Positions 1 to 64,000 of a DNA stretch of 64,000 bases are shown one piece after another (within the stretch, counting starts at the first letter, position 1; every line of letters starts with the position of its first letter). The DNA comes from Botryllus schlosseri (taxonomy: Eukaryota), in the NCBI GenBank assembly GCA_051294905.1, contig CM119372.1, positions 36,210,001-36,274,000 on the forward strand, in the 5' to 3' direction. The notes under the pieces were generated by a model, which worked only from the letters and a program-made list of their open reading frames with translations, made no database searches and had not been told where the DNA came from. Both the position numbers and the translations under genes were made by a program.

Positions 1-59
1 AAATATTCGGGTTCATTTCAATATGAATATACTATTCAATTGTATATTGAAGTTCTGTA

Positions 60-2580
60 CCTCCAAGAAGCTCTTCTTATATCAATGATGTTAGCAAGGT
101 CTCCTCTCTGAAAACCGTACTATTCGCTGTTGATGCCTGTTTTTCCGCATCCTCAACATCCTTGCAGAACTTGCAAGAATTGACATCTAATGAAATGACA
201 AAGATCTGTAATTGGATGAGAAATAACCAACTTTCCATCAACCCCAGTAAAACCCAACTTCACTTATTTAATAATTCCAATTCGCTGAAAACCAATCCAT
301 TTTCTGTAAGAATCAATCAAACCATCATTAACCCAGCTGATCACGTTCGGTATCTTGGAATTCTTGTCGATTCGAAATTGTCATGGAAACCTCATATCGA
401 CTCAGTCACCTCTAAATTGTCAAGTGCTGCGGGCATGCTACAACGATTAAAATATCTAATGCCCCAAAAAGTACTGTGTGCAGTGTATTTTGCTATTTTT
501 CAATCTCAGCTTCAATATGCAATAAATATATGGGGACATACAAATGCAACAAACCTTACAAAAATCAGAACTCTCCAGAATCAGGCTCTTCGTGTCATTA
601 GTAAATTACCTCCCAGGCGACGAATTCTCCCGGAATATCGAAGACATGGTATAGTCAGAGTTGCCGACCTAATTCAGAATGAGACGGCAAAGATGATGCA
701 CACCATCTTCCACACAAACAGGTCATACTTTAATTCTCATTTTACGGAAACGCATGGTTAGGAAACTAGACAGTATCGAGAAATTCTATTTCGCTGCCTC
801 TCCTGTCCCGATCTTCAACCCGCAATAGCTTACATTTTGTCGGTGCGAAAACTTGGAATGAACTCCCTAGAGCTGATACCAATACCTCCATGACAGTTTT
901 AAAAACAATATAAAAATTATCTACTCCAAACGTACTGTTGATTTTTTTTCTTTTTTTTATACAATGCTTGTTCTAAATTTATCCTTTATCACAACTTTAT
1001 TAAAGCTTAATATCGTGTCGTTATTCATATATTTACTGAATGTTGACTCTACGTCAGGGGTGGGCAATTATTTTCCTCCGCGGGCCAAATGAGAAGTACA
1101 AATACGTTGGCGGGCCGAGTGAAATTTTTTAGCTATACTCCCCAGCGTATTTTAATTCCATTTCTAAATTACATTGTTAATAAATGCCGCTCTGTGAATA
1201 ATGTGTGGATGTTAGGTAATTAGAAAGTGACAATTAATTTAAAAATATCTATTTGCCGTCAGGATTCGAAACAATGTTAAACATGATACATTTTTAACTC
1301 TCTTTAAACCCCTATCGCCATATCCACGTTCTTCAATTAAGACTCTAAAACAGTGGTTCTCAAACTTTTTTAGGCACCTCTACCTTTATGATAGTGAAAA
1401 TTTTCGCACCCCCCTTATCATGATATCACAAAATATTAAAAAGTGCAACCCAAATCCTAGCAATCCCATGGTGGCATGGAAGGTTATGGCTATCGATGAG
1501 AGAATTCTGAAATATTAAAGTCGGACAATACACAGAGCAATAAGTATAAGCTTGGGGTAAATCGCGCGAAGCGCAAAAATTTTTTTCATGAAACTTAGAC
1601 TTCGCACCCCTCCCCCACTTCGGATGGTCTCGCGCCCCCTAATTCGGGAACCACAGCATCGAAATTTTTATGCAATAGTACAAAGCTTATTTTCTTGGTT
1701 GCTGCCTTTCGAGCAGTGTGAACTGTGCAGCTTAAATAGCCTTGATGTTGATCGAAGCTTGCATTTTTTTAACTTCGTCGCCCTCCCTTGACCGAGTGTT
1801 TCCTGTTTTTGTCATATGACCGACTTTGAATAAAATCTTTAATCTCGGTGACATGCTCGGCAAAAACTAAAAGGAGAGGTTTACACCTGACTCCAGTATA
1901 CAAATATTTAGTGCTCTGAAGTCTTAACCTGCTTTGAATTTCAGTTTTCGGCTTTTTTTTTGGCATGCCCGGTAATGGGTGTTCGATATGGTCAGCCATT
2001 TAGTAATCGCCAGCACTGATTGACATGTTTTGCGAATTAGGGATTTCGAAACGTATAACGTAACAATTTGAAACACATACCGTAAAATGCGTACAACGGC
2101 AACAAAGAAGGTTTGAACTAAACTATATGGAAGGAGTGATTTTTGTGATTTAATTGCTATTCATACTTTGCCACATTGCCTTTATTTGGAATATGGAATA
2201 CGCATGAGAGTTACGTCGGCAGCGTAATCGTGGCATATCAATGTACAGACTTCAAAGTAAATGAATTTCCTGTTCACTTGATACAGCCTATGGTTTAAGT
2301 CATTCAAAAATCAAGTTTTATTTTTTGAATTCCAAGCAACCTTTCGCGGGCCGCACAAAATAGCTTCGCGGCCGCAATTTGCCCAGGCCTGCTCTACGTA
2401 TATGTGTGTGATTAGATATATATGTTTCACGTCATTATTTATATATGCATCAAACACTCCAAACGGGTGGCGACTGACTCTGAAGGCCTAACGGCCCCTC
2501 GTCGTCTACCAGTCTAAACCGCAATTTGTTTCGTATACTTTATTGATGTGACGAATAAAAGACCATCTATCTGTCTATCT
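60..2580 (+). mobile_element. Degenerate non-LTR retrotransposon (CR1/L2-like LINE): RT C-terminus plus 3' UTR, interrupted by the MITE at 1055-2391
   Basis: From 81, in frame with ORF 162-761: INDVSK...VLFAVDAC (decayed FADD motif), LSINPSKTQ and VRYLGILVDSKLSWKPHI. After the MITE there is AATAAA and a CTAT-type tail near 2554-2580. Confidence 0.85.
1055..2391. mobile_element. hAT (Buster/Charlie-type) MITE containing an older MITE at about 1351-1656
   Basis: Ends CAGGGGTGGGCAA...TTGCCCAGGCCTG with exact 8-bp TSD CTCTACGT. A homologous copy lies at 34238-38399. Confidence 0.9.
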
Positions 2581-4954
2581 AATTACTAGGGTGATTGCTT
2601 TTTAAAAGCAGATATAGTGACATACTTTCAGAGGTCAGTCAGCGGTGGGCTTCCATCGAAATTGCATCATGTAAGTGACTGACGAATACCAATAAAGCTA
2701 TTAATAAAAATATATACAGTTACCGTGATACAGGGTTATTTTGCAGTGTTTTTATGATGGTTTCACTCCCAAATTGATCCCAACCAATCCAAAAACTACT
2801 TTCTACTTCACGAAAGTGCAAAAAGCACGCTGTTTCGATGTCAACAACTGTTAAATAGAAGTGATATTAGTCTGAAAATCAGACCACTAAAGTAATCAGC
2901 GGAATAGACTTAGGGTGACTTCACACTGGAGTTCAATAACCAATTCTAAACCAGTTACCATAACTAACACTGTTCAGGTTCACTCTCCCTATAATTTACC
3001 GAAATATTTACGAAAACGATTTTTATTAGCTGCATGATAATACAAATCTCGCTTTGGCAACCGTCCACTGATTAAGAGAAAATGACTTGCGTACGAGGCG
3101 ACCTGAGAGGCTCTTACGTACAACAGTTTTAGAACCACTACTGTATCCAAATCATCCTCGCATCAGTGAATATCTTGTGGACCGATCCTATCAGCTGATG
3201 TCAACCGCTTGCCTACTTCGAATGACATTGACTATACCCAGTTTATTGATGCTCCCGCCCGCGATGTCATCAAAAACTGTGACATAGGCCCACCAGCAAA
3301 TCTTAGTTTGCGACCCCTGGTCTATAGCAATGAATTGGATCTGGTAGAATTCTTATCTTTGACTAGGGGGAAATTCGGGGTTCAACAAAGGCTTACAGAT
3401 ATGGTTTGCCAGTTTTGTAAAGGTTGAATCAGTAGTTTATATGCTTGTTATTTTGCCGTTAAGGCGAGATAACGAGCTCACGAAAAGTCTTCTAGTTAAT
3501 AAATTATAATGCAGTCTTGGTAGTAATATTCTAGCGAAATTTTGTAAAAGTTTGTGTTTACACGAACCAGGACATTTTTGTTGATCGCATTATCCTTAAT
3601 AAACATGGTTTGATTACGATTGCGCGATATTTTCTCTACCGCAGCTGAACCAATGTATGATTGGTGAACAATAGCGGCTTGGTGGCTTTTCTCACGCAAC
3701 CCTGTCTCCAAGATCCATGTAGAGTAGACCATTAGTGCCAGTTGAAATTCAAAGAAAGACGTCCATTTTGGTGTCAGTGAATCCTACTTATTTACAAACC
3801 AGCATATAGTCCATGATGATTTCAAGTATCCATGACATGTGCGCTTGTCTAGTCCCACACCAACGATATTTATTGAGTAAATAAACACATGCTCGCTGTA
3901 ATCAGATTATAATGCCAGTCAAAGAAATTATTAGGACTGGTAATGGCATGCCCAAGCTGTTTTACCTGACTTCTCAATACTGATGTAATTATAACCGTAT
4001 AGATATGGAAATGGAAATCAAACCCAGTCGACAAACGATTGGTATTGATCTCGTACGAATATCTAGTGCGAACATGAGGTTCAGAATGCTTTGCGGTGCA
4101 GAATATATGAAGACTTGAATATTGACTTGCAAAAATGCCTCTTTGTCACAATTTATTCCGCATTACGCATGCGTCGAGTCAGATTGAAGTCAATTCAGTT
4201 TAGGCCAGTGTTTCGAGTCGGGCGTGTCATTCAAAAGACCTGACTCGAGTAAAGTCATGACTCGAGTCACCCCAACACTCTCTCCTTCAGGTGGTTACCA
4301 AGGATATCGATTATTTATGGTGTATAATGTGACGAGTTGGATTTGACAGATGGTCGGTTGTTTAGCTGTTGGACACGGTGTTGTCTGGTTACATGACGAG
4401 TGGGTAAAGTTCAATAATCTGCTATTTGGTAACAGGTTTTCACGCGAGGAAATGAATCTGCACTCATGTACAACTGGGTTATGATCTGGATCAAGTGGAT
4501 GCATTTAGTGCAACCTGCCGCCTGCAGATAAAATTGTGCCGTCCGTGAAGAAGTGCTTATCTTGGAAGGTGGAGACTATACAGTCTACAAAATCCGTTTA
4601 TATTAGCTTACAGTTTGGTGCGGTTGATCTAAGTGCAGGTGAGCTTAGAAAATGGGATAACCTAAAGTCGATAACAATGCAAATGCGGTCAGGCACATGA
4701 GTATTTTTGGCATAACCTATGATTGGTATGAAAGAAATTGTAGCAATTCGCGCAAGTTACCACCAGAAATGAATATTATTTCTTATGGCTAGTCTGATAT
4801 CGATATTTTAGTCCATAACTAGATCTGAATATGACGTTAATCTACCCAAATGTAAATTTATACTATGGATCAGGAAATAGTGTGCACACTCTTAGTGAAA
4901 AAAGTGTGTGTTCACTCCTAAAAGCATGGTACATGACAGCAGAAGATAACTCAT

Positions 4955-5755
4955 GCGGCGAGATAGCGTAGTGGTATAATTCACAGCTGCAACACCAATG
5001 AGTTGTGGGTTCAAGTCCGACAGAGGTCAACTCCAGAATTCCTTTTCAAGTGTTGGAGGTTTATCTAGGCTCCTCCTCACCATCTCATCCGTGTAAGCGG
5101 TGTCTTCTAAAAAGCCTAGAAGCAGGGTTGTAACCAAGTCACAAAGTTCCGAGTCACAACTCAATCCCCCTTTCATTGTTTTGACTCGAGTCAAGTCGAG
5201 TCATTTTCAATTCACCACCGAGTCAAGTCCGAGTCCAAGTAACGGAGTAGAGTGTCGAGTCCGAGTCGTAGTGAAACCCACTTTTTACAACACTGTTCGG
5301 TATATCGAATGCTTCACATTCATAAAATACTAATTTTTCTCACTTTTAACAGTTTTTGGTAGCATTTTCAAATATCAGTACTGATAGACGAAATAATAAT
5401 AGTGTGATAACTTCAATATTCCTCGAAATTACAATGAAATGCCCGTTTTTACAGACCCAGTCTAGAGTCATATGACTTGTCCGAGTCATGCGCAATGACT
5501 CGAGTAATGTCGAGTCAATACACCAATGGACTCGAGTCGAGTGATTTTTAAATTTGAAGAAAATGACTCGAGTCAAGTCGAGTCACCAAAAAATAGCGAA
5601 TCTAGTCTGACTCGAGTCGTTACAACTCTGCCTAGAAGTAGGCCGAGCTACAAGTCGGCAGCTACGGAATAAAAATGAAAAATGGAAATGGTGTAAACGA
5701 CCATTGTAGTCGACAAACGCCATGAATAGCCCGACCAATAAAAAAATAAAAACAA
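4955..5755 (+). mobile_element. tRNA-derived SINE, split by the MITE at 5123-5630
   Basis: A-box-like TAGCGTAGTGG and B-box-like GGTTCAAGTCC. Body matches copies at 47540-47838 and 49082-49355. A-rich tail. Confidence 0.8.
5123..5630. mobile_element. hAT MITE with subterminal GAGTC/CTCGAG repeats
   Basis: Ends CAGGGTTGTAAC...GTTACAACTCTG with exact TSD CCTAGAAG. A partial relative starts at 61864. Confidence 0.9.
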
Positions 5756-6014
5756 CCTAACTCATAATTTTGTCGCAAACATAAGTCATACGTGCCTATG
5801 TGCATACCTCACTACGTCCTCTGATGGAAGCATCATTTGGATTAATATATTGTGTTTGATTTAGACCGTGGCGTAAATCTAATGTATGTTCTGGTTTGAT
5901 GTACGACGGGTGTGTTTTCACATCCGTATATCTCGGGGGCTGTACATTGGTTTGAATACACACTCTTTTTGATAAAAGTTTAGTCACAAGCCCATGAACA
6001 TAATCACTTTAGAC

Positions 6015-6351
6015 CAGGGTTTCCCAATATCTGTACTATGCCCCCCGAAGGGGCCATATGACTTTTATGGGGAGGGGTCATAAAAACTATAACATAAGAA
6101 TTAAATTAATAAAACTTTAATAAAGATACTAGTGCAGCCATAAGAACTCATGAACTCGGTGTTTATACTTTCTTTGTTCAACTTTTAGATGTATATTATT
6201 AGTATTTCAAAATCTGTATCCAGTGTCCAGTAATATAATGTCGTTCGTGTGAGCAATATTCAAAGCAAAATTTTGTTGATGTTAGGGTAGGAAGAAAGTT
6301 TGGTACCTGGATTATTGGCCAAGGGGGTGTTAAAAAGTTTTGGAAACACTG
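6015..6351. mobile_element. Degenerate hAT-type MITE
   Basis: Ends CAGGGTTTCCCAA...TTGGAAACACTG. TSD poorly preserved. Confidence 0.6.
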
Positions 6352-7021
6352 GTTCAGAAATTAGGTGGAGCTGTATGCAAACGGATAAGATATTCCTACA
6401 TTTTTCTACGAACTTCACGTTGTTAATCCCTTCTGGATTCTACTTCCCACTGTATACGTTATTTATAAGATACGGATTATTTGTTTTCGTAAACGTATAA
6501 TGGGTATGAGAAACCGGTAGCGTTGTGTTGCGTAGCAGGAAGGAATAATATTTGTTTATTCGTTCCGAGAATTTTGTACCAGATTATCGTAAATGAGCGG
6601 CTTGTTACAGGAGATGAAAGTAATCAGGTCGATTAGTCTCGCCTTGCGCAATGTGTTTCTTTGAAGATGACATTCCAGATACTAGGATACAACTAACTAT
6701 ATAATGGGTAACACCTATAAATAGCTAATCGACAATTGAATAGTAAGATTGTAAGATTGTAAGATTGTATTGACTCTATATATTGTTCCAGTTTGGACTG
6801 CATTGTATAAAGATGGCGCTAAGCCTACGTTCGAGTTCCCGTGACATTAAACTGGGTACAGAATGGTCACCGTGAGCCAGAACGTGGACTGACGATGTCA
6901 TATAGTAATTTTACCTGCCATATATCGGTAATGTATCACTACAACGGCGCATGTAAAATATATGATGTCGCAGTTTATTATGATTTGTGAGAATGAACAT
7001 TGCCGAACATTTGGGCTAGCA

Positions 7022-7402
7022 CAGTGGTTCCCAACGTGGGCGATATCACCCCCCAGGGGGCGATTTGGCGGTCTAGGGGGCGAAAATGACGAAGGGCGAC
7101 AGGGGGGCGAAAATGGACAAAGGGGGCGACGGGGGGCTAAAATAGCGAAGGGGGCGATAGGGGGGGCGATGACGCGTCAAAACGGCTGACCTTTTTTTTT
7201 TAATCAACCCACGGAAATTTAGTTACAAAAGTGTGTCAAATTAGACATCGAGACGAAAATTTGACCTTTTTTTTTAGTCAACCCGCCGGTGATTGCAGTT
7301 TGTATGCCCAATTTTCGGTAGGCCTGCACAAAATTTAAGGGGTGATGATCGGTGTTGACCTCGAAAAGGGGGCGATGGGTCGAAAAAGGTTGGGAACCAC
7401 TG
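7022..7402. mobile_element. hAT MITE with GGGGCGA internal repeats
   Basis: Ends CAGTGGTTCCCAAC...GTTGGGAACCACTG with exact TSD GGCTAGCA. Confidence 0.92.
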
Positions 7403-8333
7403 GGCTAGCAGGAGTGATTTTGTGCTATGAAATGCGTTGGTCTGGTGCGTGGAGTCGGGCGCTGTTATTCTCGCATTTCAGTTACCTACCGGTTATGTTA
7501 TTGGGGCCTAGAAAGATCGTACATCATTACATTGCAGCTCCTTTTTTAGAATTGCATTAATTCGTACAACAGCATCCAAATTGCGTACGGTGCAGGCGCT
7601 CAGCTCCATAATTTCGTTTGGTTACCTTCAACTATAGTGGTTGGCACATGTGAGACATATAGCTATGAGCGTAGGCTACACAAATTTGACTTGTATTTGA
7701 ACTAGCATCGTGACGCAAAATGATGTGAGATATAAGCTAAGCAATGTTCATTACATATTCGCTTTCAGATGGAACCTTACATTGTATTGTATTGATGGGA
7801 TACAGCGGTGGTGCTTATAGGCTTATTAGGGTTTGTGCTCCACGACAATGGCACGATGGCAATTTCAACAGTTCAATGAATTTTTCGTGACGACTTTTCT
7901 TGCACTTTCTCTTCCACGAATCAATCACTCTCTGTTCTAAGCTCGGCTCGGCTCACTGTACTCTCTGGGCTTTTTGAGTCACTGGTCGGCGATGAGGAGC
8001 CCAGATAAACCTCCGACACATAGAAACTTGGTAGAGCCGAGACTGGAACCAACAACCATAGATGTCGTGACGGTGTCGCTTTGGACACTGCGCCACTCGC
8101 TCCCCAACGGCAAATATGATATTTTGCCTCAAGCCTGGCTATAGAGCAGAGATGTCAAACATACGGCCCGCGAAGCAATTTCGAGTAGATTGAAAAATGC
8201 TTGTATTTCTAACAAATGTTGGGATGTTTAGTACGAAATACATCTATTAAATATTAACTCAAGCCAGCAAATGTAGAGCATGTTCGCAGACCACATTATG
8301 ACCATTCGACAGTGGTATGGTTTCACTCTAAGC

Positions 8334-9962
8334 CAGTGGTTCCCAAACGGTGGGGAATTCCCCACTGGTGGGGAATTCAATGGTTTTTGGTGGGGAATAG
8401 AGGCATTTGTTCAAAATTATATACAGGACCGTCTACATATTCACGGAGACACATGCGCAATTACCGTTACCAGTTAACTGCTCTGGAATGTATGTATCGA
8501 AAATTATATTGCGTGTTGTTCACAATCCCTCATTTTTAACTCTGGATGGCCAATGATGGCGTCACAAACGCATCCAGCAGCACGACTAGTTTGACGTGAA
8601 ATAATTCGCTTTCGCGAAATTTTGATCGTTACTGGTGTTGGTTCACAATACGTTATATGTTGCAGTCATAGGCGATTGTACTGGAGAGGTTGTGTGTCTT
8701 GTGTAGTCTGTGATGACAAAAGTGTTGGGTAGTAGGGAACAAGACCGTAACGGCCGCACCCCCCCCCCCTCCCCCAAGTGGGGAGCGAGCTCGAAGGAGC
8801 CCAAAATTATTTCGTGTATTACAATAAATTATAGTTTTTTTTTTATTTAAGCACTTTTTTCAAAATATTTTCGTGCTGGTTGCGCGATTATTACCTTTCC
8901 CCATGAAAATCCGTGGATTTTATAGAAATGGAGACTTGGGCACCGGCCATTACTGCGCCTTGAAGCACCAAGACCTATGAAGTTATAGGCCACGTAACAT
9001 ACGACTCCGAGAAGTGTGCCAGAACAATCAGCAGCGAGAATAGCTTGGCCGAGAACCGAGAAGGAATGCCCTTGTGGTGACTTCGATATATACAATATAC
9101 AACATACATATATGTCTCATTCTCGCCCAGCTCGACCGCGCAAGCGGTGTCTTACAAAAGGCCTAGAGGTGGGCCGTGCTATAAATCGGAAGTTACGGAA
9201 AATAATGAAGAATATCGGCCTGGTGTAAATGACCATAGTAGTCGAGAAACACCATGAATACCACAAAAACCAGAACCGAAAAAAATATATGTTCAATTGT
9301 CGTCCATAGGTGGCTAAATGGTTGGCGCCGAATGTTCATGTCCTGGCGTTCTGAACCCTACAGGACAAATTATTTGCCGGTAAAGCAATACCAATTTCAA
9401 ATCGTGTGTGCCTTTTAGTTATGGCGATATTCCATATCTTTTGAAATAGCAGATATAGGAGGTCACGAAATAGCATAATGTAACGAAGTCAATATACGGA
9501 CGGGTCTGCCCGAAGATGTTTAATAGGCTACTTATTTAGGGGTCTTACCTTTTCCAAAACACCTCACTCAGCTCTACCGGTAAATCGGATTACGTGGTGA
9601 GCAGAGGGGAGTTAAAAAAATTGAAAGCAAAATATATGCAAATCCCAATCATATTGACCGATTCAAACATGAATTACATAATTTTTTCGCGCTTCGCGCG
9701 TTTAGTCGAGATAAGGTGACGCTCGAAACAGTAAACCCAATGTAGCTGATAAGTAACGGGGGAAAGCGTACAGGCTCAGGGGGCTGAGGGGGTTCTGGGG
9801 GCGTGCCCCTCAGAAGTTGGGTTTATCACCCAGTGGCGGGGGGGGGCAAGACAACGTTTTTTTGGGGGGGGCTGACGAAGTGGTGTTACGGTCCTGATGG
9901 GGAATGAAGGCTCGGAATATATCTGAAGTGGGGAATGAAGACAAAAAGGTTGGGAACCACTG
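8334..9962. mobile_element. hAT MITE nested in family A; contains a partial SINE at about 9120-9285
   Basis: Ends CAGTGGTTCCCAA...TTGGGAACCACTG with exact TSD CTCTAAGC. Confidence 0.9.
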
Positions 9963-10397
9963 CTCTAAGCTCAACATTAGGATCAAGTCGCTGACATTGA
10001 CACTCAATTTTAAGAAGGGAAAAATTGCACACTCAATTCAAAGTTTCACCTTGAAGTAGTGGCACTGCAAAACCGTTATATGCAGGTTACATGAAGAATA
10101 GAATAGTTACATGACAATATAAGTAAAATACCCGTGATCTCAGTGCGGTATTACTTCTGATCCGAAAGTTCCTTGTTTTCAGAGAAACTCGTCTCAAGAT
10201 ATCATGATAATGAGCCAAATTCCAACATCAACGGTGAAATTAAATATCTTGTACTCCTCGAAACGCAAAGATAAAGCCAGAATACGACTAAAGAAAAGGG
10301 AGCATAGCAATATGCCAACTTACATCGACGTTAGAGCCACTGTTTCAGCGCTTTATCACCAATCGTAGGCTATTTTGCTCATTCCGTGGATTGCGAG

Positions 10398-13179
10398 CAG
10401 ACATGGGGTAATCGCGATTAGTAATCGTAATCGATTACGACGATTACAGCATTTTGAAGTAATCGTAATCGCAATCGATTACATTCGAAAAAAATCCGAA
10501 GTAATCGTAATCGTAATCGACTACTTCCCATATCTAATCGATTTTTTTTTGTGAAAGAGCGATTACTTTTTGTTTGTACAAGGACTATGACATAAACTGA
10601 ATATTCGTGAACAAGAATGAGATAATATATACCACGTCAGCGATAGCACAAACGTCCGTTTTCAAACGCCGCTGACTCATTATATTACTTCAAAAGTATT
10701 AGCTCCGCGTAAGAAGTATCCACACATAGTAAACAGACATGCGATGGACATTGTAGTGTGATTGTAAGAACACCTCCCGTGGTGTATATCAGGTTATCAA
10801 TACACTACAGAAGCCGCTACCTCGCAGCAGGATATTGATCACCACTCTGCCTATAGTTTCAAATAGTAACTTATGTATTGATGTTTGGTTGTGCTTAGTT
10901 AAACGCAGTTTACCATTGCTGCTTGGCGAGCAGGAGGCCTACGTACGCACGTGCACCTGACGAAGATTCGGAATTTTTTACTCGTCGAATAAAACACTGC
11001 AGTTTCCACAACGAAGCATTACAAATAAACAGCTGCTGATATATATCATAACCGAGCCGTGCTTAGCCGTTTCTCGTAACATCAGCTCGCTGTATATGTA
11101 TTAAGTTGAAGGCAGAATTTTTATGTTAACTATATCTTATTCTCATATAACTACTTGAAACGGGCGTCTATCGTTATTTCACAGTTCGTTACTTAGCATT
11201 TGGACCTACCAGCATAACCATCCGCTTATATAGCCTGACATGTTAGCGTGCGTTGTAGCTAGAATCAGCAATTCAGCCAAAACAGCAATTCCCCTGTCCA
11301 ACCGTTGGTCAATTTTCAAAACTGAATTTCGTCAATAATATTGGTAATTGCATTATATTACGATTCATTTATAACCTCTCTGAGCCCCGAGTGTCAGATT
11401 TACCTGTAAAGCTGGGGCACGTTATTCATATTCATAGCATCTGGTATGTTGTTATAATTACTGTATGTTGTTAATTCGCGACCTCCAGCCGTTGTATAAT
11501 CAAAAGATATTGCACTCGCCCAAACGTAGCAAACTCATAGAATATCTTTTGTGAGACGCACACACATTTTGTCATGGCTATTTATTCCTTTGTGGATGCG
11601 CCTGGTGACATTTGCATTGTGGGCCCAGATTGGAAGGACAGGAGTTATTATAGTCACGCCCACCCAGCGCGGCTATTGACAATGGACGAATACCCTAAGT
11701 TTCGGCCAAGGTATTTCTTTATTGGTATCACATCCCGTGGAGTTGCGTGTTGGCCGAAACTGCATATGTCTTTGGGTGTGTTGTGGGATCGTGGCGCGGT
11801 AATGACCGGCTCCAAAATGCCTGTTCCCATAAAATAGCCTGTGTATGTTTTTTCTTGGGGGGAAGAGGTATGCATTTCAAACCTAGCTATCCCCTGGAGC
11901 AGGGGTCACCAACTGTTTTGAAACAAAAAGCTACTTCTTGTGTAGTGTGTACTGATTATTGCGACGACCGACGGGTTACCACGTACTCCCCTTACCAAGA
12001 ACAAAAAAAACGCTCACTCGCAGGGACTCAAACAAGCTCCTACAAGCTCAGTTGCCTTGTTGCAGTGCGCGCAGAAGCGCCAATCTCCGCGTCGAGACTC
12101 GGGAATATTAACTATAGATTCCCGTTGAGCCGCCGCGTGGGCGAAGACAAGCAATGCCCCGAGCGACTGCGTATGTTCCTTGGGGTCGGCCGACCCATGT
12201 TCAACCGCTGCTCATATGAAACTAGCTTCAACTTTCAAATCTCTCATTTGGATATTATTGCTACAGCGCAGAGGTGGCCATACGAACGGGGAGGGGGGTG
12301 GGGGTGGGAGAGATTTACCGGGGGGGGCGCTATAAGTATCTATCCGTAACTTATGGGGGCCTTCGCCCCCAGACCCCCCTTTCGCATCTGTTATTATTAT
12401 CTGTCTATCAAGTTCTGGCCATGTGCTGGATTCGGCCATGTCTATTTTTTCATGTGTGCAAGGATAGACTACATTAAAACTAAGTAATTCTACCGCATGC
12501 AGAGACGTGATGATTATCGGGATATGGTACTTTTCTAACAAATACAGAGATTTGATGATGATTCACAAATCTGTACGGAGTCCTATTCTTGCTTTACACG
12601 GATTTCCATGTTTATTCGTTATTATCCTTGAAAAAAGCGCATAATCGAAATAGGGGAGCCCCTCGACCAGGGGGCCCCCCGGCGACCGCTCACCTCGCCC
12701 ACCCCAAAAGCCACCATTAAATTCTCGAAAATACTCTATAATTTATGTTGGTTTACGAAATACCTTTGAGTCCCCTTCGAGCACGCTCTCCACCCTATTA
12801 AGGAATTTGGGGTGCGGCAGGTAAAGACCTGGCAATAATCCAAATCGTTGGATGCGATAAATCATCCACTATAAAGTTGGGCAATTGGTATATTATGACG
12901 TAATAAGCAAATGACGCATGATGTATGAAGAAAGTTGATATCTCGTTAAGCTTTTTCATCGCAATCCTTGTATTGTCTTCCAATATGTGATTTAAGATTA
13001 TAGTCCTAAGCAAAACAAATGTAATCGTGAGTAATCGTGATTACTTTTTCAATGTAATCGTAATCGTAATCGACTACTTCCTGATTTTGCTGTAATCGTA
13101 ATCGTAATCGTAATCGCGTGATTCCGAAGTAATCGTAATCGCAATCGATTACATTCATAAAGTAATCACCCCATGTCTG
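10398..13179. mobile_element. hAT non-autonomous element family B with GTAATC subterminal arrays
   Basis: Ends CAGACATGGGG...CCCCATGTCTG with exact TSD ATTGCGAG. Inverted homologue at 34605-37377. Confidence 0.92.
11985..12264 (-). pseudogene. Degenerate 28S rRNA fragment inside a transposon
   Basis: The reverse strand reads GTAGCAATAATATCCAAATGAGAGATTTGAA...CAGCGGTTGAACATGGGTCGG...GGGAATCTATAGTTAATATTCCCGA...GCGGAGATTGGCGC, collinear with conserved eukaryotic LSU rRNA blocks as I recall them. Confidence 0.75.
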
Positions 13180-13742
13180 ATTGCGAGTAACGGAATTGTC
13201 ATGATAGAACCCATTTAATCCGTAATATGATATTATGATTGATAATGAAGTATGCAAACGAAAAAAAGGGTCATGGATTTCGAGGAAATATTATGGAATC
13301 AATTGACTGGTGCAGCCCGCAAGCGACCTGAAGGTTTTAATTCGGCCCGCGACGCAAGTTGTGTTTGAAACCCCTGCTATAGAGTAATAGACAAATTCTT
13401 CAAGATGTATATTTCTTTTCTTGAACAGCAATTTCACCATAAGTTACTCAGCCGATTAATTTGATAATATATTATTTCAGTAATGACCGTGTGGGCCACT
13501 CGGACCCATCTCGCAAGCCACGAGTTTTCCACCGTTCAATTAGTCTATGCAAACTCTGCTTTCTTTCTCAAACAATAACTTATGTTATGTATGAAATGGT
13601 CACAGTTCATTTTCTGGAGTTTACGTTCTATCTTTTATTTTCCATTGAATTGCTATTGTGCGTGATTTATATGTAACAATCCAGCATTCTTCACTAAATA
13701 TCGTTTAATTTCAATTTAGATTTCACTCTATTCACAGTTGAA

Positions 13743-14663
13743 ATGACGGATATATTTACGAAGAGATGCCTCTCTGAATGTACAAACACCAGTATCATTT
13801 GCGAATATTGTTTGCTTGTAATCGCCGTCTACTTCTGTTCCGTTCACTGGATTTATATTCATCACATGCATAACTGCCATGAATGCTGTGCGATTTCGCG
13901 AAAGCTTACGCGAAGTATTCTTCTGGCGATCAGCAGCACATTAATTGTTGCCTCGATGATTATCGATATTATTGTGATGATATATCATCGGGAAAAGTGC
14001 GACCACTGCAAAGGGCCTGATGTCGCGTCGAATAGGAGCAACTGCAGCGATGTAGTATGTAGTATGGAGGGAATATCGACTGTTTGGTCATCTATGATCG
14101 TTGCCTTTGTAGCCGTACCAGTTTTGTTACACGCCGTCACGTGGATGAGGCAGAGGGTAATCTATCGGAGTTCGTTCTTGTCTCATCTGTCAAACAATAT
14201 TTCAAGATTCATAAGCAAATACTTTTTAATTTACATTGCAGTGGTGGTCATCTTGGCGATAACGCTCATCTGCTTATCCTACTGCGAAATTGTGTCGCTC
14301 ATGCTGCTTACTTGGGCTATCCAGTTCCCGCTTCTGATTCTATCTGTCTATCCATTAATCAAAGCAATCTATTTCTGCCGGATATTGAACCAAAGAAGTC
14401 ATTGCAAATACGCTCGACTTATAAGAAGAATCACCATTGTGACTACGATATGCTTGGCGTCAGATACAGCTCTAGCGATATATTTAGAGCTAGGTGACTG
14501 CCCGCCGTTATGGTCCTTCCATTTAAACCTGCTCCTCAATCTGATTTGTGTGAATTTCATCTCGAAGGATTGGAAATGGAGGCTTGCGCCTTGGGTACGT
14601 TCCTTACAAACCTTTGTTCGGACAAGGGAGAGAATATCGTACGTGGAACGTGAACTTCGATGA
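13743..14663 (+). CDS. Single-exon multi-pass membrane protein, 7TM/GPCR-like, 306 aa
   Basis: Longest ORF in the window, with about 7 hydrophobic segments, a basic WMRQRVIY after TM3, SVYPL, SD in TM6, and NLLLN...WKWRLAPW near the C-terminus. Confidence 0.75.
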   Translation: MTDIFTKRCLSECTNTSIICEYCLLVIAVYFCSVHWIYIHHMHNCHECCAISRKLTRSILLAISSTLIVASMIIDIIVMIYHREKCDHCKGPDVASNRSNCSDVVCSMEGISTVWSSMIVAFVAVPVLLHAVTWMRQRVIYRSSFLSHLSNNISRFISKYFLIYIAVVVILAITLICLSYCEIVSLMLLTWAIQFPLLILSVYPLIKAIYFCRILNQRSHCKYARLIRRITIVTTICLASDTALAIYLELGDCPPLWSFHLNLLLNLICVNFISKDWKWRLAPWVRSLQTFVRTRERISYVERELR

Positions 14664-15375
14664 CAACAGTGAAATCTGCGTACAAGGTCCTAATCCGATT
14701 GTGAACATCTACAATGCTACACTCCAACAAGCGGCAGAGAATTAGATGATAGTTTAGATTCACAAGAAGGTAACGGCTGCTTGTTCACAATAGATGGGAC
14801 CGAAAAAGCAATCTTGAATGAAGACATCGGGGTGCATTTGCTCTGTAACCGTTTCAATAATATTACTTCGCATGGATTTTGTTGAAATTTTGGAATTTAT
14901 TCAATTGTAAGTATTGTGATATGATATCGGCAGGCCTATGTATATGATACGGAGATCCCAGAAATTTGTTGTAATGCGTCGGTGGCGAATCAATTAACCA
15001 ACTGTGGAAGCGTTTAGATTTCATAGATTTCGAGGTTGGATTCAAGTACTTTTAACTTAGCTTCGAAGAAAGACTGACTCAAAGGGACAGTGCTCAGGTG
15101 AATCAAGTAACTTAATCTGAAGCTGAGGTACAAAGCGACAGATAGACTTCAGATGTGCAAATGAAAATGCAAGCGCATGATCTCAAATGGCTCGATAATA
15201 TGATTTATGTTGCGGCCACGCTGTTTAAAATGACTCATGTTTGTTCGTGCCATCTTATGACTCTGTGACGTACACATTGCATTACTTAAAAGCGCCTGCG
15301 TTAGGTCTTCTTAACGTGGGGTGTATGAACCCCTTGGGGTCGCACACTAGTTTTAAGGTTTCCATGAAAGGTCAA

Positions 15376-15425
15376 TGATGGTGGTGCTGCTGCTGCTGTT
15401 GTTGTTGTTGTTTTTGTTGTTGTTA
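15376..15425. repeat. Compound trinucleotide microsatellite (GGT/GCT/GTT)n
   Basis: gatggtggtgctgctgctgctgttgttgttgttg is directly visible. Confidence 0.9.
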
Positions 15426-18400
15426 TTCCAGGTGTTTTTCGACTACAAAGGCCATTTACACCGGGTCGATTTTTATTTATTTTGATTCCGTACCTGCCAA
15501 CCATACAGCCCATTTCTAGACTTATTTTCAATAAACCACTTGTACAGATCAGAAGGCGAAGGGCAATTGAGACAAACTTCTAACACTTGAGTATAAAGTC
15601 TGAAGGCCAATGCTGAAACTACAACAATATAAATTCTAAAGTTACCTTTATTGTTCTTAGTCCATATTTTTACATATTTCCATACTTTGTCTAATTTTTG
15701 GTTCTCAAGACAGGTCGCAATGGTCATATGGACGATACGAACAGTCCAACTTGTTACCAGGCCGTGGTGAGGATTAGGCAAAATCGATGACCTATTTATA
15801 GTCACCAGCTGCTCAAATTCCGCGGTTAGGCTAATTAAAATTTAACCCTGGTTGTGGAGATCAAAACAATATCTCGGGATGGCTATACTACACAGTGCAA
15901 ATGCGCAGTCATACACCACAAAATTATAGATTCCGCGCTAAAAACAGGGTAAGAACCCCTGAACTACGTGAATTTCGTTAATCTCCCTTCAAAGTTTGAT
16001 ATCGATGAAAGAACAGTCGTAAAATGAAAACGCTGGTTGAATGGTAGACTTGGGAGGCTTCATCCTTTCGTTATTCTTATGCTACCCATCCCAATTAATG
16101 CAGCAATCGTTCAACGCCGTGGCGTATTGTTATTCTCTGAATCGATGGGCTGTCATGCAGTTCCACCTGCTCATAACAATAGGCAGTATAGTCAGTGTTG
16201 CTTCTGTAGTAGAAGTAGTGATTTCCAACACGTGTCCAAACTAAATTGTTTAAAGACACTTTATTTAAAACATGCTGAAAATTGTTTTAAAAAATTGACT
16301 TTTTGACAAAAACAAATTTTTTTCGAATGTAGTATAATTATGACATAATTGTGCAAATACTTTCGCAAAATACGTAGTATGAGCCTATGGACGATTTGCA
16401 CCCGATACAGTCGTCCTACGCGATATGGAATTGTCGGAACCCTCATAATCGTCGTGTGTGGCATAACGATGTAGCCCTGGTTAAAGATATTTTGGTCCGT
16501 TTAATACAGGGTTCGGAAGCCGTTTTCGTCAAGGGAGCTATTTTACCCTACGTGTTCGATAGTCAATCCACTGTGACGTCACAAGATTCGAGGCATCATG
16601 GCTAAAAATAAAAATAAAACATGTTTCAAACAGGGGTCTTGCTTTAAACATGATTGTTTTAAATTTATTTTTGTTTTGAATACAACCCTAGTCCGGCTAT
16701 AAATGAGGTGAATGAAGAAAATGAAAGCTCTCAAAAGTAATGAAGTAGTTGGGAAAAGTATGTTGGTGAAGAGTACATATACTTTCAGGCAGAATTGATA
16801 GGAGGTGAAAACTCTCGACAATGCGGGATAACATTTCGCAACCATCGCAAAAAGATTAATGACGGTACAAATGGGTACATTCGTCTATAAACATGTGTTT
16901 ACCAAAGGGAGGATATCGCCCTCGCCTGGAATATTTTGAAGGACAGGATGCTAAAGTAAGGAATGGGCCCATTGTGGGGTGAAAATTTTAGAACGTTCAG
17001 TCCATTTTATTGACAGAAAAGCGTTTTAATACTTGACACATTTAGCACGGGAAAAGTGAAAAGGAAGTTAGGGAACCAGTGCACAAGACTATTACAACCA
17101 GAGGTTACTATGATGCCAATTTCACGCGCTTGTTATGACGATCTAACTGATAACTGCAAACTTATCCCAAAACTAGTATTTACTTGACAAAATATTAAAT
17201 GCATAATTTTTGCCTAAATAACACAGTAAAATTAGCATAATAACATGGCCACTTGGATAGTTAGTGCAAGTATAGACAAAACGTACTTGAGTACTTCGAT
17301 AAAGTAAAGGTACTTCAATCCTGACTACCTCTGTAGTGTCGTCAGGTATTTGCCTGTTAGCGAGGTAACATGACGCGAAGTAGCCTATAACAACAGCCAA
17401 ACCATTGTTAGCCATGCGATATGACGTATAATTCTTTCAAATCACTCCTTCGTGGTAAGTACCCGCTCCAGTCGAGGTTACAGTCACGTATGGATGAACA
17501 AAATAAATCAGGGTCGCGTTCTTCCATCTACTCCAGTGGTTCTCAACCTTTTCACCTCGCGGACCGGTAGAATTCCCAAAAATATTTGGCGAACCGGTGG
17601 ACTTCCAAAAATTGAAATCAACCCGCAATGCAAAGTAAACAGACGTTTTTTGCAAGTATATGGTGCTAGAGAGTGTCATTTTGAGAGTTTCGATCATAAT
17701 TAATTATGTTCATGATGGCATCCATGTGATTTTACGGTTGTGAGTGTGCTGAGTCGAAGTAGAATTGCATTGCCCAGATAAACGTGTTACTGCCGAGAGT
17801 CGTTTACAGGCTTTCGCGTCGTAGACCGTGGATTTAACCGACCGCGGCAACTCGAATAATATTCATATCTTCGACAATATCGAGGGAAGAAGTGTTTCCG
17901 GAGTAAAACCAACACCTAGTCGTGCTACCTTGTTGAATGCCCATTTCCCACTACTACCAGACGTGGACAGTAGTATAATTAGTCGCTGGTGAGAGGTAAA
18001 ATACCGGAAACCAGAATGTTGTATTTCGGAAGTCAGAAACGCAGCATTTTGAGCTAGCTAGCAGTCGAAAATCGGCCTATGGAGCTTCGGAAAAGCGTCA
18101 TTGTGGCGCTTCATGGACGCGCATTGTGTATTTCATAGAACTAATGACTCTGTGTATGGTGTGCGGATTTTGAAAACAGGTGTTCGAGTGTGTATTGACC
18201 TATATTCCGCGCGACAAATGACTCTGGCATCCTGGGTCCGCTCAATCACTATAGTGGTTCTATCGTGAATTGCTTCCCATGAAACAGCCGCTACAGTATA
18301 CTGAATCTATCGTAATATGGTATCGGAGTATTACAGTAGTCTGTCAAACCCTTTCATGAATTCAGCAGCGACACGAAAATATTCATCAAACATTGTGTAT

Positions 18401-18951
18401 TGTGAAACAGTTATATTGCAAGATATCGTGATGCTGTATTACAGAATGGCATGCCGTGATTATCAGCTAATATTTCACAAAACCTGATCGTTTACACTAA
18501 TAAAGGCTAAAGTTGAAACAGCAGTCGCAAGGGTAAAAAAATTTCGCAAAATGATTTGAAATTCAACTCATTCAGTGATCTGTTTTTCCCGTGTCAAAAT
18601 TGAGTATCGGAAAATGCTATCGCCATTGCATCCGAAATATCAACATCTTACACAACCTAACTAGACCAATTACTGACAGATCGCCATGTGTTATATTTAG
18701 CTATGCCTTGTCCATCTAACTGAGCCGCTATATGTATGATAAAATAAAAGTTGCGCGAGCATATAGCGTGTGGGCGATTTTGCATGTCGCAGGGTTGAAT
18801 AATGCTTGAATTCTTTCGTACTATCTAACGTGCCCTATGTAAAACATTCTGGGTCTACAGATTTATCAAAAACACTTCCATCATCGCAAAACCGATTGAT
18901 AAAATGATTATTACATACAATCTAATCAGGTGGACTTACCTTATATGTAGA

Positions 18952-19430
18952 ATGCAGAACGGTAAAGTAATCGGAGATATCGACTACACTGTATTTTGTC
19001 TCGATGTTCGTGAGTAGTATTGATGCATTTTTTCATTTCTCTTCTCCAAAATAATTGTCATTACGAAATCTAGAACACTAAACAGCGTTGCTTGGGTAAT
19101 ATGATTTCGAGTTGGTATTAAATTCCTAACATTTTACTACAGGGTATATAGGCTCAGGCAGCAACAGTTCTGATTTAGCAGACGCTGGTGACAAGGGTCT
19201 CGCCCACTCAACACAACACACGTATTTAAAAGTATCGCATACTCACACCGAAAGCACTGACATTACCGTTTACCCCAAATAGTGTTCGCCGCGTTATTAT
19301 TTCCACGATATCACTCATTAAATATTACATTTATGTTTTTGTGTGACACTAGGTAGAATTGGATCACACCAAACTCGACGCAGCATTCCTTTGCGTCATG
19401 ATATGGATACTGTCCCGCCGCGCTTCATTG
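18952..19430 (+). other. Tentative upstream exons of the LRR gene (18952-19009, 19143-19231, 19353-19430), mirrored in the right arm
   Basis: GT-AG bounded and phase-compatible: MQNGKVIGDIDYTVFCLDV / RYIGSGSNSSDLADAGDKGLAHSTQHTYLK / VELDHTKLDAAFL. I could not join them cleanly to the exon at 20597. Confidence 0.4.
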
Positions 19431-20596
19431 GTGTGGATCTGTATCCTACAAGTTATATTGTTTTCCCTGAAAGCGGCGTTTACTCACTTGGTTGATAGCT
19501 GCGTGATTTGGCACACCACTGATTGGTTAATACTTAATTCCGTGCATCCTCTCTACGCCGCGTGCTAAATGTTTACAAGCACTTTAATCATCACGAAAGC
19601 AAATTGAAATATGTTTGCTACGTCGAGCTTATTCGGGTAGACTTGAGTTATAGGTAGAATACAGAACATCAAATAAATCCCAATATTGACTACTCCAAAA
19701 TCGGGTTAATGAGAATGGTATTGCTGTTCATAAGTTATTGCTAAAATCTTTCTATTTCTATCCACTTAAATATTTGTCATCAGAAAATTCGATCCACTAA
19801 AAGAACTTGATTTGGTAACATTAATTCGATTATTTTAGCAACTTGTCGTCAAATTGTAATCGAAATTCGACATCCTTAGCATGTATCGTTTGGTAAGCGT
19901 GCCATACTGGAAATATATCCATACATTCCTTCCAAAATACAGCATCGATTTCGATTTCAGAAGCATATACTTGCCCGAAACTATCCCAATCCAATTTTCT
20001 CCCTACAATGGCTTTCTATAACGCGATGAATGACCTATATTCTGGATAATCAGTTTATTGACATTTTTTTTTTCAATTTTTCGAACCACCTGTCTTACAA
20101 TGACACAAGTATAATAGCGATAACATGGTAATAATAGAATCGCGGCAGGGATCCCCTCCACAATGTAAATGGTTATTACTCATTACTATCTTCATATGAA
20201 ACACCTAATTACAAGATTCCAAAGGTACAGAAAAGTTTAGGTCGAAATAAATAATTGACTTCATTCTATATTCTACTGCTACAAAACCGAGATTGGTTGG
20301 TTACACACCGTAAACCTAACGCTATACATTGTAGTCGAGCAATCTCGAGCTTGAATATGTCAAGACCTCTGATTATTTCTATCTGGCGTATCGGAATATT
20401 CAAATAATCCAACAATGGAATTATTGCTTAAAAAAAATCACTGCTTCAGTTTATCTGGCACGTATCATTATTTTATCCGACTTATCGAAATATTGAAAAT
20501 AGTCCAACACAAAAATCACATTGGAATTTTATTGGAATGAATATTCATTTTATTTTCTGATCATTAATTAATGACGATATACCACATATACTAAAG

Positions 20597-23446
20597 GTGA
20601 TAAGAGGATGTACCATCAATCAATACTTATGGATCATGATGAAGTTGAAATTCCTTATGGGATCTATCATAAAACTACGACCGAATTGGATGTAAAGAAT
20701 ATTGTGAATGGTCTCATGGAGAACTCTCGCATGTACGAGTTAGAATTCCGCCAAAGCCATCTTAATGAGAACCTTGTAAAGATGATATTGGACCAAATTC
20801 GCGAATTTGCATTTGAGGTAAACACATTCACACATTCCGCTCACAGTCACTGAGCAAGTGAACATTATAATCCACGTTCAATTTAAGCATGATATCCGTA
20901 TAATATACAGAGGTGGCTTAAATAAAAAACTTTCATCATGACCGCATTGTTTCATATTGATATTGTTATTACGGGGGGAATTGAAGGTATCGTACCGAAC
21001 AACGCTTAATTGCGCACCAGTGTAGCCATTTATTGCAATAGTCGTACTAGAGACTAGTGAGAGCTGATGAGGGGGTTGATTATTCATCACCTCAATTACT
21101 GCTTTACGGAGGAAAGTTTTGCATTTGTAAAGGTCCGAATAAAAAAACTCAGCGTCACAGCCCACGAGGGCATTGACAACCTCTTACCAGCCATCTGCGA
21201 GTTGATGAACGAGTGTGGTTCGACAGAACTCAATCTGGGGGAGAGTAGCGGATCTAGCGATTTTCTGCTCGTTTTGAGTCAACTTATCAGGCAACATCAG
21301 GTATTGGCGATGGAAAAATCCGGAGACTAAACTAGTATAAATCCTTTCCAAATGAGATCTTCCCATATAGGTGAAATTGGAAAAACTCGATCTCAGCTAC
21401 GGCGAAAACATCGACTTTACGCAACTCGAGACTATTATTTGAAGCGATCTAACCTGTTTGTCACTTGTGAACTCGCACTTGCAGTCAAAGGATTTTGTCG
21501 CCATGCAGGTCAAAAACAGTAAGGTATGGGTCTTGGGCGATTGTTGTTGAGTAGTGGTCAAGAGTCACATTCTTTATTGGTGGTTGCACAGAGTTCATTT
21601 GAGACGAATCATAGAAATTCTATTTTATCTCAGAACATTTCACCAATCTATTATGACGTGACTGGCTAATCAACATTTCTCTGTTATAAGTTTGTAGTGT
21701 TTATCTTCATCTCTGATTAATTGTGGTCGTAAATTGTCAGTTTCTCATATTCGTTTAGCTACAATATCTTGACATCAGTTATAATCATTTGGATGAAGAG
21801 TGTATGAATGCACTGCCCCCCTTATTTTCTAAAGACAAAGCGGTTACTCTTGTGATGAAAGGATGCGACCTTACACCCGATGAAATCGATGCTTTTGAAT
21901 GTTTTGGTGAAATCGAGGTAGCCACTCGTTTCCACAATTTTGCGTGTCTTTTTCAGAATAATTTGCTGTATTTTGTAGGTTGAAAAACTCGATCTAAGTT
22001 ACAATACGGATTTGGAACCGGTAGGATTGCAAGAAATCGGACGCTTCGTGAAAAGGCATAACACGAAGGAAGTTCGACTTTCAGCTTGCGAATTGGATGA
22101 ACAGTCATTAGTGTCGTTGAATAATGGTCTCGGAAATCATAAGGTGATCCATTTTAGCTATAGATCTGTCTTGTTTTCTTACAAGTGAAATAATAAAGCA
22201 TAATGTAATACTAATGTGGGTTCCAATCATATAGTCAGGCATGGCATTTCATTTTGCGAGCGAATTTATCATCAATAAGGCATTCCTGATCACGTCTGGC
22301 GATAAAAAAGTGTCATTGCTTCTAAGCGGAAGGTTTTCTATAGCTTATTCATATTAATGGTAGTTTCGATAGTTTCTTCAATATCCTATCGACGCTCATT
22401 ATTATTTTTTCTGTATTACACTAGTTTTGCGATGAGGCGCCGAAATTGATCAAATTACTCTGTCGCCGATAAATATTGTTATTACAGCAACTGTGTGGTT
22501 TGTAGCGCCGTAAAATATCTGAACATCACACTATGTTATAGCTGCATTCGCTGGATTTGAGTAGAAATCCTGAAATTTCATCCAGCTACAAAACAGTAAC
22601 TGAAATCCTGCACAAAACCCGCGTTGAAGAATTCAATCTGAGTAATTGCAAGATGCTTTCCATACAAATCAGGAATCTTAGCGAAGAGATGGGGGAGCTA
22701 TGCCCTACAGTGAGTTCTTTCTGCTCTCTCATGCATCTCAATAAAGCAATGTAGTTTAGATTTCGTTACTGAAATTGATCTAAACCGCCTAATATTCAAT
22801 TATTCAATGAACAGCTAAAGGTATTCGACCTCAGTGACAGCGATAGAACAAGAATCGACGAGGAATATGTGACTATCATTCAGAGCTTCGTGAAATATCA
22901 TCCTGAATGTCGCCAACTCAAACTGATCTTACCGCGCTTGAATGGCGTAGACAGGGAAACTTTAAGGAAGCAATTGTATTCGTCCGGTAAGACGACATTT
23001 CCGCATAAATATGCATCTATACATTGAAATTTGGTGCCCTTATTCCTTCACTTTATATTACTTATCGTGTTCGCTACGGCTTGATAAAATTTCATGTCTC
23101 TGTGTTAATTAAAGCATGAATTAAAGCACCACAATCACAACCTAATTGAAACCACGAGTCTGCAACCAATATTCTGATTTTGTTGAACAGTTATAGTTAA
23201 TAAATATTTTTATTGGTATCATTATGATAACAATATCTTCGAGACCTGTGTATGGCATACCCAGGAACCCGTATTATAAAATTGTACCGATTTGACAGAA
23301 TGCATAGAGTTGAGATGTTTCGATTCTAATTACATGTGGTATTATATGGGTTTCGTAAAACGAGACATACAACGCGATTTCCTAAAAGGTTCATCTCTTT
23401 TTGCGTTGCTTTAGACCGGACGCGTATAATATACACATTTGGATAA
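20597..23446 (+). pseudogene. Spliced ribonuclease-inhibitor/NLR-type LRR gene, left-arm copy with premature stop
   Basis: Exons 20597-20817, 21133-21300, 21371-21523, 21759-21917, 21979-22143, 22542-22709, 22815-22986 and 23415-23446, all GT-AG. Motifs LEKLDLSY, LQYLDISYNHL, VEKLDLSYN, LHSLDLSRN and LKVFDLSD. In-frame TGA at 21440-21442. Confidence 0.85.
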
Positions 23447-24684
23447 CGATTTTCTTTCATCACATGAGCAATATGTTCAGTGTTCACCCACGCGATAAAG
23501 CAAATCAGTAGTCCTCATAAGACTTGCAAATGTTTATCACACTCATAATAGTATACTAACGGCAACTATAGTCGGCGATATACTGCAGGTTTCGATGTGA
23601 TCGGCTGACCAATAATAAATCGCACATAGCACTCACATCAGTGCAATAATTGGCTTCAGGTGTTTGGTAGGTATTTCATTACGACGGAAGCATGTGAACC
23701 GAAGTTTTGGTCGTGATTGATAGTGACCGAGCGGTAAAATATGGTTGTGTTTAATCTGTGTGTGTGTGTGTGTACGACTGTGAAGCTACAATCTACGATA
23801 TCATCCCCGTACTTCACTTGTTAAGATCCGTGCTTAGCATTTTCGAGACGCATTACGACTGAATTTGCAATCTCGCTAGTTTTACGAACCGGTATATGCT
23901 TGTGTTGCGACAATGATCAGTGGATGATCATGATCAAGCTTCGAAAATGGATGAACACGTGTTTTCGAGCTTATTAACAACTCATGAGTGTGCACTTGTC
24001 AGTTAGTTTGCTCACACGTAAATAATAGAGATTTTCGCTGCGCAGGGAAGATGTTGTTTAAATCTTTATAAACCAATTCACATTGCATACAATCCTTGCC
24101 GCTTCGAACTCGGAAAGTCAATTTGGTAAACTCAATCACCAGATCCCGATAATCACCTGAAGCGATAAACCAAAACCAACAAATAATGTATAGCTTCAAC
24201 TAGGCCCACATGTCGATACACTGTCAATACGAAAAGTTACAATGTGTATGATGCTACAAATTCCGTGTGTTCCATTCTGGTTCAGCTCATTCATACAAAG
24301 TATTTGAAGAAATTGTTGCTTGTGCAGTTATGGTGTGAAAACTGGATGTATATAAAGCTTGATAGATGCTATCTCGTTCTGGAAGTATATTGATTCTATC
24401 ATCATGTATGCTTGAGGTCACCGACATTAATACGAAAGAATTGTTACTGTACAAATGTTTTACAGTCGATAGTTTACTGTCTGTAATAATTACACAACAA
24501 GGTTGCAGCTCAAACGATTACCGCATTGCCATGAGAGTTAATTATGATTCCACCGATGTTGTGCACCATAATATATTGAAAATTAATTTTCACGAGCTCC
24601 AAACTTGCATCGCGAGATCAATAAAATCGATTTTGTAAATTCAATCTGATGAATAGATGGCGGAAGACTTGTAGATCTAGAACG

Positions 24685-25263
24685 CAATCAGTCATATTTG
24701 TCCATCATGATACATAGTTATTCGAGCAAATTTAACAGTGATGCTATCGATACAGTGAACAGCACAAGGGGTGATATATTCACAGTCAAATATGGGAACC
24801 ATGAATAATAATGCACCCTGATTTTCGTTGAATATTCACAACACCGACAAATTGATAAATCTCTCTGTCGTAGACATCGACGATACAATTCTCATCCCAA
24901 TGCACAGTTCGAATGGTAGGCTCATCGGGCGTGAAATCCAAATCAAATAACACATAGGTGTGCTTTCTTGACTTCAAGATCCGTACAGAGGCATCGCGCC
25001 TGTGTTTTAGAACTACAGTGTGAGGCCAGAGAAAACGGTGTACGGAATAACGTATCGTCATGATCTCCCGTTGATATGATTAACTGAAACTTACGTCGCT
25101 CGATAGATATGCTGTGGTGACCTGTTTCGAAATGTAGCGGGGTGAACTAGACCAAAACTTTTGATGACACGTTTTATAATTATGCATTGTGTGAAAATAC
25201 GAGACGGCGCTCTCTAGCGGGGTGGTTAACACGATTTCAGTCTTCATCCTACAGAAACACTAT
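24685..25263. other. Unique 579-bp spacer (loop) of the palindrome, containing a 91-aa minus-strand ORF at 24786-25061
   Basis: Symmetry ends after ...TCTAGAACG at 24684 and resumes with CGTTCTAGA at 25264. Confidence 0.85.
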
Positions 25264-26501
25264 CGTTCTAGATCTACAAGTCTTCCGCCATCTATTCATC
25301 AGATTGAATTTACAAAATCGATTTTATTGATCTCGCGATGCAAGTTTGGAGCTCGTGAAAATTAATTTTCAATATATTATGGTGCACAACATCGGTGGAA
25401 TCATAATTAACTCTCATGGCAATGCGGTAATCGTTTGAGCTGCAACCTTGTTGTGTAATTATTACAGACAGTAAACTATCGACTGTAAAACATTTGTACA
25501 GTAACAATTCTTTCGTATTAATGTCGGTGACCTCAAGCATACATGATGATAGAATCAATATACTTCCAGAACGAGATAGCATCTATCAAGCTTTATATAC
25601 ATCCAGTTTTCACACCATAACTGCACAAGCAACAATTTCTTCAAATACTTTGTATGAATGAGCTGAACCAGAATGGAACACACGGAATTTGTAGCATCAT
25701 ACACATTGTAACTTTTCGTATTGACAGTGTATCGACATGTGGGCCTAGTTGAAGCTATACATTATTTGTTGGTTTTGGTTTATCGCTTCAGGTGATTATC
25801 GGGATCTGGTGATTGAGTTTACCAAATTGACTTTCCGAGTTCGAAGCGGCAAGGATTGTATGCAATGTGAATTGGTTTATAAAGATTTAAACAACATCTT
25901 CCCTGCGCAGCGAAAATCTCTATTATTTACGTGTGAGCAAACTAACTGACAAGTGCACACTCATGAGTTGTTAATAAGCTCGAAAACACGTGTTCATCCA
26001 TTTTCGAAGCTTGATCATGATCATCCACTGATCATTGTCGCAACACAAGCATATACCGGTTCGTAAAACTAGCGAGATTGCAAATTCAGTCGTAATGCGT
26101 CTCGAAAATGCTAAGCACGGATCTTAACAAGTGAAGCACGGGGATGATATCGTAGATTGTAGCTTCACAGTCGTACACACACACACACACAGATTAAACA
26201 CAACCATATTTTACCGCTCGGTCACTATCAATCACGACCAAAACTTCGGTTCACATGCTTCCGTCGTAATGAAATACCTACCAAACACCTGAAGCCAATT
26301 ATTGCACTGATGTGAGTGCTATGTGCGATTTATTATTGGTCAGCCGATCACATCGAAACCTGCAGTATATCGCCGACTATAGTTGCCGTTAGTATACTAT
26401 TATGAGTGTGATAAACATTTGCAAGTCTTATGAGGACTACTGATTTGCTTTATCGCGTGGGTGAACACTGAACATATTGCTCATGTGATGAAAGAAAATC
26501 G

Positions 26502-29351
26502 TTATCCAAATGTGTATATTATACGCGTCCGGTCTAAAGCAACGCAAAAAGAGATGAACCTTTTAGGAAATCGCGTTGTATGTCTCGTTTTACGAAACCC
26601 ATATAATACCACATGTAATTAGAATCGAAACATCTCAACTCTATGCATTCTGTCAAATCGGTACAATTTTATAATACGGGTTCCTGGGTATGCCATACAC
26701 AGGTCTCGAAGATATTGTTATCATAATGATACCAATAAAAATATTTATTAACTATAACTGTTCAACAAAATCAGAATATTGGTTGCAGACTCGTGGTTTC
26801 AATTAGGTTGTGATTGTGGTGCTTTAATTCATGCTTTAATTAACACAGAGACATGAAATTTTATCAAGCCGTAGCGAACACGATAAGTAATATAAAGTGA
26901 AGGAATAAGGGCACCAAATTTCAATGTATAGATGCATATTTATGCGGAAATGTCGTCTTACCGGACGAATACAATTGCTTCCTTAAAGTTTCCCTGTCTA
27001 CGCCATTCAAGCGCGGTAAGATCAGTTTGAGTTGGCGACATTCAGGATGATATTTCACGAAGCTCTGAATGATAGTCACATATTCCTCGTCGATTCTTGT
27101 TCTATCGCTGTCACTGAGGTCGAATACCTTTAGCTGTTCATTGAATAATTGAATATTAGGCGGTTTAGATCAATTTCAGTAACGAAATCTAAACTACATT
27201 GCTTTATTGAGATGCATGAGAGAGCAGAAAGAACTCACTGTAGGGCATAGCTCCCCCATCTCTTCGCTAAGATTCCTGATTTGTATGGAAAGCATCTTGC
27301 AATTACTCAGATTGAATTCTTCAACGCGGGTTTTGTGCAGGATTTCAGTTACTGTTTTGTAGCTGGATGAAATTTCAGGATTTCTACTCAAATCCAGCGA
27401 ATGCAGCTATAACATAGTGTGATGTTCAGATATTTTACGGCGCTACAAACCACACAGTTGCTGTAATAACAATATTTATCGGCGACAGAGTAATTTGATC
27501 AATTTCGGCGCCTCATCGCAAAACTAGTGTAATACAGAAAAAATAATAATGAGCGTCGATAGGATATTGAAGAAACTATCGAAACTACCATTAATATGAA
27601 TAAGCTATAGAAAACCTTCCGCTTAGAAGCAATGACACTTTTTTATCGCCAGACGTGATCAGGAATGCCTTATTGATGATAAATTCGCTCGCAAAATGAA
27701 ATGCCATGCCTGACTATATGATTGGAACCCACATTAGTATTACATTATGCTTTATTATTTCACTTGTAAGAAAACAAGACAGATCTATAGCTAAAATGGA
27801 TCACCTTATGATTTCCGAGACCATTATTCAACGACACTAATGACTGTTCATCCAATTCGCAAGCTGAAAGTCGAACTTCCTTCGTGTTATGCCTTTTCAC
27901 GAAGCGTCCGATTTCTTGCAATCCTACCGGTTCCAAATCCGTATTGTAACTTAGATCGAGTTTTTCAACCTACAAAATACAGCAAATTATTCTGAAAAAG
28001 ACACGCAAAATTGTGGAAACGAGTGGCTACCTCGATTTCACCAAAACATTCAAAAGCATCGATTTCATCGGGTGTAAGGTCGCATCCTTTCATCACAAGA
28101 GTAACCGCTTTGTCTTTAGAAAATAAGGGGGGCAGTGCATTCATACACTCTTCATCCAAATGATTATAACTGATGTCAAGATATTGTAGCTAAACGAATA
28201 TGAGAAACTGACAATTTACGACCACAATTAATCAGAGATGAAGATGAACACTACAAACTTATAACAGAGAAATGTTGATTAGCCAGTCACGTCATAATAG
28301 ATTGGTGAAATGTTCTGAGATAAAATAGAATTTCTGTGATTCGTCTCAAATGAACTCTGTGCAACCACCAATAAAGAATGTGACTCTTGACCACTACTCA
28401 ACAACAATCGCCCAAGACCCATACCTTACTGTTTTTGACCTGCATGGCGACAAAATCCTTTGACTGCAAGTGCGAGTTCACAAGTGACAAACAGGTTAGA
28501 TCGCTTGAAATAATAGTCTCGAGTTGCGTAAAGTCGATGTTTTCGCCGTAGCTGAGATCGAGTTTTTCCAATTTCACCTATATGGGAAGATCTCATTTGG
28601 AAAGGATTTATACTAGTTTAGTCTCCGGATTTTTCCATCGCCAATACCTGATGTTGCCTGATAAGTTGACTCAAAACGAGCAGAAAATCGCTAGATCCGC
28701 TACACTCCCCCAGATTGAGTTCTGTCGAACCACACTCGTTCATCAACTCGCAGATGGCTGGTAAGAGGTTGTCAATGCCCTCGTGGGCTGTGACGCTGAG
28801 TTTTTTTATTCGGACCTTTACAAATGCAAAACTTTCCTCCGTAAAGCAGTAATTGAGGTGATGAATAATCAACCCCCTCATCAGCTCTCACTAGTCTCTA
28901 GTACGACTATTGCAATAAATGGCTACACTGGTGCGCAATTAAGCGTTGTTCGGTACGATACCTTCAATTCCCCCCGTAATAACAATATCAATATGAAACA
29001 ATGCGGTCATGATGAAAGTTTTTTATTTAAGCCACCTCTGTATATTATACGGATATCATGCTTAAATTGAACGTGGATTATAATGTTCACTTGCTCAGTG
29101 ACTGTGAGCGGAATGTGTGAATGTGTTTACCTCAAATGCAAAATCGCGAATTTGGTCCAATATCATCTTTACAAGGTTCTCATTAAGATGGCTTTGGCGG
29201 AATTCTAACTCGTACATGCGAGAGTTCTCCATGAGACCATTCACAATATTCTTTACATCCAATTCGGTCGTAGTTTTATGATAGATCCCATAAGGAATTT
29301 CAACTTCATCATGATCCATAAGTATTGATTGATGGTACATCCTCTTATCAC
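26502..29351 (-). CDS. Spliced ribonuclease-inhibitor/NLR-type LRR gene, right-arm copy (about 408 aa from the ATG at 29340; true 5' end uncertain)
   Basis: Mirror of the left-arm exons, with TCA (Ser) at 28506-28508 in place of TGA. The LRR exons are 153-172 nt and mostly phase 0. Confidence 0.8.
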
Positions 29352-32162
29352 CTTTAGTATATGTGGTATATCGTCATTAATTAATGATCAGAAAATAAAA
29401 TGAATATTCATTCCAATAAAATTCCAATGTGATTTTTGTGTTGGACTATTTTCAATATTTCGATAAGTCGGATAAAATAATGATACGTGCCAGATAAACT
29501 GAAGCAGTGATTTTTTTTAAGCAATAATTCCATTGTTGGATTATTTGAATATTCCGATACGCCAGATAGAAATAATCAGAGGTCTTGACATATTCAAGCT
29601 CGAGATTGCTCGACTACAATGTATAGCGTTAGGTTTACGGTGTGTAACCAACCAATCTCGGTTTTGTAGCAGTAGAATATAGAATGAAGTCAATTATTTA
29701 TTTCGACCTAAACTTTTCTGTACCTTTGGAATCTTGTAATTAGGTGTTTCATATGAAGATAGTAATGAGTAATAACCATTTACATTGTGGAGGGGATCCC
29801 TGCCGCGATTCTATTATTACCATGTTATCGCTATTATACTTGTGTCATTGTAAGACAGGTGGTTCGAAAAATTGAAAAAAAAAATGTCAATAAACTGATT
29901 ATCCAGAATATAGGTCATTCATCGCGTTATAGAAAGCCATTGTAGGTAGAAAATTGGATTGGGATCGTTTCGGGCAAGTATATGCTTCTGAAATCGAAAT
30001 CGATGCTGTATTTTGGAAGGAATGTATGGATATATTTCCAGTATGGCACGCTTACCAAACGATACATGCTAAGGATGTCGAATTTCGATTACAATTTGAC
30101 GACAAGTTGCTAAAATAATCGAATTAATGTTACCAAATCAAGTTCTTTTAGTGGATCGAATTTTCTGATGACAAATATTTAAGTGGATAGAAATAGAAAG
30201 ATTTTAGCAATAACTTATGAACAGCAATACCATTCTCATTAACCCGATTTTGGAGTAGTCAATATTGGGATTTATTTGATGTTCTGTATTCTACCTATAA
30301 CTCAAGTCTACCCGAATAAGCTCGACGTAGCAAACATATTTCAATTTGCTTTCGTGATGATTAAAGTGCTTGTAAACATTTAGCACGCGGCGTAGAGAGG
30401 ATGCACGGAATTAAGTATTAACCAATCAGTGGTGTGCCAAATCACGCAGCTATCAACCAAGTGAGTAAACGCCGCTTTCAGGGAAAACAATATAACTTGT
30501 AGGATACAGATCCACACCAATGAAGCGCGGCGGGACAGTATCCATATCATGACGCAAAGGAATGCTGCGTCGAGTTTGGTGTGATCCAATTCTACCTAGT
30601 GTCACACAAAAACATAAATGTAATATTTAATGAGTGATATCGTGGAAATAATAACGCGGCGAACACTATTTGGGGTAAACGTTAATGTCAGTGCTTTCGG
30701 TGTGAGTATGCGATACTTTTAAATACGTGTGTTGTGTTGAGTGGGCGAGACCCTTGTCACCAGCGTCTGCTAAATCAGAACTGTTGCTGCCTGAGCCTAT
30801 ATACCCTGTAGTAAAATGTTAGGAATTTAATACCAACTCGAAATCATATTACCCAAGCAACGCTGTTTAGTGTTCTAGATTTCGTAATGACAATTATTTT
30901 GGAGAAGAGAAATGAAAAAATGCATCAATACTACTCACGAACATCGAGACAAAATACAGTGTAGTCGATATCTCCGATTACCGTTCTGCATTCTACATAT
31001 AAGGTAAGTCCACCTGATTAGATTGTATGTAATAATCATTTTATCAATCGGTTTTGCGATGATGGAAGTGTTTTTGATAAATCTGTAGACCCAGAATGTT
31101 TTACATAGGGCACGTTAGATAGTACGAAAGAATTCAAGCATTATTCAACCCTGCGACATGCAAAATCGCCCACACGCTATATGCTCGCGCAACTTTTATT
31201 TTATCATACATATAGCGGCTCAGTTAGATGGACAAGGCATAGCTAAATATAACACATGGCGATCTGTCAGTAATTGGTCTAGTTAGGTTGTGTAAGATGT
31301 TGATATTTCGGATGCAATGGCGATAGCATTTTCCGATACTCAATTTTGACACGGGAAAAACAGATCACTGAATGAGTTGAATTTCAAATCATTTTGCGAA
31401 ATTTTTTTACCCTTGCGACTGCTGTTTCAACTTTAGCCTTTATTAGTGTAAACGATCAGGTTTTGTGAAATATTAGCTGATAATCACGGCATGCCATTCT
31501 GTAATACAGCATCACGATATCTTGCAATATAACTGTTTCACAATACACAATGTTTGATGAATATTTTCGTGTCGCTGCTGAATTCATGAAAGGGTTTGAC
31601 AGACTACTGTAATACTCCGATACCATATTACGATAGATTCAGTATACTGTAGCGGCTGTTTCATGGGAAGCAATTCACGATAGAACCACTATAGTGATTG
31701 AGCGGACCCAGGATGCCAGAGTCAGTTGTCGCGCGGAATATAGGTCAATACACACTCGAACACCTGTTTTCAAAATCCGCACACCATACACAGAGTCATT
31801 AGTTCTATGAAATACACAATGCGCGTCCATGAAGCGCCACAATGACGCTTCTCCGAAGCTCCATAGGCCGATTTTCGACTGCTAGCTAGCTCAAAATGCT
31901 GCGTTTCTGACTTCCGAAATACAACATTCTGGTTTCCGGTATTTTACCTCTCACCAGCGACTAATTATACTACTGTGGACTGTTGTAGCTACTACGGCTA
32001 TAATGCGCCGCACCAAAACACCTGGCAACAGCTATACTTGGCCCTCCACAAAATCAGAACAGAAAAGGCGTAGGCTACCCCAACGTTGGTCTTGGGCCTC
32101 TCACAGAGAGAGGGATATCTTTACCGTTACTTGTGATCACATCCATTCTACTCAGTGCAAGC

Positions 32163-32893
32163 CAGTGGTTCTCAAATTGGGGGCGTGCCCCCGTGAAAGC
32201 TTGAGAAAGGGTGCGCGAAGCCGCCTGAAAGAAAAATATGTTACTCAAACTGAGAACAACCTTTCAACAAAGGAAATATTTTTAATTACATAACAATTCA
32301 AATTTCATGATTGCGTCGTACAGTTTCTACACGGATGTCAAATTTCGTCTGATACCGGACCTTTCACTGATTAGAAGATGTATCACTCCAAGAAGCGCAT
32401 TTTATTATGGCAATCAGTGGAATTATTCTCTTGCCAAACATGGCGAACATTGCGCAGGGAAAAAATGTTTGCCAGTGTAAAAGTGCCAAGTTTAAATGGC
32501 GTACGGCCCGGGCCATTGGTTTTCAATTTAGCTTACGCCCAGGTAGACCTACGTTTGAGTTAAGCTCAAGTGGGATAATAAAATGGATCAGGCACCAAAA
32601 TCGCTAAATGCTGCGTGCTATCACTGCAAATGATTATTTTTGATACGATGTTGAAGTGAAAATTTTTCGCGCTGGGCTTGATTTAACTCCAGCAAATGAA
32701 TATTGCTCCCTATATAATCCGAAATTCTTATTTGACAAGTCTCTCATCAGTTCTAACCTTCCATGACATCAAACTATGCATTATCATTGCAAACATTTGG
32801 TCGTTTTTTTCAATATTTTGCTATGACGATAAGGAGGGGCGCAACATTTTTCACGATAATAACGGGGCGTGTCAAAAGGTTTTGGAACCTCTG
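32163..32893. mobile_element. Degenerate hAT MITE
   Basis: Ends CAGTGGTTCTCAAA...TTTGGAACCTCTG with TSD GTGCAAGC/TTGTAAGC (6/8). Confidence 0.7.
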
Positions 32894-34604
32894 TTGTAAG
32901 CAAAGAGTTCGTGAATAGCTTAATCACGCGAGGCGCGGGAATTTCCTCTAATTCATGACCAAATTGGTCAATGATAATGGTAATTGCGGATATATTGCTA
33001 AAAAATCATCCCATCAGAATTGTTATATTTCCGATAGAGCTGAGTGAGGTGTCGTCTTGGAAAATTCAGGACACGTAATCAACAATTAAATATATTAGGG
33101 CGGGCCTGTTGGAATAATTACTTCGTCACATGTCATAAATTCGTGTCCTATACTGTCTGTTATATAGTGAATAGATATTGAAATCGCCCAAGTGTACTAA
33201 ACTAAAAGCGCACACGATTCCAAACTGGTATTTCTTTACTGGAAAATAGCATGCCTCGGTGGGATGGCATTTGTTTTGTCGGGTATGGATTGTCAGGACA
33301 GCGAAATTCGACACCAGCCATTTAGGTGCCTATGGACAACTTGACATAATATATCGAAGTTTTTGGTGAACGAAGGTCAATCCTTTTCGGCCAAAATTTT
33401 GTCGCCGCCAAATTGTTGGCACATTGTTCGGAGTCCCATGTTAGCCTAAGCTTCATCATGTGTTGGTGCGTCGTGGTGCTGCAATGGTTGATGCCGAAAT
33501 GTCTACTCCTATATAACCCATGCGTATTTCTTAGGGGAATGGCTCCCTCAAGGCATTTAGTGGCACTAAATCGGGCAAAGCGTCGACAAAATTGAAATGT
33601 TGGATGAAGTTTCAACCAGATTACTCTATACTTCATGTTCATTTCACGAAATAACTTTGGGCCCCCTTCAAGCTCGACCCTCTTCAATTGGAGGGTTTGG
33701 GTGCGGTGGTTACAGTTCAGCACAAAATGAATGAATCGAAAACGAATTATCGTGCAAGCTGCGCGATTAAGCGAGTCAGCTCAGACTTTTCAATAGCATG
33801 TCGTCAAATGACACGGCTTGAACTTCAAGTCAAATCGAACATGTTTCCAGGCCTAATGTTACCTCACGAAGTTCTGAATCAGTTTAAAATTTGATTTCAT
33901 ATTTATTTTTATCAATGGACAAGTCTTTAACATATTGCATCTTGAAATTGAGGTATAAAATTGTAATATACCTGGCGGACCGGCAGGAAAGTCGTCGCGG
34001 ACCGGCGGTTGAGAACCACTGATCTACACAGCTAATTAGATACTCAACAAATTTCCACTTGATTTTTAAAACGAGAACGTTAGTTTGGGTTCTATATGTA
34101 TCTGTAATGCTGACTCCTAAACTAGATTTTTTTCTAGCTTATTTTCAATATTTTTTGAGAAAAGCTTTCCTATAGTAGAAAGAGGCTTGTTACCGTGGGC
34201 ATTTCAGATTTGTTTAGGGGGGTTCAATAATTTAGAGCAGTGGTGGGCAATTATTTTCCTCTGCGGGCCAAATGAGAAGTAGAAAATGCGTGGGCCGGCC
34301 GAGTGGGAAATTTAAGCTGTATTCTCCATCGTATTTTAATTATATTTCTAAATTACATTGTTAGTAAATGCTGCTCAGTGAATATGTTGATATTAGGTAA
34401 TGAGAAAGTGACGGTTAGCCTAATTGAAAAATATTTATTTGCCGTCATGATTGGAGACAACGTTGAACATGATGCATTTTGACTCCCTTTAAACCCCTGT
34501 CCACGTTCTTCTATTAAGACTCCAAAACAGTGTTTTTTTTTAGGCACACCTTCCTTCCTTTATGATAATGAAACATTTCGCGCTCCCCATGATCAGATCA
34601 TGAT

Positions 34605-37377
34605 CAGACATGGAGTGATTACTTCATGAATGTAATCGATTGCGATTACGATTGCGATTACGATTACAGCAAAATCAGGAAGTAGTCGATTACGATTACA
34701 TTGGAAAAGTAATCACCATTACTCACGATTACATTTATTTTGCTTCTTAGAACTAAACTCGGAACATATATTGGAAGACAATATAAGGATTGCGATGAAA
34801 AGGCCTAATGAGAAAACAACTTTCTTTTGATTGATGCGTCATTTGTTTGTTACGTCATATTGCACCCATTGCCCTACTTCACAGGGGACGGCACATCGCA
34901 CCCATACGATTTGCATTCTTGCCAGGTCCGTAACTGCCGCTCGCCATTGGGGTGGGGAGCGACCTCAAAGGGGACTCAAAAGTATTTCGTAAACCAACAT
35001 AAATTATAGAGTATTTTCGAGATATTTAATTAATTTTAAAATATTCTTCGAGCTTCGCGATTTAAATGTCTCTAGATAGCTTGTAGTGAATTGAAATGCA
35101 TACCTCTCTCCCTCAAGAAAAAGGCATGCATAATTTATAGCAATGAGGATTTCGTTGCCGGTCATTACCGCGCCACGACACACCAAAAGTCATGCACTTT
35201 CGGCCCACATGCGACATGCTATATTAAAGAAAGAAATTGGTCGAAACTTTGGGTATGTGTCCATTGTCAATAGCCACGCTGGGTGGGTGTGACTAATAGT
35301 CCTGTCCTTCCAATCTGAGCCCACAATACAAATGCCACCTGGGGCATCCACAGAGGAATAAAGACTTGAGAATTTGTGTGTGCGTCTCGCGAAAGTGTTT
35401 TTTTAGTCCGCTACGTTTGGGCGACAACAATCTTTTGAACAGACCGGAGGTAACGAATCATCAACATACAATAAAGTCATATCATAACAACGTACCAGAT
35501 GTTATAATTATGAATTACGTGTCCTCAGCTCTAAATGTAAACCTGGCCATCGGGGGCTGAGAGAGGATCAAAAATGAATAATAATTTAATGCAATTACCA
35601 ATATTATTGACGAAATCCAGTCTTCAACTTGAAAATTGACCGTCCTATGGGGCCCCCAAGACCAACGTTTAACGTGGGGGACGAATAGCTGTTTTAGTCC
35701 TGATTTTAGCTACGACCCACGCTAACATGGGGTATAAGTGGACTGGAATGGCGGCAGGTCCAAATGTTGAGTAAAGAATTACGAAATAACGATTGACCTC
35801 CATTCAAGGATAGTAATACAAGAATAAGAACATAAAATTCTGCCATTCACATAATACAGATACTGTAAGCTGCCATTACGAGAAACAACAAAGAACGGCT
35901 TGGTTATGATATATATCAGCAGCTGCTGATTTTTAATGTTTCGTTGTCGAAATCGTAATGTATTATTTGACGAGTACAAATTTTCAAATCTTTGTCCAGT
36001 ACGTCTGTACGTACTACATAGGCCTGCTGCTTGCCAAGCAGCATAGGTCAAACTGCATTTAACTAAGCATAACCAAACATACAATAAATAAGTTACTATT
36101 TAAAACTAGGCAGAGTTGTGATCATTATCCTGTGGCGAGGTGGTGGCGACTCAAGTGTATTGATAACATGATATACAGCACGGCGGGTGTTCTTACAATC
36201 ACACTACCATCTACATCAAGGATGTCAAACATCCGGCCCGTCAGACGATTTCATCCGAAGTCATTCTGAGTAGATTGAAAATGCTTCTAATATCCAGAAC
36301 ATTTCTAACGACTGTTGAATTTTTTTTGTAGGGATTACTTCCATCAAACAATCCCGCAAGATAGCAAATGCCGAGCATGGTCAGGCCACATTAAAGTCAT
36401 GCGACAGTGGTATTGTATTTTGACTCTATACATCATTAGAAACAAAATCGGCGATATTAGCATCCAATTCCAACACTGGATTCCGAGTTCTATGCCAAAA
36501 ATTACCGAGAAATAGTTTATTCACAGAAACGAAATCGCCAGTGCGAAACTGTTATATTCAAGTTACACGAAAATATACTTCAAATATCCGTAATCGCAGA
36601 TTCGCAGTACTGTTTCCCTTCTGACTCAAAAGTTCCCGGCTTCCAGAGCAAACCGTATCAAGATTTCATATTAGCCTAATGAGCTCAATTTCAACGTCCG
36701 AGTTGACGGTTATATATCCCTTGCAGCCCGGCTAAAACAAAGGGAGCATTGAAATATGCCAACTTATATTGCCGTTAGAGCCACTGTTTCAGTGGTAATA
36801 ACTGCTGTATTTAACCGGTACATCATCGTAATTGCCAATTTTGTTGTTTGGTACTAACGGTGTTGCTAAAATAAAACCCCTATTATCCGTAATGAAAGTG
36901 TTCAAGTGAAATACAAGTCAATGGATTGCGAGCAAACACTATGGAATCATTTGAATAGTGCGGCCCGCGAGCGACTTGGTTGGAGGTTTGTATCCGGCCC
37001 GCCATGCAAGTTGAGTTTGACAATCCTGACCTACATGGATTATATGTGCGGAGACTTCTTACGCAATGACGAGCAAAGCTAATACTTGTGACGTATTAAT
37101 GAGTAGTGGCGTTTGTAAATCAGACGTTTGTATCATCACTCACTTGGTATAATATATCTTCCTTGTTCGCGAATGTTCAGTTTATGTCATAGTCCTTGTA
37201 CAAATGAAAAGTGATCGTACTTTCGCAAAGAAATCGATTAGATATGGGAAGTAGTCGATTACGATTACGATTACTTCGGATTTTTTTCGAATGTAATCGA
37301 TTGCGATTGCGATTACTTGAAAATGCTGTAATCGTCGTAATCGATTATGATTACTAGTCGCGATTACCCCATGTCTG
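34605..37377. mobile_element. hAT family B, second copy (inverted)
   Basis: Ends CAGACATGG...CCATGTCTG with exact TSD ATCATGAT. A single ATCATGAT (empty site) is present in the host paralogue near 1417-1424. Confidence 0.92.
36217..37028. mobile_element. hAT MITE family A nested in family B
   Basis: Ends CAAGGATGTCAAAC...GTTTGACAATCCTG with TSD ATCTACAT/ACCTACAT. Confidence 0.85.
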
Positions 37378-38514
37378 ATCATGATATTACAAAATATTAA
37401 AAAGTGTAACCAGAAAGCTAGCAATCCCAACGGATAGTTTGATGGCATGGAAAGTTCTGCTGTTGCTGAGAGAATTCTGAAATATAAAAGTCGGAGAATA
37501 CATATAGCCAAAACGATACGCCGGGGTAAATCGCGCAGGGCGCGAAAATTTTTTTCAATGAACTTCGACTTCGCGCCACCCTTCTGATGCTTTAACGCCC
37601 CTCAGTTCGAGAACCACGGCACTGAAATGTATATGCAATAGTACAAAGCTTGTTTTCTTGGTCGCTAACTTCCGAGCAGTGTGCACTGTGCAGCTTAAGT
37701 AGCCTTCATGCTGAGTAAAGCTTGCAGTTTTTATGAACTTCGCCCTCTCTAGACCGAGTGTTTCGTGTTTTGGCTTTACTTAATATCCTTAATCTCGGCG
37801 ACATGCTCGGCAAAAACTAAAAGGACGGGTTGACCCCTGACTCCAATATACAAATATTTAGTGCTCTAGTCTAAACCTAAACCTTTGAATTTCAGTTTTC
37901 GGCTTTCATTTTTTGGCATGCCCGTTAATCCTTTATGGGGGATAGATATGATGAGCCGCACAGTAATCGCAAGCACTGATTGATTTGCTTTACGAAGTAG
38001 GGATTTGGAAACATTTTACAAATTAGGGATTTAGAAAGGTATCACGTAACAATTTGAAACACATGCCGTATAATGCACAATGTGGGATTGCCACAGTGAC
38101 AATGGCATCGATGAAGGTTTGAACTAAACTATATTTAAATATTTATTTCTTGTGACTTCAATTGCTAGTCAGTATTTGCTACATTGCCTATATTTTGAAT
38201 CTGGATTACGCATGTGAGGTAAGTAGGCAGCGTGATCGTGGCATATTAATAAACAGGCTTCAAAGTATACAAATTTCCTGTTCATTTGATACAAACTAAG
38301 GTTTTAGTCATTCAAAAAGCTGTTATGTGTTTTGAATTACAAGCAACCTTTCGCGGGCCGCAGAGAATAGATTCACGGGCCGCACTTTGCTCAGGTCTGA
38401 GGCATATTTGTATACGCTAGAGTGCGCATGCTTGACTACATTTCTTGGTCAAATGGTCACGGAAATGGGAATATTCCGGATATAGCTTTCATATGGCACT
38501 GTGTGTGTCAATAG

Positions 38515-40973
38515 TAGAGCCCGACCGATATTGGATTTCTGAGCCGATACCGATAAGACCGATATCCAGTACCTCCACCGATAACCCCGATATATTCAGC
38601 CGATATTCAAAATATATGGAATCTAGCTCAAGGCCCATATTTAACACCTCAAGAGCATTTCTTTCAACAACTTTACAGCCATTGATATGCTTGAACATGA
38701 AATAAATGATCAAGGAACTATCAAAATGTATCAAAAGCACCAATCCAGCAATTGCAGATTACAGTTCACGAAGCACAATTTCTCGGCCCTTTCTCCAAGG
38801 AGTGAACTTCTGTGGTCTTCCATAGATGATGTGTATAGTACTAAACACAGTGAGCAGTCTTTCACTAGGTAGCATAGTTAGTGGCACAGCAGGAAATCTT
38901 TCTTCATTTCGGTTCCACCGCTCCCTTGCAGGGGATCTTTCCTTCAATGGTTTAACCAAATATTGATATTGATATTCTTCTGACCCTGATTGGAATCTCC
39001 GTCCGTTTTCCGAAATAAATCCTGCGAGACACGATGAATTTCCGCATGACAAAGCCAGCTTTTCTACGTGACAATCTTGGGTGACAACTTGGTCCCACAA
39101 AACGTCAAGCAAAACTCACTGATCTGAAACAGATATCGTCGGCGGGAACGACTCCGAACATCGTAGGCTCGCCTCCCGTCGATCAGAGCGTGTCTCGCTC
39201 GTCCCCACTTGCAGACGAGACTCGCTCTGTGGCGGCTGAACCAGCGGTTGAACGTTCCGATGTTGCCGGAGCTGTTGATCGCTGTGAAAGCCCGACGAGA
39301 TTGCCTGCTTCGGCGAATAACGTGACGAAGTAACCTCAGTGTCACAAGGTCGTGTGCCCACGGACCGTTGGAATCATGTTTAGCTTTTTACAGACCACAG
39401 TTGACTGTCATTTATTCGCTACCCTGGTCTGGTTACTGATCTGTCTTCTAAAATTACTTGTCGTGTCTGGTGCGCAATCGCCAGTCATCAATCGCGCAAT
39501 AGCTAGCGCCCCCTTCAACACCACTCTTAACTCGGTGGCCGACGTGGACGCAGATCTAGTGCATTTATTAGCAAAAATCGTTATAATGCTGCAAAGTAAG
39601 TGATTATTGACATACGGGACCGCCGCTGTGCAATCCATCGCGGCCTACGTCGTATTGCATATCGGTAACTCCTTTGATATCGGAGTCTGGTACATGTATA
39701 TATCAATATGTATTATTGTGGCCGACAGGTTTGTCGAACGAATGGACACTTTCATACAGTAATAAACTTGGACGTAATCGACTATGTATACATAACTAAC
39801 CTCCGTAGGTTATTTATCAATAAATCGACTCGAAGTACTCGCCCGTAAGCCCTCTAGTGTCTCCTTCCGAGAAGTAATATATCTGAAATGTATGCTTTTG
39901 AGGTCGTGCAGGTATGCATATTAGCTAGCGTCATCGAGGGAACACATTACAGACAGTTCTCAAAATACGAGCTTGTGCAGTGTGCACCTACAACCAAATG
40001 TTGTTGTGGTGTGGAAATTGAGCTTAGAAGAAGGTAGGCGTGCCGCAACCATTCTGTTGGTGTTGGGTCGAGATTCTCGCGTGACGGCGTGCAATTGGTT
40101 GGGTCGAGATTTTCGCGTGACCGCGTGCAATTGTCGACGATGTCCGCGTGATTTCGCGTGCCACGGACACCGATTCCATACCGGCTTCTGACAATGCACC
40201 TGGAGCCTTCAGCACATCATTAACAAATAGCTGAAGAATGTGCAGAACAACTCAAATTGTCCACGTCTGCAACTGCTCCACCCATCCCCCATGGGCCTTG
40301 ACCAGCATTTCAACAATCAATTGATCAATATTTTACACTCTTTTGTCAGAATTGGCCAATGTCATCATGGAATCAAAAATTTTTGTATCAATTATTGGCT
40401 TCACTCCACGTTTGCTTGATTTTCTTGCCCTCTATGCTCGCATATTTCCTATCATGGTGGCCCCGCAGGCCGCAGGCCTCAGTCAGACGACTTCATACAT
40501 TACTGGTATAATTAGCTCTGTTGGTACCGAACCGGGAAATGTTTCGACGCGACGCTTTTCTCTATCATTATGAGGGTCAGTCCAGCATGATTGAAGTTCT
40601 CATTTCTCTTACTGATTGAAATCTTCTGCAGACAACTATCCATCCAGCTGCTCTCTGTCTTTGGTGATCGATTACTGCAGGGGGATTCCCACGAAGTCAG
40701 TGGGGCATAACGGTGGTTAGTTATCGATAATATTTTTCAGATAGACACGCCTACTACCCTGTATGCACTATGCACTATATGCAGCTTGGCCATTTATTTT
40801 TATAATTGACCGTTCTCACGTCTTTTATCGACTTCTCTTGACTCTCTTCCACCATGTTGTGACGTCACGAAATGGCCGATATTTTTTTACCTTCAATGGC
40901 CGATACCGATATTTCTCTCCAAGCGTGATATCGACTCGATATTATCGGCGAGCCGATAATCGGTCGGGCTCTA
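38515..40973 (-). mobile_element. Decayed hAT (Ac-type) transposon with transposase remnants
   Basis: Ends TAGAGCCCGACCGAT...ATCGGTCGGGCTCTA, CCGATA subterminal repeats, exact TSD GTCAATAG. Minus strand has hATC-like WNRNEERFP...LPSERL...AEKLCFVNCNL (about 38750-38990) and HILQLFVNDVL (about 40210-40245). Confidence 0.85.
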
Positions 40974-41222
40974 GTCAATAGTAATCGACCCACCGGCGGT
41001 TCCCCACTGTATTTACAGATCTTGCTGGTTGCTCTACTATCTTGTTCCTTGTACTACTGTATTGTATTGTCGTTTGGAGATAAAGAAAATCAATCAATTT
41101 TGCCGTGTCACGATATACTGATACTACTTAAGGGTCGCGTATACTTACATCGCGAAGCTTATAGGACTTTGCGGCGCTGTCAGTTAAAGGGAAGACAGTT
41201 CTGCATCTAGGATCGTATAGGG

Positions 41223-42414
41223 CAGTGGTCGAGAACCTTTTTTGTCCGAAGAGCCATATTGGCCTTATTTATTCCAGTTTACCTCCCAAAGAGCCATACA
41301 TGTCAATCAGCTGCTACGTCACAATTGAAAAGTCCTGACGTCATGGTAGCACTAATTCGAACTCGACTATACGGAATTCGTTGTGTGCGCCACATTTTCT
41401 CTGTAAAAACTCCAACTAATCATGCTGGTTGGCTTACTTGAGCATGCGAAACTTGAGTTACAAGAACGTAGGTTCGCTGTGATGTCCTTTTAAATGTGAG
41501 CACACATATGATCACATGCGTAGGTGGAGCCAAACATGGTCATTGGTCACTGCAGTAATCTATATAGGCCTGGCCTACGCACTATAAGCTGTTAAAGAAA
41601 ATTTTGAAACCTTCAAATATTATTGGTATTTTGTTTTAATGATCATGAATTTTGAAAATTTTTCTCCCAAATTCACACAATTTGCATTTTATTGTTCGCA
41701 AATAAAGTGCGAAACGGAAGGTAAGACACGTACGGGCCAAGCCTCGCCATTGATAACACAATTTATCGTAAATAGCTTAGAATTTATTATAACTGATATT
41801 AATCTAATGTCACTGTCGCATTGATTCTGAAGATCTAAATACTGACCGACTTCTCAATCCTCAAAGTATTCGGCAGTAACATATAACGTTGCTACACGCT
41901 ACACGCCTACACGCCTATTTTATCGCCGGTAGAGCTACTTGCCAATCAAGGACGTGGATAGCTATGGCGTTGTTTGTAATTCGAGTTGGTAATTGTAAAT
42001 GTCACGTTCACGGCAGTTCATTTCGCGCCGTGGATCAGGAAGACAATGTGTATTTGAAAACTGTGTCGTCATGTCTGCTATTCTCTTTGATCAATCAACG
42101 TATCGCGCAATCCAAGATTTCGTGTCTGGTTGGCTATATTGCGAGTGATATTGGTCGCCGACAAGACAGTAACTTAAATTTGAGGATTTTCAAATGAGTT
42201 CGAGCCCCTAACCCTGAAGGCGGCATTGCCTTTACCTCTCAAAGACATGTCTACACTGCCACGGCAATAATTATTCTGGTCGTGATGAAAATTTTTCTAA
42301 CAAGTCGCTGCAATATTGATCAATTCGGTAGAAAAATAAATATTTGGCAAAGAGCCGTATCTTATACCCAAAAGAGCCATATATGGCTCGCGAGCCATAG
42401 GTTTCCGACCACTG
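41223..42414. mobile_element. hAT MITE family C
   Basis: Ends CAGTGGTCGAGAACCT...GGTTTCCGACCACTG with exact TSD GTATAGGG. Homologous to 60062-61340. Confidence 0.92.
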
Positions 42415-43213
42415 GTATAGGGCATAGGCAGTTCAACGACCTCAACAGGGCTTAAAATTTTAATGCTCGAAAATATCGCCTCTCACTACTTGACTCGAGT
42501 TAGAGTTATTATTCGATTCGTATTTGAGCATTCGTATCGTTGCGCCCAGCTCTATACTAATCACTAACAATGAACAGGCATAACTCGGCTATGTTGCCTG
42601 TAGTTCAATATAAAATAAACGTCGCAGATACAGTTCGAACCATGGCGAAGCCCTTTTCTTTTTGGAAGGCAATCGAAGATAATTTTGGTATCTATACTTT
42701 TGCATACTTACTCGAGTAGTTATGATTCAGACTGCTTTTGCTTAACTATTCTCGACCCAAAAGTACGTACTTTTACACTTTGACTTTTGGACGGGCGTAT
42801 GCATCACCTTCGCGAGAGAAATTTTAATAACGAGAGGGCGGAATAACCCTGCGCCACGGTAACAGTAAGTCCGGTAAGGTAAGTAATGTTACACTCGCAG
42901 TTTTCAATAAGAAACACAGAAATGTAGTTATTAGCAATGACGAAAATACCAATGCTAAACCGTTGCATGTAATGTACAGTGCTCAATGAACATAATGCAA
43001 ATATTTCTGGCGTCATTGCAGTGTAACTACTGACTCAAAAGGCCTACTGACTCAAAGGCTCCCGACCTCACAAACCCTTTGGTCCATTGTATTCATCAAA
43101 TGTGCACTTCTCAAGTATGTTCGTTGCCGTAACAAAATTTCTTTGTATAGTGGTTAATTGGTTCAGTGCGGTTGATTATTTTGACGATGACCCAGAATCG
43201 CATACGTGGAAAC

Positions 43214-44212
43214 TAGGGATGGTGTGAACCTCTGAAAGGTTCAGGTTCGTGTGAACGCGAACCTTTTTGAAAGGTTCTGTGTGAACACGAACGTGAACCT
43301 CGTGACGTCACGTGACGTCATATTGCTAATTCCAACCCTATCTTCCAATAAAGTGATAGCCTATATTAATGTACACGATACCTAGCGAAGACTCGGTCCA
43401 CATAATGCCACAATGCTGAAGTACATATCGGCGTTTTAAACGTCGCTAAATGTATCAACAGCGGTAATCAAAGGATATAATAATTGTGTAAAATCAATAC
43501 ATTCCGTCGCTTTGCCAACAATTTCGACGGGGACTTACCAAGGAATATAAGCTTACGCCTTAACGGTCTTAGCCAGACCGGACAATGTGTTCGGAGTCTG
43601 AGTATTGCTACATTGATATTTAGCAGAGTGTACAACGGGTTTCAATACTCGCTACCGATACCACAAACAACAACAAGTTATGCAGCAGTAGCAAGCACCT
43701 TAATCGCATGGATCTGGTTTTAATGATACAGTAAAGATATGAAGTCAAGATTGAACCCGTACGCCCGTTCGATTTTTTACATCAGAAGATGATATCAATG
43801 TCATTGATTGGTTGAATAAGCATCATTCGCCGACTACGTATATCGCTCGTGATGTTGTGTGATTGCGGGTCAAGCTCACAGCAGAGAGTCACTAAATATT
43901 CACAAACGGAAAGCTGGTTATTCCGAGAAAATTTTTGCAACAAAGCAACTAAAACTTTTAAGGTTGTCGAGGTGCATGGTGCATGCTCGTCAAGCGTTGA
44001 TTTTTTTATGCTGCCAGCACCATGCATGGAGTGGCCCGCAGTTGAAATGCAATAAATTTGAGCCAAAGATCTTAAACTGGAGTAAAAATTACAATTTACC
44101 AAAAGGTTCACAGTGCAGAACCTACCAAGGTTCTGTTGTGAACACGAACCTCTAAATTTCCGAGGTTCACACACAGAACGCGAACGTGAACCTCACGTTC
44201 ACACCATCCCTA
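43214..44212. mobile_element. hAT MITE with GTGAAC subterminal repeats
   Basis: Ends TAGGGATGGTGTGAAC...GTTCACACCATCCCTA with exact TSD GTGGAAAC. Confidence 0.92.
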
Positions 44213-44859
44213 GTGGAAACCCGTACGTTGATTTATGGTGGCCAAATTCTAACAAAATCGATCGTTCGTCAATAAAGTTATTTCTAGAATAGAGTTCCTG
44301 TGATCTGTAATATTTTATAATATGTATGGCCTTTATAATGAAATATTCCTTTGATGTGGGTTCGAACCCCAGTTCTGCCTAACTTCTATTTGCTGGAGGT
44401 TTATCAGGGCTCCACGTCGCCAACCTCACTTCTATTTTAATGTATGAAAAGCCGAGAGTGGAAGTGAGCCGAGTCAAAAATCGGCAGTAGAGACGAAGAT
44501 ACGGGCGCATCGAAAAACGAGGGAGACCGATGATGATAGAGTGCGAGCGTGAAATGTCACCCGGAAGATGACGAAAAGCAACGACAATGAATATTACGCA
44601 TCTTTCTGTAGCGGCGCACATGCCGTTAATGGACGAAAAGCGCCACTGCTGTGTCAATACGACGAACAAACAATCAGTAACATTTTCGCATGACTTGACT
44701 GGTCGCGAGCAATTCAATCATTTGAATCCAGCTGGCAACCCAAATTGAACTTGGTATGTGTTATATATGTTATCATCAATAATATTGTGTTGTCAAGACG
44801 ATATATCTTGCAATTTAGAAAGAGTTCCACCTCTAATTTACCATAGCATTCGTTATTAT

Positions 44860-45448
44860 TAGGGCAAGTTTTTGCTACTTTTCCAACTTTTTTTACAGCT
44901 TCCGGCAGCTTCAAAATACTCAGAAGTTATGTAGTATGGTGTTTGAAGCTGTTTGGAGGATTCTTATATTGCAACATTTTACAACTTTTCTCCATATTTT
45001 TCTGCAACTTTATGTAACATTCCATATTTTTCATGCAATTTTTTTTTAAATTTTTTCTCTGTATTTCATGCAACTAACTATGTACTGGAAATATTTGGCA
45101 CTATATGTAAATAGATCGCTTGATCTATTTGATCACTGTCGTTTTAATTTGAGGTCCTTTCTGATTTGACGTGCATTCAGGTGAGACCGCCAAAAATTAT
45201 ATATTCACTGGGTCAAATTTTTCAGGCTATTGATTTTGTTGAAGCCGCAAACACTCAGTTTTATTATACAGTGCCGTGGGCACTGATCGATTTTAGTGTC
45301 CCATGCCCTAATAATTTCAAGGAACTTGCCCATAACTGCAACTATTTAGTGCAAATTTTCGGAAAATTAAATGCAACTTTTTACTGCAACTTTTGTGAAA
45401 AATACATGCAACTTTCCACGGATTTGACCGCCACAAAATCTTGCCCTA
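44860..45448. mobile_element. hAT MITE with GCAACTTT repeats
   Basis: Ends TAGGGCAAG...CTTGCCCTA with exact TSD GTTATTAT. Confidence 0.88.
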
Positions 45449-45579
45449 GTTATTATAGCATTCGTTAATCGCGAATAGGGATCTTATTCTGATTATGACA
45501 TCATACCAGTATGGAATATGTGGAAAGTTCAAACATTCACTTTTATGCCTTCATGAAGAATATGATGACAGGTGTATAT

Positions 45580-46795
45580 TAGGGTGGTCCTTAAAAAACG
45601 AATTTTGGAAAGTTGTTGGTCTGACCCTGCCAAAATGTTCCTTTTGGTTAAAAAAAAAACACTGTGTAAAATTTTATTGATGTTTATTGATGTTTAGAGG
45701 AGGCTCAATGGATCCAAAATTTTACCTATATCAGCTATGGCGCATATATAGTAAATTCGTAGTTGCTATTGGGTCAACGCTGGAAAGCCTGGATTACCTC
45801 GTCTGGTTAATAGCTGATCATAGTGATCATTGGTGGGGGTATCATGATGTCCAATATCATTTTATATTGCCAAGTAAGCTCTGTTTGAGGGTGCTGGGGC
45901 ACATTTTGAGGAGGTCAGCAACAACCCCAAATGCCAACTGCAGTTGCTCCTCGTTTTTTTGTGAGATGGACATAATCATCCTCAATCATTGCGTTGAAAG
46001 TTCTGTGTGGTCGTTGGGGACAAACAATGTGAGTGTGAGTGTGAGTGCGAATATTGTCGACATATCTAAAGCGACAGTGAGGAGGATTGTATGGAAACTG
46101 GGGTTTCCGTCTGCGGGGTTGATTGGTCTGGCGATGTTTGATGACGATTTGCACTGCACAAGGGCACCGACCATAACACAGTTGTTGCCATAAATAAGAC
46201 TATTAACTTCAAACACGTTCCAAAGAAGATTTTAATCGACGAAGAATACAACACTTATTTTGAGAAAACCTGCGACTTTCCAATGGTGCCTTCAATATCT
46301 GTCAGTTAAGCGGAAGGGGCAGCCTGGTTTCATTGCTGAAAAAGCTTCACACTCACATTGTTTGTCTCCGACGACCACACAGAACGTTCCACGCAGTGAT
46401 TGAGCATGTTTAAGACCATCTCACAAAAAAAACGAGGAGCAACTGCAGTTTGCATTCGGGGTTGTTGCTGACCTCCACAAAATGTGCTCCAACACCCTCA
46501 AACAGAGCTTACTTGGCAATATGAAATGATACTGGCCATCATGGTACCCTCACCAATGATCAGCTATTAACCAGACGAGGTAATCCAGGCTTTCCAGCGT
46601 TGACCCAATAGCAACTATGAATTTACTATATATGCTCCATGGCTGATATAGGTAAAATTTCGGATCCATTGAGCCACCTCTAAACATTAAGGAATATCAA
46701 TAAAATTTTACACAGTGTGTTTTTTAACCAAATGGAACATTTTGGCAGGGTCAGACCAACAACTTTCCAAAATTCGTTTTTTAAGGACCACCCTA
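45580..46795. mobile_element. Foldback-type hAT MITE with roughly 450-bp inverted arms
   Basis: Starts TAGGGTGGTCCTTAAAAAACGAATTTTGG. About 45580-46050 mirrors about 46340-46795. Exact TSD GTGTATAT. Confidence 0.92.
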
Positions 46796-47539
46796 GTGTA
46801 TATCACAATAAACATAATTTAGTATCATTTCGACCGTGTCTATGACAATCACGACATCACATATATGCCATTTTCAATATAGTTCTTAGCTTTGTCCTAC
46901 ATGTTTGGTACGCAGCGACTCGACCAATCGAGATTTCAAGGCGTCCGCAATGGAATATCTATAATGTTTGTTAATAAATTAGCTCTTAAGTGGCAAGGAG
47001 CGTGTAAATTCAGTTCTCGACAGAATCATATCTCATTACTCGACTCGTCGCGGGTCGTATGTTTCACGTACCTTTTATATACGCTCGCATCTCTCGCGAT
47101 ACGCAGGTGTGACCTGTGCAGTCATTCAATGATTGTGCGTTTTATTGAGATGACATTGTTATATCATCAATTAATTGACCGTAAACGAAGTGATTAGATC
47201 TTACGGTTTTTGTCGTAAACGAGTAGTTACGTAAACTAAATGTGTCTCTATTCTATAGACTGCTCAGTGCTCACCTTAAGCGACCCTCTTGCATGATTTA
47301 AATCCAACTAATGTAGTTTATTTGTGCACCTATATTACTCGTCAAGAATTGCAGCAGGCAACAATCGCAAATCAAGGATGTGTAGAAGTAGATAGTTCAT
47401 TGCATCATATCAAGTTATTTCAACTTTCTGAGGTTTCGTTTTACATCCTCTATTTTGGCTGCTAATTATAGACTGAGTTTGTACAATACAGTTACTTACG
47501 TTAAGCATTTCTATGCACACTAGGACTCTTCAAAAATGA

Positions 47540-47838
47540 TTTTTTTTTTAAATCGCACTGGAGTGTTTGTGATATTCACGGTGTTCGTCGACTACTATGG
47601 TCATTTACACCTGGCCGATATTATTCATTCTAGTTCCGTAACTACCGACTTGTAGCATGGCCCACTTCCAGGCTTTTTGTAAGACACTGCTTGCGCGGAT
47701 GAGATGGCAAGGAGGAGCCTAGTTAAACCTCCAACATCTAGGTATGAATTCTGGAGTCGACCTCGGTCGGACTCGGACTCGAACCTGCAACCCATCGGTG
47801 TTGCAGCTGTGGATTTTACCACTACGCTATCTCGCCAC
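47540..47838 (-). mobile_element. tRNA-derived SINE
   Basis: The reverse strand reads GTGGCGAGATAGCGTAGTGG...GGTTCGAGTCC. Same body as the 4955 and 49082 copies. Confidence 0.82.
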
Positions 47839-48705
47839 AGGAGCGTGTGTGGGTGAAATGCTAACTTAGTAATTACAAATGTCGCCGTAATCGAATTGTT
47901 TTTCCTGCGTAAATTAGAAGACGCATACCGCGACAAGCTTGCGCAACGCAGTACAACAGTCTGAGTTCATTTCCCCCAAAATCTTGATGCGTTTTATGGA
48001 GCTTTGAGCTTGATCCGATTTATTTGTTATTTTGCTTTTACGCTTGGATTCACCCCTGTTATTTATATCAGCAATTTTACCCGGCTTCACGCATACCACC
48101 TTTGAATTGTACAGCATACAATGCAGCCAGCCTTTTACAAACTACTCATTTAGTTAGTGAACGAAAAACCAACGTTTTTTGTAAGTTCTAGTTCAAGTTC
48201 TAGTTGCGGATTTTGATGAATGATAATTTCTAGCTCAAGTTGCAGATTTTGAAAATTCATTAGTTCTAGTTCTAGTTGCGCGTTTTGAAAATCCAGTAGT
48301 TAGGACAAATCCAAATGCAGCCAATGCATACTATATCAATACCTTTTTTGCGCAGCTTTTCGCGTATAGTAATTTAAGTCGCATCAACCAGCGGTGCGTC
48401 CGATGAATGATTCTTTTAGTTGTGTAAGCTATCCTATTAAGGGTGGTATGTTTAACGTCGATTGGCGGTTTACATTTCTATTAACATCGATGAAAACTGA
48501 GATTTTCTATATTTGTCATGTTGTAGTCTTAATATATGGCTGATTACACTGGTCAACACATGTTTATAGGCAGACAAAGTAAGCGTGGTTTTGGGGGCTC
48601 TGAAATTCCGAATATGACCTTGTTTTTCAAATTGGCTCTGGTTTTGGAGACAGCCGGTGGGGCTATTTTGACTAAAATCATATATCTTCGCGATATGTGC
48701 TAGAT

Positions 48706-49542
48706 CAGGGGCGGGCAACTTCTCCGGTCGGCGGGCCGGATATGGGACAATGAAGTACTTTGCGGGCCGGATTGCAGCTTACACTAATCGCGTATTTATC
48801 CACCTATACAAGAAATAAATCATATTTAATGTAATGTAATGTAAAAGTTTAAAGCGTATAAAGACCAAAAACTATATTTAATGAATTTATTAACAATAGC
48901 TGTTGAAGTCAATCAGACATCTGTGATCGGTCAAAATTGTCAACAAGTTCTTTGAACTCTGGCTGTATGTCGTATGTAGAAACCTTTAGTAAAGACTGCA
49001 CGTGAACATCAGTTATATTGGAACACAGCATAGGCTCGTTAATGATCATGGTCGAAAATATATATACACCCGAACAAAGAAGTGGCGAGGTGGCTAGTGG
49101 TATGATCCACCGCTTCAACACCATGGGTTGCTGTGGGTTCGAATCCGACCAAGGTCGACTTCAGAATTTCTTTTTAAGTGTTGAAGGTTTATCTAGGCTC
49201 CTTCTCGCCATGTAATCCGCGTAAGCGGTTGTCTTATAAAAAGACTAGAAGTGGGCCGTGCTACAAGTCGGTGAATACGGAATCAAAAATAAAGAATATC
49301 CATCTGGTGGTAAATGACCGATGTAGTTGAAACACCATGAATATAAAAAAAAAAACCAACAGAGCAAGTAGTTTCATGTCCATCTTTCTCAGGTGACAAA
49401 CTTGGATTCATTCTGTGACGCATAAAATTTGTCAATACCTTCAGAATAGAATTTTACTTTCATGGTAGAAACTCTGTGCGGGCCGGTCAAAATCCCTTCG
49501 CGGGCCGGATTCGGCCCGCGGGCCGTCTGTTGCCCGTCCCTG
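48706..49542. mobile_element. hAT (Charlie-type) MITE containing a SINE
   Basis: Ends CAGGGGCGGGCAAC...GTTGCCCGTCCCTG, GCGGGCCG repeats, TSD TGCTAGAT/TGTCAGAT. Confidence 0.85.
49082..49355 (+). mobile_element. tRNA-derived SINE
   Basis: GTGGCGAGGTGGCTAGTGG...GGTTCGAATCC head and a poly-A tail at about 49345-49355. Confidence 0.82.
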
Positions 49543-50155
49543 TGTCAGATCAAAAACGGCTCAGTCGTATTATAATGCTCTGAAATCCAATCTAATTTTT
49601 TTACACATTGAAGATTGTTTTAAATCAGAACACAGTAACAATATTATATTGTGGGTCTTAGATTTTAATAGTTGGAGACTTTCACGGATGTCATGTACAT
49701 AAATAGACTCTCATCATATATTGAAGTATCAACCTAAATACTCCAATAACAATACATTAATTCAATCAGTTTTATGTCAAACACCTATTGTAATTTCTAA
49801 ATAATCAATCAAAATATAATATTACCAAGTTATCTTAAAACAAAATTGTTTCTTTTGCGATTTTATCCTGTAAGCATTTTGGTGCAGTCACTCGAAAGAT
49901 TCCATCAATCGTCTGTCATAATATGTTCATCTCATCTACTGTGACATCTTTTTGTTGTTGTTTTGATGTCTTGGTGGAACCTTTCCCCTTGCTCGCCAAG
50001 ATGATCACGAAATATATCAAGATGACTGAACAGAAATTGAACAACTAATGCTCAGGTTTGCTCGTAGTTTTCGATGTGCTGGTATTTGCAGACACAGTGT
50101 TTGTAGTTGGGTGCTTTGTGATCTTCCATAAAGTTGCATTTTTGACATCCTAGAA

Positions 50156-51061
50156 CAAGGGTGTCAAACGTACGGCCCGCCAGACGATTTCATCTGATCC
50201 GCGAGGCCATTCTGGGTAAATTGAAAAATTATCACATTATGCAGCACATGTCTAGCAGAAGTTGAGATTTTTAGTGCTAAATAGCCAACTTCGACGTAAA
50301 TAATCTCTTAAGACACCAGATGTTGAACATGTTCATAGGCCATATTATGACCACATGCAAGCAGTGCTGAGTCTCACTCAAATATCCACCGCGAAAAAGT
50401 CGGCGATATCGACACTATCCTGAGAGGTCAAAAAAGCTGCACTCTCATTTCAAGTTTGTTTGGAAAATAAACCAAATGATAGTTATTCACAAAGGCGGAA
50501 ACTACAATCTGAAACCAGTGTATGTAAAATACATGCTGGAGAATATAACTCAAATATCTTTGGTCGCACTGCTGTTTACCTTACTAATGACATAGAAGGC
50601 CCCAGCCCAGGTCTCCAGATAAACTTGAATGGTGATTTGGTGATATAAAAATATCGAACAAAACTTCAACGCCCCCGTTAACAATCTCTTGTATTCATCA
50701 GAACAAACACGCAGGCCCAACGAAGCATAACGATTAAAACAAGGGGGGGGGGCATAGAAAATATTCCAACTGATATCGTTGTTAGACCCACTATTATAGT
50801 GGTAATAACTGTATTAAGTCGGCCATCACCGTATTTTTGTCAACTCCATCGTTTGAGAACAACGGCGTTATTCGAATGGAGCTCTCATTATCCGTGATAA
50901 ATGTATAATAGTGTTTTGTACGGTGATAATACAGCATCCCAGTGAAAAAACAGAGGTATGGATTTAGTGCTAAAATGTGGGAATCATAGGACTTCTCCGG
51001 CCCGCGAGTAATCAAAACTTTTGAATCCGTCCCGCGACCCAAGCTGAGTTTGACAACCCTG
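50156..51061. mobile_element. hAT MITE family A
   Basis: Ends CAAGGGTGTCAAAC...GTTTGACAACCCTG with TSD TCCTAGAA/TCCTAGGA. Confidence 0.87.
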
Positions 51062-53752
51062 TCCTAGGAGGAATTCTATCAGTGCGCACCTTTCTCAATA
51101 CGAAATCGGAATCTTTCATAGCTATTCGAATCTGAGGTCCATCACAAATACCAGCTTTAACGCTCTCGTTTGATGGGGATCTAGATATACCCACTCTGTT
51201 GACTCAGCATAAAATATTCCATTTACAAGTCAAAAGAGATGAGACTCATTTTAGTATTGTAGGTAAGCTCGTCAAGGACAAATTTGATAGCTTTAGATTC
51301 GTATCTCATCTCAATAGAATGAATTCTTGGTACAGTTTATTTTCGTTGTGAAAAAGTACTATTCCAAGGCTATCCAAGCGAGTTTTTTACCAAACGAAGA
51401 TATCGCATCTTGTCATGTTAATATTGATTATACCGGTAAACAACTAAGGACGACACGAGGGTCCTTCATAGTCAATTATCTATTTATGCGCAGTATAACA
51501 GTAAAAAAGCTCCTATTTACTTCCTATCAAGTGAATTGTTACAGTAATTGGGCTTATGGGTGTATGTATCTTCTAAACTAGAGCCAATCTGACAAAACCA
51601 ATGTGATATTCGTAATCAGCAACCTTGAAAACCCCAGAAACGACTCCCTGATGTTCTGTTAAAAGAACTTATTTTAATTTCCTGACCAGTGTTATTAGAT
51701 GTTTGACTTGGAAAGTGACATCGTCAGTAGCCTGCTATAACAGTAGTTTCGTGGAGTGGCGCATATCTAAAACAATCTGTCCTCTCCAATGCTGAAATGT
51801 AGCGAATCGATTCAACCTCGATGAAATTGAAATATATTCTGTAGTATTTCTAAACTTCACTTGGCGGTAGTGGTCGAATTATAGTGGAGAAGTTGACGCA
51901 AAGGTGTACCGACAACAGCACGCAATATGTGAGTTCGGGTCTCAGCGGCAGAAGGGTAGAAGGTTTATATGGTATTTTAATTCCTTATGTGGCTGTTCAT
52001 AAGGAGAGGGTACCATACAAGAGAATATAATGAAAGAGTAGGATGTAGTGATAAGGCTTCAAAGAATAACGGAAATCCAATATGCCGTGTTATTTCGGGT
52101 AAATTATTTCGATTACTGAGTGTCTTGAGCAGATGAACGTAACGGTAATGCATTATGTTGAAGACCTGCAGCCAGCCTCGTGTCATCTCGCACTTAAAAA
52201 CAATATACCGCAACAGCTGCTCCGCGAACTCTCGATGGAAGAGGAATATGTAGCGCTTTATATCAGACTTGGACAACTATATAATTATAGTTGCCTAATT
52301 TCACTAAAAAAGAGCGAAATGCCAGTAATCTAATTCTAATCTAATTTGTGAAATGTTTTTGTGCTCAAATTCTAATTCTGATCTGATTTATTGTTTTCCT
52401 GAAAATGCCTCTTTGTCCGAAGCATTTTGTAGCGAGTCAAGTTAAGATAGCGAGAAGTATGCAATCGTTTTTTTGTTGTTGTTGCAAGTTTATGGTCCTA
52501 GAGAGTGACATTTAAAGGGTTTTTCTCGTCATTAATTATGTTCATGATGGCGTCCTTGTGATTTTACGGTAGTGATTCTACTGAGTCGAGTAAAGTTGCC
52601 TTGTCCAGATGAACGTGCTACCGCCGAGAGTCGTTTGCAGTCTTTCGTGCCCGAAGGCCGTGAATTTAACTGACCACGCCAACTCGAATAATATTCTTCT
52701 CTTTGACAATATCGAGGGAAGAAGCGTTTCGGAGTCCAACCAAGCACCTTATCGTGCTACCTTGCTCATTGCCGCCGACCATCAGAAATAGCCTACTCTG
52801 GAAACAAGGAATACAATGTGCCACACGAGAACACTTGACAATAGCTATACCGGCCATCCACAAAATCCTGGCGGGCCTTTTGAAAAAATGACTTCGTTGC
52901 ATGTCATTATTTCGTGACCTATACTTACTGTCTGTTATGTAGTGATTAGATATTAAAATAGACCAAGGGTACCAAACTAAAAGCCGCACACGATTCGAAA
53001 TTGGTATTTTTTCACTGGCAAGTACCGTTTGTGATGGCATCTGTCCTAGGGTGCAGATCGTCAGGACAGCGACATTTGGCGCCAGTCATTTAGGCGCCTG
53101 GACAATTAGACATATTATATATCGAAGTATTCCGTCAACAAAGTGCAGTCCTTTTCGGCCCAGGTTTTCTCGCTGCCGAAGTTTTGGCACACTTGTCGAA
53201 GTCCCATGCTAGCCTAAACTGCATTTTGTGTTGTAGAGTCGTGGCGCGGCAATGGCTGATGCCGAAATGCCGATTTCTTTAATTCATGCGTATTTCTTGG
53301 AGAAGGGCACCCAATAAGCCAGACATTTAATGACACTTAGTCGTGCAAAGCGCAAATAGAAATTGAAAAATGTTGGAGAAAAAATACTCTTTTGATTTAT
53401 GTTGATTTGTGAAATAATTTTAGGTCCCCTTCAAGCTCGGCCCCTCTCCAATTGGTGGCTTTGGTGTGCCCGAGCTACACGGCCCTGTGAAATATGAATG
53501 AATCGAAAACGAATGATCGCGCAAACTGCGCGGTTTAGCGGGTCAGCTCGTTCTAGTCGTTCGCATGTCGCCAAATGACACGCCTTGAACTTCATTTAAA
53601 ATCGATGTTACCTGAATCAGCTCAAAATTTTATGTTTCATTTATTTTTTCCAATGGACAAGCCTTCAACATATTACATCTAGAAATTAACCCGATCGAAA
53701 CGGCCGGCCTCGAGTTCAAATTTCAATGCATTTAGAAAAATGTTCATAAAAT

Positions 53753-53830
53753 CCGAACCACGAGACTTGAACCGACACCCAATATATCGCTGTAATCGTG
53801 AAACAGCCGCCTAACCAACTGAGCTACTCT
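53753..53830 (-). other. tRNA-like (SINE head or tRNA pseudogene) sequence
   Basis: The reverse strand reads GTAGCTCAGTTGGTTAGGCG...GGTTCAAGTC (A and B boxes). Cloverleaf not convincing. Confidence 0.55.
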
Positions 53831-55646
53831 CAAAGCGAGAGAGAAACAGGTGATGCCCCTATACCAAGAAGTGTTCTCAACTTTTTGAAAATAAAAGAGA
53901 ATTTGCTTCTTGAATTTGCGACTACGTCATACATAGACGGGCTCGGGATAGAATCATCGCCTGACTGATTTCACAGCAATACCAGGATTCCAAAATGACC
54001 TGAGTGAGGTTCTTACGATAATACAATCGACTGTAACGACCGCTGATATACCGATGGCTACAGTTGGCTATAGCGCGATTGATGCCAGGCGTCTCGCATT
54101 CAGCGCACATACACGCGCCGCGTGTTATTGTAGTATTGACGACGTTCATTCAATGATTCAATTCACAGTGCCGGACGCCGATGTATGTAATCGCTTCGTA
54201 CGAGTTACTAAGTACTAGATAGTGCTTTATCGAAACACACCTTGCTCTTGTACAACAAGTAGAACTGAATATATATTGGTTGGATTGACAGGTAGTCATA
54301 TCTGCAATATAAAATGCAGTGTTTCACTGCTATTTTACTGGGCATTTGAAGAAAGATTAGGTCATACGGGGCCTAAGATAACTTATCGTAGGCCCCGCGT
54401 CATATTATGCAAGCCTTTCATCGACACTGGTGATGTAGACAATCGCTTTGAGACAAGGGCTGTCTATTGAACCAATAGGCATCCTGATAACCCAGCTATC
54501 ACGACATGCGCATCGCAGCAATCAGTTTCGAAGTGCACATCTCGACCGCCGACTCTACATACCTATTTATTCGCTAATTTGACAATGGACATTGAACATT
54601 CAACCATATTTAGGTTTTGTTCTCTACCATGGGCCAGATCTGAAACATTTTCACCAGAAGTGAAGCCATTTACGGACATAAATTTTCTGTCATATCGATT
54701 GCGCTTTGGAGATCTTGTAGCTCGCTGAACTGAATACCATCATGTTGGTAATGCTGTATTAGTATGAAAAGCAGCAATCGATATGCGTAATCTGCAACAG
54801 CGAATCTTCGCTAATCACAACAGCAAATATATTACCGCGTGTTATTGTTTGGGTGATAACATAGTATCGCGGACGTTGAAATGATTCATTTCACAACGCC
54901 GGTATATGTAATCGCTTGTCCATCCTTTGTACGAGTTCGTGCCATGTGTTGAAACTAACATTGCTGTTGTACAACACGCGCATCGCAGCAATCAGTTTCG
55001 AAGTGCGTCTCGTGACCGCAGACTCTACATACCTCGATCCGCTAGATTGAAAATCGACATTCAACCATATTTTTGTAAAGTAATTTATTGCGTGGCGCAA
55101 TATATGCCATTGGCTTTGCTGGTCGTCAAATTTTCATGAATGACCTGCGCGTTGTGGACGGAAATCTCGAGCAGACACGAAAATACCTTTCAATACCAGA
55201 ATCGTGACCGGAGCTTTGATGTGCCGGTGCATTTCGTTTTATTCGCTAGGCTACTACGTAAAAGACGTGAAACATTTTCACCAGAAGTGCAGCCATTTAC
55301 GGACATAAATTTCCTGTCATATCAATAGCGGAGATCTTGTAGCTCGCTGAACAACATCATGGCAGTATTGGTGTATTAGTATGAAAAGCAAAAATATTCA
55401 ATATGCGTAATCTTCAACAGCAACAGAAAATACATTGCTAAAACCCGCGCATGTTATTTCGTAAAATATTTTTACTTCCAGTTCAAAGATTCTTCTGTGC
55501 GACTAATTATTGATTATAAGTATTCCAATAGATGGGCAATGGGCATAACCAACGCATGTTAGGAGAAAAGATCTGCAAATGAATTTGATGTCTCGGCGAT
55601 GCGCTGATTTAGGTCACGGGCGCTGGTTTATCTCACGCGCGCACAT

Positions 55647-58600
55647 TAGGGTTGTTCAGAATTGACCGACTTTCAAAAAGTCGTGGTTTTCAGTCCGATT
55701 CCCATGCCTTATACCATAGAAACATATTCTAGCTACTTTTTTTCGTAATTCATCCCTTGCATCCGTGTGCATTTTGAGCTGGAAAATTATCGGCTAAAAA
55801 TAGGGGATTCCCCTAAAATTTGAGTGTCGCCGTTCGGACTAGGCTAGTAAACGTCATATATAAGCTGGGTTTATGCAGCTATTGCGGTTTGGAGTGCTAC
55901 ATAACCTTATTAGAGAAAGTATTGCCGGTTCAGGACACCATTTTCATGTCCTACACTCCCTTAGAACTCCTCAAAACTGCCTAAGACTGATAGTCATGTT
56001 GTTGGATCACATATCCTACACTCCTCAACCCTACCTGAGATTGTCCATCAATTTCCGGGAACACCATGTGCAACAATACAACTGTGAATGTATCATTCAC
56101 TCACAGCCACATTTTAAACATCACATTGTTCAAAGGAAACGAAACAATAAGGAAAAGAAATGGATCAACTTGGCAAACACTACTTGAATCAGGTGGATGA
56201 AATGGTTGCTTTAGAGAAATCGGCATATCTGTTCCCGTGATCTTCCACGGCTTGTAAGAGGCTCGTCCGCTGTTCTTAGTCATCTGTTTTTAAAGCATCA
56301 AAGTCGGTATTCAATTTTACCAAACGCTTTGCTGCGTCTTTAACTACTTCAACACTACTCACAAATTCTTGAGCAGTAACAAAATGCGGATCTGTATGCC
56401 ATTCCGAAACTGGAAAACTCAACTGATCATGTTCGGCATGCATAGCATCGAATAGAAACCATGATTCCGGTCCAATTAAAGCAACCATACTCATTGACTC
56501 AGAGACAGAGTCAGAGATTAGACTCAGAGGTATACCTCTGCGAAATTGTTCAAGAATTGGCATTTGCAGCAATTTAGCAGCCATCGTTTCCTTCACTTTG
56601 TCAGGAATCTTTGGTTTAGCCGAAAACATTGTAGATACCACCGTTTCCTCGGTGAGATGCCAATGATGTTTTCACATCTTTTTATATGCCACATCAGCAA
56701 CTGTGAAATCGCATGATGTAAAGTCTGTCATGTGATGAAGAAATTTGAGATCATTACTCTGTGCGTCACATGCAATATTAGTTTTAAGCTGGGACAGAAA
56801 ACTGGGCAATATTTATTCGTACCAACTTTCTAATGAACTCTTCAGAATAGCCCATTTGCTCACTCCACATGAACATTTGTTGACAGTACAGCACTTGACT
56901 CGTCCATCCAGTGCTATAGTAGCACCAGGCTTGCGAAAACGATTATCAACATATTGGTCATCTAAAATCACCAAGGCGCCTGTTGCACAGTCTCTGTAGT
57001 CATCTCTTATCAATACTTCTTTCTGCTTTCCATTATATGGCTTAATCAGTGGAATTATTCTTGCTTTGCTTCATCAGCTTTCATCGCCAACCCGCTGCCT
57101 TCATCAAACTGAAGTGTTTTAGAGCTTCTTAATTGATCAATATCTTTCCACTTCTTGGAAGGTATTAAAATCTGTGTTTTCAGGGCCTGTGGTCGCCGAT
57201 CCAAATAGACACTTCACTTCCAAATCTCCCGGATGACTAGTTCATTAATATGATGGCGAAAAGACTGTAGAAAACTTTCCTGTTTATCAATTCTTCAAGT
57301 AACAGAACAATTTTTCCATTGTTTGAGGATGTTGTGTCAAACACAAGAGCTCTGACATTTTTTGTTAAATTATATAGTTCCAGCAGTTCAAATGACGGAT
57401 CAGCCTGTGCTTTTCCGGTAGCACTCTCCAGAGTTCGAATGCCAAGAAGATTGCCCTTCTCAAATGCGTTACAACACGTAGACGATGCCAGCACTGCCAA
57501 GGCCTCAAATTGCTCTCCTAAACGACTCCCAGTGAGCTTTCCATTCCAGTGCAATGTGATGTGCTTTGGTGGATCGTTTGCTATTTTTTCAACAATAGAC
57601 TCAGAAATTTTAAAACGATTTGCAATGCGTCGTCGATAGGTTCCAGATCTTGAAAGATGAAAGTCATTAGGGTCACCATCGCAAGCTTCAATCAGTGCTG
57701 CAGTTATCATGGTAGCAGCATTATTGCTGACTTTCAAGCGATCGGAAACCTGGCATATGTCTTTGTCGTTGAACAGGTTTACAGGCGCTTTTAGAGTCAC
57801 AAATTTAAAGCAATGAAGCAATGTCGACTGCGCCACTTCAAAATCACCGCTGTGGGAAGTGTCATCTACCTGCGAAGATATAGATGAGCTCTCTGTAAAT
57901 TCACCTTCGCTACTTGAAGCTGGTGCACTCTCTCGCACTCATGGTCCGTCTCTTTTGTTGCATGGTTTTCACTTTCAACACTGTATCTTTGCCACCAATC
58001 GTTGCTAATCACGGACCCCTTTGATCCTGATAAAATGTTTTGTATTCATGTTTCTTATCGCCGGAGAGAAGTGTACTTGCTTCAATTGTCGTCATCGCGT
58101 CAGGAGCTCCTCCATGCCCATAGCTTACTCAACTTGGCTTCAAAGTCACTTTGTTTTCTTGATACATATTGCTGGCCTTTAGTCTAGTGACAGCCATTTG
58201 GTTTCTGTTTTCACACTGTCTCTAATCTTTCAATGGCATTGACTTGTGTGATGGTCTTTGTGGCAGCCAGGAACCAAAAACGTATTACCGTACTTCATCT
58301 CCTACGTCCTGGATGTGTAACTTTACTGGTTCATTTTTCGCATATGAATGCTCTCTTAGGTGTAACACATACTGCATAACTTTCCCAAGAGTAAGCAGCT
58401 TCGATCTCGTAATGTTTCCTCAGAGGGCCCAGCTAGGAAATGATGTGTCTGCGACCGTGATCTTCTAGTTTTCTTTGATACTATATCACTAGATGGCAAT
58501 TTTCTTTTTTTTTTTAGATATTTCGCACTAGAGCTAATCCTAGAAAAATAAATATACATCATCTCAGTCAAGCAACAAAGAATAGTTGGAAACATTTCAG

Positions 58601-59272
58601 TTCTCTAAGGTCAAACACATACTGCACAACTTGAGCAAGAATAGTCGGATTAGATCCAGTTATTGATTCTAGAAGATAATGATTCCTAAATTGGAAATAC
58701 TCCGACCAGTATATTGCTATCTTAGGAAATAACATAAAATTCAGAGCAACCGATTGGCTGTTTTCCACAGTCACTGGAAAAGACATTTACAAGCTTTGTT
58801 TTCTATCTCAGTAGACAAGAAAGAGTATCAGGTCCATTAGATCGAATAATTCAATACTGCTACAATACTATAATCACTAATCCTGCGCTAGACTCGCTAA
58901 CAGCATGAGTTAAAAAGCTACCTGGTAAGTCCTGCACCTCAATCGTAAACACAGTTCTTCAACAACAAAGCAGCAAAACACCTGAGTAATCAATGATCCC
59001 CATTTCACTGCCGTGCCTAGCGCGTCATCAACGCTAGAACATCCGCTTCACGTCAATGAGAACACATGCGGTTGCTGTCGAGTCACTCACAACGGGGGAA
59101 TCCCCAAATTCCGAAGAATTTTTTTGGTGCATGAAAAAACGGCAAAATGCACACGGATGCAGGGGATGAAGTACAAAAAAAAGTAGCCAGAATTTGTTTT
59201 TAAGGTATAAGGCATGGGAAACGGACTGAAAACCTAGACTTTTTGAAAGTCGGTCAATTCTGAACAACCCTA
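55647..59272 (-). mobile_element. hATm-like DNA transposon with roughly 130-bp imperfect terminal inverted repeats
   Basis: TAGGGTTGTTCAGAATTGACCGACTTTCAAAAAGTC at both ends, inverted. TSD degraded (GCGCACAT/ACGCTCAG). Confidence 0.85.
56190..58420 (-). pseudogene. Frameshifted DDE transposase (hATm-like)
   Basis: LHWNGKL, LLGIRTLESATGKAQA, ALVFDTTSSN, RFRKPGA, LIGPESWFLF and VVKDAAKRLVKL across ORFs 57237-57938, 56813-57013 and 56276-56641. Confidence 0.82.
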
Positions 59273-60061
59273 ACGCTCAGTTATCATTAATGATTATGCC
59301 GTTTCGATCGGGTTAAGGTATCAAATTGTAATATACCTGGCGGACCAGTGCCGGTCCGTGGACCGGCGGTTGAGAACCACTGCCCTAGCCGTTTTCTAAG
59401 CGTCTCGGTCTTCGCAGTTTACGGGCCGTTGCACGTCGAGGCAACATGCTTATTCATATCAGCTGCATCTCCATCGATGGAATGCTGTTGCCAACGCCGA
59501 AGTTGTTTCAGTGAGTGGGAAATAATGTTGTTGAGCACAGGCGAGTAGCTAATTTTGAAACAACAACAATAATTTGAAACTGAAATCAATTACAGCATTT
59601 CAAAATGCTCCATTCTGCGTTCACAGATCAGATCGCCCACCTCGATTGATGACCCCTGGTATTGTGCAATGCAAAATGAACCTAGCTTGGTGCAAAGACG
59701 CCATATCGGAGACTTAGGGTGCAACTCCGTTCATCGGCATTTTCCGTGACCTAATGTCGCTTTGACACCCATTTAATGGAGGAAAACGCGTCAAATGGAG
59801 ACGGCTCCGCTTAATTCGGACACCGGATGACCGTTGCAACTACTTTATTCGGCCAAAATGCTCAGGAAATAGTATATAGTAATTATTGAATCGTTTGGTA
59901 TCGAAATACCATGGTATCAGTATCAGTTTATTAACAATTTCATCATTTCATACCACCACAAGCCTGCGATATAATGAAAAGATAAAAAGGTATCGATACG
60001 GCTTGGAGTAGACTTTCAAACCCACCTGGGCCTAGTCGATGTAAACAGTAACCATGTACAC

Positions 60062-61340
60062 CAGTGGTCGGGAACCTTTTTTGTCTGAAGAGCCATATTG
60101 GCCCTATTTTTCCATTTTAACTCCCAAAGAGCCATACATCCCAATCAACTGTTACGTCACAACGGAAAATCCTGACGTCATGGTAGCACTAATTCGAACT
60201 CACTAAACGGGATTCGTCATGTTCCCCACATTTTCTCTGTAAAAACTCGTACTTAACATGCCGGTTGCCTTATTTAAGCTTGTGAAACTTCAGTTACGAG
60301 AACGTAGGTTCGTCGTGCACTCGTGATGCTATACTTCTGAATGCGAGAACCCATGATCACATGCGTAGGTGGATCCAAACAGGGTCACTACAGCAGTATA
60401 AATGCCTACCCACTCTACGCTGTGATACATCGATGACGTCGGGTCAGGGGAGGCAAGTGAGACACTAGGCCTACCTCACCTGTCATCAGGATGAGTGAAC
60501 GGAAATTGTGAAACCTTGAATTACTATTGGTATTTTCTATGGATGTTCATGAATGACAAGATTTTGAACATTTTTCATCCAAAATCACACAATTTGCATA
60601 TTTATTGTACGAATTTAAAGTGCGAAACGAGAGGTAAGTCAAATATGCGCCAAACCTCACCATTGATAACGCAATTCATCGTAAATAGCTTAGAATTTAT
60701 TATAACTGATGTTCATCGAATGTAACTGTAACGAGTCTGAAAATCTAAATACTGATCGACTTCTCAATTCTCAAAGTATTCGGCGTTAACATATAACGTT
60801 GCGATACACCCCTGCATATTATCGCCGGCACGACAGAGCTACTTACCAATCAAGAACGTTGATAGCTATGACGTTGTTTGTAATTCGAGTTTGTAATGGT
60901 GAATGTAACGTCCACGGTAGTTCATTTCGTGCCGAAGATCAGGAAGACAATGTCTATTTGAAAACTGCGTTCATATGGGCGTCGCCATGTCTGCTATTCT
61001 CTTTGATCAATCAAAGTATCGTGCAATCCAAGATTTCGAGTCGGGTAGGCCTATACCGAATTCGCGAATGATATTGGTCGCCGGCGCGACAGTAATTTTA
61101 ATTCGACGATTTTGAAAAGAGGAGGACCGAGCCCCTAAACCTGAAGAGGGCATTGTCTTAACCTCGCAAAAACACGTTTATGCTGCCACGACTATAATTA
61201 TTATGGTCGTGATGAAAATTTACTAATAAGTTGCTGCAATATTGATCAATTCAGTATAAAAATAAATGTTTGGCAAAGAGCCATATCTTATACCCCAAAG
61301 AGCCATATATGGCTTGCGAGCCATAGGTTCCCGACCACTG
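60062..61340. mobile_element. hAT MITE family C
   Basis: Ends CAGTGGTCGGGAACCT...AGGTTCCCGACCACTG with exact TSD ATGTACAC. Confidence 0.92.
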
Positions 61341-61863
61341 ATGTACACCAAGCGAAAACTAGCATTAGATAACATAAAGTAGCGACAAAATGAGGTAGCA
61401 TGTGACGGAAGCTAGATCGATATGTCAGGTCGTGGTCAGGAAAACTTGAGAGCTGACTATTCATTCAGTAGAAATTGTGTGTATTTCTACTTTGATGTGG
61501 ACATGCTCGAAGACTGTCGGATGGCCGGCGAGATACTGTTCCACACTTCAGGTACAGCATATTCGAGGAGCGATGATCTTTCACGTTGAACATAGGATAG
61601 TTGGACGACTTGGACGTGCGTGTGTTGTATTTAAGCGCTTTTGATACCGTGGTAAAGAAGTCACTGAAATTTTCGGGGCATGCCGTAACCGCAATGGAGC
61701 TTATACATAAATTTGCCAATTTATAGTTTTCGCATACAATTAACATGAAGGTACAACTGAGGCCTGAGTGTTTGTTTTATTCTATCAATCCTAATTCCTG
61801 TGGTATAGCGCTGCAGCAATTCATTAAATACGCAACATAGCAGTATTTTCAATGCGTTGTCTC

Positions 61864-63240
61864 CAGGGTTGTAACCAAGTCACAAGGTTCCGAGTCCCAA
61901 GTTAATCTAACTTTTATAGTTTTAACTTGAGTCAAGTCGAGTCATTTGCAATTCACCACCGAGTCCAGTCCGAATTCAAGGTATCTAGTAGAGTAGAGGA
62001 TCCAGTCCGAGTCATAGTGTTTTGACTCGAGTCCGAGTCCAAGTCCAAGTGATCATGTTCACTGTTCAATTTTCAGTTCAATCCGGTTCAACTTACTTTT
62101 TTCAACTCTGCTGGTGTGATATAGAATGGGTCGGATTTATAATATAGTAATTGAAATAAAATATTAGCTATCCATGTTCTTTATTTGCTTGTAGCTTTCT
62201 AGCACCGCCGTAAAAAGTGTAGTGTGTAGTGCAGCGCTATGTTGCGCCAAATACTTTACAAGTCGATCAATATTTATATTTTTGGAATGAGTATGACAAT
62301 TACATTTGATTGCTATCAGTCATAAATTCTAGCCTATTTACGACGAGTTTCGCTATCACAGGCGAGGCTTGGCCCGTTTGTGCCTCATATGTGCCATTAC
62401 CTCTTTATTCGCGGTTTATTTTCGAACAATGAATATAAAAATTACATGATTTGGGAGTGAAATTGTTTGAAATCAAGTCATTCATAGACATCGATAGAAA
62501 ATACCAATGATCATTGAAGGGTTCACAATTTTCCCTCACACATCCCTGACGACATATGAGGCACTGCCTCACTTGCCTGACCTATAACCCCACGTCACTG
62601 ACTTATCACACCTTGCAGTGCAGGGGTGTCAAACATACGGCCCGCCAGACGATTTTATCCGGCCCGCACATCCTAAAAACGCATACTCCGGCCTAACGCC
62701 AGATTACGACTAAAACAAAACGAGCATAAAAATATGCAAACATATAACGTCGTTACAGCTGTATTCAACCGGCCAATCATAGTATTTTGTCAATTCCGTT
62801 ATTTGCGAATAACGATGGTGCTAGAACAGAACCACTATTGTCCTTAACGTCATGCAATCCCTACTATTATTTATATAGACCTGATAATACAGTAGTTATA
62901 AGTGCAAAACAAGGACATGGATATTGAGGTAAACTTTTGGAACAATTAGACTGGTCCGGCCCGCGAGTGATCTGAAGGTTTGAATCTGGCCCGCGACGCA
63001 ACTTTAGTTCGACTGTAATGGATAGCATATTTACAGCTGTATTAACTATGTTTGGTTGAACCTTCGCATATGGGCAGAAATATATGACGCACACTACTAA
63101 TCTCATATAATAGTGCTATCAACGTCACGAATTTTCGATTGTGACGTAACAGTTGATTGACATGTATGGCTCTTTGAGAGTTGCAAGTCAAAATATTGGG
63201 TCAATATGACTCTTCGGTCGAAAAAGGTTCTCGACCCCTG
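61864..63240. mobile_element. Mosaic of MITE pieces: left end of the 5123 family, an inverted partial family C (about 62300-63240) and a nested family-A-like piece (about 62621-63010)
   Basis: CAGGGTTGTAACCAAGTCAC at 61864, CAGGGGTGTCAAACATACGGCCC at 62621, and AAAAGGTTCTCGACCCCTG ending at 63240. Confidence 0.7.
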
Positions 63241-63312
63241 TTGTATATAAACCGGTATATACTGTCAGCTGTTTTAGTGTATCCTCGTTTTGTTTCTAAT
63301 ACTAGGTTATAC

Positions 63313-63754
63313 TAGGCTTACCATATTTCGGAAATGAAAAAAGAGGACACTTTTTCAGAAATTTCAGGCATGCAAAACTGGAGAAGAATTCTCAAAAACC
63401 GGTAAATTTCACCCGCTCCATGATCGGTTGACTAAAAAAAAAAAAAAAAAGGTCATCACTTCCGCTCAGAGCTCAAAAACACGTTTTTCACTCCTCATTG
63501 CTAGGTGGATGACTAAAAAAAAAAAAAAGTTCTTCATTTCGCTCAGAGCTGGAATCACCGCTTTTCCCTCCGAAATACCCGCCGGAGCTTCACTTCTGCG
63601 CTATCACTCGCAATTTCCTCTATATCTGACCTAAATTTTCAAAAAAGAGGACAGAATCTCAAAAAAGAGGACAAAAGGGCGTCCTCCGAGGACACTTTCA
63701 AAAAAGTCAAAAAAGAGGACAAATCCTCTTAAAAGAGGACGTATGGTAAGCCTA
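63313..63754. mobile_element. MITE (Tip100-like hAT) with AAAAGAGGAC repeats
   Basis: Ends TAGGCTTACCATA...TATGGTAAGCCTA. No clear TSD. Confidence 0.75.
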
Positions 63755-64000
63755 CCAAACTTCCTTCTACGAGTGACGCACATGCTATCACGTTGAAAGA
63801 GCGGTGTTATATTGGCACCGGAAAGCGTTCGTAATCTGCATTATGGCCAAGCATATTCATTATCCACTTCCTGATGATTCACATGCCCAATCGATAACAT
63901 CATATGTAGATTGATTACTTTCTGTGACGCATCTTGATTACCTTAATACCACGCAATTTAATGGGTGCTTAGCCGTCCTCGTGGCTACTCATCACTACAG

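Follow-up and report, generated by a model that had tools for sequence, protein, structure and literature searches.

In a 64-kb window of the Botryllus schlosseri genome (the whole stretch of 64,000 nucleotides analysed here, to which all coordinates refer), a 14-kb element is folded almost entirely into one inverted repeat. We consider it probable that this element is a non-autonomous Polinton derivative that originated by copy-back synthesis, is moved in trans and carries a pair of LRR genes and a gene for a 91-aa protein as its payload. Judged by its sequence, the element is a non-autonomous member of the Polinton/Maverick group, as its ends are homologous to those of Polintons, it starts with AG beside a 6-bp target duplication (TSD) and it lacks the enzyme genes. 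Nor is the palindrome peculiar to this locus: a whole population of elements in this genome is built in this way.

The left arm of the palindrome covers 6,716 bp (17969-24684, forward strand) and the right arm 6,711 bp (25264-31974, reverse strand), and they enclose a non-repeated spacer of 579 nt (24685-25263), the loop of the hairpin. Inverted repeats of 6.7 kb each thus make up 96% of the element. An inverted-repeat search recovered the arms as two paired blocks, 18967-24684 with 25264-30981 (5,718 nt) and 17967-18965 with 30978-31976 (999 nt), while global alignment found 11 substitutions (0.16% divergence) and one 5-bp indel at 18962-18966 between them. The element begins with AGTAGTATAATT... 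and ends with ...AATTATACTACT, giving AGTAGT...ACTACT termini, and it is flanked directly by GTGGAC on both sides (17963-17968 and 31975-31980). Arms, spacer, termini and flanking hexamers had all been given in a preliminary description of this DNA, and repeat search and alignment reproduced them exactly. The arms consist of complex sequence: TRF reported 0 tandem arrays in them, and within arm and spacer not a single direct or inverted repeat of at least 30 nt was detected. Rfam and tRNA scans of 17000-33000 gave no matches, and neither did a Pfam search with the six longest ORFs of the window outside the element.

The element has been inserted into an older high-copy repeat with a 6-bp target duplication, and the insertion is fairly recent. 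The left flank (17560-17962) and the right flank (31981-32160) belong to the same dispersed repeat, for which the left part gave 1,903 first-look candidates in the genome, at 82-85% identity. In all 11 paralogous copies compared, the sequence corresponding to right-flank positions 14-184 (counted from 31975) directly follows the homologue of the left flank. These paralogous empty sites run uninterrupted in 11 of 11 cases and contain a single hexamer (GTAGGC-like) where the window has two, as expected in the preliminary description for a site without the element. Logan contigs of three DNA-type runs consist of short pieces, and none of those listed bridges the arm/spacer junctions; nor is the left junction bridged convincingly, where one 271-nt X5 piece enters the element by 28 nt with 13 mismatches.

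The link to Polintons comes from elements elsewhere in the genome. One of them, designated C3, is 15.4 kb long, with TIRs of 433 bp and the TSD CTCGAC. Its 1,057-aa ORF has DNA_pol_B_2 (0.97) as nearest Atlas clusters, a neighbouring ORF matches a phage DNA-polymerase family, and the element also encodes a Pox_A32-type ATPase and an rve integrase with a chromodomain (rve+chromo). Each of the two ends of the C3 and C4 Polintons matches positions 17969-18287 of the window at 79-80% identity (79% over 320 nt), and the 42 nt that adjoin the left TIR of C3 on its inner side match 18370-18411 at 93%. The terminal region homologous to autonomous Polinton TIRs, which starts with (AGT)x2, accordingly spans 17969-18411 on the forward strand, with its counterpart within the right arm at 31532-31974. 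A full-length Polinton sharing these ends had been anticipated in the preliminary description, and C3, with its pPolB, ATPase and integrase genes, is such an element. A sister of the window element on C12 carries far more of the same sequence: both of its arms contain about 1.03 kb at 94-97% identity to the C3/C4 Polintons, and both extend roughly 820 nt past the 433-bp TIR from the same single Polinton side. Both ends being derived from one Polinton end is therefore clear in the C12 sister, and the window arms retain only 42 nt of unique Polinton sequence beyond the TIR.

The enzymes themselves were not found in the window. Across the 64 kb, tblastn gave no match with the pPolB ORFs of C3, with its rve integrase or, for ATPase, protease and capsid modules, with any of the 14 C3 ORFs tested, so that the earlier claim that Polinton genes are missing held against the C3 proteins. 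No Pfam polymerase was detected among the 33 ORFs of arm and spacer; Integrase_p58_C gave a sub-threshold match there, scoring 14.6 bits (E 0.037) where 27 is required, and the arms showed nothing else resembling a transposase ORF. Elsewhere in the genome, pPolB was represented by 44 listed matches of 349 candidates, in three lineages, 37 of the 44 without a stop. The element would be copied and integrated in trans by proteins of autonomous Polintons, an inference that draws on end homology of only 79-80% to the sequenced helper; the many pPolB copies and the repeated insertion of palindromic families are circumstantial evidence for it.

Perfect 6-bp TSDs abut AGTAGT-type ends in six of seven element pairs; the C4 pair has no TSD. 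Other copies starting at AGTAGT with different duplications, a prediction of the preliminary description, were indeed recovered: five further elements with AGTAGT or AGTAAT ends have the perfect TSDs CTCGAC, CGCGTC, TTCGTA, GGTGCG and AACCGG. A second terminal family (n = 10 pairs) has a perfect TSD in six pairs, a 5/6 match in one and a 4/6 match in one, and the other two become perfect if one end is given an extra AGT unit. How many AGT units stand at the ends differs between elements, which would fit a regeneration of the ends by slippage along a short terminal repeat. The palindromic families show multiple insertions with distinct TSDs. The alternative reading offered earlier, CAG...CTG ends with the 4-bp TSD TGGA, is excluded, because the C3 and C1 elements have C...C bordering AGTAGT...ACTACT and the inverted repeat cannot extend outward there.

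Other elements with AGTAGT ends and 6-bp TSDs are also multi-kb palindromes. Arm identity outside the window was measured in three palindromic elements only (C12 inner, C12 outer and C1); near-perfect palindromes of 14-18 kb occur at three loci, and paired matches suggest dozens more. The C12 sister element is 98% identical to the window element. The C12 outer element has 4.25-kb TIRs around a unique centre, and the C1 relative is palindromic over 17.8 kb with an asymmetric centre of only 34 nt. A conventional short-TIR non-autonomous Polinton (5.3 kb, 389-bp TIRs, TSD CGCGTC) is present in the same genome.

Each arm contains what looks by sequence like a spliced LRR gene of the RI type, and this gene is moderately constrained. 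The left copy of this module lies at 20442-23091 on the forward strand, and the second at about 26857-29506 on the reverse strand within the right arm. Exon-like ORFs of the left module are found at 20575-20853, 21061-21330, 21759-21983, 21979-22188, 22542-22754 and 22779-23027, the last of which terminates in a stop, and three exon-like ORFs begin directly after a pyrimidine tract and AG. The LRR repeat pattern is visible in the translations; scored singly, the exons match LRR_1, LRR_6 and LRR_4 (E 0.003-0.09) without reaching the gathering score in any case. Compared with a 90% paralog, the exon-like blocks show 92-98% identity without indels and the intervening stretches 80-89% with indels, and pN/pS for the module is 0.46 over 226 codons. 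Translations of the seven exon-like ORFs compared are equal in both arms save for two residues. Among 'longer' proteins, no homologue of the exon at 21061-21327 was found, and RNA over 16500-25300 (about 6% of one run) yielded four reads, none of them in the LRR bins. The 2.65-kb module recurs in numerous other palindromes of this kind, with 1,401 first-look candidates in the genome, and about 30 scored copies have sharp boundaries in common. The view of a host-like LRR gene as cargo stands in so far as a spliced LRR gene is present in each arm; a one-off capture from the host does not fit a module that recurs in many elements.

The preliminary description names an LRR gene as cargo and missed a further gene. 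The spacer also holds an intact ORF of 91 codons plus stop (24786-25061, reverse strand), which is the one gene that the element has in a single copy, so the element is more than gene-poor junk. Three database homologues are each exactly 91 aa long with 65-74% identity, and in the genome 147 of 150 scored matches, drawn from 1,203 candidates, are stop-free, giving at least 147 intact copies. The median dN/dS is 0.21, and conservation spans deeply diverged element lineages (dS up to about 2). Purifying selection has conserved the gene in hundreds of related elements, and a role in the propagation of the elements themselves is therefore probable. No Pfam family matched the protein, and the Atlas gave no usable match with its C1 homologue. 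A profile search of 1.84 billion representatives returned its own cluster and two weak repeat-type matches, one of them a WD40 protein at E 1.4e-4, which offer no more than a lead, and an IMG/VR scan gave one weak match of 39 residues. AlphaFold models had a pLDDT of 58.7 (six sequences) and 41.0 (26 sequences), values too low for a comparison of folds.

The anatomy of these elements suggests that copy-back synthesis is the most likely origin of the palindrome. A Polinton fragment that retained a single end would be replicated from that end by protein priming, until the growing strand folded back on itself near the break. Copying of the arm back to the terminus would then leave both ends of the molecule identical and able to support replication, and proteins of a helper Polinton, supplied in trans, would copy and integrate it. 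Arm identity is maintained while sister elements diverge by 2-10%. When the four arms of the two elements (window and C12) are aligned over 3,620 columns, 62 fixed differences at which both arms agree distinguish the elements, and differences confined to a single arm number only 7 in the window element and 12 in the C12 element. Such identity might be kept by correction of the self-paired hairpin or panhandle at each round of replication or, alternatively, by arm-to-arm gene conversion after insertion.

A palindrome born in the chromosome, with its arms kept alike by gene conversion only and the element spreading as a long-TIR transposon, would have a similar appearance. Similar products would come from an inverted duplication in the chromosome that later transposed, or from two inverted copies that recombined; arms that co-vary within elements while the elements differ are what gene conversion yields, and the C12 outer element suggests a gradation of TIR lengths. 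However, the two arms of the C12 sister share a single Polinton side, including sequence past the TIR, and the centre can shrink to 34 nt; a tiny centre is the geometry typical of fold-back synthesis. The spacing between paired LRR modules is 1,384-1,387 bp at no fewer than six loci, which implies that the palindrome was inherited by transposition and not formed anew at each locus. A chromosomal birth is accordingly judged unlikely.

The palindrome might be an artefact of assembly, from a fold-back chimeric long read or a mis-join, at a locus that in reality holds a shorter element or no element at all; assembly is difficult where arms share 99.8% identity over 6.7 kb, and the Logan contigs are too short to span the palindrome. 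Against this, the two ends have different flanks that are contiguous at all 11 paralogous empty sites and bear a clean 6-bp duplication, the arms differ from each other at the substitutions and the indel described above, the elements at C12 and C1 are built alike but have different TSDs, and C1 carries in one arm only a 1,191-bp insertion with its own 8-bp duplication, which together make an artefact scarcely credible and speak against a chance match as well. It is also quite improbable that the elements form a separate cut-and-paste family, with an unrecognised enzyme of its own, whose ends acquired Polinton TIR sequence. Such sequence can travel in other contexts, as a search with the terminal 332 bp found that 23 of 30 fetched loci were not termini and had the match 351 bp inside an unrelated composite repeat, and the elements do carry a conserved 91-aa gene. 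Yet the exact AGTAGT start lies beside a 6-bp TSD in the window and five other elements, as it does in the pPolB-encoding C3, the 91-aa protein, which appears to be all-beta, is an unlikely transposase, and the arms offer no other candidate ORF.

Compared to autonomous Polintons/Mavericks, the window element has the same AG termini (here as reiterated AGT), the same 6-bp TSD and a terminal stretch of about 440 bp homologous to their TIRs, but it has no pPolB, integrase, ATPase, protease or capsid genes, and its inverted repeats are far longer: Polinton TIRs are given as 100-1,500 bp in elements of 13-25 kb (10.1101/2023.08.22.554363). Non-autonomous Polintons also combine Polinton ends and a TSD with absent enzymes; the window element differs from them in being a whole-length hairpin with duplicated intron-bearing cargo and a conserved small gene. 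Such non-autonomous elements appear in repeat libraries and were reportedly mentioned by Kapitonov and Jurka in 2006, and a literature search of titles and abstracts found no palindromic Polinton derivatives. In nematode Mavericks, according to Widen et al., intron-containing cargo adjoins the left TIR (10.1101/2022.07.12.499685). Both are Polinton-type vehicles with spliced, host-like genes near one end; the nematode elements, however, are complete, keep the full set of viral genes and have their cargo in one region of 2-5 kb, whereas the window element has none of these genes and bears cargo in both arms.

In replicons that are linear DNA or start by protein priming, among them adenovirus, linear plasmids and poxviruses, copy-back or snap-back defective genomes arise and inverted terminal repeats can expand. 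Copy-back defective genomes resemble the window element as interpreted here: both ends are the same and come from one end of the genome, the central loop is small, a helper is required, and each end is corrected against the other. They are extrachromosomal by-products of infection, whereas the window element is integrated in the germline, transposes, is multi-copy and has its own conserved genes. Foldback (FB-type) transposons likewise have very long inverted repeats with little in between. Their arms are built of tandem subrepeats, in contrast to the window arms, which have neither tandem nor internal repeats and whose ends are homologous to Polinton TIRs.

The replication mode of Polintons/Mavericks has been inferred mostly in silico. 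The shape of the hairpin family, with one genome end present twice around a tiny loop, is a classic by-product of end-primed replication, and the family would offer indirect, testable evidence for an extrachromosomal, protein-primed Polinton stage. These elements also indicate that Polinton ends are able to carry large, intron-bearing cargo in duplicate, make the 91-aa protein a candidate new player in Polinton biology and, as near-perfect palindromes of 14-18 kb, bear on assembly quality and genome stability. More tentatively, the hairpin elements may go beyond dead remnants of Polintons and be distinct, long-lived satellite replicons of them, born by copy-back, with the hairpin remade at each replication so that the arms do not diverge, a borrowed helper polymerase and integrase and a conserved toolkit of their own. 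That toolkit could comprise the 91-aa protein together with LRR and Bcl-2-family genes, resembling the host-manipulating genes of large DNA viruses. If this possibility were true, the satellite replicons would be fossil evidence that the Polintons of this animal lineage replicate in the form of free linear genomes.

The palindrome claimed for this locus in the preliminary description was borne out exactly. A repeat search of the window located inverted arms at 18967-24684/25264-30981 and 17967-18965/30978-31976, the two arms being separated by 579 nt, and a global alignment of 17969-24684 against the reverse complement of 25264-31974 gave arm lengths of 6,716 and 6,711 bp, with 11 substitutions and one 5-bp indel (18962-18966) between them. 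The termini of the element are AGTAGT...ACTACT, and GTGGAC is found at 17963-17968 and again at 31975-31980. Searches of the arm sequence found no tandem or internal repeats in the arms, and the base composition of the element is unremarkable (about 38% GC, compared to about 40% in the surroundings).

The insertion-site repeat spans 17560-17968 and 31975-32160 of the window, and its left part belongs to a dispersed repeat with at least 1,903 first-look candidates at 82-85% identity. In 11 of 11 paralogous loci fetched, the left-flank homologue joins the right-flank homologue directly, and a single GTAGGC-like hexamer occupies the position that in the window is taken up by the element and its two flanking copies of GTGGAC. 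This empty-site check, called for in the preliminary description and made on paralogs rather than alleles, showed that the element is a true insertion with a 6-bp target-site duplication (TSD).

Searches of the whole genome covered 495 Mb in 219 contigs, and the counts derived from them are lower bounds. The terminal 332 bp of the element gave 40 scored matches among at least 156 candidates. The 30 loci fetched with this sequence comprised the element's own two ends, three true termini with unrelated flanks, two partial matches and 23 internal ones; most matches are not termini, and the informative ones are paired ends. Such pairs bound a 15.4-kb element on contig C3 (C3:33209538-33224980, TSD CTCGAC), a 5.3-kb element on contig C1 (C1:15389527-15394880, TSD CGCGTC) and a 19.6-kb element on contig C4, in which the two ends differ and there is no TSD. 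The C3 element has terminal inverted repeats (TIRs) of 433 bp that are 99.5% identical. Its 1,057-aa ORF has eukaryotic DNA_pol_B_2 families as nearest Atlas clusters (0.97), an adjacent ORF matches a phage DNA-polymerase family, and the element also encodes a Pox_A32-type ATPase and an integrase with rve and chromodomain. A 447-aa ORF gave a weak Capsid_N hint alone (E 0.12), and no protease was recognised among the C3 element genes.

Window positions 17969-18287 are 79-80% identical to both TIRs of the C3 and C4 Polintons, and 18370-18411 is 93% identical to the 42 nt immediately inside the C3 left TIR; only these two stretches are common to the window element and these Polintons. The proposal of Polinton-type ends was thus upheld by a match to the TIRs of an element encoding pPolB, ATPase and integrase. 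The accompanying claim that Polinton genes are absent also stood, as tblastn found no match to the C3 element ORFs anywhere in the 64-kb window. An autonomous Polinton was rejected because the defining genes were tested for and are missing from the window. Another reading of the junctions, with CAG...CTG ends and a 4-bp TSD, was ruled out because the bases beside the ends of the C3 and 5.3-kb C1 elements are C and C.

Polintons are described as 13-25 kb long with TIRs of 100-1,500 bp and TSDs of 5-8 bp (10.1101/2023.08.22.554363), and complete nematode Mavericks have an intron-bearing cargo region of 2-5 kb adjoining the left TIR (Widen et al. preprint). The window element is best classed as a non-autonomous Polinton in a hairpin form, and a literature search covering non-autonomous or derived Polintons/Mavericks, palindromic non-autonomous Polintons, and Polintons together with Bcl-2 listed no paper on hairpin Polinton derivatives.

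Potential helpers are plentiful, since pPolB copies are numerous and mostly without a stop. Among at least 349 genome-wide candidates, 44 matches were listed, 37 of them without a stop, and those listed represent at least three lineages, which are 92-100%, 67-68% and 61-62% identical to the C3 copy. Many other copies have pPolB open frames of 1,295-1,306 aa, longer than that of the C3 element. The Polinton population of this genome is, judging from these matches, large and seemingly young.

At 23 of the 30 loci fetched, the sequence resembling a Polinton terminus (82% identical) is internal rather than terminal: it is set 351 bp in from the edge of a composite repeat (L004-L029), whose copies are 97-99% alike (e.g., positions 1150-1852 of L009, G000:C3:19256394-19259733). 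This repeat ends at CAATGTTCCCTC beside variable flanks in 21 of the 23 loci, and its outer 351 bp alone have at least 5,344 first-look candidates.

The arms carry a 2.65-kb LRR module (20442-23091), a high-copy sequence with at least 1,401 first-look candidates and with sharp boundaries common to about 30 scored copies at 88-92% identity. Its plus strand contains several successive ORFs that show an RI-type LRR pattern; single exons of these gave Pfam matches to LRR_1, LRR_6 and LRR_4, all sub-threshold, and three ORFs are immediately preceded by a pyrimidine tract and AG. Aligned with a 90% paralog, the exon-like blocks are free of indels and show 92-98% identity, whereas the intervening stretches contain indels and show 80-89%. 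Over 226 codons of the LRR ORFs, pS was 0.106, equal to the inter-ORF value (0.110), and pN was 0.048, a ratio of 0.46; the frames are open in both arms, between which two residues differ. The ORF pattern, splice-like AG, indel distribution, pN/pS and open frames therefore make a predicted spliced LRR gene under moderate constraint well supported; the preliminary description had likewise proposed a spliced LRR gene.

The spacer contains an intact 91-codon ORF on the minus strand (24789-25061), which that description had not included. Two other element families carry homologues in their arms (54-70% amino-acid identity), and three database homologues are each exactly 91 aa. The genome gave 150 scored matches among at least 1,203 candidates, 147 of the 150 being without a stop, and at least 26 inverted pairs of matches 4.7-14.5 kb apart could be read from the match table. 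A set of 21 copies was compared, comprising those of the window and of C12 (one) plus 19 chosen to cover the span of identities among the top-scoring matches, a sample biased to intact copies; median pS was 0.52 and median pN 0.16, with a median dN/dS of 0.21 (204 of 210 pairs). The ORF profile weakly matches repeated stretches of a WD40 protein (E 1.4e-4, five stretches) and also of a 300-aa protein without an above-threshold Pfam family (E 9.6e-6); these matches may be chance or may be a trace of an origin from a beta-propeller blade.

Arm-to-arm identity was determined for four elements. One of them, on contig C12, is 16.7 kb long and has ends of the window type, TSD TTCGTA and arms 99.9% identical; 5 kb of it matches the window element at 98%. 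It sits within a 28.7-kb element (G000:C12:17217658-17246324; L039+L037+L038+L040) that has other AGTAGT ends, TSD GGTGCG and 4.25-kb TIRs at 99.7%. Compared with the window element, the inner element has a rearranged centre, in which a portion of the window spacer occurs in the opposite orientation. A 17.8-kb element on contig C1, of a third terminal type and with TSD AACCGG, forms a palindrome over its whole length (99.5-99.95%), with an asymmetric centre of just 34 nt. A Bcl-2-family ORF (Pfam Bcl-2 E 1.6e-21; BALF1 E 1.7e-5) is found in this C1 element (L041:3337-3879, plus strand, and a mirror copy) and in the C12 outer element (8447-8954 of the C12 concatenate); an inserted element interrupts the second C1 copy, and the window element has no such ORF.

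In each arm of the C12 inner element, a stretch of about 1.03 kb matches the C3 and C4 Polintons at 94-97% identity, on the same single side for both arms; it comprises the Polinton TIR and a further 820 nt or so. A small loop flanked by duplicates of a single genome end is the geometry expected from copy-back, and the palindrome most likely arose when a one-ended template was copied by fold-back synthesis in the course of end-primed replication, a step that we infer. Integration would have been carried out by a Polinton integrase, as the 6-bp TSD and shared ends suggest. In a four-arm comparison of the window and C12 inner elements, the two arms of each element match at 62 columns that distinguish one element from the other, versus only 7 columns peculiar to a single arm of the window element and 12 to a single C12 arm. 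Because of this disparity, the arms of an element may have been corrected against each other, either by replication of a self-paired intermediate or by gene conversion once inserted; alternatively, the same columns may reflect elements that were each formed anew from templates already diverged. As to arm-to-arm correction, a 1,191-bp insert that is confined to one arm of the 17.8-kb C1 element (positions 22321-23511 of the concatenate L043+L041+L042+L044) shows that arms are not always re-homogenised. This insert has its own 8-bp duplication (TTCTATAT) and CAGGGGTGGGCAAAC-type inverted ends, and we take it to resemble a hAT-type MITE.

A search with the terminal type of the C1 palindrome yielded 41 matches out of at least 69 candidates; these include no fewer than 13 plus/minus pairs separated by 15-29 kb. 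Ten of these pairs (L057-L076) were examined for TSDs: six have perfect 6-bp duplications, two more do if an extra AGT is allowed at one end, and the remaining two agree at 5/6 and 4/6 positions. In these ten elements, copies differ in how many AGT units they have at their termini, as do the two ends of a single element (AGTAGT versus AGTAGTAGT), a variation that would fit regeneration of the ends by slipping back along a short reiterated terminal motif. A comparison of the two match tables placed at least 11 inverted LRR-module pairs between such end pairs. Since a central spacing of 1,384-1,387 bp recurs in several inverted LRR-module pairs, the match tables indicate that the palindrome is passed on by transposition. 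The palindromic build is a trait of the family.

Follow-up and report, generated by a model that had tools for sequence, protein, structure and literature searches.

How did a 14-kb palindrome come to lie inside an older transposon in the genome of Botryllus schlosseri? The window analysed here is a stretch of 64,000 nucleotides of contig CM119372.1, and all coordinates are counted from its first letter. A preliminary description of this stretch had concluded that the palindrome splits a hAT MITE and arrived as one insertion. The explanation that we regard as probable is that a non-autonomous Maverick/Polinton-type element, already palindromic, was inserted in trans into an older, inactive hAT/Buster-type host.

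The palindrome and its insertion site

The palindromic element occupies positions 17969-31974 (14,006 bp). Its left arm (17969-24684, plus strand, 6,716 bp) starts with AGTAGT and its right arm (25264-31974, minus strand, 6,711 bp) ends with ACTACT, both motifs being placed exactly on the boundaries; a unique spacer of 579 bp (24685-25263) separates the two. The arms were delimited by self-BLAST, which pairs 17967-24684 with 31976-25264 at 99.76% identity, and by global alignment, which contains 12 differences over 6,716 bp (11 substitutions and one 5-bp indel). The hexamer GTGGAC stands at 17963-17968 and again at 31975-31980 as a perfect 6-bp target site duplication (TSD), and excising 17969-31980 leaves a single copy of it, as had been claimed. 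The end motif and the 6-bp TSD each have a chance of about 3e-4 at a fixed place. Tandem Repeats Finder reported no tandem sub-repeat within the arms. Of the 12 arm differences, 11 fall in the outer 3.7 kb and the remaining one lies within the inner 3.0 kb. The P value is about 0.01 post hoc and 0.07 in a KS test, and this clustering away from the spacer hints at some in-place conversion near it.

Arms that are 99.8% identical could also be produced by a fold-back read or an assembly artefact, and among the contigs of public sequencing runs that were listed, none bridges the outer or the spacer junctions by a 31-letter rule. Such an artefact is nevertheless scarcely credible. The right flank continues the hAT and does not mirror the left one (49 of 200 positions identical), the spacer is unique, the arms differ at 12 places and the TSD is direct; in addition, three separate runs each provide contig depth for every one of the 30 bins across 15900-25300, a range that takes in the spacer.

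The hAT host and its paralogue

The left part of the host (17534-17968, plus strand) opens with a 15-bp terminal inverted repeat (TIR; 17534-17548, CAGTGGTTCTCAACC) and closes with the left 6-bp TSD of the palindrome. The right part (31981-34021, plus strand) ends with the reverse complement of the same TIR (34007-34021). The outer TSDs, ATCTACTC on the left (17526-17533) and ATCTACAC on the right (34022-34029), match in 7 of 8 positions and have the nnnTAnnn form (chance about 5e-4). A second hAT MITE (32163-32893, plus strand, 731 bp; TSD GTGCAAGC / TTGTAAGC, 6/8) likewise splits the host. Pairing the end at 34021 with the start at 32163 was rejected on account of mismatching TSDs. Joined over the palindrome, the host measures 2,476 bp, and 1,737 bp when the second MITE is also removed. 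The claim that the flanks join into one element with its own terminal repeats and a near-perfect 8-bp TSD thus holds, but at 1.74 kb this non-autonomous hAT is long for a "MITE" and no typical short one, since MITEs are usually smaller.

Buster-group hATs are described as having an 8-bp nnnTAnnn TSD, a TIR of 5-27 bp and a length below 4 kb (PMC3517528), and the host has the nnnTAnnn TSD (7/8), a 15-bp TIR and 1,737 bp without both inserts. As in non-autonomous members of that group such as Mar, as described in the same source (PMC3517528), the 8-bp TSD, the 15-bp TIR and the length under 4 kb come without a transposase: the frames 33325-33780, 31886-32290 and 52666-53082 gave no Pfam match, whether to a Buster-clade transposase or to anything else. 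This absence is expected because the copy is non-autonomous, and membership of the Buster clade is thus not proven; the host would be an older non-autonomous hAT, of Buster type by its TSD and ends only.

A diverged, palindrome-free paralogue of the host lies at 52455-53687 (plus strand; K2P 0.17-0.22). It lacks its left end (the first ~100 bp), and its right end (59313-59382, plus strand), with the same terminal 21 bp at 59362-59382, is severed from the rest by a TTAA-flanked insert (53686-59316). The three anchors of the preliminary description are all there, and three alignments connect the two copies: host 17647-17941 with 52479-52773 (83%), 31999-32055 with 52812-52867 (81%, E 1e-8) and 33099-33949 with 52870-53687 (74%). 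After removal of the palindrome together with one TSD copy (17969-31980), the joined flanks are collinear with the paralogue on both sides, with anchor spacings of 97 against 90 bp and 113 against 105 bp and a global score of 53 across the join, the best among 1,000 shuffles being 3.7. The paralogue had been said to run through the equivalent position (about 52530-52870) without a large insert. This is upheld by the collinearity, but the evidence is weaker than implied: some 50 bp at the junction align no better than expected by chance (an equally high score was reached in 908 of 1,000 shuffles) and GTGGAC is absent from the paralogue there, so that it shows the lack of a large insert rather than an exact empty site. 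The ~290 bp missing from the paralogue were considered as a third insertion in the host, a candidate that was rejected; a further hAT copy, at 8334-9962, has a counterpart of 32921-33248 (about 69% identity), and a deletion in the paralogue is therefore more likely.

These flanks bear on another scenario, in which local host DNA, namely a region with a leucine-rich repeat (LRR) gene, was inverted and duplicated in situ and lies in the hAT by chance. It would account for the host-type spliced gene that the arms hold (see below), and the TSD is almost its own reverse complement (GTGGAC versus GTCCAC), only two letters separating it from a longer arm. Yet two adjacent changes are unlikely at an arm divergence of 0.16%, the flanks rejoin into one hAT in which 7 kb of resident DNA could not be accommodated, the Maverick end motif stands exactly at both boundaries and an empty site probably exists. 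The in-situ duplication is thus largely refuted and very improbable. The earlier preference for transposition over both this scenario and a fold-back artefact was borne out by the collinear flanks, the perfect 6-bp TSD, the end motif, the non-mirrored right flank and the probable empty-site contig, and the nesting confirms that the palindrome is younger than its host.

Contigs of public runs

Contigs of three public runs were compared (X1, X5 and X6, of which X5 and X6 are among the 16 of the 20 listed runs with a share under one half). X1 stood for the four runs X1-X4 of one sample, which may be the source of the sequence. One contig of X6 (record 17; 1,394 nt, depth 2.01) fits the window at 17780-17975 only, with five other letters and one gap, and its remaining 1,197 letters depart from the arm sequence. 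In a simulated empty site, the local alignment ended exactly at 17975 under four of seven scoring schemes, and the remaining three placed its end at 17968. At 17825, X6 shows another letter at a depth of 90.5 out of 92.5. A depth of about 2 is thus left for the letter of the window, an indication that the contig stems from this locus and not from a general paralogue. Judging from where it leaves the window, the contig probably represents the empty site, and it is strongly suggested that an empty allele of the insertion still exists.

In X5, a 271-nt contig (record 12; depth 50) spans 17726-17996, crossing from the hAT into the terminus of the element. It extends 28 letters past the boundary, short of the 31-letter rule, and departs from the window at 13 letters in all, about 5%; were the site empty, 18 mismatches would be expected within those 28 letters alone. 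Its divergence could indicate that the insertion is old, or that hAT and palindrome were duplicated as one unit, with ongoing conversion keeping the arms 99.8% alike, in which case their identity would give no date. Nevertheless, contigs drop rare variants, so the 13 letters may be letters of the family, and the flank contigs of X5 differ from the window by only 0, 0 and 2 letters. The TSD of the palindrome is moreover perfect while that of the host matches in 7 of 8 positions, and X6 seems to contain an empty form that is nearly identical. An old insertion is accordingly improbable.

The median contig depth of the arms exceeds that of the flanks 6-11 times in X1, 9-12 times in X5 and 5 times in X6 (24 of 5,222 rows listed), where a lone palindrome would give a factor of 2, although contig depth is no copy number and LRR paralogues of the host add to it. 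Near the element end, at 18105, the summed contig depth (1,548, 6,669 and 36) is likewise far over that of the flanks. Some of the arm depth may be contributed by the source gene or by segmental duplicates; on the basis of the excess, further copies with the same arms probably exist elsewhere, although no second insertion site was seen. In 35 of 36 arm rows (among 40 of 472 rows listed), both arms share one letter and the contigs show another, and the two arms thus resemble one another more than they resemble other copies. Joints between 20429/20436 and 23760 in the contigs were considered as deletion copies and rejected, as their ends sit on a TG microsatellite.

The description of the palindrome as having arrived in one insertion stands as far as an integrase-type insertion is concerned. 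That it was already palindromic on arrival cannot be told from the flanks and the TSD, which would be identical if the arms had formed later in place. One possibility is indeed that a short-TIR Maverick-type element with LRR cargo entered the hAT and turned palindromic afterwards, by template switching or by a repair in which the other half was overwritten with a copy of one end. This would predict the flanks, the TSD and the end motif equally well; it would also suit the letters that the arms share against the contigs, the thinning of arm differences towards the spacer and the precedent of intron-bearing cargo beside one TIR in nematode Mavericks, as they are described in 10.1101/2022.07.12.499685. 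In three runs, however, the contigs of arms and spacer exceed those of the flanks several-fold in depth, as would suit a repeated unit, and the starting element posited left no Polinton gene remnant in the arm or spacer frames scanned. Later formation in place, to which as such the one objection is the excess of contig depth in the arms, is therefore held to be unlikely, and the arrival of an already palindromic element is preferred.

The cargo and the search for Maverick genes

Each arm holds a copy of an LRR gene fragment of ribonuclease inhibitor/NLR type, with eight GT-AG exons and 467 codons. The left-arm copy (20335-22986, plus strand) has one in-frame stop in its fourth exon (21371-21523); in the right-arm copy (26962-29613, minus strand), all 467 codons are open. 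A six-exon LRR profile retrieved ribonuclease inhibitor (E 1.4e-4) and NLRPs (E 0.05-0.3), and the cargo exons fall in Atlas LRR clusters at 0.97. Five of the exons (153-237 bp) have lengths divisible by three and phase 0 at both ends; in NLRs, LRRs of the ribonuclease-inhibitor type are encoded by phase-0 exons that each span about two repeats. Judged from its sequence, the cargo would derive from an NLR-like host gene with introns, of which the LRR half was captured. No NACHT or N-terminal death-fold domain was found upstream of the LRR exons, nor a start exon of the fragment, and all three frames of an exon-like stretch near 19784-19892 contain stops.

Word-based protein searches with two LRR exons returned 6 and 8 candidates, none of which passed. 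With one exon, phmmer retrieved only two unnamed proteins (63% and 56% identity); when a profile was built from these two proteins, none of the 454 metagenome matches to the pattern proved to be a locus, and a search of PDB with a single exon found no relative. None of the public runs listed as carrying the sequence is an RNA run. In the RNA run X24, of which about 6% was read, 50 reads matched, all partially, none lying wholly on the stretch and none reaching at least 99%; their loose ends at 22618 and 22660 resemble a paralogous LRR transcript and thus have no bearing either way on the expression of the palindrome's copy.

In the spacer, a stop-to-stop frame of 97 codons (24789-25079, minus strand) had no usable Atlas match, no match in 25 viral stretches, a best PHROGs match of only E 0.098 and two candidates in a word-based protein search, neither passing. 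The longest stop-to-stop frame in arm or spacer has 101 codons. Among the scanned subset of arm and spacer frames, no Pfam match to pPolB, integrase, capsid, ATPase or protease rose above the cut-off; a sub-threshold match to Integrase_p58_C covers 25 residues (E 0.037, 14.6 of 27 bits). No Polinton gene was found in PHROGs for 15 frames, the 21-nt end motif of the palindrome had no match in viral or metagenome contigs, and Rfam and ARAGORN returned nothing over the 64-kb window.

A possible mode of propagation

In the preferred scenario, the element would have been pre-built as two inverted 6.7-kb arms around a 579-bp spacer, and a Maverick integrase acting in trans would have inserted it into the older, inactive hAT, which would give the 6-bp TSD and the AGTAGT ends. 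A helper Maverick may supply both polymerase and integrase. A single-stranded copy could fold back so that both ends pair, offering a terminal duplex for the start of a protein-primed polymerase, and replication of this kind would tend to make the two arms copies of one another.

A more far-reaching hypothesis, which we regard as doubtful, is that an endogenous polintovirus has satellites of hairpin shape and that the palindrome belongs to one sub-family of these, with one arm copied from the other in each round and the insertion still polymorphic. The NLR-type LRR fragment would have been kept open by selection during spread; by binding ligands, it would serve as a decoy for the immune receptors of the host. 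Hints in this direction, from tiny numbers (40 of 472 rows listed), are the 467 open codons of the right arm and the exon sites where both arms differ from the contigs, 3 of 4 being synonymous, while all three arm-to-arm exon differences change the protein; against it, the start exon was not found and no RNA read lay wholly on the stretch in the part of X24 read (about 6%). If true, the decoy would be an analogue of a viral immune modulator, but one carried by a satellite that has no genes.

The nesting is in itself nothing unusual, and its value here is that of a control fixing the pre-insertion state. Against this control, the locus shows the clean integration of a 14-kb near-perfect palindrome with Maverick-type ends, and Maverick-type elements acquiring and doubling a spliced immune-type gene fragment. 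As to how Mavericks replicate and whether they are still mobile in animals, a gene-less, wholly palindromic and probably polymorphic derivative makes the paired-ends model of replication testable by comparing arms within and between copies.

Comparison with known systems

Particular to this locus are the empty-site evidence and the LRR cargo; neither this cargo nor the Maverick type of the ends had been named in the preliminary description. Non-autonomous Polintons are reportedly described in the original Polinton paper, and similar elements may be present in Repbase-type libraries or paper supplements. Foldback elements have very long inverted arms with tandem sub-repeats, and Mutator/Foldback-type ends and TSDs are unlike those of Mavericks; the arms of the palindrome, in contrast, lack a tandem sub-repeat, and its ends and 6-bp TSD are of Maverick type. 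What it shares with Drosophila Foldback and Pack-MULE-type capture, as described in PMC6431247, is to be a non-autonomous carrier of host gene fragments with very long inverted arms. For Mavericks/Polintons, (AGT)2//(ACT)2 ends and a 6-bp TSD (PMC8097293) and a length of 13-25 kb (10.1101/2023.08.22.554363) are described, and the palindrome has the same ends, the same TSD length and, with 14,006 bp, a size within this range. It differs from autonomous members in that no pPolB, integrase, ATPase, protease or capsid was found in the frames scanned, and from the group as described in those sources in that TIRs there measure 100-1,500 bp, whereas its inverted repeats of 6,716 and 6,711 bp make up 96% of the element. 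Nematode Mavericks are described as carrying intron-bearing host cargo beside one TIR, such as wasp proteases and krma kinases (10.1101/2022.07.12.499685), and the palindrome likewise holds spliced, host-derived cargo inside Maverick ends.

Structure of the palindrome and its hAT host

Comparison of the window with itself yields a single long inverted repeat (17967-24684 against 31976-25264, 99.76% identity). BLAST makes these arms two letters too long, because the flanking hexamer is nearly its own reverse complement; at base level, the element occupies 17969-31974 (14,006 bp), starts with AGTAGTATAA and ends with TTATACTACT. GTGGAC adjoins both ends as a direct repeat (6-bp TSD, 6/6), a match expected by chance with a probability of about 3e-4 at one given position; the probability for the six end letters is similar. 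The inverted repeat makes up 96% of the element, and its arms are separated by 579 bp of unique spacer and differ by 11 substitutions (0.16%) and one 5-bp indel. Each arm contains an old direct duplication (18870-19110 against 19577-19829, about 70%), and one contig of the public set X5 skips 18901-19414. Another contig of X5 (depth 147, side 31) joins spacer places 24844 and 25178 on opposite strands, possibly through a spacer inversion or a copy with a different turning point. A 97-codon spacer frame with splice-like signals close by (24789-25079, minus strand), which may be an exon from another captured gene, had no relatives in Atlas, a word-based protein search or viral contigs.

The host of this element carries 15-bp TIRs (CAGTGGTTCTCAACC) at 17534 and 34021 and an 8-bp TSD of the form nnnTAnnn, matching at 7/8 (chance about 5e-4). 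It measures 2,476 bp without the palindrome and one TSD copy, and 1,737 bp when a second hAT MITE nested in it (32163-32893, TSD 6/8) is also removed. A Pfam search detected no transposase remnant in it. The preliminary description had called it a hAT MITE with its own terminal repeats and a near-perfect 8-bp TSD; both features are present, but "non-autonomous hAT" is a better name. Perfect 8-bp nnnTAnnn TSDs flank two other hAT-type elements with host-like ends (7022-7402 and 8334-9962), and the interior of the latter is about 70% like that of the host.

Other features of the window include a reverse-transcriptase remnant (51-761, plus strand; Pfam RVT_1, E 0.003, below the cut-off), three copies of another repeat family, fragmented and with nested inserts (1055-2391, 10285-13181 and 34238-38399; 77-89% identity) and a 1.2-kb foldback element (45580-46795) that has TAGGG..CCCTA ends, arms of 460 bp (91%) and an 8-bp TSD without mismatch, GTGTATAT. 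An intronless frame of 321 codons (13698-14663, plus strand), hydrophobic in several stretches, resembles a seven-transmembrane receptor by eye and had no Pfam match.

The joined flanks and the paralogue

A diverged paralogue (52455-53687) matches, in the same order, the left flank of the host (83%), 57 bp of the early right flank (81%) and the later right flank (74%). The proposed excision of the palindrome and alignment of the joined flanks to this copy bears out their collinearity: the flanks score 53 (best of 1,000 shuffles, 3.7), with anchors 97 and 113 bp apart in the host and 90 and 105 bp apart in the paralogue. The breakpoint itself is not supported in this way, as 908 of 1,000 shuffles score at least as high as the central 50 bp, and GTGGAC is absent from the paralogue in the junction comparison. 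The paralogue lacks its first ~100 bp, and its right end lies at 59313-59382, behind a TTAA-flanked insert; its last 21 bases are identical to those of the host, which ties the host interior to the host right TIR. The K2P distance between both copies (0.17-0.22) dates their split, not the insertion of the host. The insert that splits the paralogue (53686-59316, 5.6 kb) has a TTAA target duplication and CCC..GGG ends with a 19-bp inverted match, TTAA included, which we take to be piggyBac-like. Its broken frames (57240-57938 and 56279-56671, minus strand) look transposase-like by eye and had no convincing Pfam match.

Probable empty and filled alleles

Part of 17400-25300 is contained in 20 of 24 public runs, the top four of which (share 0.54-0.60) are one sample, possibly the source. 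The contig sets X1, X5 and X6 and the RNA run X24 were compared with 15900-25300, the left half only, and contig depth was present in 30/30 bins in all three sets. Record 17 of X6, a contig of 1,394 nt at depth 2.01, aligns to 17780-17975 apart from 5 differing letters and 1 gap; its further 1,197 letters diverge from the arm. As the right flank and the arm start agree at 5 of their first 7 letters, the alignment of a simulated empty site overruns to 17975 in 4/7 scoring schemes and ends at 17968 in 3/7. At 17825, the other letter has a depth of 90.5 of 92.5 in X6, so record 17 appears to carry the locus's own letter. Judging from these contigs, an empty allele probably exists, with record 17 as its best evidence. 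In X5, a second study, a 271-nt contig (record 12, depth 50; 13 other letters) runs from the hAT into the element by 28 letters, within which an empty site would cost it 18 mismatches; it probably represents a filled site, at a length below the 31-letter rule for bridging.

Arm contigs are 5-12 times as deep as flank contigs (24 of 5,222 rows listed; the X6 baseline being record 17 only), and depth close to the element end exceeds even that. Since contig depth is no measure of copy number, this excess is only a hint of further copies. In X1 and X5, contigs of the spacer reach at least the depth of arm contigs, though the spacer is single per element. At 18105-18166, a deep variant of the end region in X1 and X6, in which 14 other letters replace about 60, suggests a larger sister family sharing the terminus.

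Relative age and proposed mechanism

The element, a unit with Maverick ends and TSD, sits inside a hAT and so is later than that hAT sequence. Pfam, PHROGs and viral-contig searches found no Polinton genes in arm or spacer; the element probably lacks polymerase and integrase and would so depend on a helper. In the replication model that 10.64898/2026.07.28.741278 ascribes to Kapitonov and Jurka, opposing TIRs anneal, the element leaves and pPolB copies it. Being inverted repeat over 96% of its length, the element would fold into an almost completely paired hairpin, whose copying or repair would keep the two arms similar. At 35/36 of the arm rows listed, the arms share one letter and the contigs have another, which fits hairpin copying or repair and is compatible with copying during transposition and in-place conversion alike; the thinning of arm differences toward the spacer leaves room for the latter. 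As either process keeps the arms alike, their identity is an unsafe clock, and the age order is based instead on the nesting, the TSD decay (6/6 against 7/8) and the probable empty allele, all of which bear out the earlier claim that the palindrome is younger than its host. The observation in the preliminary description is confirmed; its interpretation holds for the most part but goes too far in one respect, strict arrival as one insertion.

LRR cargo and comparison with known elements

In each arm, eight phase-compatible exons bounded by GT-AG splice sites total 467 codons (left arm, 20335-22986; right arm, 29613-26962). The reading frame is uninterrupted in the right copy, and that of the left is broken by a single stop codon in its fourth exon, at which the contigs listed for X1, X5 and X6 agree with the right arm; the exons were picked by eye among open frames, so their openness is no unbiased test. 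A six-exon profile matches ribonuclease inhibitor (E 1.4e-4) and, weakly, NLRPs; Pfam gives LRR matches below threshold and Atlas eukaryotic LRR clusters at 0.97. Neither a NACHT domain nor a start exon was found for the cargo. Reads of X24 fit only partially and look like transcripts of an LRR paralogue.

A literature search with subscription papers and repeat libraries outside its scope found no description of wholly palindromic non-autonomous Polintons. Some of the individual features have precedents: the host shares its nnnTAnnn TSD form with Buster-group hATs (PMC3517528), the element has the end motif and 6-bp TSD given for vertebrate Mavericks (PMC8097293), and its intron-bearing host cargo is of a kind known from nematode Mavericks (10.1101/2022.07.12.499685).

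Follow-up and report, generated by a model that had tools for sequence, protein, structure and literature searches.

A palindromic Maverick-ended satellite carrying an LRR block of apparent host NLR origin in Botryllus schlosseri

Results

The window, i.e. the whole 64,000-nucleotide stretch of Botryllus schlosseri DNA that was analysed (contig CM119372.1, positions 36,210,001 to 36,274,000), holds what is best explained as a palindromic satellite of this genome's Maverick/Polinton elements that inserted recently. On balance, the sequence comparisons favour a palindromic Maverick satellite that carries a selected, NLR-derived C-terminal LRR block. As judged from sequence, the cargo derives from a host NLR of the NACHT type and corresponds to its second LRR block, the C-terminal one.

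Element structure and insertion site

The element (17969..31974) is a non-autonomous palindrome of 14,006 bp, of which the two arms make up 96%. It begins with AGTAGT and ends with ACTACT, the (AGT)2//(ACT)2 end motif of Mavericks/Polintons, and is flanked by the 6-bp target-site duplication GTGGAC; among lengths k=2–11, only k=6 matches both sides. The insertion is also supported by an empty-site match in alignment. The arms differ by 11 substitutions and one 5-nt indel (99.76% identity). Arms of 6.7 kb around a 579-nt spacer depart from the layout of an autonomous Maverick, in which a unique interior lies between terminal inverted repeats (TIRs) that range from tens of bp up to about 1,500 bp, and none of the Maverick core genes for polymerase, integrase, ATPase, capsids and protease was found in the element by tblastn with the ORFs of a gene-bearing Maverick on C3. 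The 91-aa spacer ORF was not found in that C3 copy, and its product returned no match in Pfam or the Atlas.

Chimeric reads can yield near-perfect inverted duplications, and the palindrome could in principle be a fold-back artefact of library or assembly; this is improbable in the extreme given the twelve inter-arm differences, the 6-bp duplication, the empty-site match, the recovery of the arm-spacer joint in an X18 contig, and the dozens of loci that share this design.

Table 1. Coordinates of the element, its insertion site and its gene copies in the window.
Feature	Position	Strand	Evidence or remark
Older hAT-like non-coding repeat, host of the insertion	17534..34021	+	
Left target-site duplication GTGGAC	17963..17968	+	only k=6 of 2–11 matches both flanks
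Left arm, 6,716 bp	17969..24684	+	
Terminus, 79% homologous to TIR of gene-bearing Maverick C3:33.21 Mb	17969..18287	+	mirrored at right end
Captured NLR-LRR cassette, as in other satellite subfamily	20442..23091	+	homology to host-type loci ~20527–23069
Exon 1, left copy	20597..20817	+	old phase-1 acceptor 20595–20596; element-specific ATG at 20608
Exon 2, 168 nt	21133..21300	+	
Exon 3, 153 nt	21371..21523	+	in-frame stop 21440–21442 in left arm
Exon 4, 159 nt	21759..21917	+	
Exon 5, 165 nt	21979..22143	+	
Exon 6, 168 nt	22542..22709	+	
Exon 7, terminal, capping repeat	22815..23027	+	stop at 23025–23027
Unique spacer, 579 nt	24685..25263	.	between arms
91-aa ORF in spacer	24786..25061	-	common to both satellite subfamilies
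Right arm, 99.76% identical to left	25264..31974	-	
Right gene copy	26921..29351	-	open, 411 codons
Right copy, exons 1–4	29131–29351, 28648–28815, 28425–28577, 28031–28189	-	
Right copy, exons 5–7	27805–27969, 27239–27406, 26921–27133	-	
Right target-site duplication	31975..31980	+	flank match and empty-site alignment

Cargo gene and its product

Two tail-to-tail copies of an LRR gene, one per arm, were confirmed as originally predicted. The introns are of GT-AG type, and six phase-0-starting exons of 168, 153, 159, 165, 168 and 172 nt open mostly with LxxLDLSxN-like motifs. The original prediction of at least eight exons per arm was not borne out, as the gene has seven coding exons and the 172-nt exon is the last one. 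An eighth exon was rejected: scanning for splice sites 3′ of exon 7 produced nothing LRR-like, and exon 7 is the last exon both of the host locus on C16 described below, where it holds the stop, and of the host ORF P0006, which ends there. Exon 7 of the cargo runs past the C16 stop point to its own stop, and the main satellite subfamily has no counterpart of the DNA that follows 23091. The predicted protein is LRR-only, with 411 aa and about 13 repeats; the left copy is interrupted by an in-frame stop in exon 3 that the earlier reading had missed.

Four RNA runs, with shallow or doubtful RNA, were searched for the cargo. No listed joint occurred among 50 reads of X23 (3% of the run read), X22 gave 0 reads, and contigs of X17 and X18 continue through the cargo introns; among the matches listed there was neither a joint at a predicted intron nor a spliced-leader-like loose end at exon 1.

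The repeats are of the ribonuclease-inhibitor (RI)/NLR class, as had been proposed: a profile of 20 exon units matches ribonuclease inhibitor (E-value 9e-13), NLRP5 (2e-7), NLRP1 and NLRP4F, and the ESM Atlas places the cargo in LRR_1/LRR_6 clusters at 0.97. Pfam LRR matches for single exons were below cutoff and limited to three of the seven exons, and a word-based protein search with exon 5 gave none among 23 candidates. The cargo thus has the RI-class repeats in two-repeat, phase-0 exons that characterise NLRs and lacks their NACHT/P-loop domain, which the C16 locus and P0006 both contain. The absence of this domain from the cargo, noted earlier, held, the longest stop-free frame in the left arm and spacer being 101 aa (among frames of at least 45 aa) vs 366–624 aa for host NACHT exons.

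Origin in a host NLR gene

The parental locus that the original prediction had called for was recovered on C16. This single-copy locus keeps all seven exons and six introns of the cargo 3′ of a NACHT exon (E-value 2e-18) in a splice-compatible chain, with 50–74% amino-acid identity over the seven exons. Over all six introns, together with short stretches of flanking intronic and 3′ DNA, the locus aligns with the cargo at about 71% DNA identity, which upholds the view of capture at the DNA level rather than by retroposition. In P0006, NACHT and a cargo-type LRR block lie in one ORF, in which the units for exons 2–7 directly abut. On a tree rooted on P0006, the element copies group with P0001 in a single clade (98/95) that lies within the single-copy loci. 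Exon structure and sequence both match the host NLR and show descent from an NLR, so from the earlier assignment to a ribonuclease-inhibitor/NLR type the NLR part stood, and the ribonuclease-inhibitor part did not in view of the C16 and P0006 relatives. Orthology to the stand-alone ribonuclease inhibitor RNH1 was likewise rejected: ribonuclease inhibitor was the top PDB match by repeat class only, and the exon-for-exon relative is instead the NLR tail (35–74% identity).

The AlphaFold model of P0006 (four sequences) was poor, with a mean pLDDT of 44 and moderate confidence only for the second LRR block, which begins directly after a disordered linker; Foldseek with this model retrieved NLRPs, NLRC4, NOD2 and RI as weak support. 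With exon 1, phmmer returned only two unspliced ORF calls, P0001 and P0002. The loci C1:29.72 Mb (frameshifted) and C2:1.52 Mb (a fragment) were judged to be decayed single copies, and no NACHT was found within the 9.5 kb read around C2:3.68 Mb.

Maverick relatives and co-cargo

The ends of the element are 79% identical over 319 bp to the TIR of the C3 Maverick, whose ORFs we take to be polymerase, capsid and protease by size, position and motifs. The first 60 nt are near-identical to those at C13:17.13 Mb, which bears the putative capsid ORF at 97%, and elements with nearly the same ends contain ORFs for an integrase-chromodomain protein (Pfam rve, E-value 2.5e-15) and an A32-type ATPase. The putative capsid ORF was present in 94 of 94 scored matches out of 299 candidates, i.e. 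the genome has many gene-bearing Mavericks. The Pfam profile DNA_pol_B_2 matched none of nine candidates in the genome nor the 1057-aa ORF, and was uninformative as controls were equally blank. From the duplications and the dispersed near-identical copies, we infer that the satellite is mobilised in trans by helper enzymes.

A Bcl-2 ORF (E-value 1.6e-21) adjoins 47 of the 55 closest cargo sites (identity of at least 84%). It is lacking from the element in the window, and none of three elements of this subfamily has it. No helper was found for the ends of the Bcl-2-bearing subfamily, and on visual comparison the sites of the second terminus type did not evidently coincide with those listed for the capsid ORF.

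Copies in the genome

One cargo exon gave 146 matching sites in about 77 loci, the majority belonging to subfamilies at 63–80% identity that are known only as search matches. An exact 6-bp duplication was found in ten of the 12 elements checked, including five of the six bearing LRRs. These duplications, the 146 sites and the dispersed near-identical copies substantiate the suggestion that the module is spread by the element.

Paired copies are head-to-head in 54 cases and tail-to-tail in two, and therefore the orientation in the window is an exception. This weighs against action at the RNA level, in which convergent or read-through transcription would yield long double-stranded RNA and thereby silence the NLR genes of the host or the element. 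The near-identical arms of the window, with a 579-nt loop and genes facing inward, would suit such a hairpin, but the closest host loci are only about 71–73% identical to the cargo in DNA and selection acts on the protein, leaving this explanation very improbable.

Satellites with window-type ends and no LRR match are present at C4:3.12 Mb and C7:20.99 Mb, and broken copies occur on both arms in C12 and C6; the LRR gene is thus dispensable in cis.

Selection on the reading frame

Between element subfamilies, dN/dS was 0.30–0.42 in all five pairs (upper bounds 0.51–0.73), and it was 0.34–0.36 for element copies vs single-copy loci; for close pairs the interval included 1 in four of five. The copy in the window differs from a C1 copy by 15 intron indels and no exon indels; the three coding differences between its own arms are all protein-changing. 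In the copies examined, the idea that the element diversifies the module was not supported: dN/dS lies far under 1, and between the two subfamilies compared there is little change at the xLxLx strand positions. Seven of the 12 inserted copies examined are broken. As dN/dS is nevertheless low, selection probably acts on the mobile lineage, and selection on the protein suggests that the element may use the captured LRR.

Two other readings of these data were weighed. The LRR gene may be a passive passenger with no role for the element, its low dN/dS stemming from one or a few host-useful source copies recopied by satellites, or from purging of harmful misfolded products. The absence of a cargo transcript in the four runs, the LRR-less satellites with the same ends, the broken alleles on both arms and the close-pair intervals that include 1 fit this reading. 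It is unlikely, however, since dN/dS between subfamilies is as low as that against single-copy loci, the element-specific ATG persists in every one of the 12 copies as well as in P0001, which is 66% identical, exon 6 is free of stops in 145 of 149 matches, and the cassette is found in two unrelated terminus families in opposite orientations.

Alternatively, the cargo could protect the host, the satellite parasitising its Maverick helper and the LRR-only protein serving as a sensor or restriction factor, possibly paired with full-length NLRs. Phage satellites carry anti-phage systems, and the same capture and selection data would fit, as would the many gene-bearing Mavericks and a block that comprises the full LRR domain from an immune receptor. 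This we consider quite unlikely: the block has no NACHT or any effector domain, the neighbouring cargo is Bcl-2-like, and selection at the host level should oppose the decay seen in the inserted copies. Bcl-2-like proteins usually keep cells alive, and binding of Bcl-2 to NLRP1 is reportedly the subject of one paper.

The preferred reading remains use by the element: purifying selection has likely maintained the reading frame since capture, and since inserted copies decay despite a selected frame, the benefit probably goes to the moving element.

Discussion

Capture of host DNA with a new ATG, and copying and integration of the satellites in trans by Mavericks, are the first two steps of the proposed account and are highly probable. 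An ancestor acquired a genomic segment of about 2.6 kb belonging to a NACHT-LRR-linker-LRR gene; the segment starts within the intron that precedes the second LRR block and stops shortly after the stop codon. An ATG gained 11 nt past the old splice acceptor gives the predicted 411-aa LRR-only protein. The satellites would retain only the ends, and gene-bearing Mavericks would copy and integrate them. The palindrome may have arisen when one half was copied back on itself, in which case the two gene copies and their orientation would be by-products.

The protein may be made during mobilisation and, by sequestering ligands or by acting as a dominant-negative LRR, damp signalling by host NLRs or towards cell death, alongside the Bcl-2 ORF of the main subfamily; this step is possible but somewhat doubtful. 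Purifying selection and the Bcl-2 co-cargo are compatible with a decoy or modulator role. More tentative still is the idea of a selected, host-derived immune-modulation kit on Maverick satellites, in which an NLR-derived LRR-only decoy and a Bcl-2 homologue would supply their functions during Maverick replication and the LRR cassette would be swapped between satellite families. If so, a true NLR domain would have been captured by a virus-like element.

Intron-containing Maverick cargo is already known from nematodes (Widen et al., bioRxiv 10.1101/2022.07.12.499685), in the form of wasp protease and krma kinase genes. The two systems share acquisition of intron-containing genes from a host; unlike in the nematode elements as described there, a single domain was here excised from an NLR and acquired its own start codon, and it is carried in two copies on gene-poor palindromic satellites. 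As in vertebrate Mavericks (Barreat and Katzourakis 2021, PMC8097293), the ends are 5′-(AGT)2//(ACT)2-3′ with a 6-bp target duplication, and the size falls inside their range of 12.7–24.6 kb, but those have TIRs of 46–1,447 bp and core genes, in contrast to 6.7-kb arms and no core genes here. According to the Pannagram preprint (bioRxiv 10.1101/2025.02.07.637071), butterfly polintons have gene-bearing TIRs of about 2 kb and transposable-element cargo; genes are similarly doubled inside inverted repeats and cargo-bearing elements are still mobile, whereas it is hexon and adenain that are doubled in the butterfly elements, which carry other transposons instead of a host immune domain.

The gene resembles NLR/RI-class LRR genes, for which Hoss et al. 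2019 (PMC6642158) give two repeats per exon and the same beta-strand border, but its exons are 153–172 nt vs a strict 171 nt, and both NACHT and effector domains are missing. That a viral protein might damp NLR signalling recalls KSHV ORF63, which had been put forward as an NLR homologue of viral origin and was judged unlikely to be one by Boyle and Monie 2012 (PMC3437474); unlike there, NLR descent here follows from exon structure and sequence, the role being the conjectural part. In the literature covered, which included few subscription papers, neither NLR/LRR cargo of Mavericks nor such palindromic satellites were reported.

What is new is the domain-sized NLR capture with a new start codon and a parent traceable in the same genome, followed by purifying selection; palindromic satellites have carried the block to about 70 loci, many of which adjoin a Bcl-2 ORF. 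This bears on the roles of Maverick accessory genes and on whether Mavericks meet and counter host innate immunity. The system provides named parent loci, sibling satellites with and without cargo, and an assayable single-domain protein. NLR/LRR gene counts in this genome are inflated by the mobile copies.

Palindromic element and its insertion site

Self-comparison of the window gave a single large inverted repeat around a 579-nt spacer, with arm ends AGTAGT..ACTACT at 17969 and 31974 and arm-to-arm differences of 11 substitutions and one 5-nt indel across 6,716 bp. GTGGAC on both flanks represents the target-site duplication (among lengths 2–11, 6 alone fits), and both end motif and 6-bp duplication are as reported for Mavericks in the available part of PMC8097293. 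When the element and one duplication were removed, the flanks formed a continuous alignment (78% over 399 nt) to a second copy of an older repeat near 52.5 kb, and the arm-spacer joint was present in a contig of sequencing run X18. On the basis of the duplication, the empty-site alignment, the X18 joint and the few arm differences, the palindrome is a real and recent insertion. The 6-bp duplication was exact in 10 of 12 elements examined, carried a single mismatch in one and was absent from another. The hAT-like target repeat holds a second insertion, and two other inverted-repeat elements stand among numerous small repeats of the window.

Location of features in the window and in related sequences (L006, extracted stretch; G000, genome; C1, C10 and C12, contigs)
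Feature	Location	Strand	Remarks
hAT-like non-coding repeat, insertion target	window 17534-34021		ends CAGTGGTTCTCAAC; flanking duplication of 8 bp, mismatched at one position
Second insertion in the hAT-like repeat	window, near 32165-32897
91-aa spacer ORF	window 24786-25061	-	common to both satellite subfamilies, 53-72% identity
Inverted-repeat element	window 45580-46795		460-bp arms, 91%
Inverted-repeat element	window 55646-59273		131-bp arms, 92%
Intronless Bcl-2 ORF	L006:336-878 = G000:C1:21214336-21214878		Pfam E 1.6e-21
Sister satellite	C10:1933383-1948454		window LRR allele
Sister satellite	C12:17222951-17239670		window LRR allele

Structure of the LRR gene

The cargo gene comprises 411 codons, from ATG at 20608 to stop at 23027, in seven coding exons separated by six GT-AG introns; there is no eighth coding exon, and the original count of at least eight per arm was not upheld. 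An in-frame stop interrupts exon 3 of the left copy, and the right copy is open throughout. The proposed ribonuclease-inhibitor/NLR type of the repeats found support in a profile built on 20 exon units, taken from the window and from three loci with paralogues, which matched 14 PDB sequences including ribonuclease inhibitor (E 9e-13), NLRP5, NLRP1 and NLRP4F. Of the single exons, 3/7 had weak Pfam LRR matches, all under the cut-off. Exon 5 grouped with LRR_1/LRR_6 clusters in the Atlas, and the exon layout agrees with that of NLR/RI genes as described in the available part of PMC6642158.

Host NLR parent of the cargo

At least 94 NACHT exons were identified in the genome (94 scored of 224 candidates), one of which, at 8.634 Mb of contig C16, lies 6.2 kb upstream of a same-strand 69% match to cargo exon 6. 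All seven exons are present at this locus at 50–74% identity, as a single copy within the 10 kb read, and DNA identity was about 71% with introns included, in accordance with the predicted DNA-level capture with introns retained. Homology to host-type loci extends from 30–70 nt before the exon-1 acceptor to near 23069, just beyond the stop. The C16 exon 1 is an internal phase-1 exon with no ATG at the cargo start position, and the C16 linker exon would splice in frame onto this exon-1 homologue.

The C16 NACHT exon as query returned the database protein P0006 (1,198 aa, 47% identity), which is probably the product of a spliced transcript, since the assembly contig it comes from does not exceed 4.5 kb. 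It is ordered as NACHT, first LRR block, linker and second LRR block, the last being collinear with cargo exons 2–7 (35–47%), with units abutting without gaps and the exon-7 unit as C-terminus. Exon 1 gave no blastp match to P0006 at the cut-off used; a match to P0006 residues 826–881 came from the C2:3.68 Mb homologue of exon 1. In a low-confidence structural model of P0006, prediction was best for the second block, which is preceded by a disordered stretch. We infer that the C16 second block is likewise spliced to NACHT in B. schlosseri. In the parent NLR type, as seen in L021 (an extracted stretch) and P0006, about 90 aa of low-complexity linker lie between the two LRR blocks, and more distant second-block paralogues occur at C2:3.62 Mb, C2:3.68 Mb and C12:8.93 Mb. 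The nearest named protein relative was from Styela clava.

A tree with P0006 as the root placed five element copies in one clade (98/95) with the database protein P0001 (exon 1 only), nested inside the host-type loci C2:3.68 Mb, C16 and C1:29.7 Mb; the capture therefore proceeded from host to element. This tree left out winL (the left-arm copy), C12a/b, C1a and C6; another tree with winL, C12a and C6b agreed. With dS of about 0.6, C16 is a close relative of the donor, not necessarily the donor itself.

Spread of the cassette among satellite subfamilies

Cargo gene DNA returned 88–98% identity outside the window in the best 40 of 287 candidates. The exon 6 protein search gave 149 matches among 150 scored (156 candidates), merging to 146 sites in 77 loci on 17 contigs, arranged as 54 head-to-head and 2 tail-to-tail pairs with 34 unpaired, including host-type loci. 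The suggested spread by the element is borne out. Exon 1 gave at least 150 matches (150/150 scored).

The main close subfamily has an AGTAGT terminus distinct from that of the window element; its genes stand head to head, each with a Bcl-2 ORF free of introns on its outer side, and its terminal motif brackets the LRR matches in 10/10 complete pairs compared by eye. Of the sites of at least 84% identity, 47/55 have an opposite-strand Bcl-2 match no more than 7 kb away, a figure from the best 75 of 150 listed matches that applies to close subfamilies and does not extend to distant ones. The Bcl-2 ORF itself had at least 150 matches (150/150 scored, 425 candidates), mostly as inverted pairs.

The window subfamily is without Bcl-2, and it has only 20442-23091 and the spacer ORF in common with the main subfamily. 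Other satellites share their type of ends with the window element and carry the spacer ORF, yet show no LRR match. The cassette, common to different backbones and absent from some siblings, has therefore passed from one satellite backbone to another and is not an obligatory component. The spacer ORF had at least 150 genome matches (150/150 scored, 1,203 candidates), nearly all open, and three full-length relatives in public assemblies; it returned no Pfam or Atlas match and is a possible hallmark gene of the satellites themselves.

At L001:44-1653 (in an extracted stretch), the C12 LRR satellite directly adjoins another satellite's Bcl-2 and spacer-ORF sequence, and was therefore probably inserted into such a satellite. 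Short exon-1 fragments (query residues 1–33 or 1–41) form head-to-head pairs about 600–700 bp apart on several G000 contigs, which suggests satellite subfamilies having lost most of the LRR gene.

Selection, expression and putative function

Between subfamilies, dN/dS was 0.30–0.42 in 5/5 pairs (bootstrap bounds 0.19–0.73, about 397 codons), as low as against single-copy loci (0.34–0.36), and with introns as neutral yardstick the ratio was about 0.4; in 4/5 close pairs the interval includes 1. Tree and dN/dS cover the closer copies, subfamilies at 63–80% identity being known from search matches alone. Window and C1 copies differ by 15 intron and 0 exon indels, and the new ATG is kept in 12/12 copies and P0001. 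Even so, 7/12 copies are broken, through a stop codon, a frameshift or loss of a splice site, and all three coding differences between the window arms change the protein. Low dN/dS combined with broken inserted copies is what would be expected if the gene aided a mobile element and decayed after insertion; a rival reading is a passenger gene replenished from a source copy. The comparisons demonstrate capture, dispersal and selection of the LRR cargo.

Four sequencing runs were aligned to 24700-31974, with the RNA status of X17 and X18 a guess. X23 contributed 50 reads, mostly below 95% identity, with no listed splice joint, and X22 none; X17 and X18 contigs run through the cargo introns. The exon-1 acceptor, 11 nt before the ATG, is unpaired and would suit spliced-leader trans-splicing; no spliced-leader read was seen there in these runs. 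Our preferred function, held at somewhat below even confidence, is that the cargo protein might damp cell-death or NLR responses; the analogy is with the known viral Bcl-2 homologues and with Bcl-2 proteins, which reportedly bind NLRP1. Like the passenger reading, a host-protective sensor and silencing at the RNA level are rivals to this function.

Judged from the available parts of the sources, intron-bearing host cargo is published for nematode Mavericks (10.1101/2022.07.12.499685) and gene-bearing TIRs for butterflies (10.1101/2025.02.07.637071), nothing further on cargo of this kind was found in PMC6431247 and PMC11071296, and KSHV ORF63 is argued not to be an NLR homologue (PMC3437474). 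The literature search, which covered main texts, found neither NLR nor LRR cargo reported for Mavericks.

Gene-bearing Mavericks of the genome

Over its first 319 bp, the window element shares 79% identity with the TIR of an element of 15.4 kb at C3:33.21 Mb. ORFs of this C3 element encode, among others, an rve integrase that carries a chromodomain (E 2.5e-15) and an ATPase of the A32 type (E 1.6e-5). Its 1057-, 447- and 197-aa ORFs, with no Pfam match, we take to be putative polymerase, capsid and protease by size, position and known motifs. No match to any ORF of this element was found inside the window element, nor was the spacer ORF found in the C3 copy. Satellites would depend on mobilisation in trans, and the palindrome would arise by copy-back. 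In each of the C10 and C12 sister satellites, both arms retain one end of the gene-bearing Maverick, and the end retained is the opposite one in the two satellites (putative protease and capsid C-terminus in one, left-end ORF in the other), which fits copy-back from either end. The putative capsid ORF had at least 94 scored matches of 299 candidates, 12 at 97–100% and 82 at 74–80%, and the gene-bearing Mavericks fall into at least two groups.
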